Notes under the pieces: generated by a model
Databases searched by the model: none
Seen by the model: the letters and a program-made list of their open reading frames with translations, nothing else
Told to the model about the DNA's origin: nothing
Assembly: GCA_963788655.1 (NCBI GenBank)
Contig: CAWBHS010000060.1
Coordinates: 1-64,000 of the forward strand
Direction: 5' to 3'
DNA from: an uncultured Verrucomicrobiae bacterium
GTDB taxonomy: Bacteria > Verrucomicrobiota > Verrucomicrobiia > Limisphaerales > JAFGQR01
DNA: 64,000 nucleotides
In this document: in pieces, positions 1-64,000 of the stretch
Position numbering within the stretch: position 1 is the stretch's first letter
Layout of the letters: every line of letters begins with the position of its first letter
Made by a program: the position numbers and the translations under genes

Positions 1-419
1 CCACAATTTCGCCCGATTCATATTTGAAAAGACCACAGACTCCGGAAAAGCGGCTCTGCAGGCGGAGTGGGAATCTCATTCCAATGGTGAATGAAACGAT
101 CCAGAGCTTGGGGAACGTACCAGTCATCGGAGTCACTTATTGCCAAAAAGCGTCCTACTGCCTCCTGCACTCCGCGGTTAATGGCGGTGTGCTTGCCACC
201 ATTTGGTTTCCAGAAGTAGCGAACTCGAAAGGGAGCAGCCTTCAACCACGGTTTCACGACTTCAGCCGTTTCGTCCGTGGATCCGTCATCGACGATAATC
301 CATTCAAAATCTTTAAAGGTCTGCTCACACAGACTGCTGTAAAGCCGCGGCAATGTATGCGCCCGGTTGTAGGTAGGCGCAAAAACAGAAAATGCAAACC
401 TGTGCTGTGCATTAGTCAT
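1..419 (-). CDS. GT2 family glycosyltransferase, N-terminal part (frameshifted; likely continues beyond window start)
   Basis: ORF 18..419: FSVFAPTYNRA...WIIVDDGSTD...GGKHTAIN...DSDD, typical GT-A motifs. Confidence 0.9.
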
Positions 420-448
420 AAACTGTGAGCTCGCTTACGAATGAAGTG

Positions 449-1236
449 TCAAGGTCGCATCGCGAGGTAATTTTGACCCTTGATTCTAGTGACAGTGAAG
501 CCGTAGCGTCGCAAAAGGTCCAAAACATCTCCTCCAGATCGAGCGGCAAAGTCCAAGTTACTCTCAATAATAATTGTGCGTGGAATAATCGATGAGTGTG
601 CCTCCTTTAAAAAAGGTTCCAGAACTCGGAACTCAAATCCCTCAATGTCGAATTTAGCTACATCAACCTGGTCAAATGCAGCGGCTGAAACCACCTCGAT
701 CAGAGGCTTAGCAACCAACCATAACGCCGCCTTCACCTTCGGCAAGAAACGAGTTGCCGCTGCGGTTGCCCTTTAGTGCAAGCCCAAGGCGCAGCGTTTC
801 GAATTTATCGGAAACTCCGACATTCTTGGAAACAACGTTTTGGAGGCGATTCAAGGCGACGTTTTTTCCAATCTCCTGTAGTTAACCGGATCAGCTTCCA
901 CTGCCGTACTCGACCATGTTTTCCCACTATGCTTGAGGCTATCAGCGTGTAAAAGCCGATGTGAGCTCCAGCATCAAGGAAGCAATCTCCTGCATGAAGA
1001 CAATTCCTAAGATGTCGAATCTCGGCATAGTCATATAACTGAGGGCTGAAGATCAATTGTCCATCAACAGACTCATCCGGCTTAAGGTTCATCTGGTGCC
1101 CAAAAACTTCACTTTGAACCTCAGGTCGATGTTTCCGATTATAAAACAACCTAACGAGTCTGACAAACCTCCCGCAGCCACGAACCCTAGGAAGGCGGCG
1201 AGTCAGGAGCATCAGTAATCGCAACTCTATATTCAT
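449..1236 (-). CDS. FkbM family methyltransferase (frameshifted)
   Basis: ORF 805..1236 (FLDAGAHIGFYTL) plus ORF 449..745 (KFDIEGFEFRVL). Confidence 0.85.
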
Positions 1237-1243
1237 AGATGAT

Positions 1244-2251
1244 TTAAAGGTAACCGTAAGCCTTATTAAGTTTACCCGCTATCTTATCGAAAACATGAAG
1301 ATCCCTCGTATTTAGGTGGGCACACCACCGTTCATCCAAATGAATACCTGATACCTTATCGAATCGCATGCCATTACCTAACACGTGTTGTTCCAGCGAG
1401 CGAAAATCGAGCTGCAGGTTTTCCCTCATCGATGCCAAGCAATTCACAGACTGGCCGTATCGCCTCTGCCGGATCCTCGCACCATTGCTCATAGCGAACC
1501 TCACACCAGCGCGAGGAGGGCAACCGCTCCAGCAGATACTCGGCCTCCTCGTCTACAGCGCCATGCATGAGCACCCCTTGCAAGCTGGCGGTTGTGGGCC
1601 TTTTGGTCGAGCGTCGTTCGCCTTCGCCCAAATCCCCCTCCGCGAAGTTCGGGATCGCGGGAATCGGCAAAGGTGGCCTCGTCCGTCCACGTCAGTGCGA
1701 CACCGCGTCCGTCACGAATCAGGCGGATCACCTTGACGTCCAGGTCACGGTTCCTCAAAAGATACTTAAGGCGGAGGCCATTCTTGCTAGAATCCACAAC
1801 GGTGCTAGCACCGCTCAAGCTTAGAAGCGTTCGGACTATAGCGACATTTCGTTTCTGGACCTCACGTAAATGACGATGCCACCGAGGGTAGAGTGCAAGA
1901 GCCATGTCGCGAATAAATTCCAAATAAAATCCCCGATGCAGTGGGAGCAACATTGTGCGGATGAAGCAATCGTTTGTATTGCGGATGTCTGTTCCGCTGC
2001 GATGTGGGGCGTAATCGATGCCTTGTGATACTAACGCAGTGATGACGCGGGTCCAAAACGGGCAGCGGTTGATCACTTCGCGGCAGGAACATCGGTATTG
2101 CTCGGGTGCATGGGTGCGGACGCCATTCATCTCGCCAACTGTGATGCAACGTCCGGATCGGGTGCCCAGCAGCATGGCCGGCAGAGGTCGAACCGGAGTG
2201 GCTGGCGCCGAGGATGTAGGCTAGATGGGCAGCTAGACAGGTTAAGGGCAT
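1244..2251 (-). CDS. Sulfotransferase (frameshifted across several ORFs)
   Basis: YILGASHSGST (5'-PAPS loop), VVDSSK, VIRLIRDGRGV (3'-PAPS motif) and VRYEQWCEDP in successive frames. Confidence 0.85.
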
Positions 2252-2283
2252 GCTGAAACGCTGAAAAGCTGAAATGCTGAAAA
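2252..2283. repeat. Octamer tandem repeat (GCTGAAAN)x4 abutting the sulfotransferase start codon
   Basis: cat|gctgaaac gctgaaaa gctgaaat gctgaaaa. Confidence 0.85.
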
Positions 2284-2309
2284 GGAGATCGAATGATAGA
2301 AATCAGAGC

Positions 2310-3745
2310 TCAATGGCCAGAGGTCAGGCGGCTTGGGGGGATTCTTCCTCGCCCGGGAGTTCGGTTCGAGTTCTTCTTCTTCGGTAAAGACGGGTAAGCC
2401 CGAAGCCAATGCGCGAGAGCGCTCGACCGAAACGCGTAGCATAAGGAAAATCGAACCCACATGCCTACTGCGCCTTCTCTTGGGTAGAAGGTCTGGCCAC
2501 CCAGGGAACCCACAAGCAGGGCCAGAACCAATGCACAAGCTATGCCGCCAGCCGCTGAGCATAGGGGATCAGATCGGTCCAAGAACAAGTGAAAAGCGTG
2601 CCGGATTATCACAAGGTAAAATGAGGCCAAGAGGAGGAATCCGATCAAACCGCTGTCAAGCAGCACTTCCAAGTATGCATTGTGGGGATGAGGGAAGCTT
2701 TCACCGTATTCTGCCATGAGAAAGTCGCTGATGCCCGTGGTCACCATGGCCTCACGCCCGAACCCGACGAGTGGACTATCGCAGATCTTTTTCAAGACGT
2801 ATGGCCAGGCAATGGTGCGACCGGAGGTTATCTCATAATCATCACGCTCAACCACGATATTTCCCTGCTGGCCACCCATCCCTTGCAGAAATCGTTCCCT
2901 GATCCCCGGAAAAAGTACCTAATATGGTAGCAACTCCAACAGGAATGATTGGCAGAAGCTTGCGCCAACGGACCAAACAAAGAATGAAACCGACTGCCGC
3001 CCAACTAACATAACCCGTCCGGCCACCCGTCAGAGCCTGTGCCACGGCCACCACACCAGCTGCAGCAAATACCGCAGCTTGGTGAAGGCGTTTCCGAAAA
3101 AGCACCAGCGTGGCCAAGACGCACCCAACTTGCGCCCCCCAGCATCATTGACAAGGTCACGCGGTTATAGCCGATTTCATTCTGAATGATTTTCGACGCT
3201 CGTTGTGAAAGCTGGTCTCCAGATGCCATTGCGTAGTGCAAGGGCATCCATTTGATGACCTGAAGAGCCAAAAGGATATAGAGCAGGAGAACCGCTGCCA
3301 TGGCCACATGAACGCGTTTCCGCGTGCGACAACCGTCGAACAGTAGCAATCCCGGCAGCAGAAATTTGAAACCGTTAACGAAATGTTCGCTGATGATGTA
3401 GCTGGTGGGGTAACTGGTTTCGTAGCCTTCGCGGGTCCAAAACAAACGAAGGCTGGCAAGAAAGATCACCGCCAAGTAGGCTAGGAGGAGCCACGCAACA
3501 GAATATGGCATACCCCAAACCAAACCTTGTGCCTGGCGTTGCGAGAACCAGGCAAACAGCACATTGAGAATTAGAATGTTCCATGGATTCAGTCCCTGGA
3601 TGCCAGCAATACTCTTAGGCATGTCGGGATGCTCCATGACTGCCATGAGCAGAATTGCAGCGCAAAGCGAAATAAACCAATTCTTCCAAGCGTAAATGGA
3701 GAATCCAATTACGAACAGGAAGCAAAGTGCAACGCGAATGGACAT
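2310..3745 (-). CDS. O-antigen ligase / Wzy-like polymerase family membrane protein (frameshifted)
   Basis: Multi-TM ORFs 3005..3745, 2848..3117 (LTGGRTGYV) and 2310..2879 (ITSGRT...W, HPHNAYLEVLLDSGLIG). Confidence 0.85.
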
Positions 3746-4022
3746 TCTTAAAAAGCTGAAACGCTGAAAGGCTGAAACGCTGAAAGCGGAGGACAGATGT
3801 CAGAGGACGGAGGACGGACGGCAAGATGACAGATGACAGATGACGGACGACGGAGGACGGAGGACATTGTAAAACGCTGAAACGCTGAAACGCTGAAACG
3901 CTGAAAGCAGAGGTCAGAGGTCAGAGAGTCAGGAGTCGGATGACAGAGGACGGAGGACGGAGGACATTCTAAAACGCTGAAACGCTGAAATTCTAAAAGC
4001 TAAAACGCTGAAAGGCTGAAAT
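3746..4022. repeat. Composite spacer 1: (GCTGAAAC)n octamers alternating with CAGAGGA/CGGAGGA/CAGATGA heptamers
   Basis: Read directly; GGAGGACATT(G/C)TAAAA junctions at ~3860 and ~3959. Confidence 0.9.
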
Positions 4023-4232
4023 GGTTATTGGTGTTTGCGGATCTTGGAAACAATGGTCGTAAATATCGCGAGCAACTCGCCGGTTTCTTGCAGTAACGTG
4101 TCGGTTTCTTTGCCTGTTATGCCGCAGTCGTCGCGTAGTAGTTCAATCCAAAGTTGCGTTTCATCCGCCTCCTGTAGCAGTCCGTCGAGTTTCGAGCAGA
4201 ATTCTGCTTCCGAGCGCGCCCGGGATGCTTCT

Positions 4233-4487
4233 TTAGCCTGTTAAATAATGCCTACACCTGTTTTTGATGTACCGTTTTCCGTATGTGGTCTTTAGATATT
4301 TCTCTCTCCGAAAAGCATCTTGCACACTCAGGCAAGCTTCGTAGTAAATTAATTTTAACGGCCGCCGACCACGAGTGGAAGGAACCTTTCCGAACTCGTG
4401 GAGTGTTATCCGCTTGCGCAAATCCCTCGTGCATCCTGTATAGAACTGCCGATCGAAAGTTGAATGTAGAACGTAGACGTAAATCAT
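4233..4487 (-). CDS. GIY-YIG nuclease family protein (minimal, 84 aa)
   Basis: YVYVL...FYTGCTRDLRKRITLH...STRGRRPLKLIYYE...AFRREKYLKT. Confidence 0.92.
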   Translation of the reverse strand: MIYVYVLHSTFDRQFYTGCTRDLRKRITLHEFGKVPSTRGRRPLKLIYYEACLSVQDAFRREKYLKTTYGKRYIKNRCRHYLTG

Positions 4488-4507
4488 CCGACTATTTCAC
4501 AGGCCAA
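4233..4507. mobile_element. ~275-bp insertion with 15-bp imperfect terminal inverted repeats, carrying a GIY-YIG gene
   Basis: TTAGCCTGTTAAATA (4233-4247) vs TATTTCACAGGCCAA (4493-4507): 13/15 inverted match; removal restores the host reading frame. Confidence 0.8.
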
Positions 4508-4656
4508 GCGTGCGCGGCAACGGAGGTTCCGGAACGGAGTAACTGGTGACCCAAAACTTCGACCTCCTTGCGCGAGCATGGCAGACGGACATAGAAGCGT
4601 ATGATTGACGAAGCAAACCGTTTGGTCCGTTCCCGCAATTCTTCAGGAAGACGCAT

Positions 4657-4806
4657 TTTATTTAAACGCTGAAACGCTGAAACGCTGAAATGCTGAAATC
4701 AGAGGACGGAGGTCAGAGATCAGATGACAGACGACGGAGGACGGAGGACAGACCATTTAAGACCTGAAAGGCTGAAACGCTGAAAGACTGAGATACTGAA
4801 AGACTG
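4657..4806. repeat. Composite spacer 2 (octamers-heptamers-GACAGACCATTTAA-octamers)
   Basis: Read directly. Confidence 0.9.
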
Positions 4807-4820
4807 GCATCGGTTACTCG

Positions 4821-5126
4821 TTATTGGTTATCGAGGGATGGTTCGCCTTGCTGGCGTCCATCCCAGCAGCGAAGAATTTCAACCGTGCGGGACTCGTGCT
4901 GAACTCGGTAAAATACCTTGAACCATTTGGTCACGATGAAACGCCTGATGGCCGGTCGCTGCCGGACTCTTGGGTGACGTTCGGGGAAGAATGTTAAACT
5001 CTCGCTTGCATTGATGATTTGCTCACCCAGTCTTCGTGCGGCAATGGGGTTCTTGTCCGCGATGAAGCATACGATGCGTTCGAGGTCAGCCAGAAAGGTT
5101 TCCTGAAAGATTACCTTGAAGTCCAT
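4821..5126 (-). CDS. RelE/ParE family type II toxin
   Basis: FKVIFQETFLADLERIVCFIADKNPIAARRL...LTFFPERHP...VFYRV...VEILRCWDGRQ. Confidence 0.88.
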   Translation of the reverse strand: MDFKVIFQETFLADLERIVCFIADKNPIAARRLGEQIINASESLTFFPERHPRVRQRPAIRRFIVTKWFKVFYRVQHESRTVEILRCWDGRQQGEPSLDNQ

Positions 5127-5362
5127 TGACCCAGGCGTTGCCGGACTTCGTCTCCAGAATAACCACCGTTTTTCGCGCGGTCGGCTTGGGTAACCGCCTC
5201 GTCCAATGCTGCCAAAACATGAGGGTCATCTTCGGAGCATTCGTGTCCACTTGGCGAAGCTTCTTCTTGCGTGATGTAGGCTTGCCAGGATTTTAGGGCG
5301 AGCTCACGCAGTTGATGTGGGGTCAGATTCTGCAGCTCGTTTTCGATTTCGGTAAAGCTCAT
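5111..5362 (-). CDS. Putative antitoxin (addiction-module type)
   Basis: MSFTEIENELQNLTPHQLRELA...YSGDEVRQRLGQWTSR; overlaps the toxin start. Confidence 0.75.
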   Translation of the reverse strand: MSFTEIENELQNLTPHQLRELALKSWQAYITQEEASPSGHECSEDDPHVLAALDEAVTQADRAKNGGYSGDEVRQRLGQWTSR

Positions 5363-5402
5363 CGTCATCCAACGTAACCGGGTTGAGGCCAAAAGGCCAT
5401 TT

Positions 5403-5530
5403 GCATTTGCAAAAGCTGAAAGGCTGAAAGCAGAGGTCAGATGACAGAGGACAGAGGTCAGAGGACAGACCATTTAAAACCTGAAACGCTGAAAATCTGA
5501 AAGGCTGAAACGCTGAAAGGCTGAAAGGGG
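5403..5530. repeat. Composite spacer 3
   Basis: Octamers, heptamers, GACAGACCATTTAAAA, octamers. Confidence 0.9.
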
Positions 5531-5619
5531 GGCGCGAGGCGCAGTTATCGGCAATCGGGCAAATGAAATTATCGGTTAATGGTCATTCTGTTTCTTGGCA
5601 GGCCATTGCAGGTAAAAGG

Positions 5620-5877
5620 CTAACGCAAGTGCTCCACGTCAAGGATGTGCAGAGTCTTAACCATGTGCTCCGACCACCACGTGACGGTCCATGCATTGAA
5701 CCGCTTGACCTGGCAAGGACGCCCAACGTCGTCGAGTTGAGTGTAATCACCCTTAAGAGTTGGATCTGCGACTAATTGCCCAAAGATCCGAAGCAGCTCT
5801 TCCCGCTGGCGTTTGGTGGCCGAGGAGAACGTATCGAGCACTTCATCATCCACCGTATATCGGTAATCGGCTTTCAA
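5620..5877 (-). CDS. Putative RelE-like toxin, uncharacterised family
   Basis: 85 aa; LVADPTLKGDYTQLDDVGRPCQV...VTWWSEHMVKTLHILDVE; 4-bp overlap with upstream gene. Confidence 0.6.
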   Translation of the reverse strand: MKADYRYTVDDEVLDTFSSATKRQREELLRIFGQLVADPTLKGDYTQLDDVGRPCQVKRFNAWTVTWWSEHMVKTLHILDVEHLR

Positions 5878-6086
5878 GAATCCTCAGGCGAAAGCCGGTC
5901 GTGCAATTGCTGCAATTCTTCCGCCGAGTGGCCTTCGCCCTTCAGGGAGCGATTCAATCGACGCCCTAGTTCGGCTGGCCAGCTCGGATCCTCTTGCTTG
6001 GCTCGGCGGCGCAAGTAGTCTGCCAATTCCAAGCGTTCGTCAGCCGAAAGGTGATCGACGGCTGCTTTAATTTCTGCCACACTCAT
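5874..6086 (-). CDS. Putative antitoxin
   Basis: MSVAEIKAAVDHLSADERLELADYL...DPSWPAELGRRL. Confidence 0.65.
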   Translation of the reverse strand: MSVAEIKAAVDHLSADERLELADYLRRRAKQEDPSWPAELGRRLNRSLKGEGHSAEELQQLHDRLSPEDS

Positions 6087-6127
6087 GGTTTTAATTAACA
6101 TTGGCTACAGATTTTTCAAGAGAAGAA

Positions 6128-6345
6128 AACATTGTAAAACGCTGAAAGCAGAGGTCAGAGGACCGATGACGGAGGACAGCAGTCAGGGGTCAGAGATCAG
6201 CGGTCAGAGATCAGAGGTCAGAGGACGGAGGACAGACCATTTAAAAAGCTGAAACGCTGAAACGCTGAAATGCTGAAAGGCGATTCATTAGGACCAAAGG
6301 ACCAAAGGACCACGGACTAAAGGACTTTCTGAAATGCTGAAAAGA
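6128..6345. repeat. Composite spacer 4 (contains 142-bp direct repeat copy 1, 6141-6282)
   Basis: Near-identical to 7357-7498; followed by GGACCAAA/GGACTAAA units. Confidence 0.9.
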
Positions 6346-6373
6346 GGCGTGACGGTGCTCAAGGTCTTGGTGG

Positions 6374-7162
6374 TCAGTCTTCAGTCTTCGGTTTGCTTCG
6401 TTCACGCGCCTCTGCCATCCGAAGCGCTTCCAATTCCCGCTTCAACGGCTCCCAATAGGCACGGTCCTTTTCCTGTTCGGCGCGTGCTTCTGCGTCGAGT
6501 GCCAGACGCAGGGTGATGATGTCAGTCTCCAGTGCGTGACGGAGCAAAGGGCGTGTGCCCACGAGCGCAGCGCTTTCCGCGGAAAAGCGGTGAACCAACT
6601 CAATAAGCCGTTCCGGACCGCGTGCTTCCGTCAGCCAAAAACGGATCCGCTCGGGTGAGGGCTCCATGCCGGTGGCGTGGTAATGCCCTTCCACCAACGC
6701 CTCAATGATGGGCCAGTCCTTGGTGCGCTGGGTCTTCTTTGCTTGAACAAGGTCTTCCACCGCCAGCAGTTCAAACGTGTCGCCATTTTCTTCAGCCAAG
6801 GTAGTGCGACGCGCCCATAGGTCCGTAAAGTCCGGGAGTCCTCGAAGCCGGGTCATGAGGTCCACGCGCAGACCGTCTGCTGCCGGGTGCCGGCACCGAA
6901 AATGCACCGCGTGACCACGCGCCAGCAAGGTGGAATCAAAGGGTGGGACGGCAATTCGCACCGCCTGCAATTCATCGAGCGCCGCGCGGAGCCGAGAGAA
7001 ATTCTCCTCCGCGGCCAGCAGGGCGAGGTCCACGTCCTTACTAAACTGAGCCGCGCCGTAAAACACGCAGGCCTGGCCGCCCATAAGCAGGGCCTGCACC
7101 CGATGCTTGCGGATCGTGGAAAGGACTTGTCGGATCGGGGTCGGGATCAAGGCTGCCTCCAA
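6374..7162 (-). CDS. Pol-beta-type nucleotidyltransferase-like protein
   Basis: LLMGGQACVFYGAAQFSKDVDL (GG...DxD), VDLM, LVQAKKTQRTKD. Confidence 0.7.
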   Translation of the reverse strand: MEAALIPTPIRQVLSTIRKHRVQALLMGGQACVFYGAAQFSKDVDLALLAAEENFSRLRAALDELQAVRIAVPPFDSTLLARGHAVHFRCRHPAADGLRVDLMTRLRGLPDFTDLWARRTTLAEENGDTFELLAVEDLVQAKKTQRTKDWPIIEALVEGHYHATGMEPSPERIRFWLTEARGPERLIELVHRFSAESAALVGTRPLLRHALETDIITLRLALDAEARAEQEKDRAYWEPLKRELEALRMAEARERSKPKTED

Positions 7163-7265
7163 TGCTCAGGTAGTACGCAAACAACTCCTCACTGCGACGG
7201 AATCGCTCCAAGGGAGTCAGGTCGAGCCACTCCTTCCATTCGTCGGGCAATTGCTCGTAGAGCAT
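7041..7265 (-). CDS. Small hypothetical partner of the nucleotidyltransferase-like gene
   Basis: MLYEQLPDEWKEWLDLTPLERFRRSEELFAYYLSIGGSLDPDPDPTSPF; directly upstream and overlapping. Confidence 0.6.
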   Translation of the reverse strand: MLYEQLPDEWKEWLDLTPLERFRRSEELFAYYLSIGGSLDPDPDPTSPFHDPQASGAGPAYGRPGLRVLRRGSV

Positions 7266-7286
7266 GTTTTTAGATGCTGACTGACT

Positions 7287-7527
7287 CAAAAGCTGAAATT
7301 CTGAAACGCTGAAACGCTGAAAAACTGCTGATTAGGACTAAAGGACTTTCTGAAATGCTGAAAGCAGAGGTCAGAGGACCAATGACGGAGGACAGCAGTC
7401 AGGGGTCAGAGGACAGCGGTCAGAGATCAGAGGTCAGAGGACGGAGGACAGACCATTTAAAAAGCTGAAACGCTGAGATGCTGAAATGCTGAAAGGCGGA
7501 CTGAGTAAAACGCTAAAAGGCTGGAAA
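7287..7527. repeat. Composite spacer 5 (contains 142-bp direct repeat copy 2, 7357-7498)
   Basis: Read directly. Confidence 0.9.
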
Positions 7528-7542
7528 TGTTGGGGTCTTCAT

Positions 7543-7798
7543 TCAAGCACGTTCGATATTGATGACGCGCAATTCCTTAACGTGATTATCCAACCAAAAT
7601 GTGATGAAGAATCCCTCATGGAGTCTGATCTGAACCGTCCTGCCGGGTACTGTCGCGCGCTTCGTAATCACCTCGCTGGTAAGGATTCGCCGCCAATTCA
7701 TGCAAGACTTTGATCAAACCTTCCCTTTGGCGTGATTTACAGCCAAAAAGAAACTCCACCGAACTCTGACTCAAGATGAATTGCCAGTCCGAACTCAC
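7543..7798 (-). CDS. Putative RelE-like toxin, paralog of 5620-5877 (frameshift near 7640)
   Basis: MSSDWQFIL...LAANPYQRGDYEARDST / VQIRLHEGFFITFWLDNHVKELRVINIERA*. Confidence 0.6.
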
Positions 7799-8007
7799 AG
7801 GCCTTCAGCTTTCAGAGCATCGTGCAGCCGGGTCACTTGCTCCAATGAAAACTTCTTGCCAGTATCAATTTCGTCATTGAGCCGGGCGAGTTCTGCCTGA
7901 TAGCTCGGATCATCCACCCGGGCCAAATGCTTCAAATAGGCGGCGAGATAGACTCGTTCTTCGGGAGTCAGGTTCTCCGCAGTCTTCTTAATCTCAGTTG
8001 TTGACAT
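7795..8007 (-). CDS. Putative antitoxin, paralog of 5874-6086
   Basis: MSTTEIKKTAENLTPEERVYLAAYL...DDPSYQAELARLN. Confidence 0.65.
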   Translation of the reverse strand: MSTTEIKKTAENLTPEERVYLAAYLKHLARVDDPSYQAELARLNDEIDTGKKFSLEQVTRLHDALKAEGL

Positions 8008-8041
8008 ATTTACAATACTTGCCCGAGGCGGGCTGGTAATC

Positions 8042-8175
8042 AAACGCTGACTGAAGAAAAAGCTGAAAAGCTGAAAAGCTGACAAACTCAAACGCTGAAA
8101 CGCTGAGAAGCTGAAAAGCAGAGAACGAGGACAGCGTGAGGTCAGAGGACAGCCGTCAGTGGTCAGAGGTCAGAA
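8042..8175. repeat. Composite spacer 6
   Basis: GCTGAAAA octamers then CAGAGG heptamers. Confidence 0.85.
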
Positions 8176-8233
8176 ATGCAACAATAAGGATGTTATCACT
8201 CCAATCAGGTTTGCTTTCCAACGACACGGCTAT

Positions 8234-8329
8234 TTACGTCTCAAGAGCAGCTAGACGCACCACTTCCAGGTCGGCCGAGGCCATCCAAAGCCAATCCGCC
8301 GGGTTTCCCGCGTCAGTTTTCCTGGGCAA
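8234..8329 (-). pseudogene. Truncated HEPN-like partner of the MNT gene
   Basis: TTG start, MPRKTDAGNPADWLWMASADLEVVRLAALET*; overlaps MNT stop; resembles HEPN helix 1. Confidence 0.55.
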
Positions 8330-8672
8330 TGAGCACTCCTTCCCGGAGCACGGTGGCAAAGAAGGCGTCGTGAGCCGCTTTCTTTTCCGCCAATCGCTCC
8401 AGGGCAATCGGCAGGAGGGTGAAAGCAGGCTTGGGGCGAATGGGCCTCATGGCGTGGCGGAAAGATTGCGCGGCTTTGAGCTGTGCCGCAGCGCCCTCTG
8501 CCACGACGCAAAGATCAACGTCGCTATCGGCGCGAGCCTCGCCACGGGCGTGCGAACCAAAAAGATAAACTGCCTTGAGCGGCATCACCCGATTCATGGC
8601 CTCAAGGCATCGCACCAAGCTGTCATGCTGGGAATGCAACGAAGCAGGCAGGTTGTCCATTAAGAGTTTCAT
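8313..8672 (-). CDS. Minimal nucleotidyltransferase (MNT, MntA-like)
   Basis: VYLFGSHARGEARADSDVDLCVV. Confidence 0.9.
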   Translation of the reverse strand: MKLLMDNLPASLHSQHDSLVRCLEAMNRVMPLKAVYLFGSHARGEARADSDVDLCVVAEGAAAQLKAAQSFRHAMRPIRPKPAFTLLPIALERLAEKKAAHDAFFATVLREGVLIAQEN

Positions 8673-8696
8673 AACTGGAGACGACTTGAAAGGCGG

Positions 8697-8775
8697 ACTG
8701 AAGAAAACGCTGAAACATTCTAAAACGCTGAAAACGCTGAAAACCTGAAATGCTGAAAGGCTGAAAACTGAAAGG
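8697..8775. repeat. Spacer 7 (octamer run with ACATTCTAAAA motif)
   Basis: Read directly. Confidence 0.85.
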
Positions 8776-8797
8776 TTCGGGGAGCGGTTATCAATGG

Positions 8798-8977
8798 TCA
8801 TTTATCAGTGGATGGCCGCTGGGGTTGCCGCCGCTGCCGCAATGAACTGGAGGCGATGAGCCTACTGCGGTCGCGCAATTTCTCCAGCAGCGCGAGTTTT
8901 TCCGCAAATGGGAGGGCAGCCAGTTGTTTGCGTGTCACCTGCTTGTCGGCCAGGATTCTTTCGGTCAGCGGAATCAT
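8798..8977 (-). CDS. Small hypothetical protein (59 aa; not in the ORF track)
   Basis: MIPLTERILADKQVTRKQLAALPFAEKLALLEKLRDRSRLIA...; ATGA overlap with the upstream gene. Confidence 0.6.
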   Translation of the reverse strand: MIPLTERILADKQVTRKQLAALPFAEKLALLEKLRDRSRLIASSSLRQRRQPQRPSTDK

Positions 8978-9495
8978 GCGTTTTCCTCAAGAAACTTGTC
9001 ACTAAATGCCTGCCATTGAACAAGAAGTCCGTGGCGAGTGATAATGTCGCGGAGTTGAAGCCGGTTAATGACATCATTTTCCAGAAATTGGGTGATCCGG
9101 ATTTTGTCCTTTAACCGTCCGGTTTTCAGGGCAATGGCCAACAGATGTTCAGCGGTCATCACGCGTGTCTTGATTCCGTCCACATCCGTGGTGACCGCGG
9201 CGGCAATGGCCTCCTCCTCCAAAGGGCTGCCCGGGGGAAGAAATTGCACCGGCCAGCCGGCAATGATGATGTGCTCTCTCTCGACCTTGCAGCCACGTTT
9301 TCTGAGATAATCATATATGGGGGCCAGGGTGATTATTGAACGGTCGGGGTGATGCTGGAAGGAAACGAAAACATCAATATCGAGCGTGGCAGCAGGTTCG
9401 AGGTAAAAGGTGGCCCCGACAGCTCCACCAATGGCATATTGGCCAATGACGCCATCCGCCCGCATCTGGTTGATGATTTGCAGGGTACCTTTCAT
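8974..9495 (-). CDS. Nucleotidyltransferase-like protein
   Basis: YAIGGAVGATFYLEPAATLDIDVFV ... EHLLAIALKTGRLKD. Confidence 0.7.
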   Translation of the reverse strand: MKGTLQIINQMRADGVIGQYAIGGAVGATFYLEPAATLDIDVFVSFQHHPDRSIITLAPIYDYLRKRGCKVEREHIIIAGWPVQFLPPGSPLEEEAIAAAVTTDVDGIKTRVMTAEHLLAIALKTGRLKDKIRITQFLENDVINRLQLRDIITRHGLLVQWQAFSDKFLEENA

Positions 9496-9507
9496 GATTC
9501 TTTAGGA

Positions 9508-9643
9508 GAACATTCTAAAACGCTGAAAGGCGCAGAGGTCAGCCGTCAGCCGTCAGAGGACAGAGGACAGAGGACAGATGCTGGTTACGGAATGACGGAA
9601 TTCACGAAATGCTGAAATCCTGAAATACTAAAACGCTAAAACG
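9508..9643. repeat. Composite spacer 8
   Basis: ACATTCTAAAACGCTGAAA, heptamers, octamers. Confidence 0.85.
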
Positions 9644-9648
9644 ATGAG

Positions 9649-9896
9649 TCATGGGTTTCTTTTTGGCGCGAGCCAGCTTTCCAAGTCCTCCAGGCTGGTA
9701 AAATCCAGCAGCGCTTCACTGAGGGGTTCCAGACCGATCCAAAGGCAAATGACCAATGGCATTTTCGACTTGCATTGGCAAGGCTTGGAAGCGTTTGCGA
9801 GCCAGGCGAGATGACCAGATTCGCGGCTTCTTCCCGCCGGCCTTCTTGCCGGCCTTCCTGTCGGCCAACCCGTTCGATGCTTGTTACATAAGGCAT
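9649..9896 (-). pseudogene. Rpn/DUF4351-type C-terminal remnant
   Basis: MPYVTSIERVGRQEGRQEGRREEA... then, in another frame, LEPLSEALLDFTSLEDLESWL. Confidence 0.7.
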
Positions 9897-9955
9897 AGCT
9901 TTTTCACTTTCAATGCCCAGAATATCCGGATCTTTGTGTTCTTTGCGTTCTTTGC

Positions 9956-10757
9956 TCGCAGCCCATAAGGCTGCCAGTCCAGCCGGTGGAAGTCCGGCGA
10001 TGGTAAATGACGATGAACCATCCAGTGATAACCGACATGAGATTTCGGGGTGACCCGGCTCATGCAAGCTCGGTAGTAAACGTCCTGACCGGAGCAGGGC
10101 CAGCAACCTCTCCAGGCCGTAGCATCAAGCGAATGCTGCAGCTTCGTTACGCAACCCACGCGATCCGGAATCGTGGGACTTGTGGTGGTCGAGCCGGTGC
10201 AAAGACGGCGAAGACAGAATCCACGACGAAGGCATCGTCGAGTGCAGTCGTGGGCGCCACCGGAGTACGGGCGACGGCATGGGAGGAACGGACTGGCAGA
10301 GTAAATTGGGGACCCGCTACGGTTGGCGGGATGGACCCGCAATCCGACGGAATAATCCATAAGCCGTGGGATGGCCGTCAGAGGCGCAGATGTGGCCATA
10401 GTAAGCAACGATCCGGTCGGACAATACAACCGACTGGGGAGCCAAGGGCCACTGGATCCGCGGTTCAGGTCAGAAATCATCGGTGCCGCTTGGACGCAAG
10501 TCCGACTACGGATAAAACGCCGGGGATGGAGATACGAACAGTGACGGCCTATAAGCCGGCGTGGAGACGCTGGCGAAGGTGGCCGTGGCGTGAAGCGGGT
10601 TTGAAGCCGGTACTGGGGAAAACCCACCGTACGGAATTTTAGAGGGGGTGGAGGAAACGAAATGCATGGCCTGGTAGCCGTTTGCCACGATGCCCGAAAG
10701 GGCCGATACCTTGGAAGTTACTGGCCTAAACATGTTCGCGCCTCCGCTCTACTCGAT
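9956..10757 (+). mobile_element. ORF-less group II intron (~800 nt), antisense to the polysaccharide locus
   Basis: Domain V-like GAAGCCGGTACTGGGGAAAACCCACCGTACGGAATTTTAGAGGGGG (~10603-10648); domain VI ending CTCTACTCGAT; removal restores TTCTTTGC|GGTT; no RT ORF; 5' boundary uncertain by 1-2 nt. Confidence 0.82.
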
Positions 10758-10848
10758 GGTTGATTCCTCTCGTCTTAATTTTGTCGTTAGTTGGCGAGGC
10801 GCCGACCAAAGAGCCCGAGGCAGGCGCGCTCCCGACTACTATTTAATT

Positions 10849-11048
10849 AACCACAGAGAACACAGCGGTCCCAAAAGATGATTGTCAGAAGAAACAGTGA
10901 TCACAATCACCCGTCATGGCTCCAATATGCTTTCAAGAGTATTCGGATCTTTGTGATCTCTGCGATCTTTGCGGTTGGTTTCTCTCGTTTTGGTTTCGGC
11001 GTTGGTTGGCGAGGCGCCAACCAAAGCACCCGAGGCGGGCGCGCTCCC
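10849..11048. repeat. Composite repeat: AACCACAGAG...CTTTGCGGTT hairpin (10849-10976) plus REP-like palindrome (11004-11048); intron-free copy
   Basis: Similar to 9925-9955+10758-10833 and to 18451-18462+20441-20627. Confidence 0.8.
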
Positions 11049-11873
11049 TTTGTTCAGCAGCGGGAGGTGCCGGTGTTTGGCTGGAGTCAACATGGCGCCG
11101 GCGAAGGCCCAGAGGCAGATGGCGTTGGTTTTGGCGTAACGCCAGAACATGCGGCGGGGTTCCTGCACCACCCGGTAAAGCCATTCACAGCCGATACGTT
11201 GGAGCCACAGTGGCGAACGTTTCACCAAGCCCGCCATGACATCGAAGCTGCCTCCCACACCCTGGATGACCGTGGCGCCCAGGTGGCAGGCGTGTTGGGC
11301 CGCGAACCGCTCTTTCATCGGCGTGCCCATGCCCAGGAAGAGGATGTCCGGCCGGGCCGCGCGAACTTGGTCAACGACTGTCTTTGCTTCCGTTGGTGAG
11401 AAGTAGCCGTTGCGGAAGCCGGCCATTTGGAGGCGCGGGAATTCCTGGGTAATCCGGCGAACGCAAGCCTCGACCACTGGTTGTTTGGCCCCCAGCAGAT
11501 AGACACGGTATCCGTGTTCATTAGCCAGGGACAGCAACTTCCACATCAGGCCAATACCGTCAATTCGCTCGGGAATATGGACGCCTAGCAAGCGGGCCAT
11601 GGGTACGATGGGTTGGCCATCGGTGAGCACGTAATCGGACTGCCACAGGATGCGGCCCATTTCCGGGTCCTGTCGTACCTGGGCCACTTTGTTGGCGTTG
11701 ACGAACTGTATAACCTTGGGGCCAGTCTTGGTGTCAATGGCCTGGCGGAGTTCGGCCAGCAACTGATTGCTCGTCAGCAGATCCAGGGGACAGCCGAGGA
11801 AGTTGGCGCGGCGGTTGTTTTCGATCTTCTTAACCACGAATGAACACCAATAGACACAAATGAAATTCAACAA
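10914..11873 (-). CDS. WecB/TagA/CpsF family glycosyltransferase
   Basis: VNANKV, TDGQPIV, ERIDGIGL, YLLGA, RNGYF, FLGMGTP, GVGGSFD, EWLYRVVQEPRRM; true start probably downstream of 11873. Confidence 0.93.
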   Translation of the reverse strand: MLNFICVYWCSFVVKKIENNRRANFLGCPLDLLTSNQLLAELRQAIDTKTGPKVIQFVNANKVAQVRQDPEMGRILWQSDYVLTDGQPIVPMARLLGVHIPERIDGIGLMWKLLSLANEHGYRVYLLGAKQPVVEACVRRITQEFPRLQMAGFRNGYFSPTEAKTVVDQVRAARPDILFLGMGTPMKERFAAQHACHLGATVIQGVGGSFDVMAGLVKRSPLWLQRIGCEWLYRVVQEPRRMFWRYAKTNAICLWAFAGAMLTPAKHRHLPLLNKGSAPASGALVGASPTNAETKTRETNRKDRRDHKDPNTLESILEP

Positions 11874-11904
11874 CCCCGGTACACAGGAGGCAACGGAGAA
11901 TCGA

Positions 11905-11992
11905 TGCTGAAATCAGAGATCAGAGGACGGAGGACAGCAAACAGATGACAGAGGACGGAGGACGGAGGACAGTGAACGAATGTCAGAGGACA
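11905..11992. repeat. Heptamer array (CAGAGGA/CGGAGGA)
   Basis: Read directly; inverted relative to 12436-12552. Confidence 0.85.
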
Positions 11993-12006
11993 ATGGGCGT
12001 AAGGTT

Positions 12007-12393
12007 TTAACGGGCATTGGGGCAGAATTTTTCAGGATGCGCCATCATGGTGCCCAGCATTCGCCCGATTTCTTGGCACTTTTCGTTGAGTTCAACTTGC
12101 ACTGCTTGCGAGACGTAATTACAGGCCGCAGAAGTATCGATCCAATGTTGAGTTTCTGCTTGCTCACCATCAGCGTCAGTCAACTTGCTAACGAAATGAG
12201 CAGGGTAATTCCTTTTATGCCATGCCTCGGCGATATTGGACCCGATCGACCTGGACGACCTCCGGATTTGGTCGGTGAGCGCATATTGTTCTTCTCTTGG
12301 AAACGTTCCGCACGACTTGAAGATTTCCTGCTGGAGATCGAATGCCGCCTGATAAACTCGCAGATCTCGAAAACTTGAAATCTTGTCCGCCAT
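12007..12393 (-). CDS. Four helix bundle (23S rRNA IVP-like) protein
   Basis: SFRDLRVYQAA...FPREEQYALTDQIRRSSRSIGSNIAEAW...FVSKLTDADGEQAETQHW. Confidence 0.95.
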   Translation of the reverse strand: MADKISSFRDLRVYQAAFDLQQEIFKSCGTFPREEQYALTDQIRRSSRSIGSNIAEAWHKRNYPAHFVSKLTDADGEQAETQHWIDTSAACNYVSQAVQVELNEKCQEIGRMLGTMMAHPEKFCPNAR

Positions 12394-12435
12394 AACCTTC
12401 TCGATCTTCCCACTTCTCCTTCTTCGTGTTTTGAC

Positions 12436-12552
12436 TTCCGTCCTGACCTCGTCTTCCGACCTCTGCCCTCTGTCCTCCGTCTTCTGTCTTCCGTCTTCTG
12501 TCCTCGTCCTCCGTCCTCTGCCCTCCGTCCTCTGCCTCCGTCCTCTGCCTCA
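12436..12552. repeat. Heptamer array (TCCTCTG/TCCTCCG), opposite orientation
   Basis: Read directly. Confidence 0.85.
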
Positions 12553-12554
12553 GA

Positions 12555-13997
12555 CTAACTCGCGCCTTTGCCGAGGAGGACGACGGGGATGGTTTTGAGA
12601 AGGATTTTGAGGTCGAGCCAGATCGACCAGTTCTCGATGTATTGGCGGTCAAGCTCCATCCATTTGGCAAAGGGGATGTTGTTGCGGCCGCTTACTTGCC
12701 ACAGACAGGTAATTCCGGGTTTGATGGAAAGCCGGCGGCGATAGATCCAATCGTATTGATCGACTTCAGTCGCCAGTGGAGGCCGGGGACCAACAAGCGA
12801 CATTTCCCCTTTGAGGACGTTGAAAAGCTGGGGCAGTTCGTCAATGCTGGTTTTTCGGATCCAACGGCCAATCGGAGTGACGCGCGGGTCATTCTTGATT
12901 TTGAACACCGGTCCTTCCTGCTCATTCAGGCTGGCGAGTTCGTGTTTGCGCGCCTCGGCATCGACGATCATGGAGCGGAATTTGAGGAGCTTGAACTTGC
13001 GCTTGTTCATGCCGATACGCTCCTGCCGGAAAAAAACGGGGCCGGGACTGGTTGATTTGATCAGAATGGCGACGATCAGCAGTAAGGGGCTGAGTAACAC
13101 CAGAAGCGTGAACGAAACGATCAGATCCATGCTCCGTTTCACCAGTAACTGCCATAGAAGGTGTTCGCGGAAGAACGTGACGACACAATCGCCGTCAAAC
13201 AGTTCAACCTGCGACTGGGCAAAAGTTTTGATGTCCGCCAGATCCGGTACGATACGGACCACCACACCCAGGTCGCGGCATAGTCTGGTGATTTCGTAAA
13301 TGTCTTTGAAGGCTTCCTTCAACGGCAGGCAGACCATAACTTCATCCACCTCCCGCTGTTCCAGGAAAGGCTTGAAGCCGCTCACACGGTCCAAAATCGG
13401 CCACCCGGCCACTTTGGCTTGATCGCCATCTGAAGCGCGGTCGTTCTCCGCGATAAAGCCAGCAATCCGGTAGCCGAGTTCCGGGCTGCCTTCAATCCGG
13501 TGGGCAAAATCCAACGCGCGCTGATTAGTGCCCACAAAGACGAGATGCCGGCAGTTGAGTCCGGACTTGCGCAGGGTCATCAGAAGCCATCGCAAAACGA
13601 TTCGACTGGTAATGCACAGGAGGCAGGTGACTGGCCAGAACAGCCCGATGACCACCTTGGACAGGATCGAGATGTCCAGGGCGGCATCGATGATGAACAA
13701 CAGAAAGGTGGCAGCGGCCGTGGCTTTTACCACGCCGGCCAGGGAGGTAGCCAAAGAAGTGAAGCGGTTGGCATCGTAGTGGACCAGGTAATTGAAAACC
13801 AACGCCCATCCGGCCAACAGCATCATGGCGCCCACCGCATTCAAGCCGCTGTGAATGGCAACGAAACTATCGTAGAGAAACCTGAAACTGCCCCGCTCAT
13901 GCACGTAGGCAATCAGCAGAATCAGGGTTCCGACCAGGATGACCTGATCAGAGAGCCGAAAGGCGTGAATCAACAGCTTGTGCCGGAGGCGGAGCAT
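12555..13997 (-). CDS. Polyprenyl glycosylphosphotransferase (WcaJ/CpsE-type priming sugar transferase)
   Basis: N-terminal TMs, VFVGT, KRSMD, KFRSM, DPRVTPIGRWIRKTSIDELPQLFNVLKGEMSLVGPRP, KPGITCLWQV. Confidence 0.95.
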   Translation of the reverse strand: MLRLRHKLLIHAFRLSDQVILVGTLILLIAYVHERGSFRFLYDSFVAIHSGLNAVGAMMLLAGWALVFNYLVHYDANRFTSLATSLAGVVKATAAATFLLFIIDAALDISILSKVVIGLFWPVTCLLCITSRIVLRWLLMTLRKSGLNCRHLVFVGTNQRALDFAHRIEGSPELGYRIAGFIAENDRASDGDQAKVAGWPILDRVSGFKPFLEQREVDEVMVCLPLKEAFKDIYEITRLCRDLGVVVRIVPDLADIKTFAQSQVELFDGDCVVTFFREHLLWQLLVKRSMDLIVSFTLLVLLSPLLLIVAILIKSTSPGPVFFRQERIGMNKRKFKLLKFRSMIVDAEARKHELASLNEQEGPVFKIKNDPRVTPIGRWIRKTSIDELPQLFNVLKGEMSLVGPRPPLATEVDQYDWIYRRRLSIKPGITCLWQVSGRNNIPFAKWMELDRQYIENWSIWLDLKILLKTIPVVLLGKGAS

Positions 13998-13998
13998 G

Positions 13999-14368
13999 GG
14001 GCAGAGGGCAGAGGACAGGGGACGGAGGACGGAGGTCAGCGATCAGAGGACAGCGATCAGGGGTCAGTGATCAGGAGTCAGGGGGCAGAAATCAGGGGTC
14101 AGTGATCAGGGGTCAGTGATCAGGGGTCAGTGATCAGGGGTCAGTGATCAGGGGTCAGTGATCAGGGGTCAGTGATCAGGGGTCAGTGATCAGGGGTCAG
14201 TGATCAGGGGTCAGTGATCAGAGGACAGTGATCAGAGGACAGTGATCAGAGGACAGTGATCAGAGGACAGTGATCAGAGGACAGTGATCAGAGGACAGTG
14301 ATCAGGGGTCAGTGATCAGAGGTCAGTGATCAGAGGTCGGACTTGCTGAAATACTGAAACGCTGAAAC
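13999..14368. repeat. Tandem repeat of a 14-bp unit (TCAGTGATCAGGGG / ACAGTGATCAGAGG), ~17-18 copies in 14091-14338, with degenerate flanks
   Basis: Read directly. Confidence 0.95.
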
Positions 14369-14439
14369 TGTTGGATGACAGAGGAATTGGTTCTTTGGAT
14401 TTCTCTTGGCGAATTGGGCACATCTTCTCTGTTTGACTC

Positions 14440-14484
14440 GGTTGGCGAGGCGCCAACCGGTGCGCCCGGGGCGGGCGCGCTCCC
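14440..14484. repeat. REP-like palindrome family A (GGTTGGCGAGGCGCCAACC...GGCGGGCGCGCTCCC)
   Basis: Other copies at ~10790, 11004, 15869, 20582, 23271 (reverse) and 23363. Confidence 0.85.
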
Positions 14485-14493
14485 CGATGCGGA

Positions 14494-15843
14494 TCAGAGG
14501 TCGGGGAAGTCGAGACGCGGATAGTTAATCGAGATGCTCTTGCGGCCGGTTTCGTCAGGGGCGTTGGCAGTGAAGGTTAACGGTTCATTGTCGTTAAAGC
14601 GAAGCCGGACTCGCTCGGGGTCGGGAACGTAAATGGTTAAGCCAGCCAGGTCTTCCTTTTGAATTTGTGGCTGGTTTGGAAACTGGCCCTGGTTAGCAGC
14701 ATTGATATTAACCAGGTGCTCGCCATTCTGGCGCTCGGTGGTTACCCGCACGCGCTGAATCATTTGTTGAAAATCGAGCAGCCGGCGGGTGGTGGTTACG
14801 AGGATCTTACGGCGATAATAGTGATCGGCAAGCCGGCGAAAAGCAGCAATGGTGGCCGCGTTGAATCCTCGTTGTCCCGGACCGAGCTTGCCGAGGTGGG
14901 TGTAAAGGATGCAGGACCCCTGACGACCAACCAACGTGTCCAAGAAATTATCGGTGAGCACGGTGCTGATCCCAACGCCGGTGTCTCTACAACTCACGCC
15001 TCCCCAGTGCGGGTTGCAGCGAAGGAACTCGAGGGCCGGGGCGTTGTCGCGCAGGCGAATGGAGTGCATCAGCCGGTTGGGGCGGTGCAGGGCGTATTTG
15101 CGATGGCCACAGCGGGCGAGGAGTTGTTTAGCGGTTTCTTTGGCAAGCGTGCCGGAGGCTGCTAACAAATGGCCCGAGGACAGAGGTCGGAGGACAGCGG
15201 ACAGAGGACAGAGGTCGGAGATCAGATTACGGAATCGAAAGGGTTGGTCCTGGCCGATTACGCTGGTGATACGGCCGCGCCACACATACTGGATTCCGTA
15301 AGCCAGGGTCAGGTCGGCATGGTAAGCCGGGTGGCCATGGTCATCGCCATGGCCTTGCATGATGTCGGAGCCGAAGTTGGTGGGCGCAATCGCGTGATCC
15401 ACCCAAACTCGAAGACGGCAATCGTGCTTCTGTAACTCGTCCAGCGCTCGGGCGGCATGCGCCCGCGTGGTTGCCAGGTCGCCAAAGGAATGAAGGACAT
15501 CAATGTGCCCGCTCTGAATGAGGGTGCGGATGCGGGCTCGGTCGTACTCGTCGGCATTCCAGTAGGCGAAATGGTTCGGAGCCATATCGAAGTAGATGCT
15601 GTTTCCGACTTCCAGCCCCACGCCTTGGCCCATCGAGGTGGGGCCGGTCGTGTTGAGAAACCGGATGATTTCACAATAGGTTTCGGCGCCCGGAGTTTCA
15701 TCCAAGTCGCTGCAGATGGCCATGGCGGCCCGGTAGGGATACGGGAACCGACGCAACTCGGCTGTGAAGGCCGAGGACGGGCGGGGCAACGGCGCCCGGT
15801 GAGGGCGCGGTTCTCTATTCAATAGATTGGATTCGCAGTCCAT
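14494..15843 (-). CDS. Polysaccharide deacetylase-like hypothetical protein
   Basis: FPYPYRAAMAICSDLD, HSFGD, WVDH, ILYTHLG; in-frame repeat insert at 15176-15225. Confidence 0.65.
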   Translation of the reverse strand: MDCESNLLNREPRPHRAPLPRPSSAFTAELRRFPYPYRAAMAICSDLDETPGAETYCEIIRFLNTTGPTSMGQGVGLEVGNSIYFDMAPNHFAYWNADEYDRARIRTLIQSGHIDVLHSFGDLATTRAHAARALDELQKHDCRLRVWVDHAIAPTNFGSDIMQGHGDDHGHPAYHADLTLAYGIQYVWRGRITSVIGQDQPFRFRNLISDLCPLSAVLRPLSSGHLLAASGTLAKETAKQLLARCGHRKYALHRPNRLMHSIRLRDNAPALEFLRCNPHWGGVSCRDTGVGISTVLTDNFLDTLVGRQGSCILYTHLGKLGPGQRGFNAATIAAFRRLADHYYRRKILVTTTRRLLDFQQMIQRVRVTTERQNGEHLVNINAANQGQFPNQPQIQKEDLAGLTIYVPDPERVRLRFNDNEPLTFTANAPDETGRKSISINYPRLDFPDL

Positions 15844-15931
15844 CGGGCAGCAATGTCGCCAAGGTAACCGGCGAGGGGCCGGTTGGAACGTCCGAGGCGG
15901 GCGTGCTCCCCGACGTAATTCACATTACACG

Positions 15932-18295
15932 TTACAGTTGGCATGTGAGTGGGGCCGGGGAGGGATGAGCGCGCTTTTGCGGCTGGTGTTCAAGAATTGC
16001 CTCGAGGGCGCTGACGATTTGGTGGAGCGTGTCGCGGGAGGTCGCTGCCACCAGCGGTGGGCGTTGCCGTTTTTCCAACCGGATCTTGCTGGGAATTTCC
16101 TGCGGATCCTGAATCAAAACCAATCGCCCCTGTGCCTGCAGTGCCCGATCCACGGCGCCCAGCGGGCCGCAGAAGAGGCTATACACCGGCACGCCGAGGG
16201 CGGCGGCTTCCCGGTTCATGGTTCCCCCGCCACTCACCACCAGGTCCGAGTGCCAGATGAGGTTCATGCCATCGACGGCGGAATCCGGGATCAGGGTGTG
16301 ATCGTCGGCAAACCATTGTGGCCAGTGTCCCCGCAGCCAGTCACGTTGTTTGCGGTTGCGCGGCAACAAGACAATGCGGGTGTGCGGGGCCTGACTGGCT
16401 TGCTCCATGAACCGCACAAAAAGCGCTTCGCCATCCGGATTATGATAATGGGCTTCCGTGGCCGGCGGCCGAACCGTAATAAGCAAGTCCGTCTCGCTGA
16501 TTCCCAGTTGACCGAGGATGCGAGGATCCGGGCGCAGTTTCCAGGCGTAAACATCCTCTTTGAGGCCCGCATATTTGCGGATGTGGCCATTGCCAAACGA
16601 GAAGGCCTCGCTAGGAATCACTTCGGGAACCAGGATCCATTGGGGACGCATCAGGGGCGGATATTGGGCGTGCTCGTAATCCTCGACGAGCACGGTGGGG
16701 ATGCCCGTCAGGTTGCTGAGGATGATCTGGGATCGCGCGCCGTGGGAGACGGCCAGGGCGGGTCGTTCGCGCCACACGGCCGGGGCCAGTTGCAGGGCGC
16801 GGTAAAGGAGGGCCAGGACTTTTAACAGGCGGTTTCGACCGTAATGCCGGCCAATCTTCAGGTAAGGCAATTGTTTCTGGTCGGCCAACTCACAGACTTG
16901 AAACGCATCGCGGGCCGTGACCAACACCGGGTAACCCCGGCGCTGTAATTCGTCGATGATCGGCTCGAAGAAGGGCACGTGGGGCGTGTTATCCAGATCG
17001 ATCCAAATCTTTTCACGCGGGGAGCGGTGACTGGGCGAGTTGGTTAAGATCGTGTTTGAAAAGAGTGATCGCCGAGGTGAGGCGGCAGATTCGCCAGCGC
17101 CACGTGGCCACACGGTCCACCTCCTCACGTCGGTGGCTACAGGTTTCCCAGCTTCCAAGTCGCGTTCGGGGGCAATGGTGGGGTTTGCAGACGGCGACGA
17201 TTGAAGGTGGCACAAGCTGGTTTTTACAAACTGCGCAACGTCTTTTGGCAGGGCATGCCAGTAGTCGCTGTGGTACTTGGCCCGCGCGTAATCCAGAAAC
17301 TCCCGATACATGCGGGCGGGATAGTGCCACGGCTTGGAAGCGCCCCCCGAGAATGACAGGTAATCCGGATGCACATCCAGTAGAGCCATACCCCCGCGGC
17401 TGGCAATCCAATCCAATTTCCGTTTCCAGATGTCAATCGTCTGTTCCTGCAAGAGAATGTACAGGCAAAAATCCTGCGGGAGGGTGTAGGGGAGTTCGAC
17501 GTAGCCGGGCCTGGATGCCGGGAGCGGGATTTTTCCAAAAGCTGAAATGCTGAAATGCTGAGACGCTGAAATGGATGGCGGATGCGAGATGCGGGATGCG
17601 GGATCAGATGCTAAATCCGGGATGCCTGATGCGGGATGCTGAAAGCTGGATACTGGATGCCGGATACTGGATGCCGGAGGGTGAGCACCGGGGGCGGGGA
17701 CCCAGAAGGGGAAGATGGTGTCGGCACCGTCGGGTTGTGGTTCGAAGGGGTCGGTGTCGAACGTCGAAGCATCATATTCGATGTTCAGGTCGTGCAACCA
17801 TTCCAGGTTGTGCAACATGAAGCCGGAGCGGAAGCCGACGACGTTCCAGTCCTTCAAGTGCCGGTTGATGCGTTCGGCGTTTCGTTTGAAACTGCCCCGG
17901 CTGCGATAGAGTTTCCCATCATGCTTAAGGTCATGCACCCCGACTTCGAATCCGTTTTCAGCAAGCCAGGTGCGGAGGGCGGAGGGCACCGTGTAGGAAC
18001 CCTCCGGAACAAAGTTGAACGAAGAGCGGAAATTCAACCGCCGCTCCATGGCCGTTAATTCGCGGCAGCACTCCAATCCCTCAGCGGTTTCGACGTCATG
18101 TGTCAGGACAAAGGCAAACTTTTTTCCACCCGGCCATCCCGGCCATCCTGCGGGAGCGTGCCCGGCCGTCTGCTTGATGGGCCAGACGTGCGTGTAATGC
18201 CGCCGGATTCGCCGATACCACAGGCGTCGCAAACTCAGGCGGAGCCGCCAAGGGAGGTACGGCTTAAAGTGGTAGTAAAAGTATCGGAGGAACAC
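15932..18295 (-). CDS. Polysaccharide deacetylase-like domain fused to a DUF354 (GT-B-like) domain
   Basis: FAFVLTHDVE, GVHDLKHDG, GFRSG, YDASTFDTDP, HPDY; then KIWIDLDNTPHVPFF, SGGGTMNREAAALGVP. Confidence 0.8.
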   Translation of the reverse strand: MFLRYFYYHFKPYLPWRLRLSLRRLWYRRIRRHYTHVWPIKQTAGHAPAGWPGWPGGKKFAFVLTHDVETAEGLECCRELTAMERRLNFRSSFNFVPEGSYTVPSALRTWLAENGFEVGVHDLKHDGKLYRSRGSFKRNAERINRHLKDWNVVGFRSGFMLHNLEWLHDLNIEYDASTFDTDPFEPQPDGADTIFPFWVPAPGAHPPASSIRHPVSSFQHPASGIPDLASDPASRISHPPSISASQHFSISAFGKIPLPASRPGYVELPYTLPQDFCLYILLQEQTIDIWKRKLDWIASRGGMALLDVHPDYLSFSGGASKPWHYPARMYREFLDYARAKYHSDYWHALPKDVAQFVKTSLCHLQSSPSANPTIAPERDLEAGKPVATDVRRWTVWPRGAGESAASPRRSLFSNTILTNSPSHRSPREKIWIDLDNTPHVPFFEPIIDELQRRGYPVLVTARDAFQVCELADQKQLPYLKIGRHYGRNRLLKVLALLYRALQLAPAVWRERPALAVSHGARSQIILSNLTGIPTVLVEDYEHAQYPPLMRPQWILVPEVIPSEAFSFGNGHIRKYAGLKEDVYAWKLRPDPRILGQLGISETDLLITVRPPATEAHYHNPDGEALFVRFMEQASQAPHTRIVLLPRNRKQRDWLRGHWPQWFADDHTLIPDSAVDGMNLIWHSDLVVSGGGTMNREAAALGVPVYSLFCGPLGAVDRALQAQGRLVLIQDPQEIPSKIRLEKRQRPPLVAATSRDTLHQIVSALEAILEHQPQKRAHPSPAPLTCQL

Positions 18296-18440
18296 GGGGG
18301 GACGGAGGACGGAGGACAGAGGACGGAGATCAGCCCGCAGGGGACAAGGAGGCAGGGGGCAGGTGGTCGGTAATCAGTGGTCGCTGGTCAGATGCCAGAT
18401 GTGGAACATTCTCAAATGCTGAAATGCTGAAAGACTGAAA
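18296..18440. repeat. Heptamer plus octamer composite spacer upstream of the deacetylase gene
   Basis: GGACGGAGGACGGAGGACAGAGG...ACATTCTCAAATGCTGAAATGCTGAAA. Confidence 0.8.
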
Positions 18441-18462
18441 ATGGGGGGGGATTAATTAACCA

Positions 18463-20440
18463 GTAGAGTAGAGAGGAAAGCACGGAATGAAAGGCCCGAA
18501 AACCAATGACCGCCGCTTCCCTCTCCCTCGTCGAACCGGACATGGAGATTTCCCCCATCCGGCTCTCGCCAGTGTCGGCTCTTCCACAAAGCATTCACAA
18601 CGCAACCAGTCCCAGATGGTCCAAGTGAGCATACAGGCTGACGCCCTCACGGGCTCGCCAACCCCGTTGGCTGCGACGTTGCAGATGCCGTCCCAACCGA
18701 TACCGCACGAAGTGATTGAGCTGACGAAATGCCTTCCGCGGATAGCCCAACTTGAAGTAGTTGGACCAACCCCGCAGGTGACGGTTCACCCGTCCAATCA
18801 ACTCCGGCATGGGCGTATGACTCTGATGCGGGTTGATCAACCCTCGCAACGCTTTCCGTTCCCGCTCCATCGTTTTGCGCGACGGTTCCAGGTTCCAGTA
18901 ACGCTGCGGCCGACCGTATTGATCGCGGTCATACCGAAAGGTGTAGCCCAGGAAATCCAGGCTCTGGCCCGATTGCTTCAAATCCACGATCCGAGTTTTA
19001 TCCCGGTTGATTTGCAGGTCCAGCCAGCCTTCCAGTTTGCCCTCGATCCATTCCCGCAACTTCGGACTGATGTAGCGAGCCATGACCACGAAGTCGTCCG
19101 CGTAACGGATCAGCTTCGCTTTGGCCCATTGCGCCGGTCCATCTCCTCGTTGGAAGAGGTGGTCGAACCAGTGCAAATAGACATTGGCCAGCAAAGGCGA
19201 AAGCACTCCACCTTGGGGGGTGCCCCGGTCGTTGCGTCGCACCGTGGGTGGTTGTCCCCCTGGGGGCGGTTCCACCACCGGCGCCTTGAGCCATTGTCGG
19301 ATCAGTCCCAGGACCGAACCGTCCACCACGCGCATCCGCACGCAAGCGATCAGCTTATCGTGGGGAATGCTGTCGAAGTAGCCAGCCAGATCCGCATCAT
19401 ACACCGCCGTTTGACCCTCCTTCAGGTGCTGTTGGATGGCGCGCAAGGCATCGTGCGCCGATCGTCCGGGCCGAAACCCGTGGGAGCAGTCTTCAAAGTC
19501 GGCTTCGAAGATCGGCTCCAGGATCAGCAACACCGCCGCTTGCACCACCCGGTCCCGCACCGTCGGAATGCCCAACGGCCGCAACTTGCCGTTGGCCTTC
19601 GAGATATACACCCGCCGCACCGCTTGGGCACGATAGGTTTTGTCCCTCAGGCTCCGTTCGATCTCGGACAGAAATGCCGCTTCGCTTTCCGGCGTCGTGG
19701 TGATCTGTTCGATGCTCACTCCGTCCACGCCCGGCGCACCGTCGTTGCGCCGCACCGCGGCCCAAGCCGCTTGCAGCACGTCGGTTCGATACACCAAAGC
19801 GTAGAGACTGTAGAAGCGAAACCGCTTCTGTTGTTTGGCTTTCTGGCCCAGCTTCTGTCTCAGTTCCCGCAGGCTCGGCGGCAGGATCGCTTCCCGGAAG
19901 GAAAGTTCCTCCACCGCTTCTTCTGTTGTAGGAATGAACTCCATCCCAATCAGCTCCGGATTCCTCTGACTCGGCTTGACTCTGGCCAGGGCTCCTTGGC
20001 TCCCTGCCAACTTGATCGGCAGATCGACGCTACTATGAGCCCATCCGACGCCGCGATTCGGCCCCACCAGCGGTTATGGCTTCCCGCCAGGGGTTGTCCT
20101 GCGTTACAGGCCAGGACTCCGAACCGGGCCTCCCAAGTTCCCAGTGGTTCTTTCTGCGCGCGCTGTCTCCTCTCACCCCGGGGAGTCCGGTCGGTGCATG
20201 GGATCGAATCTTCCCGACCGATGCGGGCTTCACCACATCCGGCAGGCTGGCCACTCCCAGTTTTGTGTAACGAGGCCGAACCGAGTTCGCGGAACGCTAC
20301 GGCTCGCGCATTGGCCTTCCCCAGCTTCAACGGGCAGGATCGCTCCCACCCGCTTAAGGGTCGGCTACATGACTCTCGACCATTTATCATGGTTAACACG
20401 TTGCAGTTAACAAGAACCACCAAGCTTGCTTGGCGCTTTC
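18463..20440 (-). mobile_element. RT-encoding group II intron (~1.98 kb)
   Basis: Domain V GAGCCGGATGGGGGAAATCTCCATGTCCGGTTC; 3' end CTACTCTAC; 5' end GAAAGCGCC...; removal restores AACCA|CAGAGAGCACAGAG. Confidence 0.9.
18595..19944 (-). CDS. ltrA: Group II intron reverse transcriptase/maturase, no endonuclease domain
   Basis: [59 protein letters not shown]; start uncertain. Confidence 0.95.
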
Positions 20441-20795
20441 CAGAGAGCACAGAGGACGATTTCAACAGAACATCTTGGAACATGCCTTCTACCGAGGTTC
20501 AGACATACTTTCAAAATGGTGCAGCTTTTTGCGGTCTGTGCGATCTTTGCGGTTAAATTCCTTTGTTTTGATTTCGTCTCTGGTTGGCGAGGCGCCAACC
20601 GGGGCGCCCGGGGCGGGCGCGCTCCCCACTGGTACACGCTGCCGCACTTGGCCAAGTCCCTTTCATGGGACTTGGCGTTACCACCGGCACTATGCACAAA
20701 ATTCGTGCCACTGAGTTACACCAGTTCCTTCCCTGGTACGACCGGTCTTTTTACCGGCGCTTATTCCAGTTCCCATTCAAGATGAGACTTCAATC

Positions 20796-20864
20796 GGAGC
20801 GCGGACATTCCTGTCCGCTCGTGCAACGCAATCCCCGCCGAGCGGACAGGAATGTCCGCGCTCC
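20796..20864. repeat. Perfect 26-bp inverted repeat (REP-like family B) downstream of wzc
   Basis: GGAGCGCGGACATTCCTGTCCGCTCG ... CGAGCGGACAGGAATGTCCGCGCTCC. Confidence 0.9.
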
Positions 20865-20942
20865 AATCCGCTTCCGCATTAGTTTCAACTTGCAAGCAAA
20901 ATGGAATTAACTTCGGTCACCGCCCCACGGCAGCGACTACCG

Positions 20943-23212
20943 TCATATTTCTTCGTGCAGCCAGCGGGGCAGGTAGTTCTGCTTGCGATTCATTACCGTA
21001 GCGACATTTTCGTTCGAAAGCTTGAGCAGTTTGACGGCGTCCTGCGCCAGGTCCCGATGCGTCTTCTCCGCTTCCACGACCATCAAAATGGTATCAAAAA
21101 ACGGAGCCAACCCTACCGTCGGACTGGTTTGGGTAACCGGCGGCATGTCGAAGATGATGTAGTCAAAATCACTGGCTTTCAGCTTGGGAACCAAATGATT
21201 GAAACGCTGAGGGAAAATCGGCGTTTCAGTGCCATTGCCGTTGCCTCCGGCTGCCCGACGCCACATACAGGTTCTCCTGGGTTGGTTTCACGCTTTTGCT
21301 TCCGCCTTCGATGGCCTCGATCAGACCACAACCGTTCTTGCCTTTGTAAAAGGGATGTCCCGCCGCGCCGAGCGGAAGGTTCATGTCCACCAGCAGCACA
21401 TTGCCTTCCCCAGTTTCGGAAAGCGTGGCTGCCAAGCCAGTGGCAATCGTCGTGACTCCGGATCCGTGCGCGCATCCGGTGACAGCCACCAGCTTGGGCT
21501 TGTGGGTCATGTTCTTGCTCTGGAAAAACATCATCAACCGGTCGCGCAAGGCTTCCGCGTAAGGCCGGACAGAAGGCAGCAAGGTGCCCGGAGTCGTGCT
21601 GGTTGGAGCGGTGATTGCCACCTGCGGTGGTTGCGGGTAACATTGTTTCCGGCGGGGCAGGGAGCGGTTGCCGGGGTAACGGGCACCACTTTTTGTTTGC
21701 GCCGGCGGAATCGAAATTTCTTGATCTTAGCATGCCCATTCTTGGAAAAGTCAGGCAGAGAAATGAACAGCGGAATTCCCAGTCGGCCTTCAACCTCCGC
21801 GGGCCGGCGCAACTTGTGATTGAGAAGCAATTCAAAGAGCAAGGCAAAGCCGAGTCCGCCGAACAAACCCAGGGCGACTGCGGCGCCCATGCTCTTCATC
21901 AGGGAGGAAGGATCGCGGAACGGCGGGGAAGGTTGCTGAACCCGGCTGATGTTGGATACGGTTCCTGGCTTGAGTTCGTCAGCAATTTGCGCTTGGTCCA
22001 AGGGTACTGGAGTAGGTCCACAGGTTGGTTTCCGCCAGCGACTTCTTTCGTTGCCAGTCGCTAATCTGGGTGTCCAACACGTCCAACTTGGCTAGCTTTT
22101 CGGCAAGCAGGCCCAACTGTTCGCTGAGCACGTTGGTCCGTACCATCAAAGCGGGAACGGACAGGTACTTGATCCATGGTGCCGGCTGGTCCCGTCCGAA
22201 CGCCGGACAAGGGTTCACTTTGGGTGGTTAGCGACGGATTCTCCGATTCCATCTTTGTTTTGAGCGCCTGCGTCTCGGCGATCTGCTGCCGAGTTTGCGC
22301 GAGGATGCTATTGGTTTCGGTTAGTTCGAGCTGTTGTTCGAGCTCCTTGTTACGCAACAAAGCAAGCCGATTGACGACATTTCGATAGCGCGCTAGTTGA
22401 TCGGTGCCGGCCGGCGGGGTGGTGGGAAGACTATTGGTTGGAGGTTTGCTGCCTTGTTTTTCTTGCAGGCCAAGGCGCTGCTTCAACTCGACATCAGCGT
22501 TCATCAGTTCCTGCTGTAGCATGCTGAACTGCTGCGAGCAGGTCTTCTTGGCGTCGGCAATGGAGAGGCCGCCAATTTTCAACCGCAAGCTATCGATTTG
22601 TGCTTCGGCGGTGGCAACTTCTCCTTTGAAGCGATCCCGCTGCTTGGTCAGAAAATCATTATGCATGCCCACTTCAAGATGGATTTGCAAGTGCCGGTCC
22701 AAATAACTCTTGATCAATTCATCCAAGACCTTTTGGGCGACTTCGGGATCAGCGTGTGCAAAGGAAATCTTGATGATATTGCTGAGCCGAGGGACTTCAA
22801 TTCTCAGGTTCTTGACGATTATCGCCGCGGCGGCTGCGGAACTGGCGGCTCCTGCGCCTTTGCCCAAGATCTTTTCGGTACCCACGTTCTCGGCGGCTTT
22901 CTGAGCAACATCAAAGCTGGTGAGGATTTCCAGTTCGGAATTCATGATGTTCCGTCCGCTGCGATCCGGGGAGTTGACCCGACTGCCATCGCCAACTTCC
23001 TCCATCGATTTGGTATCACTGACGTAGCGAACAAACAGGCTCGCGTTCGAGCGATAAATCGGCTTGCTGGTAAAGAATAGAAACACCGCGGCCAGCAATC
23101 CAGCGGCAAAGAAGCCAAGGATCACCCACTTGCGCCGGAAGAGCGCATAATAGACGTCGTCCAGTTTGATGCTGGTGACCGGAGGTCCGGGTGGCTTGCG
23201 GTTGGGGGTCAT
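20943..23212 (-). CDS. Wzc/GumC-type chain-length regulator with tyrosine-kinase-like domain (frameshifted)
   Basis: LFRRKWVIL, NSELEILTS, coiled coil, SNISRVQQPSPP, VAVTGCAHGSGVTTIA, LLVDMN, FDYIIFDMPP. Confidence 0.88.
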
Positions 23213-23270
23213 GACGTCTCCGTTCGATTGGTCAAGCCGTGGCGGCTTAGCCGTAACGATTCAGTGGAAA

Positions 23271-23750
23271 GGGGAGCGCGCCCGCCTCGGGCGCCGTGGT
23301 TGGCGCCTCGCCAACCACTTCCGAGCATTCCGAATAGGTCACCATTCAGTGACGGCTCAGTCGCGGGGCCAACCGGTGGGGGCGCCGGCTGGTAGCGCCC
23401 GAGGCGGGCGCGCTCCCCAAACACGACTGCATATTGCATTCGGCAAAAATGAGCCTCCTCACGTCGGCGGCTACCATTCTTAAACGATTGCGCCATGACT
23501 ACGCTATCAACAAATCCGGGTAGGGCAAGACTCCGTCGAGCCGTGACTTTTGCCGGACGAAGAATTTTAGCATCCCTTTCAAAATGTAGCCGCCGAGGTA
23601 ACGAGGCGGACGAGAGGTGCGAGTTTTCCCACGAAATCCGCCTCCTCATGTCGGCAGCTACAAGCGACGGGGTGTTTTTAAACGCGCTGCTTAGCTCGAC
23701 GGAGTCTCGCCCTACCGAAGCTTTGTGTTCATTGGTGTTCATTCGTGGTT
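23271..23750. repeat. Cluster of nested REP-like palindromes (families A, C, D and an AACCACGAAT repeat)
   Basis: Family A pair 23271-23418; family C arms 23519-23541 and 23694-23716 enclose family D 23585-23662. Confidence 0.85.
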
Positions 23751-23755
23751 CTCGA

Positions 23756-24864
23756 TCAAGCGATATGCCGGTAGAGCAATTCCCCAGTAACCGCGAAAAG
23801 ATGCACGGCAGAATGCCGAACATGCGATTGTACCAGCCGTTGGCCCGATCGGAGTCAACGACAAAAGCGTCGCGTCTTAGATCGTAATTGAAGTAATCAA
23901 TCTTCGATTCCTGGGCGCCCCAGCCGGATTTGAAACGGCGAAGCCCTTCGTTGGCCAACGACGTTCTCCCCAGGTGCAGCGAAGCGCATCCCTGTCGCGC
24001 ACACCATTTCATGCCCTCCCACATTACCAAATTGTTCCCGCGGAGATGGAGGAACGTTTCATCGGAGGCGCCGTATTTGTAAATGGCCTGAGTTGCCCCA
24101 AAGAAAGAACACTGCCGCGGCCACCGGTTGGCTATCAAGCTTCGCCAACACCACGATTCCCTGTCCGGAAGCAAGAACATGTCGTTGGATATTTCGAAAG
24201 AAAGTGAACGGCTGAGGTGGCAGACCGTGCTTCCGGCGGGTCCGGCAGTGCAAACGATAGAACGTCCGCACCGCTGCTTCCGTGCCGCTGACTTCCACGC
24301 TCAGCCCGGAGGATTGTGCTTTGCGAATGGCACGTCGCACGCCGTCGTGAAAGCCCGCAAACAAGCGAGTTTCATCGGCGATCAATTCCAATTCATGCCC
24401 GTAGTAAGCCAGCGAAGAAGGCGCGCCTTCCACCGGAGCCTGGCCCCCGCGGCATTCCACATACTTCCAATGTCGGCTTTGACCGTATTCGATTAATTCC
24501 TGAAACATTCCAGGAAATGGAAATAACTCGCTGGAAAGCGGTTCGCAGAAATCGGTGAACGGTAGCGAGACGCCTCGACGCCCAGTCAAGACGCTGTCGA
24601 TCTCCATCAGCGGAAGGAGTGCGTTCAAGTGACGTTCCGACGTTAGCGTCAAATACCGGGGTTTGAATCCATAACTGTCGCTCAAAACGCGGGCCCAGGC
24701 CGAGCCATGAAAGAAACTGCTCTGTGGGTGGGCCATGACCATGGCATCCCAACCAGGCACCGCCATCGGATCCACCCACTCCGGCGAAAGCGGGCGGACG
24801 CCGGGCAGGCGGCGGGCAGCACCTCAGCATGAGGCGCGGTTTGGATGTCAAGCAACGAACTCAT
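23756..24864 (-). CDS. FemAB-like GNAT family acyltransferase (frameshifted)
   Basis: FFHGSAW, VSLPFTDFCEPL, RRAIRKA, TRRKHGLPPQP, YKYGASD, NNLVMWE, LGRTSLANEGLRRFKSGWG. Confidence 0.85.
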
Positions 24865-25975
24865 GTTCAGTTTTCTGCATCAGGCACTGCTTCAATTCCT
24901 GCGACACTATTTCGATCTGTTCGCGAGTCAATTCCGGAAACATCGGCAGGGAAAGGAACTCGTTGGCGCATTGCTCGGCCACCGGAAATGAGCCTGGTCC
25001 ATGGCCCAAGGAACGGTACGCTTCCTGAAGGTGGACCGGCACGGGATAATGAATTCCGCAGTAAATGTCTCTTGCCTTCAAGCGGTCAAGAATCTGGTCG
25101 CGCTGTTTTAGCCGCACCGCATACAAATGATAAACATGCTTCCGCTCTGGAGCCTCTTGGGGAAGAACCACGCCTTCCACAGCACCCAGAAGCTGCCCAT
25201 ACAACCGGGCGTGACTGCGACGTTGATCGTTGCCGGCCTGGAGATGTTTCAATTTGAGGTTAAGCACAGCGCCCTGGATGCCATCCATGCGCGAGTTCCA
25301 GCCGATGGAATCATGGTAATACTTGCGAGCCTGCCCGTGGTCACGCAATTCCAAAATCTTTTGCTTTAACGTTGGGTTGTTGGTCACCACGGCACCCGCT
25401 TCTCCAAAAGCGCCCAGGTTTTTTCCGGGATAAAAGCTGAAGCAACCAGCGACACCCAGCGCGCCCGCCTTTCGGCCGCGGTATTCGGCGCCGTGAGCTT
25501 GGCAGGCATCTTCGATTACGTGCAATCGGTGTCTTTGAGCCAGCTCAAGAATCGGATCCATGTCGGCGGTCTGCCCAAAAAGATGAACGGGGATGACGGC
25601 TTTGGTGTTGGGCGTGATGGCCCTCTCCAGCAGTGCGGGATTTAACGTATAGGTCTGGGGTTCAATATCGACAAATACCGGTTTGGCCCCGCTGTAACTG
25701 ATGGCTTCGGCGGTTGCCATGAAGGTGCTGGGCACGGTAATAACCTCATCGCCACGACCAATGCCCAACGCGAGGAGCGAAAGCCACAATGCTTCGGTGC
25801 CGCTGCCGACGCCAATTGCGTAAGTTGTCCCACAAAACGCGGCAAAATTGTGTTCGAATTCAGCAACGAAAGGTCCGCTGGCAAAAGCACTCTGGCGAAT
25901 GACTTGATCGATGGCGGCCAGGAATTCTTCCCGTAACGGCTCATGCTGCGCTGGAAGGTTTAGGAACGGTACCAT
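24848..25975 (-). CDS. DegT/DnrJ/EryC1/StrS aminotransferase (WbpE-like)
   Basis: SGTEAL, PVHLFGQ, EDACQAHG, SFYPGKNLGAFGEAG, NSRMD. Confidence 0.95.
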   Translation of the reverse strand: MVPFLNLPAQHEPLREEFLAAIDQVIRQSAFASGPFVAEFEHNFAAFCGTTYAIGVGSGTEALWLSLLALGIGRGDEVITVPSTFMATAEAISYSGAKPVFVDIEPQTYTLNPALLERAITPNTKAVIPVHLFGQTADMDPILELAQRHRLHVIEDACQAHGAEYRGRKAGALGVAGCFSFYPGKNLGAFGEAGAVVTNNPTLKQKILELRDHGQARKYYHDSIGWNSRMDGIQGAVLNLKLKHLQAGNDQRRSHARLYGQLLGAVEGVVLPQEAPERKHVYHLYAVRLKQRDQILDRLKARDIYCGIHYPVPVHLQEAYRSLGHGPGSFPVAEQCANEFLSLPMFPELTREQIEIVSQELKQCLMQKTEHEFVA

Positions 25976-26479
25976 TTAAGCGACCTCCGTTTCGCGAAGC
26001 ATTCTCAGCAGGCGGGCAGGATTTCCGGCCACCACACCATAAGCCGGAACATCTTGGGTGACGACGCTTCCAGCGCCCACCACGGCCCCCTCGCCTATGG
26101 TAATCCCGCAGAGCAGCGTCGCACTGGAGCCGATCGACGCACCCCGTCCAACCTGGGTGGGGACGCACACCCAGTCCTCCTCCGCCTGAAGTTCGCCATC
26201 CCGATTGGTCGCGCGCGGAAAGAGGTCGTTGATAAACGTCACATTATGGCCAATGAAAACCTCGTCTGCCAGAGTCACTCCTTCACAAATAAACGAGTGG
26301 CTGGAGATTTTGCATCGGTTACCAACGGTGGCTCCCTTCTGGATTTCCACGAAGGCACCGATGCGCACGCCGTCTCCGATGGTGCATCCATACAGGTTCG
26401 TGCAACCGTAAATCTGCACATTCTCTCCCAATTTCACATCAGGAGCAATTCGTTGGCAGGGGTCCGCTGCAGCCATCAT
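25976..26479 (-). CDS. Hexapeptide-repeat N-acetyltransferase (WbpD/FdtC-like)
   Basis: NLYGCTIG, FVEIQK, HSFICEGV, FINDLFPRA, GAGSVV, GNPAR. Confidence 0.92.
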   Translation of the reverse strand: MMAAADPCQRIAPDVKLGENVQIYGCTNLYGCTIGDGVRIGAFVEIQKGATVGNRCKISSHSFICEGVTLADEVFIGHNVTFINDLFPRATNRDGELQAEEDWVCVPTQVGRGASIGSSATLLCGITIGEGAVVGAGSVVTQDVPAYGVVAGNPARLLRMLRETEVA

Positions 26480-27587
26480 AGGCTTGGTTGAACCGGCATC
26501 TTTCGCGGTGCCTGAACCAAGGGATGCGGGTTTGGCATGGCCTCAGTTTTGATTGGCTTTTGATTGCCAAGAGGAATTGAAATTCCGTTTTGACTTAATG
26601 ACTTGGAGGCTGCTTCCAGAATGCGGACGACTTCCAAACCCTGCTTTCCGTTGGACAGTGGTTCCTTGGCCTCCACGATACAGTCGAGGAAATGTTGGCA
26701 TTCGACACGCAAAGGTTCGTCCAGCTTGACATAGGGAATGTAGCGATCGCCGTAGTGGTACGAATAATGAAACTCGGCAAACGTATCGTAGTGCGGCGGA
26801 ATTTCCACGCGCGCATCATAAATCTTGATTTTTTCCAAGGGCTCCACGTCGTCATAAACGATCATCCGGCGCGTGCCCACAATGGTCATTTCCCGCACTT
26901 TCTTCGGGTCCAGCCAACTGCTTTGGACAGTAGCAAAACGTTCGTGGTTGAAATTCAGGCACATATTGGTCACGTCATGAATTCCCGCGGTGACGTGGGC
27001 ATTTCCCCAGCAATTTACACTGGTGCGGATACTCATCCATGATGTACAGCACAATGGAAATATCGTGCGGGGCAAGATCCCAAGCCACGTTGTGGTGTTG
27101 CTGAAACAATCCCAAATTCAACCGGCGCGAACTGATGTACTGGATTTCCCCAATGTCTTTGTGCTGGACGATCTCCCGAATTTTTCTGACGGGGGCCGAG
27201 TACAAAAAGGTGTGTCCGACCATCAGGACCAGGCCGTTCTTGTTTGCCGAATTCAATCAGCTCTTCGCATTCTTCGGAAGAGGCGGCCATCGGCTTTTCG
27301 ATAAACGTATGTTTGCCAGCCAGCAGACTGGCTTTGGCCATGGGAAAATGGTGTTTGATGGAAGTAGCAATCGACGATCGCATCAATTTCTTTGTCATTC
27401 AAGAAGTTTCTTAAATTCGACGTGCGACTCGTACCTCCGGATAAAGAGTGTTCAGATGCTTCAGCCGTTGAGCATCCAGATCGCACATTGCCTTCATACG
27501 ACATTCCGGCAGCGCTCTAAAATTGCGAAGTAGATTGGGGCCCCAATAACCACAACCCACAATTCCGACAGTGATCGGATATTTCAT
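26476..27587 (-). CDS. Gfo/Idh/MocA oxidoreductase (multiple frameshifts)
   Basis: VGIVGCGYWGPNL, FIEKPMA, MVGHTFLY, WDLAPHDISI, SWLDPKKVR. Confidence 0.9.
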
Positions 27588-27647
27588 ATTGTTCCCTTTC
27601 AATGTCTTTAGGTCTTCAATTCTGCTTGGCGGTGATACCCGGCAAAT

Positions 27648-28377
27648 CTAAATTTTTGAAACGATGTTGAATTTGCCTAAATATGATCCTCGTTTCTTAA
27701 CCATAGCCTTGATCTGCAAAATAATAACCGGAGCGGTTTTGGCCAGGATACCCAGGTCCAACCAAAACGTCTTGGTGGTGGCGTAAGCAATGTCCAGACG
27801 AATCATTTCGTCAAACGTCGTGCGGTTCTTCCCGCTGGTCTGCCACAGGCCGGTGATGCCGGGCAGTGACTTCAAAACGGCCCAGTTGCTCCGGGGAGAG
27901 CTTCTGGTGCTCATACAGCGTACACGGGCGCGGTCCGACCAAGCTCATTTCCCGTTTCAAAACATTGATCAACTGCGGCAACTCATCCAAGCCGGTGGCT
28001 CGCAAAAAGGCGCCTCCCGGAATCAGACGCGTATCTCCGAATTGATCCATCTTGGTCAAGGGGGCTCCCGACTTGATCAATTCCGACAAATGGTTTTCAT
28101 GCACGCCGGTGTCGGCCCCCAACCGCATGGTGCGGAATTTGAGGCAGACAAAGCGCTGTCCCCGATACCCAACGCGCACCTGGCGGAAAAGGACGGGTCC
28201 GCGGGAGGTGAGTTTCACCATGACCGCCAAGACCATTGCCAAGGGCACAACCAATGGGACTGCGACCAACATACAAACCAAATCCAGAGCGCGTTTCCAT
28301 GCCGGAAGCGCACGCGGTATCTCCGATCTCAGGATGGTTTCTGTCGGCTCATTTTCAACTTTGACACAAGCCCCCAT
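27648..28377 (-). CDS. Small sugar transferase (phosphoglycosyl transferase; frameshifted)
   Basis: KRALD, KFRTM, LDELPQLINVLKREMSLVGPRP, LPGITGLWQ. Confidence 0.92.
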
Positions 28378-28921
28378 AGGCCACCTTTAAATATAAATTT
28401 CCCATCATTACTTCTGATTAACGCCTGATTTAAACTGACGGAGGTTATTTTTACAGGATTGGTCCAGATGTCAATGGTTTTCTCTGCCAGAAACTGAAGT
28501 TCGCGGGTTGACAATGGGGCAACGGTAACGGCCATCGCCTGAAAATTCGATCATTTTCCAGAGCATTAAGTGTAATGTCCGCATAACATTTGTCGGCCAA
28601 TCTTACGTTATTTGGAGGGAAGTCGCTTGATTTCTGAGACGTTAATCCTGGGACATATTGTTGTTAATTGCTGGCAGTAAGAAACTTAGGAATTGCAATG
28701 GCGACTCTTAGAGCGTTGGCATGGGATCTGTTGGTGAAATAGTGACTTAGATTGGGTATGACGACTTGCTTCAGCGTGCAAGTTGGCTCCGGTGGAAAGG
28801 CTGTGCCTGCAAGCTGGATGCTATTGCTGTGAGTTTTTTTACGTCGCACCGGAATCTGAGCTTGGAAAAGTGTGAACAAGAACTGATTTTTTTGTACCTG
28901 AGCTAACCCCGGAGACTCATT

Positions 28922-29461
28922 TTGAGACCCAAAGGAACTCAAGCTGAACTGGAAAATCGCCGTTTGCGTTTGCTGCATCTGATCGAACAAGGAGTGCCCG
29001 CAGCCGCAGTCGCGCAAGAATTTGGCGTTAGCCTGCGAAGTGTTCGTCATTGGAACCAATTGGCCAGAAACGCCGGCCCCGAAGCGCTCAAGTCCAAGCC
29101 AACTCCAGGACGACCTCGCAAGCTGTGTGCCGCGGCTTCTTTAAAGTTGAAGAAGATGTTGGTTCAAGGCGCCCAAACCGCGGGGTTCGCCGACGACTTG
29201 TGGTCCGGCCCAAGAATCGCGCAACTTATCGCCAGCATTTTTGGCATCCGCTACCATGTCGATCACATTGGCCGGTTACTGCGCACTTTGGGTTGGAGTA
29301 TGCCGGAATTGAACGAGTTTGTAGCGAAGCGTACGAAGGAGGAAGATCGGGATCTGAAATCTGCGACTGGCCTTAAGCGAAATCAGATAACATTCGTTGC
29401 CCCCGCATTTGTGCATCCTCCCCCATCCAGTGGTGTCGGTGCTTTGGTCGGGGGAAGTTAA
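28922..29461 (+). CDS. IS630-family transposase N-terminal winged HTH protein, no DDE domain
   Basis: MRPKGTQAELENRR, GVSLRSVRHW, GRPRKL, LWSGPRIAQLI, YHVDHIGRLLRTLGWS. Confidence 0.8.
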   Translation: MRPKGTQAELENRRLRLLHLIEQGVPAAAVAQEFGVSLRSVRHWNQLARNAGPEALKSKPTPGRPRKLCAAASLKLKKMLVQGAQTAGFADDLWSGPRIAQLIASIFGIRYHVDHIGRLLRTLGWSMPELNEFVAKRTKEEDRDLKSATGLKRNQITFVAPAFVHPPPSSGVGALVGGS

Positions 29462-29479
29462 ACGGTTAGGCCCCTCCGG

Positions 29480-31148
29480 CTACGGGTTCTTTTTGAAATG
29501 GAAGAGCGCCGCCCGACTGGCCGGTGCATCGAACTCAAACACCCCCCGCACGTCCCGACTGAACACCGCCGTTTTCTTGGCGATGACGTCGTAACGCGTG
29601 ACCTTCCATTGCCCCGCTGGGAGGCGGGCGATAAGTCCTTTGTGCTCTTTGTTCGTCCCCAGCACATATTCCTTCCCAGGCCAGGCCAAGCCACGAGAAT
29701 CCTCGTCCAAATTGGCGAACACCTGGAGATCCGGCGCCATTCTCCAGAAGGTAATGTGGGCGTCGATCACCCTTCGCAGCCAACCGAGATTGTCCGCTGC
29801 AGTGTGTTCCCGAGGATCGAACTTGCCCCAGAAATAGTGGCCGAGTTTGTTTCCAGGCTTGAAGCCGGTTGTCCCATAGCCACCGCCCAGGAACGTGCCC
29901 AGATGCGCTTCGATGGTGTCGCCTTCGGTGTGTCGGTCACCACCACCCTGATAGCTGAGTTCGTCGTTTACGGTGGGTTTCAATCGCGAGCGTCGCCCAT
30001 CGCGGTTGCTCCAGACCTGCTGGATGACCTCCGCTGCTGGCGCCAATCGCCGTAATTTGAGTTGGATGACCTGGTGGTCGTTCCAAGGCGGCAAAGTGTC
30101 AAATTCCTCTGGCCATCGTGTATTCGGCACGGTGTGAACACTCAACGGAGTTGGATAGGGCAACACCTCTCGGAGTAATTGACCAAAGCGGGCGATTTGG
30201 GAGGCGGTGTATTTGGGCGACTTGATGTTGAATTCATTGCCCAGGCAAAGCCACACGTTCGGATAACTGCCATAGCGGGCGGCAATGTATTTCAACCATG
30301 GTGCGGGATCGCCATGGTTGTGGGCGGCCCGGAGGGTGGAACGTGCGTCTTCCGTGTCCGGCCCGCATAAAATCAAGTCGGCAATCATATCCTGCGCGAA
30401 CGCCGTGCCCACCGCCACGTCGGCGCGTTGATGGAACCATCTCGGATTCGGGCGGTGCGAGTAATCGCCGCAATCGGTCGGGTGACCGGCGTTGTCAAAA
30501 AACGGCTTCTCCACTGGATTGGGATACCGGTCACCGACGAGACTAAAACGCAGTTTTTTGAAGTAGCGCGCGTTCGCTGTCACGTCGGCTGCAATGTCGT
30601 TCCCCGACGGTTGCCCGTTCGGTCCGTAGCCCGAGAGAAAACTGTAATGCGTGTTGCCAATGATGTACGGATGCGAACCGTCGGAACGCCGATACCAGCG
30701 ACGGCCTGGACTGGCCTCGTCCACTTCCCAGAAGCCCGGCAACTTCGAGGGCATGGCCGTGACAAAATCACCCCTGATGTTGACCGCGCAGTTCCCGGCG
30801 GTTCGACAGCACCTCGGCGAGCAACCATTGTCCCGGCTGCGTGGGGCAGAACCGCACTTTAAACACGTTCCCGGACAAACCGCCGGCACCGTCGCCATCC
30901 CAAAAGCCAAGCACCTTGTGCTCCGGGGAACCGCTTGCGTGACGGAACACCACGGCGAAATCAACATCCCGCGCTGGGGTGTCGGTCGGACGTTGTGGCG
31001 GTCCGCGGAAGAGGCATTCGGTAACGCCGTACACCGGAGCGGTCGCGAGTTCTTCTGCGGCAGATAGAGACTGCGCGCCGAGCGGCAAACCTAAACAAAT
31101 TATCAGCAGACATTTCATTGCGAGATATGTTGGCAGTTGAATGTTCAA
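29480..31148 (-). CDS. DUF5060/DUF4038-type secreted glycoside hydrolase-like protein (frameshift near 30790)
   Basis: Signal peptide, GFWDG...FKVRFCPTQPGQW, YIAARYGSYPNVWLCLGNE, PTVNDELSY. Confidence 0.7.
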
Positions 31149-32984
31149 TTAACGAGGCATCCGATAGATCTCGGCCGCTAACGTGCCACTGACTTTTTCG
31201 CCCGGATGCAACCCAGCTTCCTTCAATTTGAAAATGCCCAGTGGGACGCCGGCAATCTGAAACTTGCCCCCCAGCAACGTGCCTTCGAGCAAAACGCTGC
31301 CCACCGAAAAAGCATCAATCTTCAACGCGGTGCCGGGCAGGTAGAATTCAGGCTGAACCACCAGCGCCAGGACTTCGACTTTCAAACTACCGCGGCGCAC
31401 GCCAATCAGGCTCAGGGTGGGACATCCATCGTTCCGGGGATCACGCGCCGGGGCAGCGTTGGCGCCAGTCATGGCAAACGTTTGTGTCTTTCCGTCGATC
31501 ACCAATTCCAGGTTTAACGTTCCATTGGTTAGCGGATTCAACGGCATCGAATTCAGCCAGGTCGTAGTAAAGTCAGCCCTGAGTGTGCCGCATTGGGTCA
31601 GGCAAGCTCCCGCCTTTAAAGGGATGTTCCATTCTGGCGCCGGGCCGTCCAATTCCGGCAGCAGGGCTGCGCGGCGTGAGCGGATGAATTGGCGCAACCG
31701 CTCCAGGCCATCGCGAAAATGAGCCGATGAAATTGCGATGCGCGCTTCGACCAACGCCTCCAACCGGTCCACGTCCGCCAACAAGTCGCGCTCGTTCCAG
31801 ACCGTCCGGAGCAACTCGCGCAATCGGGCGCGATACCGTTCGCGCGTGGCCGACAGGCGGTAGAGCCGATATGGCAAAATGCTTCGGGCCATGACGGACT
31901 CCGGCATCTCGAACGGCGTGAACGGATCCCGATCACCGAACACCGAATCCGCCCCCCACGGAATGAACTGGAATCTTCCCGATGCTGGCACGCGGTAGAT
32001 GAAGAAATTGTTGCCATTGTTGGAGTAGGAATCCCAATGTCCAATCAGCCCTTCGACCGCCCAGAAGCTCAGGTAGGCATCGAGGTCCAGCAGCGGTTCG
32101 AGATTGCCAAGCAGGTTCGCGTCTTCGCTCTGCAACGCCTTCATCATCGCCGCCAAGTCGTCGCGTCCAGCCTCCCGATTGTTCTTCTTCTCAAAGGTCT
32201 TCACCCAATCCGGTCGGAAATCGCTCAATTGTCCTTCATACAAATTACCACGGCCGTCGCCAAAATGGCGTTCAAGGAAGGGCCGCCGGACCGCCTCGAT
32301 ATGCGAATAAATACCCAGGCATTTCCCATTCACCGTGACGCAGGCCAAATTGCAACGCGGCGTAGGCACGCCGGCCGCGGCAAAAATGCGCGCTGCCAAC
32401 ACCTGATGGAGCCGCGAGGGATCTTGACGATTGTTGTTCAAGCTCATCCGTTCCTGCCCGCCGAACTGCTTCCGCGGATCGAATTCATCGAACGTGATCC
32501 CCAACGAGGGACGCTGGGAACTCGCCGATCCCAGGAACCCGCGCTTGTGAATACCCACCCGGCCCAGCACCACGCCGTCAATGGTCACGTCGGCTTCGTA
32601 AGTCCGGTAGGGCTTGGGTTCGCGCTGGTCGAAGCGAGTGGGGCCGAGCGCCGCCAGCAAATCATGGTGCTCGTGACGTAGCGCGTCCCAATCCGCGGGG
32701 GCCATTTGAATTTGAACCTCCAGCAAGTGCCGTGGATCAAATTGCGCGTTGTCATCAAGCCCACCCGCCGCAGCGTTGGTTTGACGAGTCGTCCGCTCGG
32801 CGACACGTTTGGTGAGAAATGGCGTCTTCGAGCGGTCCGAACGTGGCGCTGCCTGGAGACGGAATCTTGAGCCTGAGATGTCAGCTCCGCCTTCAGCAGC
32901 CTGACATTCGCCCGCCCAACCGAAACCCAATCGCAACGCCAGCAACAGCACCACCGCGGCAACCTCTGATTGCTTCCTGCGCAT
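31149..32984 (-). CDS. CotH kinase family protein
   Basis: GIHKRG, LNNNRQDPS, VNGKCLGIYSHIE, GNLYE, HWDSY, NNFFIY, FIPWGAD. Confidence 0.88.
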   Translation of the reverse strand: MRRKQSEVAAVVLLLALRLGFGWAGECQAAEGGADISGSRFRLQAAPRSDRSKTPFLTKRVAERTTRQTNAAAGGLDDNAQFDPRHLLEVQIQMAPADWDALRHEHHDLLAALGPTRFDQREPKPYRTYEADVTIDGVVLGRVGIHKRGFLGSASSQRPSLGITFDEFDPRKQFGGQERMSLNNNRQDPSRLHQVLAARIFAAAGVPTPRCNLACVTVNGKCLGIYSHIEAVRRPFLERHFGDGRGNLYEGQLSDFRPDWVKTFEKKNNREAGRDDLAAMMKALQSEDANLLGNLEPLLDLDAYLSFWAVEGLIGHWDSYSNNGNNFFIYRVPASGRFQFIPWGADSVFGDRDPFTPFEMPESVMARSILPYRLYRLSATRERYRARLRELLRTVWNERDLLADVDRLEALVEARIAISSAHFRDGLERLRQFIRSRRAALLPELDGPAPEWNIPLKAGACLTQCGTLRADFTTTWLNSMPLNPLTNGTLNLELVIDGKTQTFAMTGANAAPARDPRNDGCPTLSLIGVRRGSLKVEVLALVVQPEFYLPGTALKIDAFSVGSVLLEGTLLGGKFQIAGVPLGIFKLKEAGLHPGEKVSGTLAAEIYRMPR

Positions 32985-33001
32985 TTGCGGCCCGACTTGG
33001 A

Positions 33002-33790
33002 TCAGTTCGCCCTAAGGGAAGTGTTTTGGGCCGGCTCACCGTAGCCGCTTTCAGCAAACAGCTTCTTCGCCATCTCGGTGCCGCAAAGCTCCAGGAAGGC
33101 GTCGCGCAGCTTGGGGTTCGGGCTTTGCGTGAGGCCGAGAATGGTCACGTTGATGGGCGGGTAAGGATCATCGGTTGGAACGAGTTCGACTTTGCGCTGG
33201 TAAAGCTTGGCGACAAAATTCCAGACCACTACGGCGTCCAGCGGTCCGACGATCATGCCGTTGGCAATTTCTGCGTGTGTGCGGCCCTGAAGTGCCACCT
33301 GTTTCATGACCGCGTCAGACAGACCTTTTTGTTTGAGCATCGCGACGAACATTTCTCCGCACGTGGAATAACGTGGATCACCAATGCCGATCTTGAGGTT
33401 GCTATTGGTCAGGTCGTTGAGGGATTGAATGTGGTGCGGATTGCCCGGCCGGACCAGGAGCACCGGCATCAGTTGACCGACGATGGCGGAACCGGCCAGA
33501 TGATTCGCGTCCCTCACCTTTTGTTCGAACGGATCGTGGCACACAAAAATGTCGGCCGCGGCGCCCGCCAAAACTCGCGGCAGCAACGTCTCCGACCCGC
33601 CCAAATCAACCGACGCTTCCGCGGACTGCTTTTCTTTGAAGAGTTTGCAGAGTTCCTGCACCGGCGTAGCCATGGAACTGCCACACAGGATGCGTATCTC
33701 AGTGGATTGGGGGGTTGATAGCGGCTCGCGCGAACAACCAACGATAAGCAGCAATGCCGAACCGGCGGCAAACAAAGCACGGTAATTCAT
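33002..33790 (-). CDS. Molybdate ABC transporter substrate-binding-like lipoprotein
   Basis: LIVGC lipobox, CGSSM, GGSETL, ADIFV, GNPHHI, IGIGDP. Confidence 0.8.
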   Translation of the reverse strand: MNYRALFAAGSALLLIVGCSREPLSTPQSTEIRILCGSSMATPVQELCKLFKEKQSAEASVDLGGSETLLPRVLAGAAADIFVCHDPFEQKVRDANHLAGSAIVGQLMPVLLVRPGNPHHIQSLNDLTNSNLKIGIGDPRYSTCGEMFVAMLKQKGLSDAVMKQVALQGRTHAEIANGMIVGPLDAVVVWNFVAKLYQRKVELVPTDDPYPPINVTILGLTQSPNPKLRDAFLELCGTEMAKKLFAESGYGEPAQNTSLRAN

Positions 33791-33996
33791 GCAGCGATAG
33801 TGGCAAACGCAACCAGACCTGGCCAGCAAATCTTGCGGGAGCGCACCCATCGTAGCCGCCGACATCAGGAGGCGGACCTGAGGCACCTTGAACGTGTTTC
33901 GCCCTATGTCGGAGGATGCAGCTTGGCGGACTTGCTATCGGGTTGGTCTCAATGATTACCCAAACCATGACGGCGTGTTGTCCACCGAACTTGAGT

Positions 33997-34851
33997 CTAT
34001 TGTCCGATCACCTGCGGCAACTTGTCCGCTACCCACGGTAGCAACGCCAGGCTGGTGGCATCGAACACTCCATGCGCAATCACCGCCGGCCAGATGGAGC
34101 GGTGCAGGATCATGATCACCCCAAGACCAAAGCCGAGCAGGGCCGTGAGCCCCATGGCGACGGGACCTTGCACCAAATGACCCACCCCGAAAATTACCGC
34201 CGCCGCACCTGCCGCTGCAATCTGACCGCCGCGCGAACCAAACCGTCTCGGCCAAAGTCCCCGCATTCCGGCGAGGAAGGCTGAACGCCAGATTTCTTCG
34301 CGCAACCCGCCCAATACAAAACTCACCAGCGTGAGCGTCAGCCAGAAATAAACGGGATTGGCGCGTAAGGCGTCAATGTCCACTACGGCCGCCACATTCG
34401 GACGATTGGCGGAAAAGAACTCCTGGAGTCCCTGTGAACTGGTCACGTGCGTTATCACCAGCGCCGCGCCGATCATTCCGATCACGAGGCCCACGGCCAG
34501 GCGAATTGCCACCGAGTAACCGATGCCCAACGGCACGGTCCAGAAGCCGCCGCGCCAACGGCACCTCAATTCATCGGCAGAGATGCGCGAAGCCAGCCAA
34601 GCCAGACCAAATACCACCGCGAAGATAATCAGTTCGACGGCACAAACGATCATCAAACCAGCCACGCCGGTAGATAGCGCGGGAGCGTTCTGCGTTGGTT
34701 GACCCGCTCCTGCCAGTCCGAGCAGCAGCGGATAGGCCGCAATGATCAGCAGGTGCAGCCACCAGCGACGTGGTTTGCTGGTCACCGGTTGCTCGGGCGG
34801 CTCACTGGGCAGCAGTGGCGGGACGTTGGCGGCGGACTCGGGATCATTCAT
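33997..34851 (-). CDS. CPBP family intramembrane metalloprotease
   Basis: REEIWRS, IFGVGH, VIAHGVFD. Confidence 0.9.
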   Translation of the reverse strand: MNDPESAANVPPLLPSEPPEQPVTSKPRRWWLHLLIIAAYPLLLGLAGAGQPTQNAPALSTGVAGLMIVCAVELIIFAVVFGLAWLASRISADELRCRWRGGFWTVPLGIGYSVAIRLAVGLVIGMIGAALVITHVTSSQGLQEFFSANRPNVAAVVDIDALRANPVYFWLTLTLVSFVLGGLREEIWRSAFLAGMRGLWPRRFGSRGGQIAAAGAAAVIFGVGHLVQGPVAMGLTALLGFGLGVIMILHRSIWPAVIAHGVFDATSLALLPWVADKLPQVIGQ

Positions 34852-34965
34852 TGCGGGCTTGCATACTCTGATCGCGCTTGTTTTGACAAGACCACAAGCC
34901 GTGAGCGCACACGAATACTTTACGGCAACGCTTCAACCAATCACGCCTTCATCGTTGGCCCTGCA

Positions 34966-35736
34966 TCAAAACACCCGGCACAACGTCCCCCCGTCCACCA
35001 CCAGCACGGTGCCAGTGATGTAACTGCCGGCTTCACTGGCCAACAAGAGGGCCGGCCCCATCAATTCCTCCGGCTTGGCCCAGCGCCCGAGGGCCGTACG
35101 GGCGCTCAAGGCGTCCTGTTGATCCTGGCTCAAGATGGACATGGGCATCTCGGTGGCGAAGGGTCCGGGAGCAATGCAATTCACAGTGATGCCAAACGGC
35201 CCTAAATCCAACGCGCTGGCTTTGGCCAGGCCCACCAATGCGGCTTTGGTGGCGGAATAGGCATTGCGGCGGGCGGTGCTGGCCAGCCCCATGATCGACG
35301 AGATATGAATCACCCGACCCCAACGGCGGTCTTTCATGCCGGGCACCAGGGAGCGGGTCAGCGCCATGCAACTGGTCAGATTCAATTCCACCAAGCGATC
35401 CCAGGTGGGGTCGTCGATTTCATCGATGGATTGTGGGACGTTATGTCCGGCGTTGTTAACGAGAATGTCGATTTTGCCCAGTGCCTTCGTGGCGGTTTCC
35501 GCCAGCCGTTGCACGTTGTCGCGCTGGGTCATGTCGGCAGCGAACGTTTCCACGCGGGTGTCGGCGACCTTGCGAAGTGCGGCGGCGGTAGCGTCCAATT
35601 CTTCCTGATTCCGGCTGCACAGGAAAACGTCGGCGCCGGCTTGCATAAAAACGCTGGCCATGGCCTTGCCCAATCCGCGGCTGCCGCCCGTGATCAAAGC
35701 GGTTTTTCCGCCAAGTCCAAAGAGTGTGTCTTTCAT
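34966..35736 (-). CDS. SDR family oxidoreductase
   Basis: TGGSRGLG, NNAG, YSATK, PGPF. Confidence 0.95.
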   Translation of the reverse strand: MKDTLFGLGGKTALITGGSRGLGKAMASVFMQAGADVFLCSRNQEELDATAAALRKVADTRVETFAADMTQRDNVQRLAETATKALGKIDILVNNAGHNVPQSIDEIDDPTWDRLVELNLTSCMALTRSLVPGMKDRRWGRVIHISSIMGLASTARRNAYSATKAALVGLAKASALDLGPFGITVNCIAPGPFATEMPMSILSQDQQDALSARTALGRWAKPEELMGPALLLASEAGSYITGTVLVVDGGTLCRVF

Positions 35737-35940
35737 AACAAAGTCATAGCAAAGGTTTCGGGCGACTTTCCAAAGGCCCGCGCGGAGGGATGTACCCTTT
35801 GCCAGTTAAACATGCAAGATCAGGCTGTCTCGTTTGCCCGCAGGAATCGGTATCCCGTTGCCTCACCGGTCCGTCAGTGTGCCTCGCACCGACCCCGCGA
35901 AGAAAGAGCACGTGCTCCACCCGTGTTGGATTTCCAAACT

Positions 35941-36116
35941 CCGGTAGGGCGAGACTCCGTCGAGCCCTGATGTCTCCGCATTGTTGCCAATGACCCGAGA
36001 CCGTAACGCAGGAAGCCTTCGGTGTTTCGCACGTCGGGGATTTACCTTTGATCGGGTTTGGGGGCGTCGAACGTCACGCGGGGAAGTCAAGGCTCGACGG
36101 AGTCTCGCTTTACCGG
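35941..36116. repeat. REP-like inverted repeat, family C
   Basis: CCGGTAGGGCGAGACTCCGTCGAGCC ... GGCTCGACGGAGTCTCGCTTTACCGG. Confidence 0.85.
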
Positions 36117-36344
36117 CGCGTTTCGGGCCGTTTAGGATCCATTGGTTATCAACGCCAAGGTGCCTTTGACGGCGCCCGCGGAGGGCGCACTCCTTAGCAA
36201 ATGACAGTTTTGTCATCTGGATTTCATCGGGATTTCAGTTGCGTGTGGTTAGGTATGGATATTGGAACGTATTTGTTTTGTTTGGCTTGAGTCATCGAAT
36301 TGTACCGCAGGTGCGCTATATTGTTCCAGTAATGTGACTTTGAA

Positions 36345-39300
36345 GTGAAAGTGATTATGTTGCAAAAATCAATCCACTCGCCGGCCCCCACGCCAGAACC
36401 ATTATGGGGCCGCCTCGGCAAGTATCTGTTGGCCATGGTTGCATTGGCGGCGGTATCGGCCTCCGGGGTAACCGACACGTTGATCCCTTTTGGTTCCACT
36501 TGGAAATACCTCGATAATAATTCGAATCAAGGGACCGCCTGGGTGGCGCCTGGGTTCAATGACACTTCCTGGTCCAGCGGTCCCGCGCAGCTCGGTTACG
36601 GCGATGGCGATGAAGCGACGGTGCTCAGCTACGGCCCCAACGGCAACGACAAATACATGACCACCTATTTCCGGCATTCGTTTTCGGTGGCGGATCCTTC
36701 GATTTACACAGTACTCAATTTGGGCGTCATTCGCGATGATGGCGTCATTGTTTATGTGAACGGCACCGAGGTATTTCGTAACAACATGCCCGATGGCGCC
36801 GTCGCGTATAACACGTATGCCCTGCAGGCAGTCGGCGGTTCGGATGAATCCTTTGTTTATGAAATCACCGTCAATCCGGCCTTGTTGGTCAGCGGCAACA
36901 ACGTGGTGGCAGCCGAGATCCATCAAGCCGATGCGACCAGTTCGGACATCAGTTTTGATTTCCAACTAACCGGCAGCACCGATCCCGTCATCAACCAATC
37001 GCCCACCGTCAGCATCACCAGCCCGGCGGACAACGCATTTTACGCGGCGCCAGCCAATCTCGTGATCAATGCACTGGCGGCAGACAACGACGGCAGCGTT
37101 AGCTTGGTGGAGTTTTATCAGGATGCCACCAAACTGGGGCAGGATCCGACGTTGCCCTACACGTTCAATTGGAATAGCGTGGGCATCGGCAATTACACGC
37201 TCACCGCAGTGGCCACGGACAATCTCGGCGCGCAAACCACATCCGCGGTCACCCACGTCACGATCAATGTTTCCACCGCGCCGACCATTGCCTCCGTGAG
37301 TCCAACCCCGGGAGCGGTCAGTAGTCTCAAGCAAATCACGGTGACGTTCAACGAGCCAGTATCGGGCGTGGACGCGGGCGATCTGTTAATCAACGGCCAA
37401 CCGGCCTCCAGTGTCAGTGGTTCCGGCGCCGTTTACACCTTCGATGTGGCTCAGCCCGCCGAAGGAGTGGTCTGGGTTGGCTGGGATGGGAGTCATGGCA
37501 TTGCGGATTTCGAGAATCCACCCAAACCATTCGATGCGCATGCCGGCGGTTCCGCGTGGCAGTACACCTTTACCGACACCGTGGCGCCGACGATTGCTCA
37601 ACTGACCCCCATCGCCGGCGCGGACTTGGATAGCTTGACCAAAATCACCATGACGTTCAGCGAAACGGTTTTTGGCGTCAATGCAGCCGACCTATTGGTC
37701 AACAATGTGCCCGCTTCCGGGGTGAAAGGCTTTGGCGCGGGACCTTATGAATTTACCGTAACCCAGCCCCCCAACGGCCCGGTGAACGTCACTTGGGCCG
37801 GGAATCACGGCATCGTGGACACGGCCGCAGCGGCCAATGCGTTTGCGGGCGCTTCCTGGAACTACACCCTCAACACCAATGCGGTTTACACTGGGCAGAT
37901 CGTGATCAACGAAATCATGTATCATCCCTCCTCGGAGCGAACGGACGAGGAATACATCGAATTGCTCAACCGCGGCGCCTACGACGTGAACCTCACGGGC
38001 TGGAAGTTTACCCGTGGTGTGAATTTCACGTTTCCGACCGTTACGCTCGCCTCTGACGAATACCTGGTGGTGGCTGCCGATGTGACCCGGTTCCACGCCA
38101 AGTATCCCAGCGTAGCCAACGTGGTGGGCGGCTGGACTGGTCAACTGAGCAATAGCGGCGAAGACGTCGAATTGGAAGATGCTTCCGGGAATCGCGTTGA
38201 TTTGGTTTCGTATGCCGACGACGGCGACTTTGCCCTGCGCCGGCCCTGGCCCCAGGATACGCGAGGCTTGGAATGGTATGCCGAACACGACGGCGTGGGT
38301 AAATCACTCGAATTGCGCAATCCCGCCTTGCCCAATAACCACGGTCAAAACTGGCTGGCCAGCACCACGGCCAATGGTACGCCCGGCCAGCGCAATTCGG
38401 TCTTCAGTACCGACATCCCGCCGATGATCTTGGGCGTGACGCATTTCCCAGCAATTCCGAAGTCCGATCATGAGGTCACCATCACCGCGCAGATCGTGGA
38501 CGAATCGACCACTGGCCTGACCGTGACGTTGTTCCAGCGCAACGCCACCTCCGCTTCGCCGCCGGATTTCTCGTCGCAACCAATGTTCGACGACGGATTG
38601 CACAACGACGGTGTCGCGGGAGATGGCGTCTATGGCGCGGTGCTGTCGCCGATGGGCAATCACACGGTGATCGAGTTTTACGTGCAAGCGACCGACGCCG
38701 CCAGCCACACGCGCACCTGGCCGGCGGCCGCACAGCAATCGGGTGGCAGCCTGGCCCAGACGGCGAACGCCAGCTTCCAGGTGGACGACGAAACCTACTC
38801 TGGCCCCCAACCGTTTTACCGCGTCATCATGACCCAGGCCGAGCGGAACGGACTGGATGGTATTTCCCACCAAAGCGATGCGCAGTTCAACTTCACGCTG
38901 GTCACCATCGACCAGGACGACGTGCAAATCCGTTACAACTGCGGCATTCGCTACCGGGGCGCCGGCAGCCGGGGACGCAATCCACCCAGCTATCGCCTTA
39001 ACATCCCAAATGATCGTCGTTGGAACGGCAAGAGTGGAATGAACCTGAACTCGCAATACACCCACGCGCAGTTGATCGGCAGCAAAGTGGCGCAGAAGGC
39101 GGGATTGCCCGCGGCCAACTGCCGGGTGGTGCAATTTCGGGTGAACGGACAGAACCTCGCCAGCAGCGGTTCGCCCCAATACGGTTCTTATGTTCACGTT
39201 GAACCGATCAATACCGAGTTTGCCGACGTGCATTCTCCCACCGACAGCGCGGGGAATGTTTATCGCGCCTCCTCGGGTTCCCACAGTGCTCGGCTTAATT

Positions 39301-42300
39301 ATCTCGGCACGGATCCGAACTCGTATATCAATGCCGGCATTTATAAAACGTCCAATGTGAGCGAGAACGATTGGTCGGATATGTTTGCGCTGACCTTTGC
39401 GCTGGACCCGGCCACCACGCCCGCCAATGCCTACGTGCAGGCCGTGCGGCAGAATGCCAACGTCGAAATGTGGATGCGGTATTTCGCCGTGTTGTCGCTG
39501 ATGGAGTACAGCGAAACCGCCCTGGGGACCGGATACGGCGACGACTTTGCACTCTATCGCGGCGTGCTTGATCCGCGGTTCGTCATCGTTTCGCACGACT
39601 ATGACACGATCTTTGGCGAAGGCGACACCAGCGGCAATGTCAATGAGAACATCTTTATCGCCGACCGCCTGCCGATTGTGGACCGGTTTCTGCACAACGC
39701 GGAGTTCGAACCGATTTATTATGCGGAATTGCGGCACCAGCTCGAGACTGCCTTCTCGACCGACAGCCTGGATTCGATGTTCGACGAGTTTCTGGCAGAC
39801 TGGATTCCCGCCTCGGTGGTCGCCCGGATGAAGAGTTTCGTCGCCGCCCGCAACGCTTACGTGTTGAGCCAATTGCCTGCTGCGCCGGTTGTGATTCAGG
39901 CTACCCTCAGCGGCGAACCGCCCGCGGCCACTTACCTGACAAGCGCCACGTTGACCGTCGGCGGCCCGAATATCACCCATTACCGGTATCGCTTGAACAA
40001 CGGCGCGTTTGGGCCGGAAACTCCGGTCGGCACTCCGATCCAATTGAGCGGATTGACGGATGGTTTATACACGGTCTATGTCATCGGTCGGAATGCCGCG
40101 GGCACCTGGCAATCGACCGCGGCCCCGACGATTTCCAAGACCTGGACCGTCCTGTCCGGACGAGCGGGCGTGGTGATCAACGAAGTGCTGGCTCGCAATG
40201 ACAGCGCGGTGGACCACGAGGGGACGTTCCCGGACATGATCGAGCTGTTCAATGCCGGCAGTGCGACGGCCAATTTGGAGGGATTGCGGCTGACGGACGA
40301 TTTGAACCAGCCCAACAAATTTACATTTCCCGCCGGGACTGCTTTGGACAGCGGCAATTATCTCGTGCTTTATGCCAACAGTTCCGACGGCACGCCGGGT
40401 TTGCATCTGGGCTTTGCGCTCAATCAGGACGGGGAAACACTCTACTTTCTCGACACCGCCGCTCACGGCGAGCGGGTGCTGGATTCGGTCGAGTTCGGAT
40501 TGCAATTGCCGGACCTTTCGATCGGTCGCTTGGGCACGGGTCAGTGGGGCTTATGTTCTCCAACATTCGGCAGTGCCAACAGCGCCACCGCCACGGGTAG
40601 CGCCGAGTACGCTCAAAATCAACGAGTGGCTGGCGAATGCCGGCCCTACCTGGATTGATGACTTCGTGGAACTTTTCAATCCCGATCCCGAACCAGTGGC
40701 CCTGGACGGTTTGTATTTAACCGACCAACCGTGGGGTCTGCCGTTTCAACAGCCCATCACGCCGTTGAGTTTTATTGCCGGCTACGGTTACCGGTCGTTT
40801 GTTGCGGACGGCAACACCAGCGCGGGGGCGGATCATGTTAATTTTCGGCTCGCCCAGGAATTGGGTGAGATCGGTTTGCTGGCGACCGACGGAACGCTCA
40901 TCGACTACGTCAGCTACGGCTTGCAGAATCCGGACATCTCCCAAGGGCGTTCGCCGAACGGCGGCGATCAGATTGCGTTCTTCACGCAGCCCACTCCGGG
41001 CGCGGGTAACCCGGTGGTCCCCGGCACCGTTCCGCCGCTCGTCTCACCCCTCATCCCGCTCGATGGCACGTTTCAATGGAAATACAACGATACCGGAACC
41101 GACTTGGGAACCGCTTGGCGAAGTCCAAGTTACAACGACGCCTCGTGGTCCAGCGGCCCCGGGATGCTGGGTTCCTCTCGCGGCGTGAGCATCAGCGAAC
41201 CGCTGCGCACGTCATTGAGTTCCGCCAGCGGCAAGAGTGCGTTCTATTTTCGCTGCCGATTCAACTACGACACCAACCTCGAGGTCTCGACGATCCAACT
41301 GTCCCATCTGATCGACGATGGCGCGGTGTTTTATTTAAACGGGGTCGAGGTGTATCGCTACAACATGCCGTCGGGCACCATCAGTTACTCCACCCCCTCG
41401 GCCAACAACATCCTGGATGCGACGTTTGAAGGGCCGGTCGAGATTCCGCTCAACGATTTCCAACCCGGTGAAAATGTCATGGCCGTGGAGGTCCACAACA
41501 GCAACACCGGCAGCCCGGATATGTATTTGGCGGTGAAATTGGATGCCGTCATCGTCACCAACAATCCCGCCGCCGCCGGGGTGTTGATCACCGAAGTGAT
41601 GGCCAATAACCGTAGCGTAACGAACGGCGACGGTACCATCACCGATTGGATCGAATTGTATAATCCCTCCAGCAGCGCGGTGGATCTGGGCGGCATGAGT
41701 CTCTCGGATCAATTGACGCTACCGCAACGCTGGGTGTTCCCCAGTGGCTCGATCATTGCCGGTCGCGGCTATTATACGGTGGCGCTGGATGGCGGTACCG
41801 CGGCTTCCGCAAGCAACACCGGCTTTGGCTTGAAGGAGACCGGTGACGCCATTTACCTGTTCGACCAAGCCTCCGCCGGCGGCGCGTTGCTGGACGGCTT
41901 GACCTTCGGCATCCAGGCGCCCGACCTGTCGCTGGGACGCGTCCCATTGACCTCGACCAACTGGGTGTTGACCCTGCCCACGATGGGCACGACGAACCTG
42001 GCCGCGACGTTGGGCGATCTCGGTTCACTCAAGGTCAACGAATGGATGGCCAGTCCGTTGAGCGGCAATGATTGGTTTGAGATTTATAATCCCAATCCGC
42101 AACCGGTCGAGCTCAGCGGCCTGCACCTGACGGACGACCTGAACAACCGTTTGCAGCACACGATTGCCGCCCGCTCCTTCATTGCCGCCGGTCTGGAGGG
42201 CTTTCAAGTGTTCATCGCGGACAGCGACCTTTCCGCCGGCGCCGATCACGTGAATTTTCATCTCGCCGCCAGCGGAGAATCCATCGGCATCGCCACCGCC

Positions 42301-43860
42301 ACGGGCGATTTGATCGATGCCGTGACGTTCGGCCCGCAGGCGGAAGGCGTTTCCGAGGGACGTCTTCCCGACGGCAGTGCCACCATGACGGTGTTCCCGG
42401 TTACGGCGACGCCCGGCAAGAGCAACTACCTGCCAATTAATGATGTGGTGATCAATGAAGTGCTCACGCACAGCGATCCCCCACTGGAAGACGCCATCGA
42501 GTTGCACAATGTCACCGCGAACGCCATCGACATCAGTGGCTGGTATCTGAGCGATGCCCGGACGTTCCCGAAGAAATTTCGCATCCCGGACAACACGATC
42601 CTCGCGGGCAATGGCTACGTGGTTTTTTATGAATACCAGTTCAATGCGGTGCCCGGTGATCCGGCCAGCTTTGCCTTGAGCTCCGCAAAAGGAGACGAAG
42701 TATATTTATCGGCAACCGGCGCCGGCGGTAACCTGACCGGCTACCGTGAAGTGGAGAATTTCGGGCCGGCGCAAAACGGTGTCTCTTTTGGCCGGTATGC
42801 AACGAGCGTCGATACTCAGTTTGTCCCGATGAGTCAGCGCACGTTCGGAGTGGACCAACCGGAAACGCTGGCCGATTTCCGCACCGGAACCGGCGCACCC
42901 AATGCCGATCCCAACGTTGGCCCGGTGGTAATCAGCGAAATCATGTACCATCCGCCGGACTTGGGCAGCACCAATGACAACACCCGCGACGAGTTCATTG
43001 AACTGCAAAACATCGGGGCCACGTCGGTGCCGTTGTTTGATCCGGCCCATCCCACCAACACCTGGCGGTTGCGGGGGGCAGTGAAGTTTGATTTCCCGCC
43101 CGATATCACCCTGCCGCCGGGCGAGACTGTGTTGATCGTCGGTTTCGATCCCGTCGCTGATGCGGGCTCGCTGACGGCCTTTCAAACCGCTTACGGTCTT
43201 TCGAATGGCGGCACCATCTTCGGCCCGTTCAGTGGCAAGCTGGCCAACAGCAGCGACCGAATTGAGCTCCAGCAGCCGGACACTCCGCAGGCTCCGGGCA
43301 CCGCCGATGCCGGACTGGTTCCCTATTTCCTGGTGGAACAAGTGGCCTACAGCGATACGTTCCCATGGCCGGCACAGGCAGATGGCACGGGCCTTTCCTT
43401 GCAGCGGATCACTGTGGCGGAGTTTGGCAATGATCCGGCCAACTGGCAGGCGGACACGCCCACGCCGGGACCTTTGCCCGCTTTGGTGGATACCGACCAC
43501 GACGGCATGCCGGATACCTGGGAAAATGACCACGGACTCAGCCCCACCGATCCCTCCGATGCCAACACGGATCTCGATCATGATGGCGCCACGAATCTTC
43601 AGGAATACCTGGCCGGTACGGATCCCACGGATCCGCAGAGCGTCTTTCGTCTCAATCTGGTTCCGGGGGCAACTCTCACCCTTCACTTCACTGCGGAGCC
43701 TAACAAGGCTTACACCATCGAGTATCGCGACGGCCTGGACGCAAGTTCACCTTGGCAGGTATTGACCAACATTGAAGCGTCCGCATCCCAGCAAGTCATC
43801 CAAATACCGGATGTCCCCGGCAGCGCGAGTCGGTTCTACCGTTTGAGCACACCGCAGTAA
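36345..43860 (+). CDS. Giant secreted protein with Ig-like, multiple lamin-tail and CotH kinase domains (one frameshift near 40600)
   Basis: Repeated VINE..Y...E.IEL.N lamin-tail motifs; IRYRGAGSR...HDYD CotH region; C-terminal DTDHDGMPDTWE...RFYRL. Confidence 0.85.
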
Positions 43861-44033
43861 TCTCCGTTGACCAATTGGCAGAAAGAAAAGGAAGAGGACA
43901 GTGAAAAGGATGACGAAGAGTCCACCCTTCCTCCTCGTAGCCGATTGAATCCGGCGTGCTTTGGACTTGAAATGGGAGCAGGAATCAGCGATGGGCTATC
44001 CACGTTCGTGAACTACTGAAGTGGAACTGCATC

Positions 44034-44777
44034 ATGAAAACTGTCCATCCCAATCCCCTGTTTGCCATAAAAATCCAATCGCTTATTGCCCTGACGTTGA
44101 TTGCTGGACTGGTCGCCGGCACCGGTTGGCACGCTAAAGGTCAACCCACTAAGGCCGAAGCCTGGACTGAAACGCTCGTTTGCTTGCAGGAGCCGTTCAT
44201 CAATGTTGGGCGCAATGATTACTTCATTTTGGAGCCTGGTTACCAATTGATGTTCGCCGGCGAGGAGGACGGCAAGCCGGCGAAATTGATCATCACCGTG
44301 CTCGACGAAACCCAGGAGATCGATGGGATCGCGACACGTATTGTCGAAGAACGCGAAACGGTCGGCGGCAAGCTCGTCGAAGTCTCGCGCAACTTCTTCG
44401 CCCTCGGCGCCAAGACGAAAAACGCCTATTACTTCGGCGAAGACGTGGACGTTTACCAGGGGGACAAGGTCGTGCATGAAGGCGCCTGGCGAGCCGGCAC
44501 CGGCGGCGCCAAATACGGCGTCTTGATGCCCGGCACGATCAAGTTGGGCGACCGCTATTACCAGGAGAAAGCGCCGGGCGTGGCCATGGACCGAGCGGAA
44601 AATGTCTCCACGAATCAAACGATCAAAACGCCGGTTGGAAGTGTCAAGAACTGCCTCAAAACCAAGGAAACGACGCCGTTGGAATCAGGTGTCGAATATA
44701 AGTACTACGCCCCGGGCATCGGCTTGATTCAAGACGGCGATTTGAAACTTGTGAGACACGGGCTGCTGAAGCAATAA
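44034..44777 (+). CDS. Conserved hypothetical secreted protein
   Basis: 247 aa with signal peptide; YYFGEDVD, WRAG, YYQE, KYYAPGIG. Confidence 0.75.
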   Translation: MKTVHPNPLFAIKIQSLIALTLIAGLVAGTGWHAKGQPTKAEAWTETLVCLQEPFINVGRNDYFILEPGYQLMFAGEEDGKPAKLIITVLDETQEIDGIATRIVEERETVGGKLVEVSRNFFALGAKTKNAYYFGEDVDVYQGDKVVHEGAWRAGTGGAKYGVLMPGTIKLGDRYYQEKAPGVAMDRAENVSTNQTIKTPVGSVKNCLKTKETTPLESGVEYKYYAPGIGLIQDGDLKLVRHGLLKQ

Positions 44778-44792
44778 CTTCCCCAGACTCCC

Positions 44793-44907
44793 GTAGGACA
44801 ACCGTCCCGGCTGTCCCACGTTACACCGCCCGTTCGTTGCGTGCGCAAAGATCGCGGAACAATCGAATATCCGCTTGGCATTCGGGACAGGCGGGACACT
44901 GTCCTAC
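44793..44907. repeat. REP-like inverted repeat, family E
   Basis: GTAGGACAACCGTCCCGGCTGTCC ... GGACAGGCGGGACACTGTCCTAC; half copies at ~50938 and ~54057. Confidence 0.8.
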
Positions 44908-44983
44908 TTATCATGGTGGCGCGTCCGATTTGGCTGATCCGGCGGATTGACTTTCTGCCGCGGCAGTCTAGGATAGCGCCCGG

Positions 44984-45190
44984 ATGAAAGTGCTAATTCT
45001 TTTCATCGTTTGGTGCATGCTGCTGATCCTGTGCTGGCCGCTGGCCGTGCTGGCGCTGCTTGTATTTCCCTTGGTCTGGTTGGTCCTGCTACCGTTCCGC
45101 CTCATTGGCATGATCGTCGAGGCCATCTTTGCGCTGATCAAGGCGGTGCTGTTTCTCCCCGCGCGCTTGCTGGGATTCAAACGGAACTGA
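44984..45190 (+). CDS. Small hydrophobic membrane protein
   Basis: 68 aa, LILCWPLAVLALLVFPLVWLVLLPFRLIG. Confidence 0.7.
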   Translation: MKVLILFIVWCMLLILCWPLAVLALLVFPLVWLVLLPFRLIGMIVEAIFALIKAVLFLPARLLGFKRN

Positions 45191-45266
45191 TCGGTTTCGC
45201 AATACCTCCCGGCTGACTTCACCATCGCACTCGACAAAAGGTGGTCTGCTTGCGACAACAAGGTCC

Positions 45267-48200
45267 ATGAAACCTCTCGTTTGCCGCTCGGTCTGGACGC
45301 TTGGAGCTTTCAGCGCCCTTCTGCTGTTTGCTGGGTATGCAACGCTAACCGCCGCCCCCTTCGATGCGGCTCCGTTTGGTCTGCCGCTCCCTGAACGCAA
45401 TGGCGTGAAATGGGAGGATCCCCGTGAACTCCATCGAGTCGTTGTGCATTTCAAGGGAATTCCGCCGCCGGCCGACCAGGTGCAGCTCGAATACTGGGGC
45501 AGTTGGTGGCCCGGCCGGCACTTGCCCAAAGACCGTGAACCTGGTGGTGGTGCCAATGGCTGGCTGGAACTGGGCAACTGGTGGCAATACGACTGGCGCA
45601 CCGCCGACACGGAAGCCCGCGTCGAAGGCAAGGCGATCACATTCACCTTTCCGACCGGTCAATGCCAAGGAATTTCCGAAAGCGAAGAACTATCCGGTCC
45701 CATTCCGATTTACCTTGAAAGTGCGCGTGACCGGAAAGGCTTCTTTGCCGGGCCTCGAACGAATTGAAGCTTTCACCGATTCCACGACCGAGCCGCGTGC
45801 CTTCCGACTGGCTTGGAACGAAGGAGCGCCGTGCGGCGTGGTTGAAGTGTTCAACGGCCGGCTTGTCAGTGCGGAATCCGTGACTCCCGCCAGCGGGCGG
45901 TTCAGTTTGGAAGCGGTGGTGAACCCCGATCCCAACACCTTTGATCGCACGTTGGTCACCGTGGAGCGGGACGGCAAACGTTTTACTTTTCGCTTTGATG
46001 ATTTGGCGCAAGGCCCGTTGTTGGTGCCGCACGTCGGCGTGGCGGTGTTGCCGGAGAACGATACTCGCGATTACGTCGCCCTCGCCGCGGAACAAAAAGC
46101 GCGCGGTGCCAAAACCCTTTACGACCGGGTGGCAGAAATGCCGGAGCAAACGTGGAAAGCCGCGTGGGAAGGCATGCCGCCCAAGAAATCGCGCATCTAC
46201 TTTCCGATGGGACTGGACGGTGGCCGGCAGCGGTTTCGGTTGCACGCCAATGGCAGCATCGATTTCCGTTCCAACGACCATTACTTGCGGAATCTGCCGG
46301 GCCAGGACACGCCGCGTCTCGACCTCGAAAAGGCCGGTGTTAAGTTCGAGTTTGGTTTGCCGGATCAACCAGTCCATCGCACCCTCCAGGAAGAGAGCCT
46401 CCCGATCTGCATCACGATTTGGGGCACGGAGGGAGTTCAGGTGAAGCAGACCGCTTTCGTCACGCCGCTTGCCGGAGCCGACGCCGACGGTGCCGCGCCG
46501 GCAGGCGATACCTTTGCCGTGTGGATGGCGCGCTTCTTCGTGACCAATGTCACGGATGTCGCCAAACCATTCACGTTTGCTCTGAAATATCGGACCGGCG
46601 GCCAGTCGCCCGCGCTGCAGGCCGATGCCGACGGTTTGCTCCGAGTCGGGGAACATCTTCGCGGCCAAGTTAAAGTGCAACCGCCAGCAGGGCAGGGGAC
46701 CACTCCACTCCCAATCTCGTTTGATCTCGAAGCTCACGCCTCACGAACCATCTTGCTCAAAATTCCCTACGTCATTCTGACCGAAGTGTCCGAGCGCGAG
46801 GCTCTGCAAAAACTTGATTTTGAAACCGAGCGTCGCGCCGTGGCCGGCTATTGGCGTCGTCGAATGAACCAAAGCGCCAACCTCATCACGCCCGAGCCGA
46901 TGCTCAACGAATTCTATCGCTCCGATGCCATGCATCTACTCGTGAATTGCGAGCGCGAGCCGAAGAGCGACCGCCGCTTCGCCCGCGTCGGGTCGTTCGG
47001 CTATGGTGCCTACGGCAATGAATCATGCATGATGGTGGTCGATCTCGAACGTCGCGGCTATCACCAGGAAGCGCAGGACTGCCTCGTTGCGTGGCTGCAC
47101 TACCAGGGGACCGTGGGATTGCCCGGCTCGTTCGCATCCAAGGACGGCGTGCTGTACGGCGCCGGTGGGTACGAAGCCGGCGGCTACAACCAGCATCACG
47201 GCTGGATTCTCTGGATGTTGGCCGAGCATTATCGGTTCACCCGTGACCGCGCCTGGCTTGAACGCGCGGCGCCGGGCATCGTCAAAGCCTGCGATTGGAT
47301 CATTCGCGAAACGGCGCGCACGGCCGACCGCCACCCGCTCGAACGCGGCCTCCTGCCCGCCGGCAGTCTCGAAGACATCGGCGACTGGTGGACGTGGCTT
47401 TCGACGAGTTGTTACACTTGGCGCGGATTGGACAATGCCGCCTGGGCCCTCGAACAAATTCAGCATCCCGACGCGCAACGCATCCGGCAAGCCGCCGACA
47501 CGTATCACCACGCGTTGATTGCCAATTTCACCCAGGCGATGGAACGTTCGCCCGTGGTGCGCCTGCGGGACGGCACGGCCATTCCGCAAGTTCCGTCGCA
47601 AGTTCATCGCCGCGGTCGCAGCTTCGGCTGGATTTGCCAAACGCTCGAAGGCGCGTTGCACCTGCTCATCACCCGGGCCATCGATCCGAAATCCGAACTG
47701 GGGACGTGGATTGTGAAGGATTACGAGGACAACCTGTATCTCTCGAACCAATACGGCTACACGCTCGATGACTTCGACCAATACTGGTTCAGCCGTGGCA
47801 GTATGAGCATGCAAGCCTGCCTTTTGCTAGACGTGGAACCGTATCTCTACCGCGACGAACCGAAGCATGCTCTGCGCGCGCTCTTCAACGGCGAAGCGGT
47901 AAGCTACTTTCCCGATGTGCGCCTTAATACCGAGCACGCCCTGCCGGAAATGGGCGACTGGCGCGGCGACCATTTCAAAAGCAGCGACGAATCGAATTGC
48001 GCCGGCTGGTTGCGCGACCTGTTTGTGCGAGAAGAAAATGACGACATGCTCTTCATCGGCCAGGCCATCCCGCGTGAATGGCTCGCACCGGGCCAACACT
48101 GCGGCCTCGAAAAGACCTCCACCTGGTTCGGCCCGGTGAGCGTTCTCTACACCGGCGGCGATCGGGAAATTCTCTGCCAATTCAAAGGCCCGACCCGCAA

Positions 48201-48354
48201 CCCGCCCAAGGAAATCCGGCTGCGCTTCCGACACTCCCAAGGCAAGCGCCTTACCGGGGTCATGGTGAACGGGAAGCCATGGACAAAGTTCGATGGCGAA
48301 TGGATAACTCTGCCCGGCGACATCGGCATGGCCACGATCAGCGGACTATTTTAG
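45267..48354 (+). CDS. Large secreted protein with putative (alpha/alpha)6 glycoside hydrolase-like domain (frameshift near 45650)
   Basis: Signal peptide; GWILWMLAEHYRFTRDRAWL, GLLPAGSLED, GQAIPREWL, TWFGPVS. Confidence 0.7.
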
Positions 48355-48546
48355 GGCGCCGACAACCTGCAGCAACATGCCAATCGCTCGCTCGTGGACT
48401 ATAAACGATGCCGCCAGGGGCCGTATGCGGAGAAGGCGCCACCATACCATCCCACGAAGGCGGTTAATCCTCAGCCTTGCCCTTCACCCCGCCCCGCACA
48501 CCGCGAATGAACTGAAAGGCCCGCCCGCAAATTACAGCCAACTACT

Positions 48547-49932
48547 ATGACCCCGTCAGCACCGACTGCCCAACCCGCCCCCCCATCAGATAAACGCATT
48601 CTCGGCCATCCCCCGGGCTTGTTTATCCTGTTTTTCACGGAGATGTGGGAACGGTTTTCTTACTACGGCATGCGCGCCTTGTTGGTGCTGTACATGACGG
48701 ATTATTTGCTGATCAAACCGGAAGTGGGCGCGCACGTTATGGGCTACGACACCATCAAAGGGGGGCTCGAGTGGTTGTTCGGGCCGCTCGCCGTGCAACC
48801 GTTTGCTTCGCAGATTTACGGGTTGTACACCGGCTTTGTTTATTTCACACCGTTCTTCGGCGGGTTGCTGGCCGACCGCGTTTTTGGACAACGCAAAACG
48901 GTTGTGCTCGGGGCAATCCTCATGGCCATTGGTCATTTTTTGATGGCCTCGGAACGATTGTTTTTCCCGGCACTGCTGTTCCTGATCCTGGGCAATGGAT
49001 GTTTCAAGCCGAACATTGCCACGCAAGTTGGCGGTCTATATCCGCCGGGGGATCCGCGTCGCGACCGCGCCTTCACCATCTTTTACATGGGCGTGAACCT
49101 CGGCGCATTCTTCTCACCGTTGATCTGCGGCACCTTGGGCCAGAAAGTCGGCTGGCATTGGGGCTTCGCCGCGGCGGGAGTCGGGATGGTGGCTGGCTTG
49201 ATCATTTACCTGTGGGGCCAGCGCTATCTGGCGGCGGATCACCTGACGCTGATGAAGCGCGAACACATCAAGGAAGCGCCACTCACCCGGGAAGATTGGA
49301 AGAAGATCGGGGCGCTGGTGGTGCTCTGCGCGCTGAACATCGTCTTTTGGGGCGTCTATGAACAACAGGGTAACACCATGCAGCTCTGGGCGGATCGCCG
49401 CACCGATTGGCTGATTTTGGGGTGGGAACTGCCTTCGACTTGGTTCCAGGCCTTCAATCCGGCGATGATCTTCATCTTCGCACCGTTGCTGAATATACTC
49501 TGGGCCTGGCAAAACCGCCGTGGTAAAGAGCCCTCCAGCATCGCCAAAATGGCGCTTGGCTGCGCCATTCTCGGGATTTCGTTTTTTGTCATGGTGGCCG
49601 CGGCGAACGTCATTCCCGCCGGCCAGCGCGGCAGTGTCGGGTGGCTGCTGGGCGCCACGTTCATTTACACCATTGGCGAACTGTATCTGTCGCCCATTGG
49701 CTTGTCGCTGGTCACCAAGGTTGCCCCGGCGCGCATGGTGTCGATGCTGATGGGCATGTGGTATCTCTCGTCGTTCTTTGGCAACTATCTTTCCGGATTT
49801 GTCGGCACGTTTTACGAGAAAATGCCCAAGTCATTTTTCTTTGCCCTGTGTAGCGCGCTGGCCCTGACGGCAGGTTTGGCCATCTTCCTCATGAAGCGTC
49901 CGCTGAGCCGCGCCATGCACCGGGAAGTGTGA
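48547..49932 (+). CDS. POT family proton-dependent peptide transporter
   Basis: GHPPGLFILFFTEMWERFSYYGMRA, FYMGVNLG, GELYLSPIGLS. Confidence 0.95.
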   Translation: MTPSAPTAQPAPPSDKRILGHPPGLFILFFTEMWERFSYYGMRALLVLYMTDYLLIKPEVGAHVMGYDTIKGGLEWLFGPLAVQPFASQIYGLYTGFVYFTPFFGGLLADRVFGQRKTVVLGAILMAIGHFLMASERLFFPALLFLILGNGCFKPNIATQVGGLYPPGDPRRDRAFTIFYMGVNLGAFFSPLICGTLGQKVGWHWGFAAAGVGMVAGLIIYLWGQRYLAADHLTLMKREHIKEAPLTREDWKKIGALVVLCALNIVFWGVYEQQGNTMQLWADRRTDWLILGWELPSTWFQAFNPAMIFIFAPLLNILWAWQNRRGKEPSSIAKMALGCAILGISFFVMVAAANVIPAGQRGSVGWLLGATFIYTIGELYLSPIGLSLVTKVAPARMVSMLMGMWYLSSFFGNYLSGFVGTFYEKMPKSFFFALCSALALTAGLAIFLMKRPLSRAMHREV

Positions 49933-50132
49933 GGAGAATCCAAAGGCCGAAGGCCGAAATCCGAATCGATTTTGGGCTGAAAACGGACGGCTTGGCGTGA
50001 TTACGTATGGAAGACGCTGTTGGCCTTCGGCCTTTTCGCCGTTCCAATTTGTGCATTGCTTCGGCGGCTCGGCTGTGCATAGTTGCGGGCATGCTGATGT
50101 TCATCGTTTAAAACCCCAAACGCGACAGAGTT

Positions 50133-50750
50133 ATGCCTGCCAAGAAAAAATCTTCCCAAGCTCGAAGCACGAAGATTACTGCGGTGAAGGATGCCCAAGC
50201 ACTGCAAATCAAAATCACCCTGCTCGAAATGGAGCCGCCGGTGTGGCGACGCTTTCAAATTCGCAGCGACGCCACCCTGGCCGATCTGCGTTTGGCGGTG
50301 CAGATCATCATGGGCTGGGAAGACTCGCACCTGGACGAATTCCGGCTGGGCACCAAAAGCTATTCGGTGCCACGCGAGATGATGGAGATGGAGCTGGAAG
50401 ACCCGCCGGCCAACGATGCGCGAGTCGCGTTCTTGAACCGGGTGCTGCCCAAACCCGGCACCCCGTTTCATTACACCTACGACTTCGGCGACACTTGGGA
50501 ACATGAACTCGTCGTGGAACAGCTTCTCCCCCTCGAAGCCAAAGGTAAATACCCGCGCTGCCTCGAAGGCGCCCGGGCTTGTCCGCCCGAAGACAGCGGC
50601 GGCCCGTGGGGTTATGCCGACATGCTCGAAGTCCTGGCCGATCCCGACCACGAGGAACATGAGAGCACGGTGGAATGGCTGGGGGAAGCGTTTGATCCGG
50701 AAGCGTTTTCCTTGGCCAAGGTAAACCAAGAGCTCAAGCACTACTTCCCC
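50133..50750 (+). CDS. Plasmid pRiA4b ORF-3 family protein (natural stop not evident)
   Basis: QIKITLLEMEPPVWRR, MGWEDSHL, YTYDFGDTWEH, GARACPPEDSGG, FDPEAF. Confidence 0.88.
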
Positions 50751-51030
50751 TCGGCTTCCCAAGAAACGTTGACGTGCAATGTCCCTGGCTGGTGTTGCAG
50801 CAGGCTGCGGGACCAAGGTGAGCTAAACGATTCGAAAGCGGGAGCAAGCTCCGCGCACTCCAGGCGCTGGCGCGAATTATCGGCGTCTGCGGGGCATCGC
50901 TGGAAACGAAACTTCTGGACGGCCATTAACCATTCGAGACAGGCGGGACGCCGGTCCTACGCATGCATCGCCGTTCGCGTTGCCAACAAATTCGTTCTGG
51001 CTTTTCCGGTCCTCGTGCTAGACTGCCCGC

Positions 51031-52227
51031 ATGCCCGTCATCGAGCGCACCATTCAGGTCAGTTTTCGGCACCAGGTGCATTTCACGGAGAACGTGTTTG
51101 CGCCGGACAATCCGTTGCTGAAACAAGTGCTGTGCGCCGATCCGGCCTAAAGTCCCCACCGGTTATTGGTGGTAATGGACGAAGCGTTGCTCCGGGCGCA
51201 ACCCGGCTTAACGGCAGGCATCGAAAGCTATGTCGCCAGTTTTCCAAACGAGCTCCAACTCGTGGCGCCACCGCTGGTGATCGAGGGCGGCGAGCGCACG
51301 AAGAATTCCTATTTCCACGTCTCCGAAGTCCAATCGCAAATCGACCGCTACCACATCGACCGGCATGCGTACGTGCTGTGCGTGGGCGGCGGCGCGTTAC
51401 TGGACATGGTGGGGTTGGCGGCGGCGACCGCCCATCGCGGGGTGCGGCACGTGCGGTTGCCCAGCACGACGCTCAGCCAGGCCGACTCCGGGGTGGGCGT
51501 AAAGAACGGGATCAACGCCTTCGGCAAAAAGAATTTCATCGGCACGTTTGCGCCGCCCTTTGCGGTCATCAACGATTTTCAACTGCTGACCTCACTTTCC
51601 CCGCGCGACCAACGCGGCGGCTACGTGGAAGCGATCAAGGTGGCGTTGATCCGCGACCAGGAATTCTTCGCGGCGTTGGAGCGCGATGCCGTCAAGCTGC
51701 GGGCGTTCGATCCGCTGGCGATGCAACGCCTGATTTACCGTTGCGCGGAATTGCACGTAAACCACATCGCAACTTCCGGCGATCCCTTCGAGTTTGGTTC
51801 CGCCCGCCCGCTCGATTTCGGCCATTGGTCCGCGCACAAACTCGAACAACTTTCCGAATACCGCTTGCGCCACGGAGAGGCGGTGGCCATTGGCATCGCC
51901 CTGGACGTCATTTATTCGCGTCGCGCTGGATTTCTCAAGGACGCCGAGGCGGAGCGCATTTTGGCTTTGCTGGAGGCCTTGGAGTTCAAGCTCTTTGCCA
52001 ACGAACTGACTCATGTGGATTCCGAAGGTCAATTGATGGTGCTGCGCGGCCTCGAAGAATTTCGCGAACACCTGGGCGGCGAGTTGACGCTGACGATGCT
52101 CAAGGAAATCGGGAAAGGCTTCGAAGTCCACACCGTCAAGGTGCCGCAAATGATCGCCGCGATTGAGGAACTGGCCCAGCGCGCTGCTCATGAGGAACGA
52201 TGCCGGACCGAAATTTCCGCGCCGTGA
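51031..52227 (+). CDS. 3-dehydroquinate synthase homolog (EboD-like sugar-phosphate cyclase); in-frame TAA at 51148-51150
   Basis: GGERTKN, HIDRHAY, GGGALLD, PSTTLSQADSGVGVKNG, DPFEFGSARPLDFGHWSAHKLE, GLEEFREHLGG. Confidence 0.85.
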
Positions 52228-52240
52228 AAACGTTTCGCGC

Positions 52241-53640
52241 ATGAAACGAACCGCCGTGATCGATGTCGTGGGGCTGACAGAATCGTTGCTCGGGCCCAAC
52301 ACGCCCCGAATCAATTCGTTTCGGGAGCGCGGCAGGCTTGACCCGCATCCGTCCCGCCCTGCCAGCGGTCACCAGCACCGCGCAGGCCAACTACCTGACC
52401 GGCACGCTGCCATCGCAACACGGCATTGTGGGGAACGGATGGTATCATCGGGAGCTGGCGGAGGTGCATTTCTGGAAACAATCGGATCACCTGGTTCACG
52501 GTCGGAAAATCTGGGACGAATTGAAAACACTCGATCGGAAGTTCACCTGCGCCAAATTGTTTTGGTGGTTCAACATGTACTCGGACGCGGATTACGCGAT
52601 TACGCCGCGGCCCATGTATCCGGCCGATGGCCGCAAGGTGTTCGACATTTACACCGCGCCGATGTCATTGCGCGATGACCATCAAGCGCGACCTGGGGGA
52701 ATTTCCATTTGCCACCTTCTGGGGACCGGCAGCCGGAGCCCATTCGCCGCAGGGTGCGCCGGATGCCGCGTCGAGTTGGATCGCGCAGTCCGCTCGATGG
52801 ATCGAAAACAAATACCAACCGACGCTGAGCCTGGTGTATTTGCCGCACCTGGATTACAACTTGCAACGCTGGGGACCATCGCCTTCGTTGATCGGTGGTG
52901 ATGTGCGCGCGATCGACACCATTGTGGGCGCGTTGCTGGATTTCTACCAGTCGCGGGACGTGCAGGTGCTGTTGCTTTCCGAATACGGCATTACCCCGGT
53001 GGACCAGCCGGTGCATCTGAACCGTTTGTTCCGGCAGCAAGGCTGGTTGACCATCAAAAACGAGCTGGGCTTGGAACTGCTCGATTGCGGCGCCAGCCGG
53101 GTCTTTGCCGTGGCGGACCATCAGGTCGCGCACATTTATTTGAATGACCCGACGTTGGAAAGTCGCGTGCGTAATTTATTGGAACAGCAGTCCGGGATTG
53201 CGCGCGTTCTTGGCGAGCTGGAACAAGGGCAACTCGGCCTTCGACATCCGCGCGCTGGGGACTTGATCGCGCTGGCTGCGCCGAAGGCCTGGTTCACCTA
53301 CTACTACTGGCTGGATGACGCCGTGGCACCGGATTTTGCCCGCTGCGTGGATATTCACCGCAAACCGGGATACGATCCGGTCGAGTTGTTCCTCGATCCC
53401 AAGCTGGCCTTTCCCAAAGTCAAAATTGCCTGGCGCTTGCTCCAAAAGAAACTGGGGATGCGAATGTTAATGGATGTAATTCCCCTCGACGCCACGCTGG
53501 TCAAAGGATCGCACGGAGTCCAACCGGCGAACGGACGGGATTTTCCTGTGCTCATTTCGGACGGGCCGCTGGACTTGCCACAGACGCCAATCGAGTCCCC
53601 CGACGTTTACGCGGTGATCAAACAAGCCGTTGTAGGTTGA
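52241..53640 (+). CDS. Alkaline phosphatase / nucleotide pyrophosphatase family protein (EboF-like; frameshifted)
   Basis: VIDVVGLT, PAVTSTAQ, HGIVGNGWY, YLPHLDYNLQR, VADHQVAH, VDIHRKPGYDPVELF, KGSHG. Confidence 0.88.
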
Positions 53641-53837
53641 GGAAGCTGCTCGGGATGACGCTAGCGTTACACGACAGGTTGACGGAAGTGACTTGTGCGG
53701 TTCACCTCGAGTTTCGTTCGGACAGCGGCAGAAGACTGCCGCGCTCCAAAACCTGACGGATGACGCCCGGGCCATCAATCCACGCGCCAGCGTTTGGAGT
53801 GCGTGGTGCTTGCTCCCGCTTTCGTTTGATGTGGATT

Positions 53838-54012
53838 TTGGAAACTGCGGTAATGCGCGTCCAGGACGTTCACCGGCATTTGCGCCGTGTCCCAGGCAAA
53901 ATCCTTTTTGAGCATGGCCTGGTGGAACTTGGGATCTTTGTGACCGGTGAAGCCAATGAAACGAATCTTGCCAACTTTACGGGCTTCGAGCGCGGCCCGG
54001 AGCGGCTCGCAT
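53838..54012 (-). pseudogene. Aldo/keto reductase internal fragment
   Basis: AALEARKVGKIRFIGFTGHKDP...QMPVNVLDAHYRSFQ, flanked by REP-like repeats. Confidence 0.7.
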
Positions 54013-54172
54013 GTCCATTGGCGTTTTGGATGATGCGGACGTTGGTTCGTAGTCCGAGACAGGGCGGACGCCCGTCCTACCTTTTGCGGCGCCAGGCTCG
54101 TTAAAATGCTTGCCGAAATTTCTTCACGCCGCAATGAACCTTTGCTCGCCAGTGGCATTCCACTTGGTGAGA

Positions 54173-54649
54173 ATGGCGGTCATGACGGACAGTGAGCGAC
54201 TCCTGGTCCCCGATGCCCGAGCCGGCGTACCGGAGGCTTGGGACGCGCTGTTTCGCCGTTACCAATTGCCGCTCTATACGTATGTTTTTGAATTGGTACA
54301 TGACGAGCAGGCGAGCTTGGACATTGTCCAGGAAACCTTCATCAATTCTGCCCGGCACCTCGGACAATTGCGCGACGACGCGAAATTTGGCTCATGGTTG
54401 TTCGGGATCGCGCACCAGAAGTGTGTCCAGCGTTGGCGGCGTCAACGTCCGGACCCGGTGCCGCTTGAGCCCCACGGCGAGACGTTGCTGCTCGACGAGG
54501 ATAGTCCCAGCGAATGGCTCATCCGTAAGGAGGAAGAACAACAGTTTATGGATTGCTTGAATCAATTGTCGCCGCCACACCGGGCAGTGCTGCTGTTGCA
54601 TTTCCTCGAAGATTTTTCGTTGGAGGAAATCGCCAACATCACCGGGGCC
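54173..54649 (+). pseudogene. ECF sigma-70 factor lacking the final region-4.2 helix
   Basis: DIVQETFI, FGSWLFGIA, LSPPHRAVLLL, FSLEEIANITG; the expected GTVKSRL-like helix is absent. Confidence 0.75.
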
Positions 54650-54716
54650 GAACAAACCTTCAAACAATGTCCCTCGCAGAGAGCAACAACTCCGGGTCAC
54701 CTCGGTCTAAAAGATT

Positions 54717-56304
54717 ATGTGGAACCTTTCTTCGATCCTCCGCTCCCAATGGGAACGTTCCTCCATCCGCCGCTTGTTTACTTGGCGCACTATCCGGCGG
54801 TTGCTGCTGGTCGGCGCCGGTATCGTGACGCTGGTGGCGCTGTTTTACGCCGTTGAGAATTGGCGCGGCACCCATGCTTGGAATAAATATCGTCGCACTC
54901 TCGAAGCTCGAGGCGAGAAACTGGACCTGCCTGCCTTGGCTCCGCCAACCGTGCCCGACAACCAAAATCTGGCGATGGCGCCGGTGCTTAAACCGCTGTT
55001 CGATTTTTCCCAAGACACAAACGGCATTCGGTATCACGATACCAACGGATTGGAACGGTTGCGGAATGTTGACATTTATCAGCGCGGCGTCACACGAGAT
55101 AAGCATGCGGATTTGGGAGGTTTGGTTAACGGAACGTGGACCGACTTGGCGGGATTTGCAGAGTTCTACCGTGGGAACACCAATTACCCCCAAGCCGTGA
55201 CGGGCAGTCCGCCAGCGAAAGTGGTGCGCGTGGCGTTGAGCAAGCTTGATCCGCTGATCCACGAATTGCGGAAGGAGGCGGCCGCGCGGCCACTGAGCCG
55301 GTTTCCAATCGACTATGATGAGGAAGTGACTGTTTCTATTTTGTTGCCCCATTTGGCGACTTTAAAGAACCTGGCTTCGGCACTCACTTTGCGCGCCATT
55401 GCTGAGTTGGACGTGGAGCAATCGTCGGCGGCGCTTGCGGAACTCGAACTGGGATTTCGATTGTCGGACACCATCAGTCGCGAACCGCTGCTCATTGATC
55501 ATCTCGTCCGCCTGGCCATGTTGACGATTGAGCTTCAGGGGGTTCGCGAAGGGCTGGCGCGGCACGCTTGGGGTGACGCTCAGTTGGCAGCGATTCAAAA
55601 ACACTTGTCGTCATTAAATCTGCTGGCGGAACTTCAAAACGCAATTCGGGGAGAACGGGCCATCGAGGTGGGCATGCTGGATTACGCCCGCCGGCAAGGG
55701 TGGCGGTTTGACCCGGGAATGATCCTCTCGGACGAAATGTTCCTCTCAGACGAGGAGCAACAGCCACTGGCGCCGGTGCTGGCCCTTCGGCAGATGCCTG
55801 GTGGTTGGTATTGCCAAAACATGCTCCGAATCGCGCGGTTGTTGACCGACTACGGCCTGGCGGCAGTGGACGCACCGGCCAAGCGGGTTGACCCAAAGCC
55901 GAGTGAGCGTGCCGACAAGATTGTCGAAGAGATGTCCTATGGTCCGTACACCTTTTTCGTGAAATTACTCTTTCCGAATAGCAACAGATTGACGGGCAAG
56001 AGTGCGGCGTCACAAACATACGTGGATTGCGGGCGAATTGCCTGCGCTTTGGAACGGTATCGTTTGGCCAAGGGACACCTCCCCGAGTCGTCTGGCCGCG
56101 TTGGTCCCGCAGTTTATCGAGGCGATTCCGCACGATGTCATCGACGGCAGACCGCTGCGATACCATCTGTCACCGGAAGGCGGCTACGTGTTGTATTCGA
56201 TTGGCTGGAATCAAACGGACGACGGCGGCGTGCGCGGCTGGCGCTCCGATAAACATCGCAGCGTGGATTTGGAAAAGGGCGACTGGGTGTGGAGCCTGGA
56301 GTGA
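54717..56304 (+). CDS. Membrane-anchored hypothetical protein (frameshift near 56090)
   Basis: LFYAVENWRG, LLPHL, EPLLIDHLVR, IACALERYRLA, LYSIGWNQTDDGG, GDWVW. Confidence 0.75.
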
Positions 56305-56348
56305 TAAGGCCTTCTCTGGTGCTTGGTCATTGGGCCTTGGTCATTCAA

Positions 56349-57722
<1,374 letters not shown>

Positions 57723-57725
57723 GGC

Positions 57726-59280
57726 TCAAGCGTTGGCCGCGAGCCGCAGGTGGGTCAGGCGGAAGATGGCGCCTTGAGGCTCATTCGGCCAGGCATTGGA
57801 TTTCCCAGCCGTGGGCCAGCACGATCTGCTGCACCACCGCCAGACCCAATCCGGTGCCCTTGAGGTTGGTGGTGAAGTACGGCTTAAAGATGTCGGAACG
57901 ATGCTCCGCGGGAACTCCCGGGCCGTTGTCGCGAATCTCCAGCACGACCTCGCCGGCCTCGCCCTTCTCCGCGAGCACTTGAATCTCCCCCTGCTTGCCG
58001 ACGGCCTGGACGGCGTTGAGCAGGAGGTTGAACAGGGCCTGGCGGAGGAGCTGCTCGTCGGCCTTGATCAGCGGCAAATTGTCCTGGAGGCGCAACTGAA
58101 TGGCCTTTTCTTCGACATCGTAATTCAAGGCGCGCACCACCTCGCTGACCACGGAATTCAGCGCCACCGCCGAGCGGCGAACTTCGCGCGGCCGGGAATA
58201 GTTGATGAACTCGTTCAATTGGGCGGTGACCCGGTCAGCTTCATCGACGATGCTGTGCGATTTCGACCGCACTTCCGGCGGGGCATCCTCCTGTTTGGAA
58301 ATGATCTGGGCCAGGCCGCGGATGATGTTCAACGGATTCTTGGTTTCGTGGGCCAGGCCCGCGGCGGCGAAGTTCATTTCCTTGAGCCGCGTATTCAACT
58401 CGGCGGTGCGCACCAGCCGGAGTTCCAGGTCCGAGGAACGGTTCAAGTTGCTCCAGGCGAGTCCCAGGCCGACCACCGAAACGGACGCCAGACCACCGAT
58501 GATGAGTCGCAGCCATAAATCGCGGCCCAACGCCTCACGCTTCTTGGCGGTGGAAAAGACTACCACGAAACTGTGGACGCCTTGTTTCTCAATCGCCTTC
58601 TGGTATTCCTCCTCGCTCATCCAGAAGGGTCGCCCAAAGGGCGGGCGACCGTGACGGTTCCACCCACGCCGGCGGGGTAGGGGATCGACATTTTCAGTCG
58701 CGTTGGTAAGCACCGCTACCCCGTTGCTCACCACCTCCGTTACCTGCGGTCCTGGTTCCGGCCGGTTGGCGAAGCGACCACCATCCGTTTCCGAATCCGG
58801 CGGGCGCGGCGGTGGCGGAGGGCGATTGGCGTCACGTTCGGGCGTCCGCACGATGATGGTGGAACGGGAACCTTCCACTTCGGAGGCCACGTTCGTGCCC
58901 AGATCAACCAGATTCATCAAAGCCACGGAGCGCCGATCCCAATGCTCGCCGGTTCGGATCAGACTGCTGGTATCGAACTCGATGGGCGTGCCGGCGGAGG
59001 CGACGACTTCGCCGGCACTGTTCAACAGGGCGATGGCGTTGAGTTCACCGGGCTTGATCAAGGCCTTGAGGGCGGTTTCCATCCGGTCCATGGGAATGAC
59101 GCCAAACCGGCGTTGAGAACGCATGACCACGCCCAGGGTGGTCGAAATATATTTGGCGCTGTTGATCAACCCTTCGTCTTCGACCCGCCGGACCCGGGTG
59201 TGCTCGACGACTTGCCAGACGAGGATCATGGCCCAAACCACCAGCAGTGCGCCGTAAACCAGTTGAGTCCGTGTTTTCAT
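57726..59280 (-). CDS. Sensor histidine kinase (frameshift in the last ~20 codons)
   Basis: AHETKNPL, NLLLNA, DNGPG, FKPYFTT, GTGLGL. Confidence 0.93.
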
Positions 59281-59312
59281 AATGGGCCGCAGCCGGAGGG
59301 CCGCAGCGAACG

Positions 59313-60539
59313 CTATTTCTTCTTTTTCTCTTCGGCGGCACTGTCTTTAGTCGGCAGATCATCAAGAAAGCGATCCAGTTCCTGTTCGGTGTAGGATTTG
59401 GGCACCAATTGGAGCTGCGACCTCTCTTTGGCCGTCATCCCGGCCAACTGGGCCGGCTGTTGCACAATATGCGGCGTGAGGAAGATCAGGAGTTCGGTTT
59501 TGACGTTGTCTTTGATTTTACGTTTGAACAGCATGCCCAGGAGGGGAATGTCGCCCAAGAGCGGAACTTTGCTTTCCGATTCCGTGGCGCGGTTCTCCAT
59601 CAAGCCGCCAATCACCACCGTCTGCCCATCGGGCGTCAGCACGACGGTATCGGCGGTGCGGGAATTGATAACCGGCGCATCGTAGCCGGCGGCAATCGCT
59701 ACCTTTTGATCGGATAAATTTGAGATCTCCGGGGACACCACCATTTCCACCATGCCTTGCGAAGTAATGAACGGGGTCACCCGCAGGATAATCCCCACCG
59801 GTTGGTAGGAAACGGAGTTAATGGCATTGCCGAAGTTGTCGTAACGCACATTGGTGATCAGGGGAATTTCCTGGCCCACGGTGATGATGGCCTGCTGATT
59901 GTTGCGAGCCAGGACGGACGGGCGGGAGAGCACTTCCGTCTTGCCCGCGGTGGCGATGGCCCGCAAGGTGACTTGGAAGTCGCTGCCGAGGACTTGATAC
60001 AGCCCGGCTCCCGGCGGCGTGGGGGCGAAGCTCTGCACCGGCTGGCCGAAGGGATTCGAAACCAAGCCGGTGGAACTGGCCAAGCCCGACAGACCGAATG
60101 CATTGACGGCCTTGCCCTCGATGGAATCATTGATCCCCTGACGGGTTCCGCCCTCGATGCCGACGTCGTAACCTTTCCGATAGGTGACTTCCAGGAAGAC
60201 CACCTTGATCAGCACCTGCGGCGCCGGCCGGTCCAAGTTGGACACCACCATGCTGATGTATTTGGCGGTGTCATCGTCGGTGACCACGACCAGTTTGCGC
60301 GTTTCCGGATCCACTTGAAACGTCGCCGTGCCGAGTTCGGTGCCGCTGGGATAGTTGGCGCTGCCGGTGCCGCCGGTCGAGCCGGACCGGCGCGTGCCGA
60401 AGCCTTGCGCGGTGGCACTCTCCGTCATCCAGCCAAGGCCGGCCAGTAGCAGGGCCGCCAGGCCGATCCAAGTTTTAATGTTCTGCTGCATTCCAAGATG
60501 ATGTTTCGTTTGCATAGTGCTTTTGATTCGGTTGCTCAA
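59313..60539 (-). CDS. gspD: Type II secretion secretin, C-terminal (barrel) protein
   Basis: LDRPAPQVLIKV, LSRPSVLARNNQQA, VGIILRVTP, DGQTVVIGGL, KVPLLGDIPLLG, ELLIFLTP. Confidence 0.9.
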   Translation of the reverse strand: MSNRIKSTMQTKHHLGMQQNIKTWIGLAALLLAGLGWMTESATAQGFGTRRSGSTGGTGSANYPSGTELGTATFQVDPETRKLVVVTDDDTAKYISMVVSNLDRPAPQVLIKVVFLEVTYRKGYDVGIEGGTRQGINDSIEGKAVNAFGLSGLASSTGLVSNPFGQPVQSFAPTPPGAGLYQVLGSDFQVTLRAIATAGKTEVLSRPSVLARNNQQAIITVGQEIPLITNVRYDNFGNAINSVSYQPVGIILRVTPFITSQGMVEMVVSPEISNLSDQKVAIAAGYDAPVINSRTADTVVLTPDGQTVVIGGLMENRATESESKVPLLGDIPLLGMLFKRKIKDNVKTELLIFLTPHIVQQPAQLAGMTAKERSQLQLVPKSYTEQELDRFLDDLPTKDSAAEEKKKK

Positions 60540-62349
60540 CGACCGGTGGAATTGCCGAAGCTATTACCCAAACCGCTGTTGCCCCCAAAACCACCGCTGG
60601 TGCGGGAACCCTGGTTTTGCATCTGGGTGGCGCGGTTGTTCAACTGGTTGCCGGCCTGCCGGCTGTTATTGAGGTTATTGCGGTTGGCTCCGGACGCGTT
60701 ATTGTTGGGGCTGGGAATGAGGCCTTGAAGGAGTTGCTGAACGGTTTGCGGGTCGGTGTTCTCCAACGAGTACACATAGACCTTTTGTTTCCGGGCCGGA
60801 TCCATATCCAGTTCGGTGATCATGCTCGCAATTTGCGGCATCAGGTCCCGTGACGCACTCACGACCACCGAGCGGGTCCGCATGTCCGGCACGGCGGTGA
60901 CCTGGGTTTCCTTCAGTGTCCGTTCGCTTTGGTCGCCGTTATTGCTCGTCCGTCCACCGCCCGGGAAGCCGCCAAACCGCCCGCCGAATTGGAAGCGGCT
61001 GCCGCGGCGGCTTTGATTGCTGGTGTTATTATTGGGAAACAGATTCGAGAGCAAATCCGCCGTCTCCTGGGCGTCGGCGTTTTTCAGGTGAAACACGCGC
61101 ACCTCGGTGATGTCTTCGACGTTGGTATCCACCTGCTTGACCACGTCTTCAATGATCGAAATCTGCTCGGCCGGCGCGCTGACCACCAGGGAATTACTGC
61201 GTTCGTCGGCTACGGCCACCACTTTGACGGTGGGCGCACGGCCTCCGCCACCACTGCTCCCCCCACCGGAGTCATCTCCCCCCATTCCCGGCGGACCCCC
61301 ACGGCCGCGGAAGGAAAACCGGTTGCGGCCATTGTTGCGGGAATTGTCGTCCTGCGCAGCGAAGAGATCCTTGATGGTGGACGCCAGGGCTTTGGCATCG
61401 GCATATTTAAGCGGGAACACCCGCACCGTGGCCACGCTCTGGAGCGCGGTATCCAGCGCTTGCACAATCTCCGCCATGCGGCGAATGTTGATTTGCGTGT
61501 CGGTGATCACCAGCGAATTACCCCCCTGATTGGCGGACATTTGCGCCGAGGTCGGCAAGAGCGGTTGGAGGTCGCGGGTCAGTTGGGTGGCGTCGATGTA
61601 CTTGACCGGGATGATCTGGGTGACGATTTCCTCGCTTTGCGGAATTTTGTCCGGATCGCTCCCCATTTTGACGGGGATGTTCCGGGTTCTCGCTTGATCC
61701 TTATTAATGATGACCAGCATGCGGCCATTTTGCAGGGCGGCGAACCCATTCTTGCTGAGAACCGAATTCAACACGTCGATGGCCTCGTCCTTGGTCAACG
61801 GTTGGTTGCTCCACACGTCCACTTTGCCCCGGACGTCCACCTCCGGCACAATGATGAAGCCGGCGGCGTCGCTCAGATAATTCAGCACCATTTCCAACGG
61901 GGCGTTCTTGAAGTTCAGCCGCAGTCCTTTCTCGCCGTCGGCCACCACGTGGTCGGGCGGAGGCGGGAATTGCATCAAGTCACCGCCCGGCGGTTCGCCA
62001 GCGGGGCGGGACGGGGTTGCGGGGAGCGGCGCGGCTTGATTGGTGCCGACCGCCAAGGCATTGGTGGCTGAGGGGAATTGGTTGGCGGCGTGGGCCCGAA
62101 TTCATCGGGCGAGGCCGGTTCTTCCCCAAACTCGGGTCCCGATTGCTGGTCCGGGAATTGGTTCGGGTTGGGGATTGGCATGGCCTCATCCAGGTTCGTC
62201 GGAGGCTCGCCGGGGAACTGAGGGGCAACCTCGTCCGTGGGCTCTGCCGGCGACGGTTCCGCCGGGGGATTAGAGGATTGGGCGGCGGCGGTGAGGATCA
62301 ACCCCAGCCCGCAGCCCAAGGACGCGAAAATTAATTTTGGTGTTTTCAT
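60536..62349 (-). CDS. Secretin N-terminal-domain-only protein (frameshift near 62050)
   Basis: LRLNFKNAPL, IIPVKYIDA, VFPLKYADA, VFHLKNADA; no secretin C-domain. Confidence 0.85.
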
Positions 62350-63119
62350 TTCAATTCCTGTGCTCGCTTTTCCATTAGTCGTTTGAGGATATCTTTTTCT
62401 TGGTCGCTGGAGAGGGTGGGCGCTGGCGTGCTGGGCGCGGTGCTGGGAACAGTTTCCGTGGAAACGGCGCGGCGCGGATCGAAGCCACGGGAGCCGCCCC
62501 GGCGAGAATCAGACGCCGACGCGCGCGGATCGAAACCTCGGGATCCGCCCCGGCGGGAATCGAAGCCCCGCGAATCGTCGCGACTGGACTCGCTCCGGCT
62601 ACTGGTGCTGGAATACGTTTCGGTCGGTTCCCGCACCTGCCACGGGCCGTCGTTTTCCCGTTGCAGTTGCATCCCCACTTTGAGTTCCACTTGGTTGGTG
62701 TTCGCTTCGAGCTTCACCTGGTTGGCCTCGATCGCGGCCACTTTGTAATCCGCAATGCTTCCGCCGGGCGGTACAATCTTGCGGTATTCGGAACTCGAGC
62801 TATCGAAGAAGGCAAACGGTCCCTTGCGGTAGCTCATCGTGCCGACCAGCGTGAAGGCCTCCACCCGGGCGGGGGGCGGCGGCGGCTCGTAGGTGCGGGC
62901 CGGGGGACGACCGAATCGGTTGGCGTTGAAAATATTTCGTTCGGCGATGACCTGAAACGACGAGTAATCCAACGGCCCCTGGGCGCCAGCGGGGCGGGCG
63001 GCGGCAAGGTAACTTCCCGCCACGATTGTGACGAGCAGCGTCCAACGGCCCAGGCCGGCCGAGGTCTTTCTCATTGGCCGCGAATTGTTCGTGATCGGTT
63101 CGAGGGTTACGTGAATCAT
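62346..63119 (-). CDS. Hypothetical T2SS-associated protein (GspC-like)
   Basis: IAERNIFNANR, FTLVGTMSY, C-terminal ILKRLMEKRAQE; gene context. Confidence 0.6.
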   Translation of the reverse strand: MIHVTLEPITNNSRPMRKTSAGLGRWTLLVTIVAGSYLAAARPAGAQGPLDYSSFQVIAERNIFNANRFGRPPARTYEPPPPPARVEAFTLVGTMSYRKGPFAFFDSSSSEYRKIVPPGGSIADYKVAAIEANQVKLEANTNQVELKVGMQLQRENDGPWQVREPTETYSSTSSRSESSRDDSRGFDSRRGGSRGFDPRASASDSRRGGSRGFDPRRAVSTETVPSTAPSTPAPTLSSDQEKDILKRLMEKRAQELK

Positions 63120-63646
63120 GGTGCCGGATTCAATTGCAGGCCGCTGACCTGGAGGGCGAGGGCCAATTGTTCGCCGCGGTCGTCCCGCGCGGTGATATTG
63201 ATGGTTTCCACTTTCAGCCCCAAAGGCGACTTCTCGACTTCATAAAGAAAGCGTGTCAAGGCGGGCAAAGTGCCGAACGCATCAACGCGGCATTCCAACG
63301 TGGCGTACTGGTCCAGATTGCGGCGCCACTGCGGTTTGATGGAACTGATCCCAATGCGGCTGTCGCGCGACCAGCGGTCAAACGCGCTAAGCACCTGGTT
63401 TTCCGCCACGGACACTTCCGTCGGCAGGGTGTTGGTGCGCATGTTTTCCCAGCGCGTCCGGATGGCATTTTGCCGATCCAAGAGCAGCCCCCCCTGGTTC
63501 ACCTGCCGCTTCAATTCGGTGATCCGTTCCGCGCGGCTGTTCCACGCCCGCGTCAAGGGCGTCAGGACCAACCGGTCACCCACCAGCAGCGCCAGGGCCA
63601 CGATGGCAATAATGGCCAGTAATTGTTGTCGGTTGTTCTTGTTCAT
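63116..63646 (-). CDS. GspM/PilO-like protein
   Basis: N-terminal TM, coiled coil, LTRFLYEVEK..LKVETINI; gene context. Confidence 0.65.
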   Translation of the reverse strand: MNKNNRQQLLAIIAIVALALLVGDRLVLTPLTRAWNSRAERITELKRQVNQGGLLLDRQNAIRTRWENMRTNTLPTEVSVAENQVLSAFDRWSRDSRIGISSIKPQWRRNLDQYATLECRVDAFGTLPALTRFLYEVEKSPLGLKVETINITARDDRGEQLALALQVSGLQLNPAP

Positions 63647-64000
63647 CGGTTGCCTTGTCCGCCCCATTGAAAGTTGAAGGTAAATTGAATCGGCGACTTG
63701 CCGCGAATCGTTTCGAGTTGCACGTCGTTCACTTCGGGCGCGGTGCCCAATTTGTCGAGTGTGCGCAGCAGGACTTGGTTGTCCCGGGCGGTGCCGGAAC
63801 AGGAAATGGTGCTGGCGGCGCGGATTTCCACCGTCTTGGCCGCCACCGCGCCGTCTTCCGGAAAGGCCTCGGTGAGCTGTCGCAAGATGCTGAGCGAGCG
63901 GCAGGACTCATCGAACCAGGGCCGGAATTTCTTAATTTGCTGCTGCATGGTTTCCAGTTCGGTCACTGGCGTTTTGATGGCGGCCCATTTGGAGCGCCAA
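63643..64000 (-). CDS. GspL/PilN-like protein (5' partial)
   Basis: LRQLTEAFPEDG...ISCSGTA...QFTFNFQW; gene context. Confidence 0.6.
   Translation of the reverse strand, partial: WRSKWAAIKTPVTELETMQQQIKKFRPWFDESCRSLSILRQLTEAFPEDGAVAAKTVEIRAASTISCSGTARDNQVLLRTLDKLGTAPEVNDVQLETIRGKSPIQFTFNFQWGGQGNR

Follow-up and report, generated by a model that had tools for sequence, protein, structure and literature searches.

Why should a row of small genes, several of them toxin-antitoxin-like, stand within a surface-polysaccharide operon, each parted from the next by short tandem repeats? The preliminary description of this stretch of DNA (64,000 nt, hereafter the window) took the interval 3746-9896 for an array of cassettes and the repeats for sites at which a dedicated system captures and shuffles genes. 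Our analysis favors another answer: selfish genes probably accreted in a polysaccharide operon, with spacers copied locally from two wider repeat families.

Units and spacers between 3.7 and 9.9 kb

Every unit lies on the - strand, that of the EPS genes, and family scans and ORF positions confirm that the units are small, co-oriented and rich in toxin-antitoxin genes; the spacers are given here on the + strand. The units begin next to an O-antigen-ligase-like gene (2310-3745, - strand) that the ORF table splits in two, a Wzy_C part (2310-2879) and a membrane N part (3005-3745). The first spacer (3746-4024) runs octamers-heptamers-octamers-heptamers-octamers, with an internal tandem duplication of ~100 nt and GACAGAT units. 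The four-helix-bundle (S23p/TIGR02436) gene that follows (4025-4656) had been reported as one unit; it is present, but in two halves, N-terminal (4492-4656) and C-terminal (4025-4240), split by a previously overlooked GIY-YIG ORF (4233-4487, E 1.1e-11). The halves cover profile positions 3-40 and 43-108 and abut at residue ~49/50 of an intact homolog in L071, one of the loci fetched from other genomes.

Beyond a spacer of octamers, heptamers and junction 1 (4657-4820; junction at 4744-4760) lies the unit 4821-5362, described as an antitoxin with RelE/ParE. The toxin is a ParE (4821-5126, E 1.3e-10); the overlapping upstream ORF (5111-5362), a putative antitoxin, matched no family. The next spacer (5363-5619) has six octamers and junction 1 at 5461-5477. 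Putative toxin-antitoxin pair 1 (5620-6086; weak TIGR02574 match, E 0.0076) consists of a toxin-like ORF (5620-5877), closest in the Atlas to clusters of hypothetical proteins with Verrucomicrobiota as the commonest phylum, and an antitoxin-like ORF (5874-6086). Pair 2 (7543-8010) has its antitoxin-like ORF at 7795-8010 and its toxin-like one in two frames (7616-7798 and 7543-7713), apparently broken by a frameshift, as we read the alignment. The two pairs are indeed paralogous, distantly so (41% protein identity for the antitoxin-like and 27% for the toxin-like ORFs). Between them lie a spacer (6087-6373), a unit with a nucleotidyltransferase-like ORF (6374-7162, weak NTP_transf_5) and a small ORF (7041-7268), and a further spacer (7269-7615) with junction 1 at 7444-7460. 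Direct repeats of ~80-100 bp flank this unit (6374-7268), the left copy at 6244-6343 and the right at 7288-7364; against the reading we prefer, a circle integrated in a site-directed way would account for them too.

After pair 2 come a spacer with octamers (8058-8119), heptamers (8138-8174) and then ~140 nt of unique sequence (8011-8312), a minimal nucleotidyltransferase (8313-8672; NTP_transf_2, E 1.1e-9, with a partial MntA-antitoxin-like match), a spacer of octamers only (8673-8797), and a unit (8798-9495) of a small ORF (8798-8977) and a DUF2204-like nucleotidyltransferase (8974-9495; weak, E 0.0069, Atlas cluster match 0.99). Three nucleotidyltransferase modules had been named; that at 8313-8672 is solid, but the matches of 6374-7162 and 8974-9495 are both under the Pfam cut-offs. 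A last spacer (9496-9635: junction 2, heptamers, degenerate octamers) precedes the frameshifted DUF4351 remnant (9636-9903), which is present as claimed, though in frame 9649-9903 (E 1.1e-6).

The repeats in the window and in other genomes

The spacers consist of two repeat families, GCTGAAAN octamers and purine-rich heptamers of the CAGAGGA/GACGGAG/GACAGAT type. Their uniform orientation was described correctly: all 41 CTGAAANNCTGAAA octamer pairs are on the + strand (mean in 100 shuffles, 0.01), and strand counts (+ vs -) are 65 vs 5 for GCTGAAA and 51 vs 12 for CAGAGG. The recurring junction is also real. Junction 1, the 17-nt GAGGACAGACCATTTAA, has four exact copies (4744, 5461, 6228 and 7444; 0 expected); junction 2, ACATT[C/G]TAAAACGCTGAAA, has exact copies at 3864, 3964, 6129, 8715 and 9510. 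Spacers fold no better than shuffles (z -2.05 to +0.68) and no attC-like imperfect palindrome or fold was found in them by this comparison, in keeping with their description as non-palindromic.

The arrays are not, however, confined to 3746-9896. By TRF they extend from 2252 to 18440. They separate the small units, as cassette spacers would, but they also stand in the gaps between core polysaccharide genes, and two of these genes carry arrays in frame. Upstream, a four-unit octamer array (2252-2284, + strand) separates the Wzy_C ORF from ORF 1501-2175. Downstream, also on the + strand, the stretch 13998-14368 combines heptamers and octamers with 22 copies of a 14-mer, upstream of the gene for the priming sugar transferase (12555-13997); a heptamer array (15176-15220) adds to ORF 14494-15843 14 residues that six of seven homologs lack; an octamer/heptamer array (17537-17678) makes a ~60-residue insertion in a deacetylase-like + DUF354 fusion gene (15932-18295); and the last heptamer and octamer arrays lie at 18300-18440. 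Within the window, arrays occupy 12 of 15 gaps at 1.5-18.5 kb vs none of 18 beyond 20.6 kb, a concentration that runs against our preferred reading, as it is not predicted by a neutral genome-wide repeat model.

The region also holds a group II intron domain 1-4 fragment (9980-10127, + strand, opposite to the genes) with no accompanying reverse transcriptase ORF, and a group II intron (18463-20402, - strand) with a reverse transcriptase/maturase ORF (18595-20067). Scans of window ORFs (~60 scans, some ORFs twice) turned up no integrase, nor any other recombinase of the tyrosine or serine type. The earlier statement that integrases and transposases are missing thus stands for the former but overlooked the intron reverse transcriptase and a helix-turn-helix transposase-like fragment (28922-29461).

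How are the octamers distributed elsewhere? Among the matches listed, 65 of 127 loci with GCTGAAAN arrays belong to Verrucomicrobiota/Kiritimatiellota, the motif is kept across verrucomicrobial groups such as Opitutales, Chthoniobacterales and Limisphaerales, and NG spacers in the GCTGAAAN unit make up 232 of 305 in Verrucomicrobiota/Kiritimatiellota loci, vs 35 of 41 in the window. Neighborhoods come from 80 of these listed loci, those with long flanks. In 39 other Verrucomicrobiota loci among the listed matches the arrays adjoin housekeeping genes, array-adjacent genes including nuoJ, ffh, lysS, nusG, rplS, hisI, guaB, purA, gatB and der. None of 64 scanned array-adjacent ORFs in the other listed Verrucomicrobiota loci is a toxin-antitoxin or four-helix-bundle gene, a count made on the longest ORFs only, so that small genes near arrays may be missed, as the L071 four-helix-bundle gene was. 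Array orientation relative to co-directional genes is even (11 vs 11 in other listed loci), and 12 of the 80 listed arrays are ORF-less inverted octamer pairs. In L071 the layout is similar, rfb genes and arrays being interleaved with one gene each of the four-helix-bundle and PDDEXK_3 families. The preliminary description had weighed whether the repeats are equally common genome-wide, and the answer is divided: elsewhere they flank housekeeping genes, and in the window they are uneven. We regard GCTGAAAN as a simple-sequence repeat of intergenic regions, and sometimes of coding loops, across Verrucomicrobiota.

Our literature search found no paper on the GCTGAAAN octamer. Cyanobacterial heptamer repeats (STRR) are long simple-sequence repeats. 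PMC4679880 describes such repeats, with units of 5-11 nt, in prokaryotes, among them intergenic TAACTGA heptamers. The arrays here resemble those it describes in their tandem 7-8 nt units, mostly intergenic position, strand orientation, lineage restriction and frequent mixing (PMC4679880), and differ in the unit itself, a Verrucomicrobiota-centered host range, frequent inverted pairs, in-frame insertion in conserved enzymes and the four-helix-bundle link. Insertion into conserved genes without loss of reading frame recalls the Rickettsia palindromic elements; those are single palindromic elements of ~100-150 bp, whereas the inserts here consist of 7-8 nt units in tandem.

Four-helix-bundle elements and the heptamers

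A second, intact four-helix-bundle gene (12007-12393) matches 23S_rRNA_IVP with E 2.5e-32. It lies in an intervening-sequence-like cassette (11921-12551, - strand) between inverted heptamer arrays (11921-11991 and 12443-12551, the latter being the one heptamer array in inverted orientation) that form a long stem (MFE -258.4 vs -219.8 +/- 7.9 kcal/mol, z -4.87). By one fixed criterion, inverted tandem-repeat arms flank 13 of 17 four-helix-bundle genes drawn from the window, scanned genomes and plasmids, vs 34 of 400 random control windows. Within this set, eight of ten plasmid genes selected by protein similarity alone have arms, those of an Azospirillum copy being made of the same heptamers as in the window. 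The CAGAGGA-type heptamers match the arm repeats of S23p/four-helix-bundle intervening-sequence elements, a match that these counts support and that bears out the mobile-element context first suggested for the repeats.

According to PMC4990558, RNase III cuts the terminal inverted repeats of the 23S intervening sequence, GACAGAT heptamers of variable copy number lie upstream of its S23p ORF, and the sequence has been proposed to be mobile, with the ORF assisting its movement. The elements here share the ORF family (PF05635/TIGR02436), the terminal inverted repeats as a stem and, in the window and on plasmids, tandem purine-rich GACAGAT-type heptamers upstream of the ORF on the sense strand. 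Unlike the published sequence, they lie between protein-coding cistrons of operons rather than in 23S rRNA helices, and long tandem arrays, up to ~100 nt in length, make up their arms. The main array departs further, with one-sided arms and a split resident ORF: every heptamer array in 3746-9896 points the same way, the 'downstream-arm' type for - strand genes, and inverted arms enclose none of the eight units, the split gene included. The complete-element model alone therefore does not account for it. This lack of complete arms, with one-way heptamers only, also counts against the reading we prefer.

Could the S23p elements themselves be the active agent, inserting between cistrons and leaving solo arms or mini-hairpins that then act as favored landing or recombination sites at which further selfish genes collect, so that the main array would consist of stacked half-elements? 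The arm counts point that way, as do two elements in L004 placed exactly between nuo-operon genes, homologs of the split copy (74-84% identical, N half) 0-18 nt from octamer arrays in L071, L122 and L127, arm-type heptamers throughout the main array, the ORF-less inverted pairs, and the mobility proposed in PMC4990558. L122 and L127, however, are loci of 622-726 nt chosen for their arrays, an ascertainment bias. Mobility is so far a proposal for these elements, and no enzymatic activity is known for their protein. Moreover, arm units vary by genome and match each genome's own repeats, which would also fit elements that take up resident repeats instead of seeding them. With a single four-helix-bundle gene in the main array, and that one broken, we consider this explanation unlikely.

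Probable accretion, and local copying

Spacer sequence has been copied within the locus: junctions 1 and 2 recur exactly, direct repeats flank 6374-7268, and the block 6129-6282 is 94% identical to 7345-7498, near-identical spacers thus lying beside the diverged pairs 1 and 2. The copying of spacer modules was local and probably mediated by recombination between repeats. A composite module (octamers, junction, heptamers, octamers) passed from gap to gap in the polysaccharide locus, likely by slippage or gene conversion, or by homologous or unequal recombination; this gives the locus its cassette-like regularity as well as its uniform strand. The interval 3.7-9.9 kb would then be a place where small selfish genes have accreted, all in one orientation, in a surface-polysaccharide operon of a Verrucomicrobiota-type bacterium. 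The accreted set would comprise the split S23p gene with its GIY-YIG ORF, the ParE pair along with two further toxin-antitoxin-like pairs that are lineage-specific and of which one has decayed, the three minimal nucleotidyltransferase modules, and the DUF4351 remnant.

Might the arrays instead be chiefly cis elements of the polysaccharide locus, either hypermutable 7-/8-nt contingency repeats or regulator-binding arrays? Changes in copy number would switch genes when in frame or tune the length of untranslated regions. Phase-variable simple-sequence repeats in surface polysaccharide genes, known as contingency loci, appear in PMC4679880, where intergenic TAACTGA repeats also figure as proposed post-transcriptional regulator sites. 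As in contingency loci, the units here are not multiples of three and lie in or beside surface-polysaccharide genes (also in L011, L013, L023, L071 and L076); the octamer motif is conserved across several verrucomicrobial groups among the listed matches, ~370 nt of arrays stand directly upstream of the priming transferase gene, and all five intragenic arrays examined are in frame (two in the window, three in the L071 CDP-glucose dehydratase homolog), a count biased because arrays were noticed through open ORFs. Unlike contingency loci, many of the arrays stand beside housekeeping genes in other genomes, and switching of such genes is implausible. Nor is there a fixed orientation of the arrays or a fixed distance to start codons. 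We hold this account to be rather improbable.

The dedicated platform, in which a recombinase would capture, excise and shuffle circular or linear units at the spacers, resembles chromosomal integrons in its small, co-oriented, mostly promoterless-looking units rich in toxin-antitoxin genes and its near-identical spacers between unrelated genes, like homogeneous attC sites, and it could draw on the direct repeats around 6374-7268, as expected from Campbell-type integration, and on the concentration of arrays at this locus; but no IntI or other recombinase was found among the scanned ORFs, the spacers lack hairpin potential, arrays of identical type separate core genes and interrupt some of them, and at unrelated loci they stand beside housekeeping genes in both orientations with no toxin-antitoxin or four-helix-bundle neighbors among the ORFs scanned, and several units are decayed (the frameshifted toxin, the split four-helix-bundle gene, the DUF4351 remnant), so that a graveyard fits better than an active platform, which we think very improbable.

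On the preferred reading of accretion with local copying, recombination between arrays would drive the gain, loss and duplication of units. Complete S23p elements, whose inverted arrays place the ORF within a long RNA stem, would be cut from the transcript by RNase III, by analogy with the published 23S rRNA intervening sequences, and changes in array length may modulate or switch the polysaccharide genes.

Units and spacers of the small-gene array

Reading of positions 3000-10600, together with Tandem Repeats Finder, placed period-8 arrays (consensus GCTGAAAN) and period-7 arrays (CAGAGGA, CGGAGGA, GTCAGAG and similar) in the gaps among the small minus-strand ORFs of 3746-9896. They belong to the long simple-sequence repeats, a class in which units of 5-11 nt stand in tandem arrays that exceed chance in both length and frequency. 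The octamer pair CTGAAANNCTGAAA occurs 41 times, always on the plus strand, against 0.01 expected from 100 shuffles, and strand bias is also seen for GCTGAAA (65 plus, 5 minus) and CAGAGG (51 plus, 12 minus). An array of small units with strand-biased tandem-repeat spacers, as the preliminary description had it, is thus real. So is its recurring junction: GAGGACAGACCATTTAA (junction 1) is exact at 4744, 5461, 6228 and 7444, with 0 occurrences expected. A second motif, ACATT[C/G]TAAAACGCTGAAA (junction 2), has five exact occurrences. Both motifs contain ATG in the gene sense, and a role as upstream ORFs or in translational coupling was considered; the idea was dropped because the ORFs they open (3-39 codons) share no consistent end point. 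One junction-opened ORF has 120 codons and runs in frame into ORF 5111-5362. Rfam searches at gathering thresholds over the whole window, and at E <= 0.01 over 9.6-21.2 kb, matched no RNA family in the spacers and returned group II intron pieces only.

Most entries in the earlier list of units were borne out by Pfam and NCBIfam, but several needed amendment. The first unit is split: on the minus strand, the N half of a four-helix-bundle gene (4492-4656, profile positions 3-40 of S23p/TIGR02436) is separated from the C half (4025-4240, positions 43-108) by an 84-residue GIY-YIG ORF (4233-4487). The halves abut at about residue 49/50 of an intact homolog from a Terrimicrobiaceae genome (locus L071), and there are no repeats at the borders of the insertion within 4025-4656. 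The arrangement looks as if one selfish gene had been invaded by another, a free-standing ORF of homing-endonuclease type. The ParE toxin is solid (ParE_toxin, E 1.3e-10). It has the ParE/RelE fold and a small upstream partner ORF overlapping it by 16 nt, the arrangement of a type II (ParDE) toxin-antitoxin system; the partner is a putative antitoxin only, because it matches no Pfam or NCBIfam family. The two putative toxin-antitoxin pairs at 5620-6086 (pair 1) and 7543-8010 (pair 2) are old paralogs. A recent duplication was rejected because their proteins are just 41% and 27% identical. Among the nucleotidyltransferases, 8313-8672 is solid and the other two are weak matches; 8313-8672 was also the one unit that PADLOC matched to candidate systems (PDC-S09 and others). 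A DUF4351 remnant is indeed present, in a different frame from that first given. We read the second toxin-like ORF, in pair 2, as frameshifted. Given this ORF, the split four-helix-bundle gene and the DUF4351 remnant, several units are therefore decayed.

The spacer modules themselves were copied locally. Segments 6129-6282 and 7345-7498 are 94% identical, although the pairs they adjoin are just distant paralogs. A direct repeat made of four octamers and a unique piece of about 40 nt brackets the unit at 6374-7268 (copies at 6244-6343 and 7288-7364, differing by one 23-nt indel), and within spacer 3746-4024 a stretch of about 100 nt is duplicated in tandem. The uniform strand of all arrays in the locus is therefore best explained by common descent of the modules, and need not be a requirement of the repeat itself.

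Is the array an integron? Its units do resemble co-oriented, mostly promoterless cassettes: every one lies on the minus strand, and between 1.5 and 19 kb a scan for sigma-70-type promoters found 7 (7.6 expected from shuffles) and a terminator scan 20 (18.9 in shuffles). No integrase was found among about 60 window ORFs scanned against Pfam and NCBIfam, some of them twice, in agreement with the preliminary description. The spacers are also non-palindromic, as had been stated, and are not attC-like: five of them, folded on both strands, gave z scores of -2.05 to +0.68, and the arrays inside 3746-9896 are all direct. Composite spacer modules there end in direct, not inverted, arrays, which sets them apart from MITEs.

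Other mobile-element sequences are present in the window. An ORF at 28922-29461 whose only domains are helix-turn-helix ones of the kind seen at the N termini of transposases (HTH_33, HTH_28 and others) is probably a transposase-like fragment, and a complete group II intron (18463-20402, minus strand) carries a reverse transcriptase ORF at 18595-20067. An ORF-less group II intron fragment lies on the opposite strand at 9980-10127 (plus). Repeats of about 130 nt (10703-10833, 10918-11048 and 20496-20626) are shared between sequence near this fragment, overlapping the end of the wecG-like ORF, and sequence just past the stretch in which the complete intron matched domain 1-4. A 46-nt element of two GC-rich stem-loops is present in five copies of 70-100% identity (10789, 11004, 14440, 15866 and 20582), of which at least those at 14440 and 15866 are just downstream of gene ends; it could be a target of the intron, or an element resembling terminators or REP sequences. 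The O-antigen-ligase-like gene at 2310-3745 consists of two ORFs with a 125-nt gap that contains no repeats, and is possibly a pseudogene.

Repeat arrays elsewhere in the window and in other genomes

The repeats are not limited to the cassette units. Tandem Repeats Finder placed further octamer or heptamer arrays at 2252, 11921, 12443 (inverted), 14002-14368, 15176, 17537-17678 and 18300-18440, and two long ORFs have arrays inside them. In a count by hand of gaps of at least 40 nt, 12/15 gaps in 1.5-18.5 kb held arrays versus 0/18 past 20.6 kb. A 14-mer, GGTCAGTGATCAGG, recurs about 22 times at 14034-14338, in some 370 nt of arrays that lie immediately upstream of the gene for the priming sugar transferase.

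The two arrays inside long ORFs are in frame. The array at 17537-17678 makes an insertion of about 60 residues in ORF 15932-18295, a fusion of a deacetylase-like domain and DUF354 whose architecture is common to many homologs; the insertion is absent in 3/7 aligned homologs and variable in the rest. Heptamers at 15176-15220 make a 14-residue insertion in ORF 14494-15843, absent in 6/7 homologs. In L071, a 500-residue rfbG-like ORF (11359-12858) has three in-frame repeat insertions; its alignment with the CDP-glucose 4,6-dehydratase 1rkx falls into three blocks (E 2.8e-91). All five intragenic arrays examined are in frame, a biased count because open ORFs drew attention to them. The CTGAAA strand of the octamer contains TGA, so three units close all three frames; the TTTCAG strand, as read from the sequence, stays open. 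In the window genes and L071, in-frame arrays of 7-8 nt units add 14-69 residues at loop positions that vary among homologs. Such arrays within conserved enzymes are a further, separate curiosity.

A pattern search of genome contigs with three octamers gave at least 128 stretches in at least 127 loci, 80 of them with long flanks. Among the matches listed, 127 loci divide by record title into 65 from Verrucomicrobiota/Kiritimatiellota, 26 from Bacteroidota and 36 others; loci of the Planctomycetes-Verrucomicrobia-Chlamydiae (PVC) superphylum share the window's unit (NG spacers in 232/305, versus 35/41 in the window), and Bacteroidota loci have CTGAAAC[C/T] or CTGAAAGT. The octamer is a feature of the phylum Verrucomicrobiota. 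By blastn, none of the 127 fetched loci is a syntenic or close relative of the window, matches being short or at the level of the repeat. The top protein matches bear Verrucomicrobiae or Limisphaerales names, and the window probably comes from a verrucomicrobium.

We surveyed the placement of 80 arrays in 39 de-duplicated PVC loci, using longest-ORF calls, which can miss small genes. Twenty-seven arrays lie inside called ORFs, and in 25 of these the sense strand reads TTTCAG; 12 belong to inverted pairs, 6 lie between convergent and 5 between divergent genes, and 8 have no near neighbour. Between co-directional genes the two orientations are equally frequent (11 versus 11). When 64 further ORFs bordering arrays were scanned, each proved to be an ordinary gene or lacked a family match, and none of these longest-ORF calls is a toxin-antitoxin or four-helix-bundle gene. 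Neighbours include nuoJ, ffh, lysS, nusG, mgtE, rplS, hisI, guaB, purA, gatB, der, lolA, eda, acrB, an ABC transporter gene and one sugar transferase gene with a Wzy gene. Loci with several arrays occur in polysaccharide clusters (L011, L013, L071, L076), toxin-antitoxin clusters (L025, L017, L058) and the neighbourhoods of pyruvate:ferredoxin oxidoreductase and dapA/dapB.

Many verrucomicrobial octamer arrays, in L008, L011, L013, L016, L023, L056 and L122, stand between genes as inverted pairs (CTGAAA..., a short spacer, ...TTTCAG) and look like ORF-less mini-hairpins. (L122 and L127 are loci of 622-726 nt that were picked for their arrays.) In Bacteroidales/Rikenellaceae loci L003, L015, L020, L022 and L113, CTGAAAC[C/T] arrays share intergenic regions with several unrelated tandem repeats; L018, a metagenome chromosome, also has both. 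Locus L071 mirrors the window's layout, its order being four-helix-bundle gene, octamers, rfbF-like gene, rfbG-like gene and PDDEXK_3 gene. Downstream of the last, at 13560-13923, a unit of about 60 nt is present in at least five tandem copies, and shorter related copies lie between the rfb genes.

Four-helix-bundle genes flanked by repeat arms

Beyond the main array the window has an intact four-helix-bundle gene at 12007-12393, assigned to the S23p family (PF05635/TIGR02436) with an E value of 2.5e-32 by Pfam and of 5.6e-30 by NCBIfam. The two halves of the split copy match separately. The intact gene lies between the wecG-like and priming transferase genes with inverted heptamer arrays on both sides, terminal inverted repeats that the split copy lacks. 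In gene-sense RNA the purine-rich 5' arm pairs with the pyrimidine-rich 3' arm over about 100 nt, and the MFE is -258.4 kcal/mol versus -219.8 +/- 7.9 for 20 shuffles (z -4.87).

Inverted tandem arrays likewise bracket four-helix-bundle genes in L004 (two genes), L071, L068 and L040, with units that differ between genomes. The arms of both L004 cassettes (6521-6994 and 8899-9370) are inverted GTTATYG heptamers, and each cassette fits exactly between two successive genes of a nuo-type operon. As a sample independent of the repeat, plasmids were searched with the four-helix-bundle protein, giving 22 records, mostly from Nostocales; of the 10 examined, 8 have a purine-rich tandem array upstream of the gene and its complement downstream. 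In one Azospirillum plasmid (L136, 645-1113) the arms are the window's own CAGAGGA/CGGAGGA heptamers while the protein is only 36% identical; conservation looks stronger in the arm repeat than in the protein. When arms were defined as at least 20 nt long, at least 75% identical and 330-560 nt apart, 13/17 four-helix-bundle genes had them versus 34/400 random windows of long loci. Those that fell short are the split window copy, L068 (whose arms are 16 nt long), L130 and L137. In tblastn searches of the fetched loci with the cassette proteins, relatives turned up only for the two four-helix-bundle halves, and for none of the other 11 cassette ORFs used as queries.

S23p is the family of the ORF carried by the 23S rRNA intervening sequence, described by Warrier et al. 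(2016, PMC4990558) as a 428-nt selfish element. Their account has RNase III cutting its terminal inverted repeats, and GACAGAT heptamers standing in tandem, in variable number, just upstream of the ORF. The window shares the ORF family, the inverted repeats enclosing it (at 12007-12393) and heptamers of this type, with GACAGAT, GACGGAG and GACAGAG all present; these point to a relationship between the window's heptamers and intervening-sequence elements. Unlike the intervening sequence, however, the window copies are not in rRNA: the intact copy lies between wecG-like and sugar-transferase genes and the split one inside the cassette array. We found no paper in the open-access literature on S23p cassettes with tandem-repeat arms outside rRNA.

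Origin of the array

Heptamer arrays in 3746-9896 are all of the type that forms the downstream arm for minus-strand genes, and have no inverted partner, so that complete elements in a row are not what makes up the main array. It consists of unrelated selfish genes, and after each comes a copied module of octamers and arm-type heptamers. Repeat-mediated recombination and slippage, in a tolerant, co-transcribed part of the polysaccharide operon, is the most economical mechanism. Less probably, the four-helix-bundle elements took an active part in building the array. A dedicated capture system is possible but unlikely; the idea of a new integron-like system, tempting as it is, lacks support and is set aside.

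Oriented repeats of this kind have precedents. Strand-oriented intergenic TAACTGA heptamers are documented by MacGregor (2015, PMC4679880), and a survey of long simple-sequence repeats, as summarised there, has heptamers as the commonest class. We found no open-access paper on GCTGAAAN arrays in Verrucomicrobia. A bolder reading, which we think improbable though worth stating, is that S23p 'intervening sequences' are no peculiarity of rRNA but a widespread class of small mobile cassettes, which insert between the cistrons of ordinary operons across several phyla. The arms of these cassettes would consist of 7-8 nt units in tandem, to which the pentameric protein may bind. Once shed, such arms would give rise to the simple-sequence arrays of the genomes concerned and provide portable sites for insertion or recombination, at which other selfish genes pile up. 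Were this true, the array at 3746-9896 would be a natural, recombinase-free analogue of an integron.

The results tie together three things: the unexplained S23p/four-helix-bundle family, the puzzle of the rRNA intervening sequences, and strand-oriented heptamer and octamer intergenic repeats. Should a larger sample bear out the repeat-armed cassette architecture, ordinary operons would become a place to test how intervening sequences arise and whether they move. This architecture also suggests a way in which surface-polysaccharide loci come to gather repeat arrays together with small selfish genes.

Follow-up and report, generated by a model that had tools for sequence, protein, structure and literature searches.

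In the window, by which we mean the whole stretch of 64,000 nucleotides that was analysed, positions 4236–4507 hold what we take, with a probability of about 60%, to be a copy of a widespread family of selfish GIY-YIG mini-elements that would move by the stem-guided mechanism proposed below. The parts of this reading differ in strength: the identity of the insert as a mobile GIY-YIG mini-element is very probable, whereas a stem-guided mechanism acting on single-stranded DNA is a tentative proposal that draws on analogy. Judged by comparison of sequences, the family shows clear signs of mobility and a transposon-like build, and it seems not to have been described as mobile so far. The earlier note on this DNA had suggested a minimal mobile element with inverted repeats and a GIY-YIG nuclease as its only gene, a suggestion that is supported by the repeats of homologs, by empty sites, and by derivatives that lack the open reading frame (ORF).

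Results

Nuclease encoded by the insert

The 84-amino acid protein encoded by the insert matched the Pfam GIY-YIG model PF01541 (E = 1.1e-11; 45.3 bits, with a cut-off of 22.6), residues 1–72 being aligned with positions 1–76 of the 78 positions of the model. The element nuclease is thus a member of the GIY-YIG superfamily according to a domain model scoring above its curated cut-off. GIY-YIG was the only domain found in the protein with Pfam, together with the overlapping T5orf172 model. The earlier note had described an 84-amino acid GIY-YIG ORF with its stop codon inside one of the terminal repeats; the Pfam match and the position of the stop codon, within 4233–4247, bear out both statements.

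Mean column identity among 20 members of the nuclease family was 67%, and the protein of the window, whose ORF is intact, retains all 24 columns that are invariant among these members. Y5, Y16, G18, R26, H30, and E62 are invariant in the 20 members and are all present in the window protein. We take the catalytic set of GIY-YIG nucleases to be two Tyr residues, Arg, His or Tyr, and Glu, and the roles of the matching residues were assigned on this assumption. Related protein clusters, which carry generic names only, numbered at least 3307 at E ≤ 1e-5, and NCBIfam assigned no family to the window protein. A search of the PDB by sequence returned only the UPF0213 proteins 1zg2 (the best match, E = 3.2e-6) and 1ywl. 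A search in protein mode of a plasmid collection that included plasmids of species in the paper on Ssn nucleases (Chenal et al., Nat Commun 2025, PMC11893778) gave a single weak and unrelated match.

Boundaries of the element and the interrupted gene

In its own orientation, the element consists of TTG (3 nt), a 12-nt arm, the nuclease gene, and a second 12-nt arm (Table 1). The right arm, TATTTAACAGGC, contains one G/A mismatch relative to the left arm, with the 12-nt arms pairing at 11 of 12 positions. The inverted repeat of 15 nt claimed for the ends of the insert, with 13 of 15 positions complementary (87%), was found at 4233–4247 and 4493–4507. The DNA of the window element is single-copy in its genome. 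Prediction of its single-strand folding gave a z score of −0.04 relative to shuffled sequences, and the centroid structure held just a 6-bp terminal stem. The arms of the window copy are weak, with one core mismatch and this z score, an observation that goes against the main reading.

Table 1. Positions of the element, its parts, and the two pieces of the interrupted host gene in the window.
Feature	Position	Strand	Description	Basis
Inserted mini-element	4236..4507	(-)	272 nt; ends uncertain by ~3 nt	
5' (left) arm	4493..4504	(-)	Core GCCTGTGAAATA in element orientation; preceded by TTG (4505–4507)	Inverted repeat; alignment with 65 other loci; covariation
3' (right) arm	4236..4247	(-)	Core TATTTAACAGGC in element orientation; encodes nuclease C-terminal Y-L-T-G	
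GIY-YIG nuclease ORF	4233..4487	(-)	84 aa; stop codon included	
Host gene, NH2-terminal piece	4508..4656	(-)	M...GTSVAAH(A); four-helix-bundle, PF05635-type	Paralog alignment
Host gene, COOH-terminal piece	4025..4235	(-)	(A)KEASRARSEAEF...KHQ-stop	Translation; PF05635 match; paralog alignment

The host gene was claimed to break after ...LRSGTSVAAHA and to resume at EASRARSEAEF, and all of these features are present in the translations. The ORF that contains the NH2-terminal piece, at 4492–4656 on the minus strand, reads MRLPEELRERTKRFASSIIRFYVRLPCSRKEVEVLGHQLLRSGTSVAAHA followed by WPVK and a stop: the host frame enters the left arm and ends there at a TAG located 5 nt before the ATG of the nuclease. 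The NH2-terminal piece alone had no Pfam match at E ≤ 0.01, and its identity was derived from alignment with intact paralogs and from equivalent pieces in L017 and other loci. The COOH-terminal piece resumes as (K)EASRARSEAEF, from 4231/4234 downward on the strand of the nuclease, and matched positions 48–103 of PF05635 (23S_rRNA_IVP) with an E value of 1.1e-4, which for this piece alone is below the family cut-off. This match and the alignment with intact paralogs agree with the proposal that the host is a four-helix-bundle gene. The window element is located in sense orientation in this PF05635 gene and separates the codons that correspond to I and A in the motif N-I-A-E-G.

Removal of 272 nt, either 4235–4506 or 4236–4507, yields one open frame that reads AHAKEA across the junction, and removal of 275 nt (4233–4507) also yields one open frame, which reads AHAEA. 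The insert had been put at about 275 bp, with 4235–4506 and 4233–4507 as the two options. Restoration of the frame holds for both. An alignment with six intact paralogs from this genome nevertheless favours 272 nt, the only removal to restore the host length of the family (GTSVAAHAKEAS versus GTSVGANYRAAC), and 4236–4507 is the better placement of the ends. This boundary model derives from comparisons of filled and empty sites in the same genome and from the alignment of ends over 66 loci. With the 272-nt boundaries, the TAA stop codon of the nuclease (4233–4235) is host sequence. The nuclease of the window copy and both halves of its host gene are intact.

Family survey and covariation of the arms

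In a scan limited to one genome for each species, 504 genomic places with relatives of the nuclease were detected, and the best 80 of the 504, with identities of 58–79%, were fetched. Together with the window and a second copy from its own genome, these make up 82 loci. The record titles of the fetched relatives name many phyla. Elements of the family measure approximately 265–300 nt and encode a single-domain nuclease of 82–90 amino acids, with 0–50 nt between the left arm and the nuclease ATG.

An inverted repeat with a score of at least 9 brackets the ORF in 76 of the 82 loci (the best 80 of 504 and the two additional copies). The earlier note had proposed, as a check, that short homologs ending in Y-(L/F)-T-G and a stop codon should have flanking repeats and differing neighbours; both were found, the repeats in these 76 loci and, as neighbours, PF05635 genes, PDDEXK_3 genes, integrases, and intergenic sequence. 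A strict 12-nt core (CCCYGTNAAATA and variants, the window having GCCTGTGAAATA) was present in 66 of the 82 loci, and an additional 3–4 nt outside the left arm read TTCA, TTTA, or TTG.

Over these 66 loci, Watson-Crick pairs are formed at 755 of the 792 positions of the arm cores. When arm partners were shuffled among the 66 loci (2000 shuffles), the mean number of paired positions was 623 (sd 7) and the maximum 650. Given that pairing of the true partners lies far above that of shuffled ones, the inverted repeat is more than a product of chance. There are 35 distinct arm cores among the 66 loci, and several positions change jointly on both sides; an example is core position 7, with G-C pairs in 38 loci, T-A pairs in 18, and C-G pairs in 6. 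The right arm encodes the COOH-terminal residues Y-(L/F)-T-G in most members. The ORF ends earlier in L044, L046, L059, L061, L067–L069, and L076, with the right arm following the stop codon, which indicates that the arm is kept for itself rather than for the peptide it encodes. The 37 mismatches in the arms comprise 13 G/T, 8 A/C, and 16 others, and thus manifest no sense-strand G-T bias. A search of Rfam with 8 loci at E ≤ 1 returned no match to the element, just tRNA and a chance plastid motif in L028. Given the lack of both a sense-strand G-T bias and an Rfam match, we read the arms as a feature of DNA.

For the L003 element, the minimum-energy and centroid structures each contained a terminal stem of 13 bp, and the z score of the whole element was −0.89. 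A fold of the entire element into one long hairpin was considered and rejected, since whole single-strand folds were no better than those of shuffled sequences (z of −0.04 for the window and −0.89 for L003), with only the terminal stem being formed.

A quick tree was prepared with 78 proteins; L074, L080, and L082, which are cut or fused, were left out, and L076 was dropped as a result of an inner stop. For the 60 labelled rows, the 24 phylum labels require 32 changes, compared with a minimum of 23, with labels of bins being unreliable. The phylum labels on this tree thus show mild incongruence.

Signs of movement

Elements were more alike than their host flanks in two pairs of loci. The elements of L017 and L018 are 85% identical, whereas their host flanks (140 nt and 190 nt) are 66–67% identical; the corresponding values for L024 and L022 are 80% for the element and 60–61% for the flanks. 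Comparison of the window with L017 gave 68% for the element and 63–69% for the host, and this pair is uninformative by itself.

The second copy in the genome of the window, in C59, encodes a nuclease with 61% amino acid identity to that of the window and has perfect 12-nt arms. This element of 284 nt splits an integrase gene in sense orientation, at ...ELLRLRV | KDVDLEQ.... A paralog of the integrase in C49, which is approximately 88–90% identical on both sides of the site, is without the 284-nt element, and the sole indel in ~1280 aligned nt between the C49 and C59 integrases is one of 3 nt (GGT) located exactly at the site. The indel places an in-frame TAG in the otherwise open C49 integrase. 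It could be the scar of an excision or of cleavage and repair, and might also be a coincidence.

Derivatives with the arms of the C59 copy and without an ORF were found in the same genome. One of 73 nt, in the identical contigs C65 and C66, directly follows the istB stop codon, and another of approximately 110 nt is present in C109. A dispersed repeat harbours the C109 derivative and, in C93, a diverged derivative; four other copies of this repeat (C4, C48, C93, and C89) are free of an insert. The empty copies read ..CCYGG TCAA CMCAAGGACGTGG..., whereas the filled copies read ..CCTGG, followed by the insert (TTCA-arm...arm) and by TAAA CCCAAGGACG.... The two filled and four empty copies have equal host length and no duplication, and differ in one base (TCAA versus TAAA), a difference that recurs between the C49 and C59 integrases. 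Derivatives that share their arms with a complete copy fit with movement in trans.

A search for empty alleles had also been recommended, and it succeeded in part: the own genome of the window provided the four empty and two filled copies and the C49 paralog, but 60 related genomes did not yield an empty allele of the site in the window, a 2.5-kb query matching only simple repeats and short pieces. Among public sequencing runs, no RNA run and only two DNA runs, each with a small share, were listed for this sequence. Their contigs contained no joints; a contig of 151 nt was identical to the window over 4208–4358, with <31 nt on the host side, and does not bridge the element.

Insertion targets

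At each junction of 76 loci, the longest open frame was collected irrespective of which of the six frames it occupied, giving 131 flanks, and these were scanned with Pfam. Pieces of PF05635 adjoin the element in 20 of the 76 loci, and do so on both sides in 10 of these. The NH2-terminal pieces end at model positions 43–47 and the COOH-terminal pieces start at 46–49, which corresponds to the N-I-A-E-G motif, as in the window. Six further loci (L018, L020, L021, L025, L030, and L082) looked the same by eye. The N-I-A-E-G codon of PF05635 is therefore a recurrent target, with at least 20 copies at the same codon.

Genes for PDDEXK_3 proteins (PF13366) are interrupted in 5 loci, with the break at positions 26/28 in 3 of them. 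Tyrosine recombinases (integrases) are interrupted in 2 loci at different positions, in L003 and, inside the SAM-like domain, in L086. Copies in the candidate phyla radiation (CPR) are intergenic, with the right arm located a few nucleotides from the next start codon; examples include copies between pgk and tpiA, between secD and secF, and ahead of mutM. In 50 loci, flanking genes with a Pfam match share the strand of the nuclease; the 3 exceptions, with genes on the other strand, are one weak match and two reverse transcriptases of group II introns.

The targets are multi-copy gene families. Each of 6 genomes examined contained one or two close copies of the element, a low number that fits homing better than transposition and in this respect speaks against the main reading.

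Joining to the target

Target-site duplication was assessed for lengths of 3, 4, and 5 nt, with a shift of 0–6 nt allowed at either boundary and with shuffled controls. The best model applied to 7 of 66 loci, which equals the maximum of 7 among the shuffles, and host length was equal in filled and empty sites; a target duplication was thus rejected. The earlier note had pointed to GCT at both junctions as a possible 3-bp duplication. The GCT is indeed present, but the duplication fails the family-wide test, and since no duplication model rose above the shuffles, the GCT of the window is probably a chance overlap with the arm.

For the exact ends, several models were compared by eye. The model chosen, TTYA followed by arm ... 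arm, fits the window (272 nt), L003 (284 nt), L043, the C65 derivative, and the set of filled and empty copies. The difference between TCAA at empty sites and TAAA at filled ones is left unexplained by this model, which counts against the main reading. In 45 of 66 loci, the right arm is followed by TAAA or TGAA, and these four nucleotides supply the stop codon of the nuclease in the window and in L003. They may be host bases, although they could also belong to the element.

The copy of L062 in a PDDEXK_3 gene is without 41 nt of host sequence that is present in three intact paralogs of the same array. A solo right arm lies just upstream of this copy. For three related PF05635 insertions, the frame was restored, as judged by eye, by removal of 272, 273, and 274 nt, respectively. 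The loss of host sequence in L062 and the uneven removal lengths indicate that joining is not always clean.

Discussion

To account for these observations, we propose that the nuclease recognises the stem formed by the two arms, most likely on single-stranded DNA in the manner of Ssn, and that it cuts at the foot of this stem. The element would then be joined or copied, without duplication, beside a T(A/G)AA-like tetranucleotide with which its TTYA end could pair, and host enzymes would carry out the joining. Spread to the same site among paralogs would resemble homing, and occasional jumps to new sites would resemble transposition. We infer, by analogy, that the nuclease itself is the mover of the element. 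Its expression probably depends on the host transcript, since there is no room for a promoter and since the left arm stops the host frame close to the ATG; in the window and in L003 the host frame ends inside the left arm, 5–7 nt before this codon.

If the nuclease does move the element, then an 84-residue hydrolytic enzyme and two 12-nt arms would suffice for an autonomous mobile element. The small genes annotated as "GIY-YIG nuclease family protein" that split or abut four-helix-bundle, PDDEXK_3, and other genes in many phyla would also be explained. In addition, the covarying pairs of arms and nucleases are predicted to constitute a natural library of matched sequence-specific nucleases and sites. 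A further-reaching interpretation, which we regard as doubtful, is that these elements are the smallest autonomous DNA transposons known and form a new prokaryotic class, in which a hydrolytic single-domain GIY-YIG enzyme would read the stem of its own ends on single-stranded DNA and insertion would occur without duplication beside an end-pairing tetranucleotide. In that event, the Ssn/NTS hairpin systems of Neisseria, Rickettsia, and Wolbachia would be domesticated or decayed descendants, and split host genes might stay usable, since the element could leave them, with the C49 scar representing one exit.

The main rival explanation, which we judge to be unlikely, is a classical free-standing homing endonuclease gene that makes a double-strand break at the N-I-A-E-G site and is copied by recombinational repair, with the arms serving expression or insulation (as a stop for the host frame or a terminator). 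We retain it as the main rival because the recurrent codon, the low copy number, and the replaced host sequence fit with it: the same codon is occupied in 20 PF05635 hosts and the PDDEXK_3 sites also recur, genomes contain one or two copies each, and in L062 the copy stands in place of 41 nt of host DNA, which is what loss of the recognition site upon homing would produce. Homing would also be helped by the homology that multi-copy target families offer, it would leave elements more alike than their flanks, and it accords with the general understanding that GIY-YIG enzymes are hydrolytic nucleases not known for strand transfer. The arms, the derivatives, and the unrelated sites, however, do not fit. 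Homing does not need inverted repeats in cis, yet the arms are the best conserved feature of the DNA and covary; ORF-less derivatives are present at unrelated sites without flanking homology, after the istB stop codon and in the dispersed repeat; and full copies also occupy unrelated sites, namely two integrase positions and intergenic sites at start codons. Moreover, from what is generally known of GIY-YIG homing enzymes, the 84-amino acid protein is without the separate DNA-binding domain that they use.

Two other explanations have less in their favour. A resident, immobile nuclease gene of the domesticated Ssn type with its cognate repeats, located in a host gene whose split is an old and vertically inherited accident, would agree with the about equal divergence of host and element between the window and L017, with the single-copy DNA of the window element, and with its imperfect arms, and the Ssn authors propose domestication for Neisseria (PMC11893778). 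We nevertheless consider it very improbable. Within the family, sites occur in both filled and empty form and some elements resemble each other more closely than their flanks do, and the nuclease ORF is fully intact. Moreover, the two host halves have remained open, which speaks against an old split unless selection maintains them. The least probable explanation, to which we give hardly any weight, is an element acting at the RNA level, the arms of which pair in the transcript, with the insert being removed or processed in the manner of an intron or a ribosomal intervening sequence so that the host remains functional. The sense orientation relative to host genes in 50 loci versus 3, the open and recognisable state of both host halves in many loci (both match PF05635 in 10), and the link of the host family to rRNA intervening sequences that is evident from its Pfam name are in line with such an element. 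It is disfavoured by the lack of an Rfam match for 8 loci at E ≤ 1, by the absence of a sense-strand G-U bias (13 G/T versus 8 A/C among 37 mismatches), by the uneven removal lengths and the replacement of host sequence by some copies, and by the presence of derivatives outside of genes; processing of the RNase III type, as commonly understood, also cuts mRNA without rejoining it. A mobile GIY-YIG mini-element remains our preferred reading.

Comparison with known systems

The family shares with free-standing GIY-YIG homing genes, such as those for phage T4 Seg enzymes and the I-TevI family, a nuclease as the sole gene of a selfish insert, repeated hits at the same site, low copy number, and the possibility of a split host gene. 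GIY-YIG homing enzymes are proteins of 200–250 amino acids with a separate DNA-binding domain, whereas the nuclease of the window has 84 amino acids. The terminal inverted repeats, the ORF-less derivatives, and the unrelated sites further distinguish the present elements from homing genes.

With regard to insertion sequences, terminal inverted repeats are present in 76 of the 82 loci, whereas a transposase of a known class (DDE, HUH, serine, or tyrosine) is absent; to our knowledge, there is no nuclease-only transposon among bacterial insertion sequences. Parallels exist with the single-strand "peel and paste" elements of the IS200/IS605 group, which also lack target duplication, have a fixed orientation, and are associated with ORF-less palindromic repeats; these elements insert beside a short specific tetranucleotide and are recognised by DNA secondary structure rather than long terminal repeats, as may also apply here. 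The IS200/IS605 elements, however, rely on an HUH (Y1) tyrosine transposase with covalent intermediates and on separate subterminal hairpins, whereas here a GIY-YIG nuclease, a hydrolytic enzyme, is encoded and pairing takes place between the two ends of the element. The gene-less inverted-repeat derivatives of 70–110 nt in C65/C66, C109, and C93 resemble bacterial MITEs (Correia/NEMIS, RUP, and ERIC). In contrast to MITEs, which derive from insertion sequences with DDE transposases and have target duplications, these derivatives originate from nuclease-only elements and have none.

The closest characterised system, compared here by its published description, is that of the Ssn nucleases and their NTS/SRM hairpin repeats. 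Ssn enzymes are single-domain GIY-YIG proteins of approximately 94 amino acids that bind their hairpin repeat exclusively in single-stranded DNA and cleave immediately upstream of the repeat (PMC11893778). Membership of the Ssn family was defined by CDD cd10448 or by homology to SsnA of N. meningitidis with E < 1e-10, and the SRM repeat motif, HGTCWY..YYVSBRH..WNVSBRG..RNCYNB, was defined on 29 genomes (PMC11893778). For 42% of ssn genes, repeats are present on both sides, an arrangement that the authors liken to an insertion sequence and for which they suggest domestication; the description contains no demonstration by the authors that such repeat-gene units are mobile, and it leaves open the role of the repeats outside Neisseria (PMC11893778). 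Our literature search, mostly at the level of abstracts, found no description of a mobile element bounded by inverted repeats and encoding a GIY-YIG nuclease only, the Ssn paper (PMC11893778) being the nearest.

As far as the published description allows comparison, several features unite the two systems. Both have a single-domain GIY-YIG protein of approximately 90 amino acids (84 here, 90–100 for Ssn), the gene for which is bracketed by cognate, co-evolving inverted-repeat DNA, and in both the genome contains dispersed copies of the repeat that have no ORF. By eye, the left half of NTS (..GTCATTCCCGCG) also resembles an arm with its outer bases (..GTTCACCCCGTG). Other features set them apart. 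The arms here pair with each other over ~245 nt, whereas Ssn repeats are local hairpins of 20–50 nt, and the arms and outer bases of 66 loci were found by eye to be without the GTCWY start of the SRM motif; the mismatch with this search motif and the pairing across a distance instead of in local hairpins weigh against the main reading. A search of 12 of the 14 supplementary files of the Ssn paper (PMC11893778) for the arm sequences also gave no match. The copies of the present family are located inside genes at recurrent codons, and their filled and empty sites indicate mobility, for which the Ssn paper, as described, offers no corresponding demonstration. If the nuclease does move the present elements, the origin of the Ssn nucleases, and of the hundreds of hairpin repeats that accompany them, would be explained in biological terms.

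Relatives of the element and their settings

Several further observations concern homologous elements at loci in other genomes (coordinates in the table). The only clear exceptions to the co-orientation of element and flanking gene were L027 and L034, at which the element lies beside a reverse transcriptase gene of a group II intron carried on the opposite strand. In the regions upstream of the elements at L042, L049, and L083, we observed additional arm copies or tandem arm pairs adjoining the element, as exemplified by TATTTCACAGGGTAAACCCT at L042, and these added arms suggest nested or adjacent insertions. The PDDEXK_3 gene split by the element at L062 is situated within an array of paralogs with repeats in common, and its first ~20 codons are replaced by a solo right arm.

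Features of the neighbourhood and of related loci
Feature	Location	Strand	Remarks
ParE-type toxin gene and overlapping upstream ORF	window 4821-5126 and 5111-5473	both (-)	toxin gene lies next to the gene split by the element
Small genes between composite repeats	window 2250-15220		include four-helix-bundle genes, ParE toxin, and nucleotidyltransferase-like ORF
14-nt tandem repeat GGTCAGTGATCAGG	window 14034-14338		22 copies, 90% matches
Integrase paralog	own genome, C49:288359-289647	(-)	~88-90% identical to the integrase split by the second element copy
Identical 1256-nt stretch on two contigs	own genome, C65:2091-3346 and C66:1838-3093
Element beside group II intron reverse transcriptase	L027:304-1557 and L034:763-1800	reverse transcriptase opposite to element
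PDDEXK_3 locus and paralog array	L062:1430-1450; G061:C4:19000-33000		Marinilabilia genome

Related sequences in the same genome

The sole defect of the integrase paralog is a 3-nt insertion that creates an in-frame TAG exactly at the insertion site of the second element copy. The stretch common to contigs C65 and C66 comprises the terminal part of an istB gene of IS21 type, the 73-nt hairpin derivative, and the DNA that follows. Its identity on the two contigs reflects either the duplication of an insertion sequence or a duplication introduced during assembly.

Neighbourhood of the element in the window

The ParE-type toxin gene near the element matched PF05016 (E 1.3e-10), and the ORF overlapping it on the upstream side had no match in Pfam; the two may constitute a toxin-antitoxin pair. 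Between the small genes of this region lie composite simple repeats with the structure (AAACGCTG)n - (CAGAGGA/CGGAGGA)n - (AAACGCTG)n, and similar repeats recur on further contigs and in the genomes of related organisms. The region as a whole resembles a cassette array.
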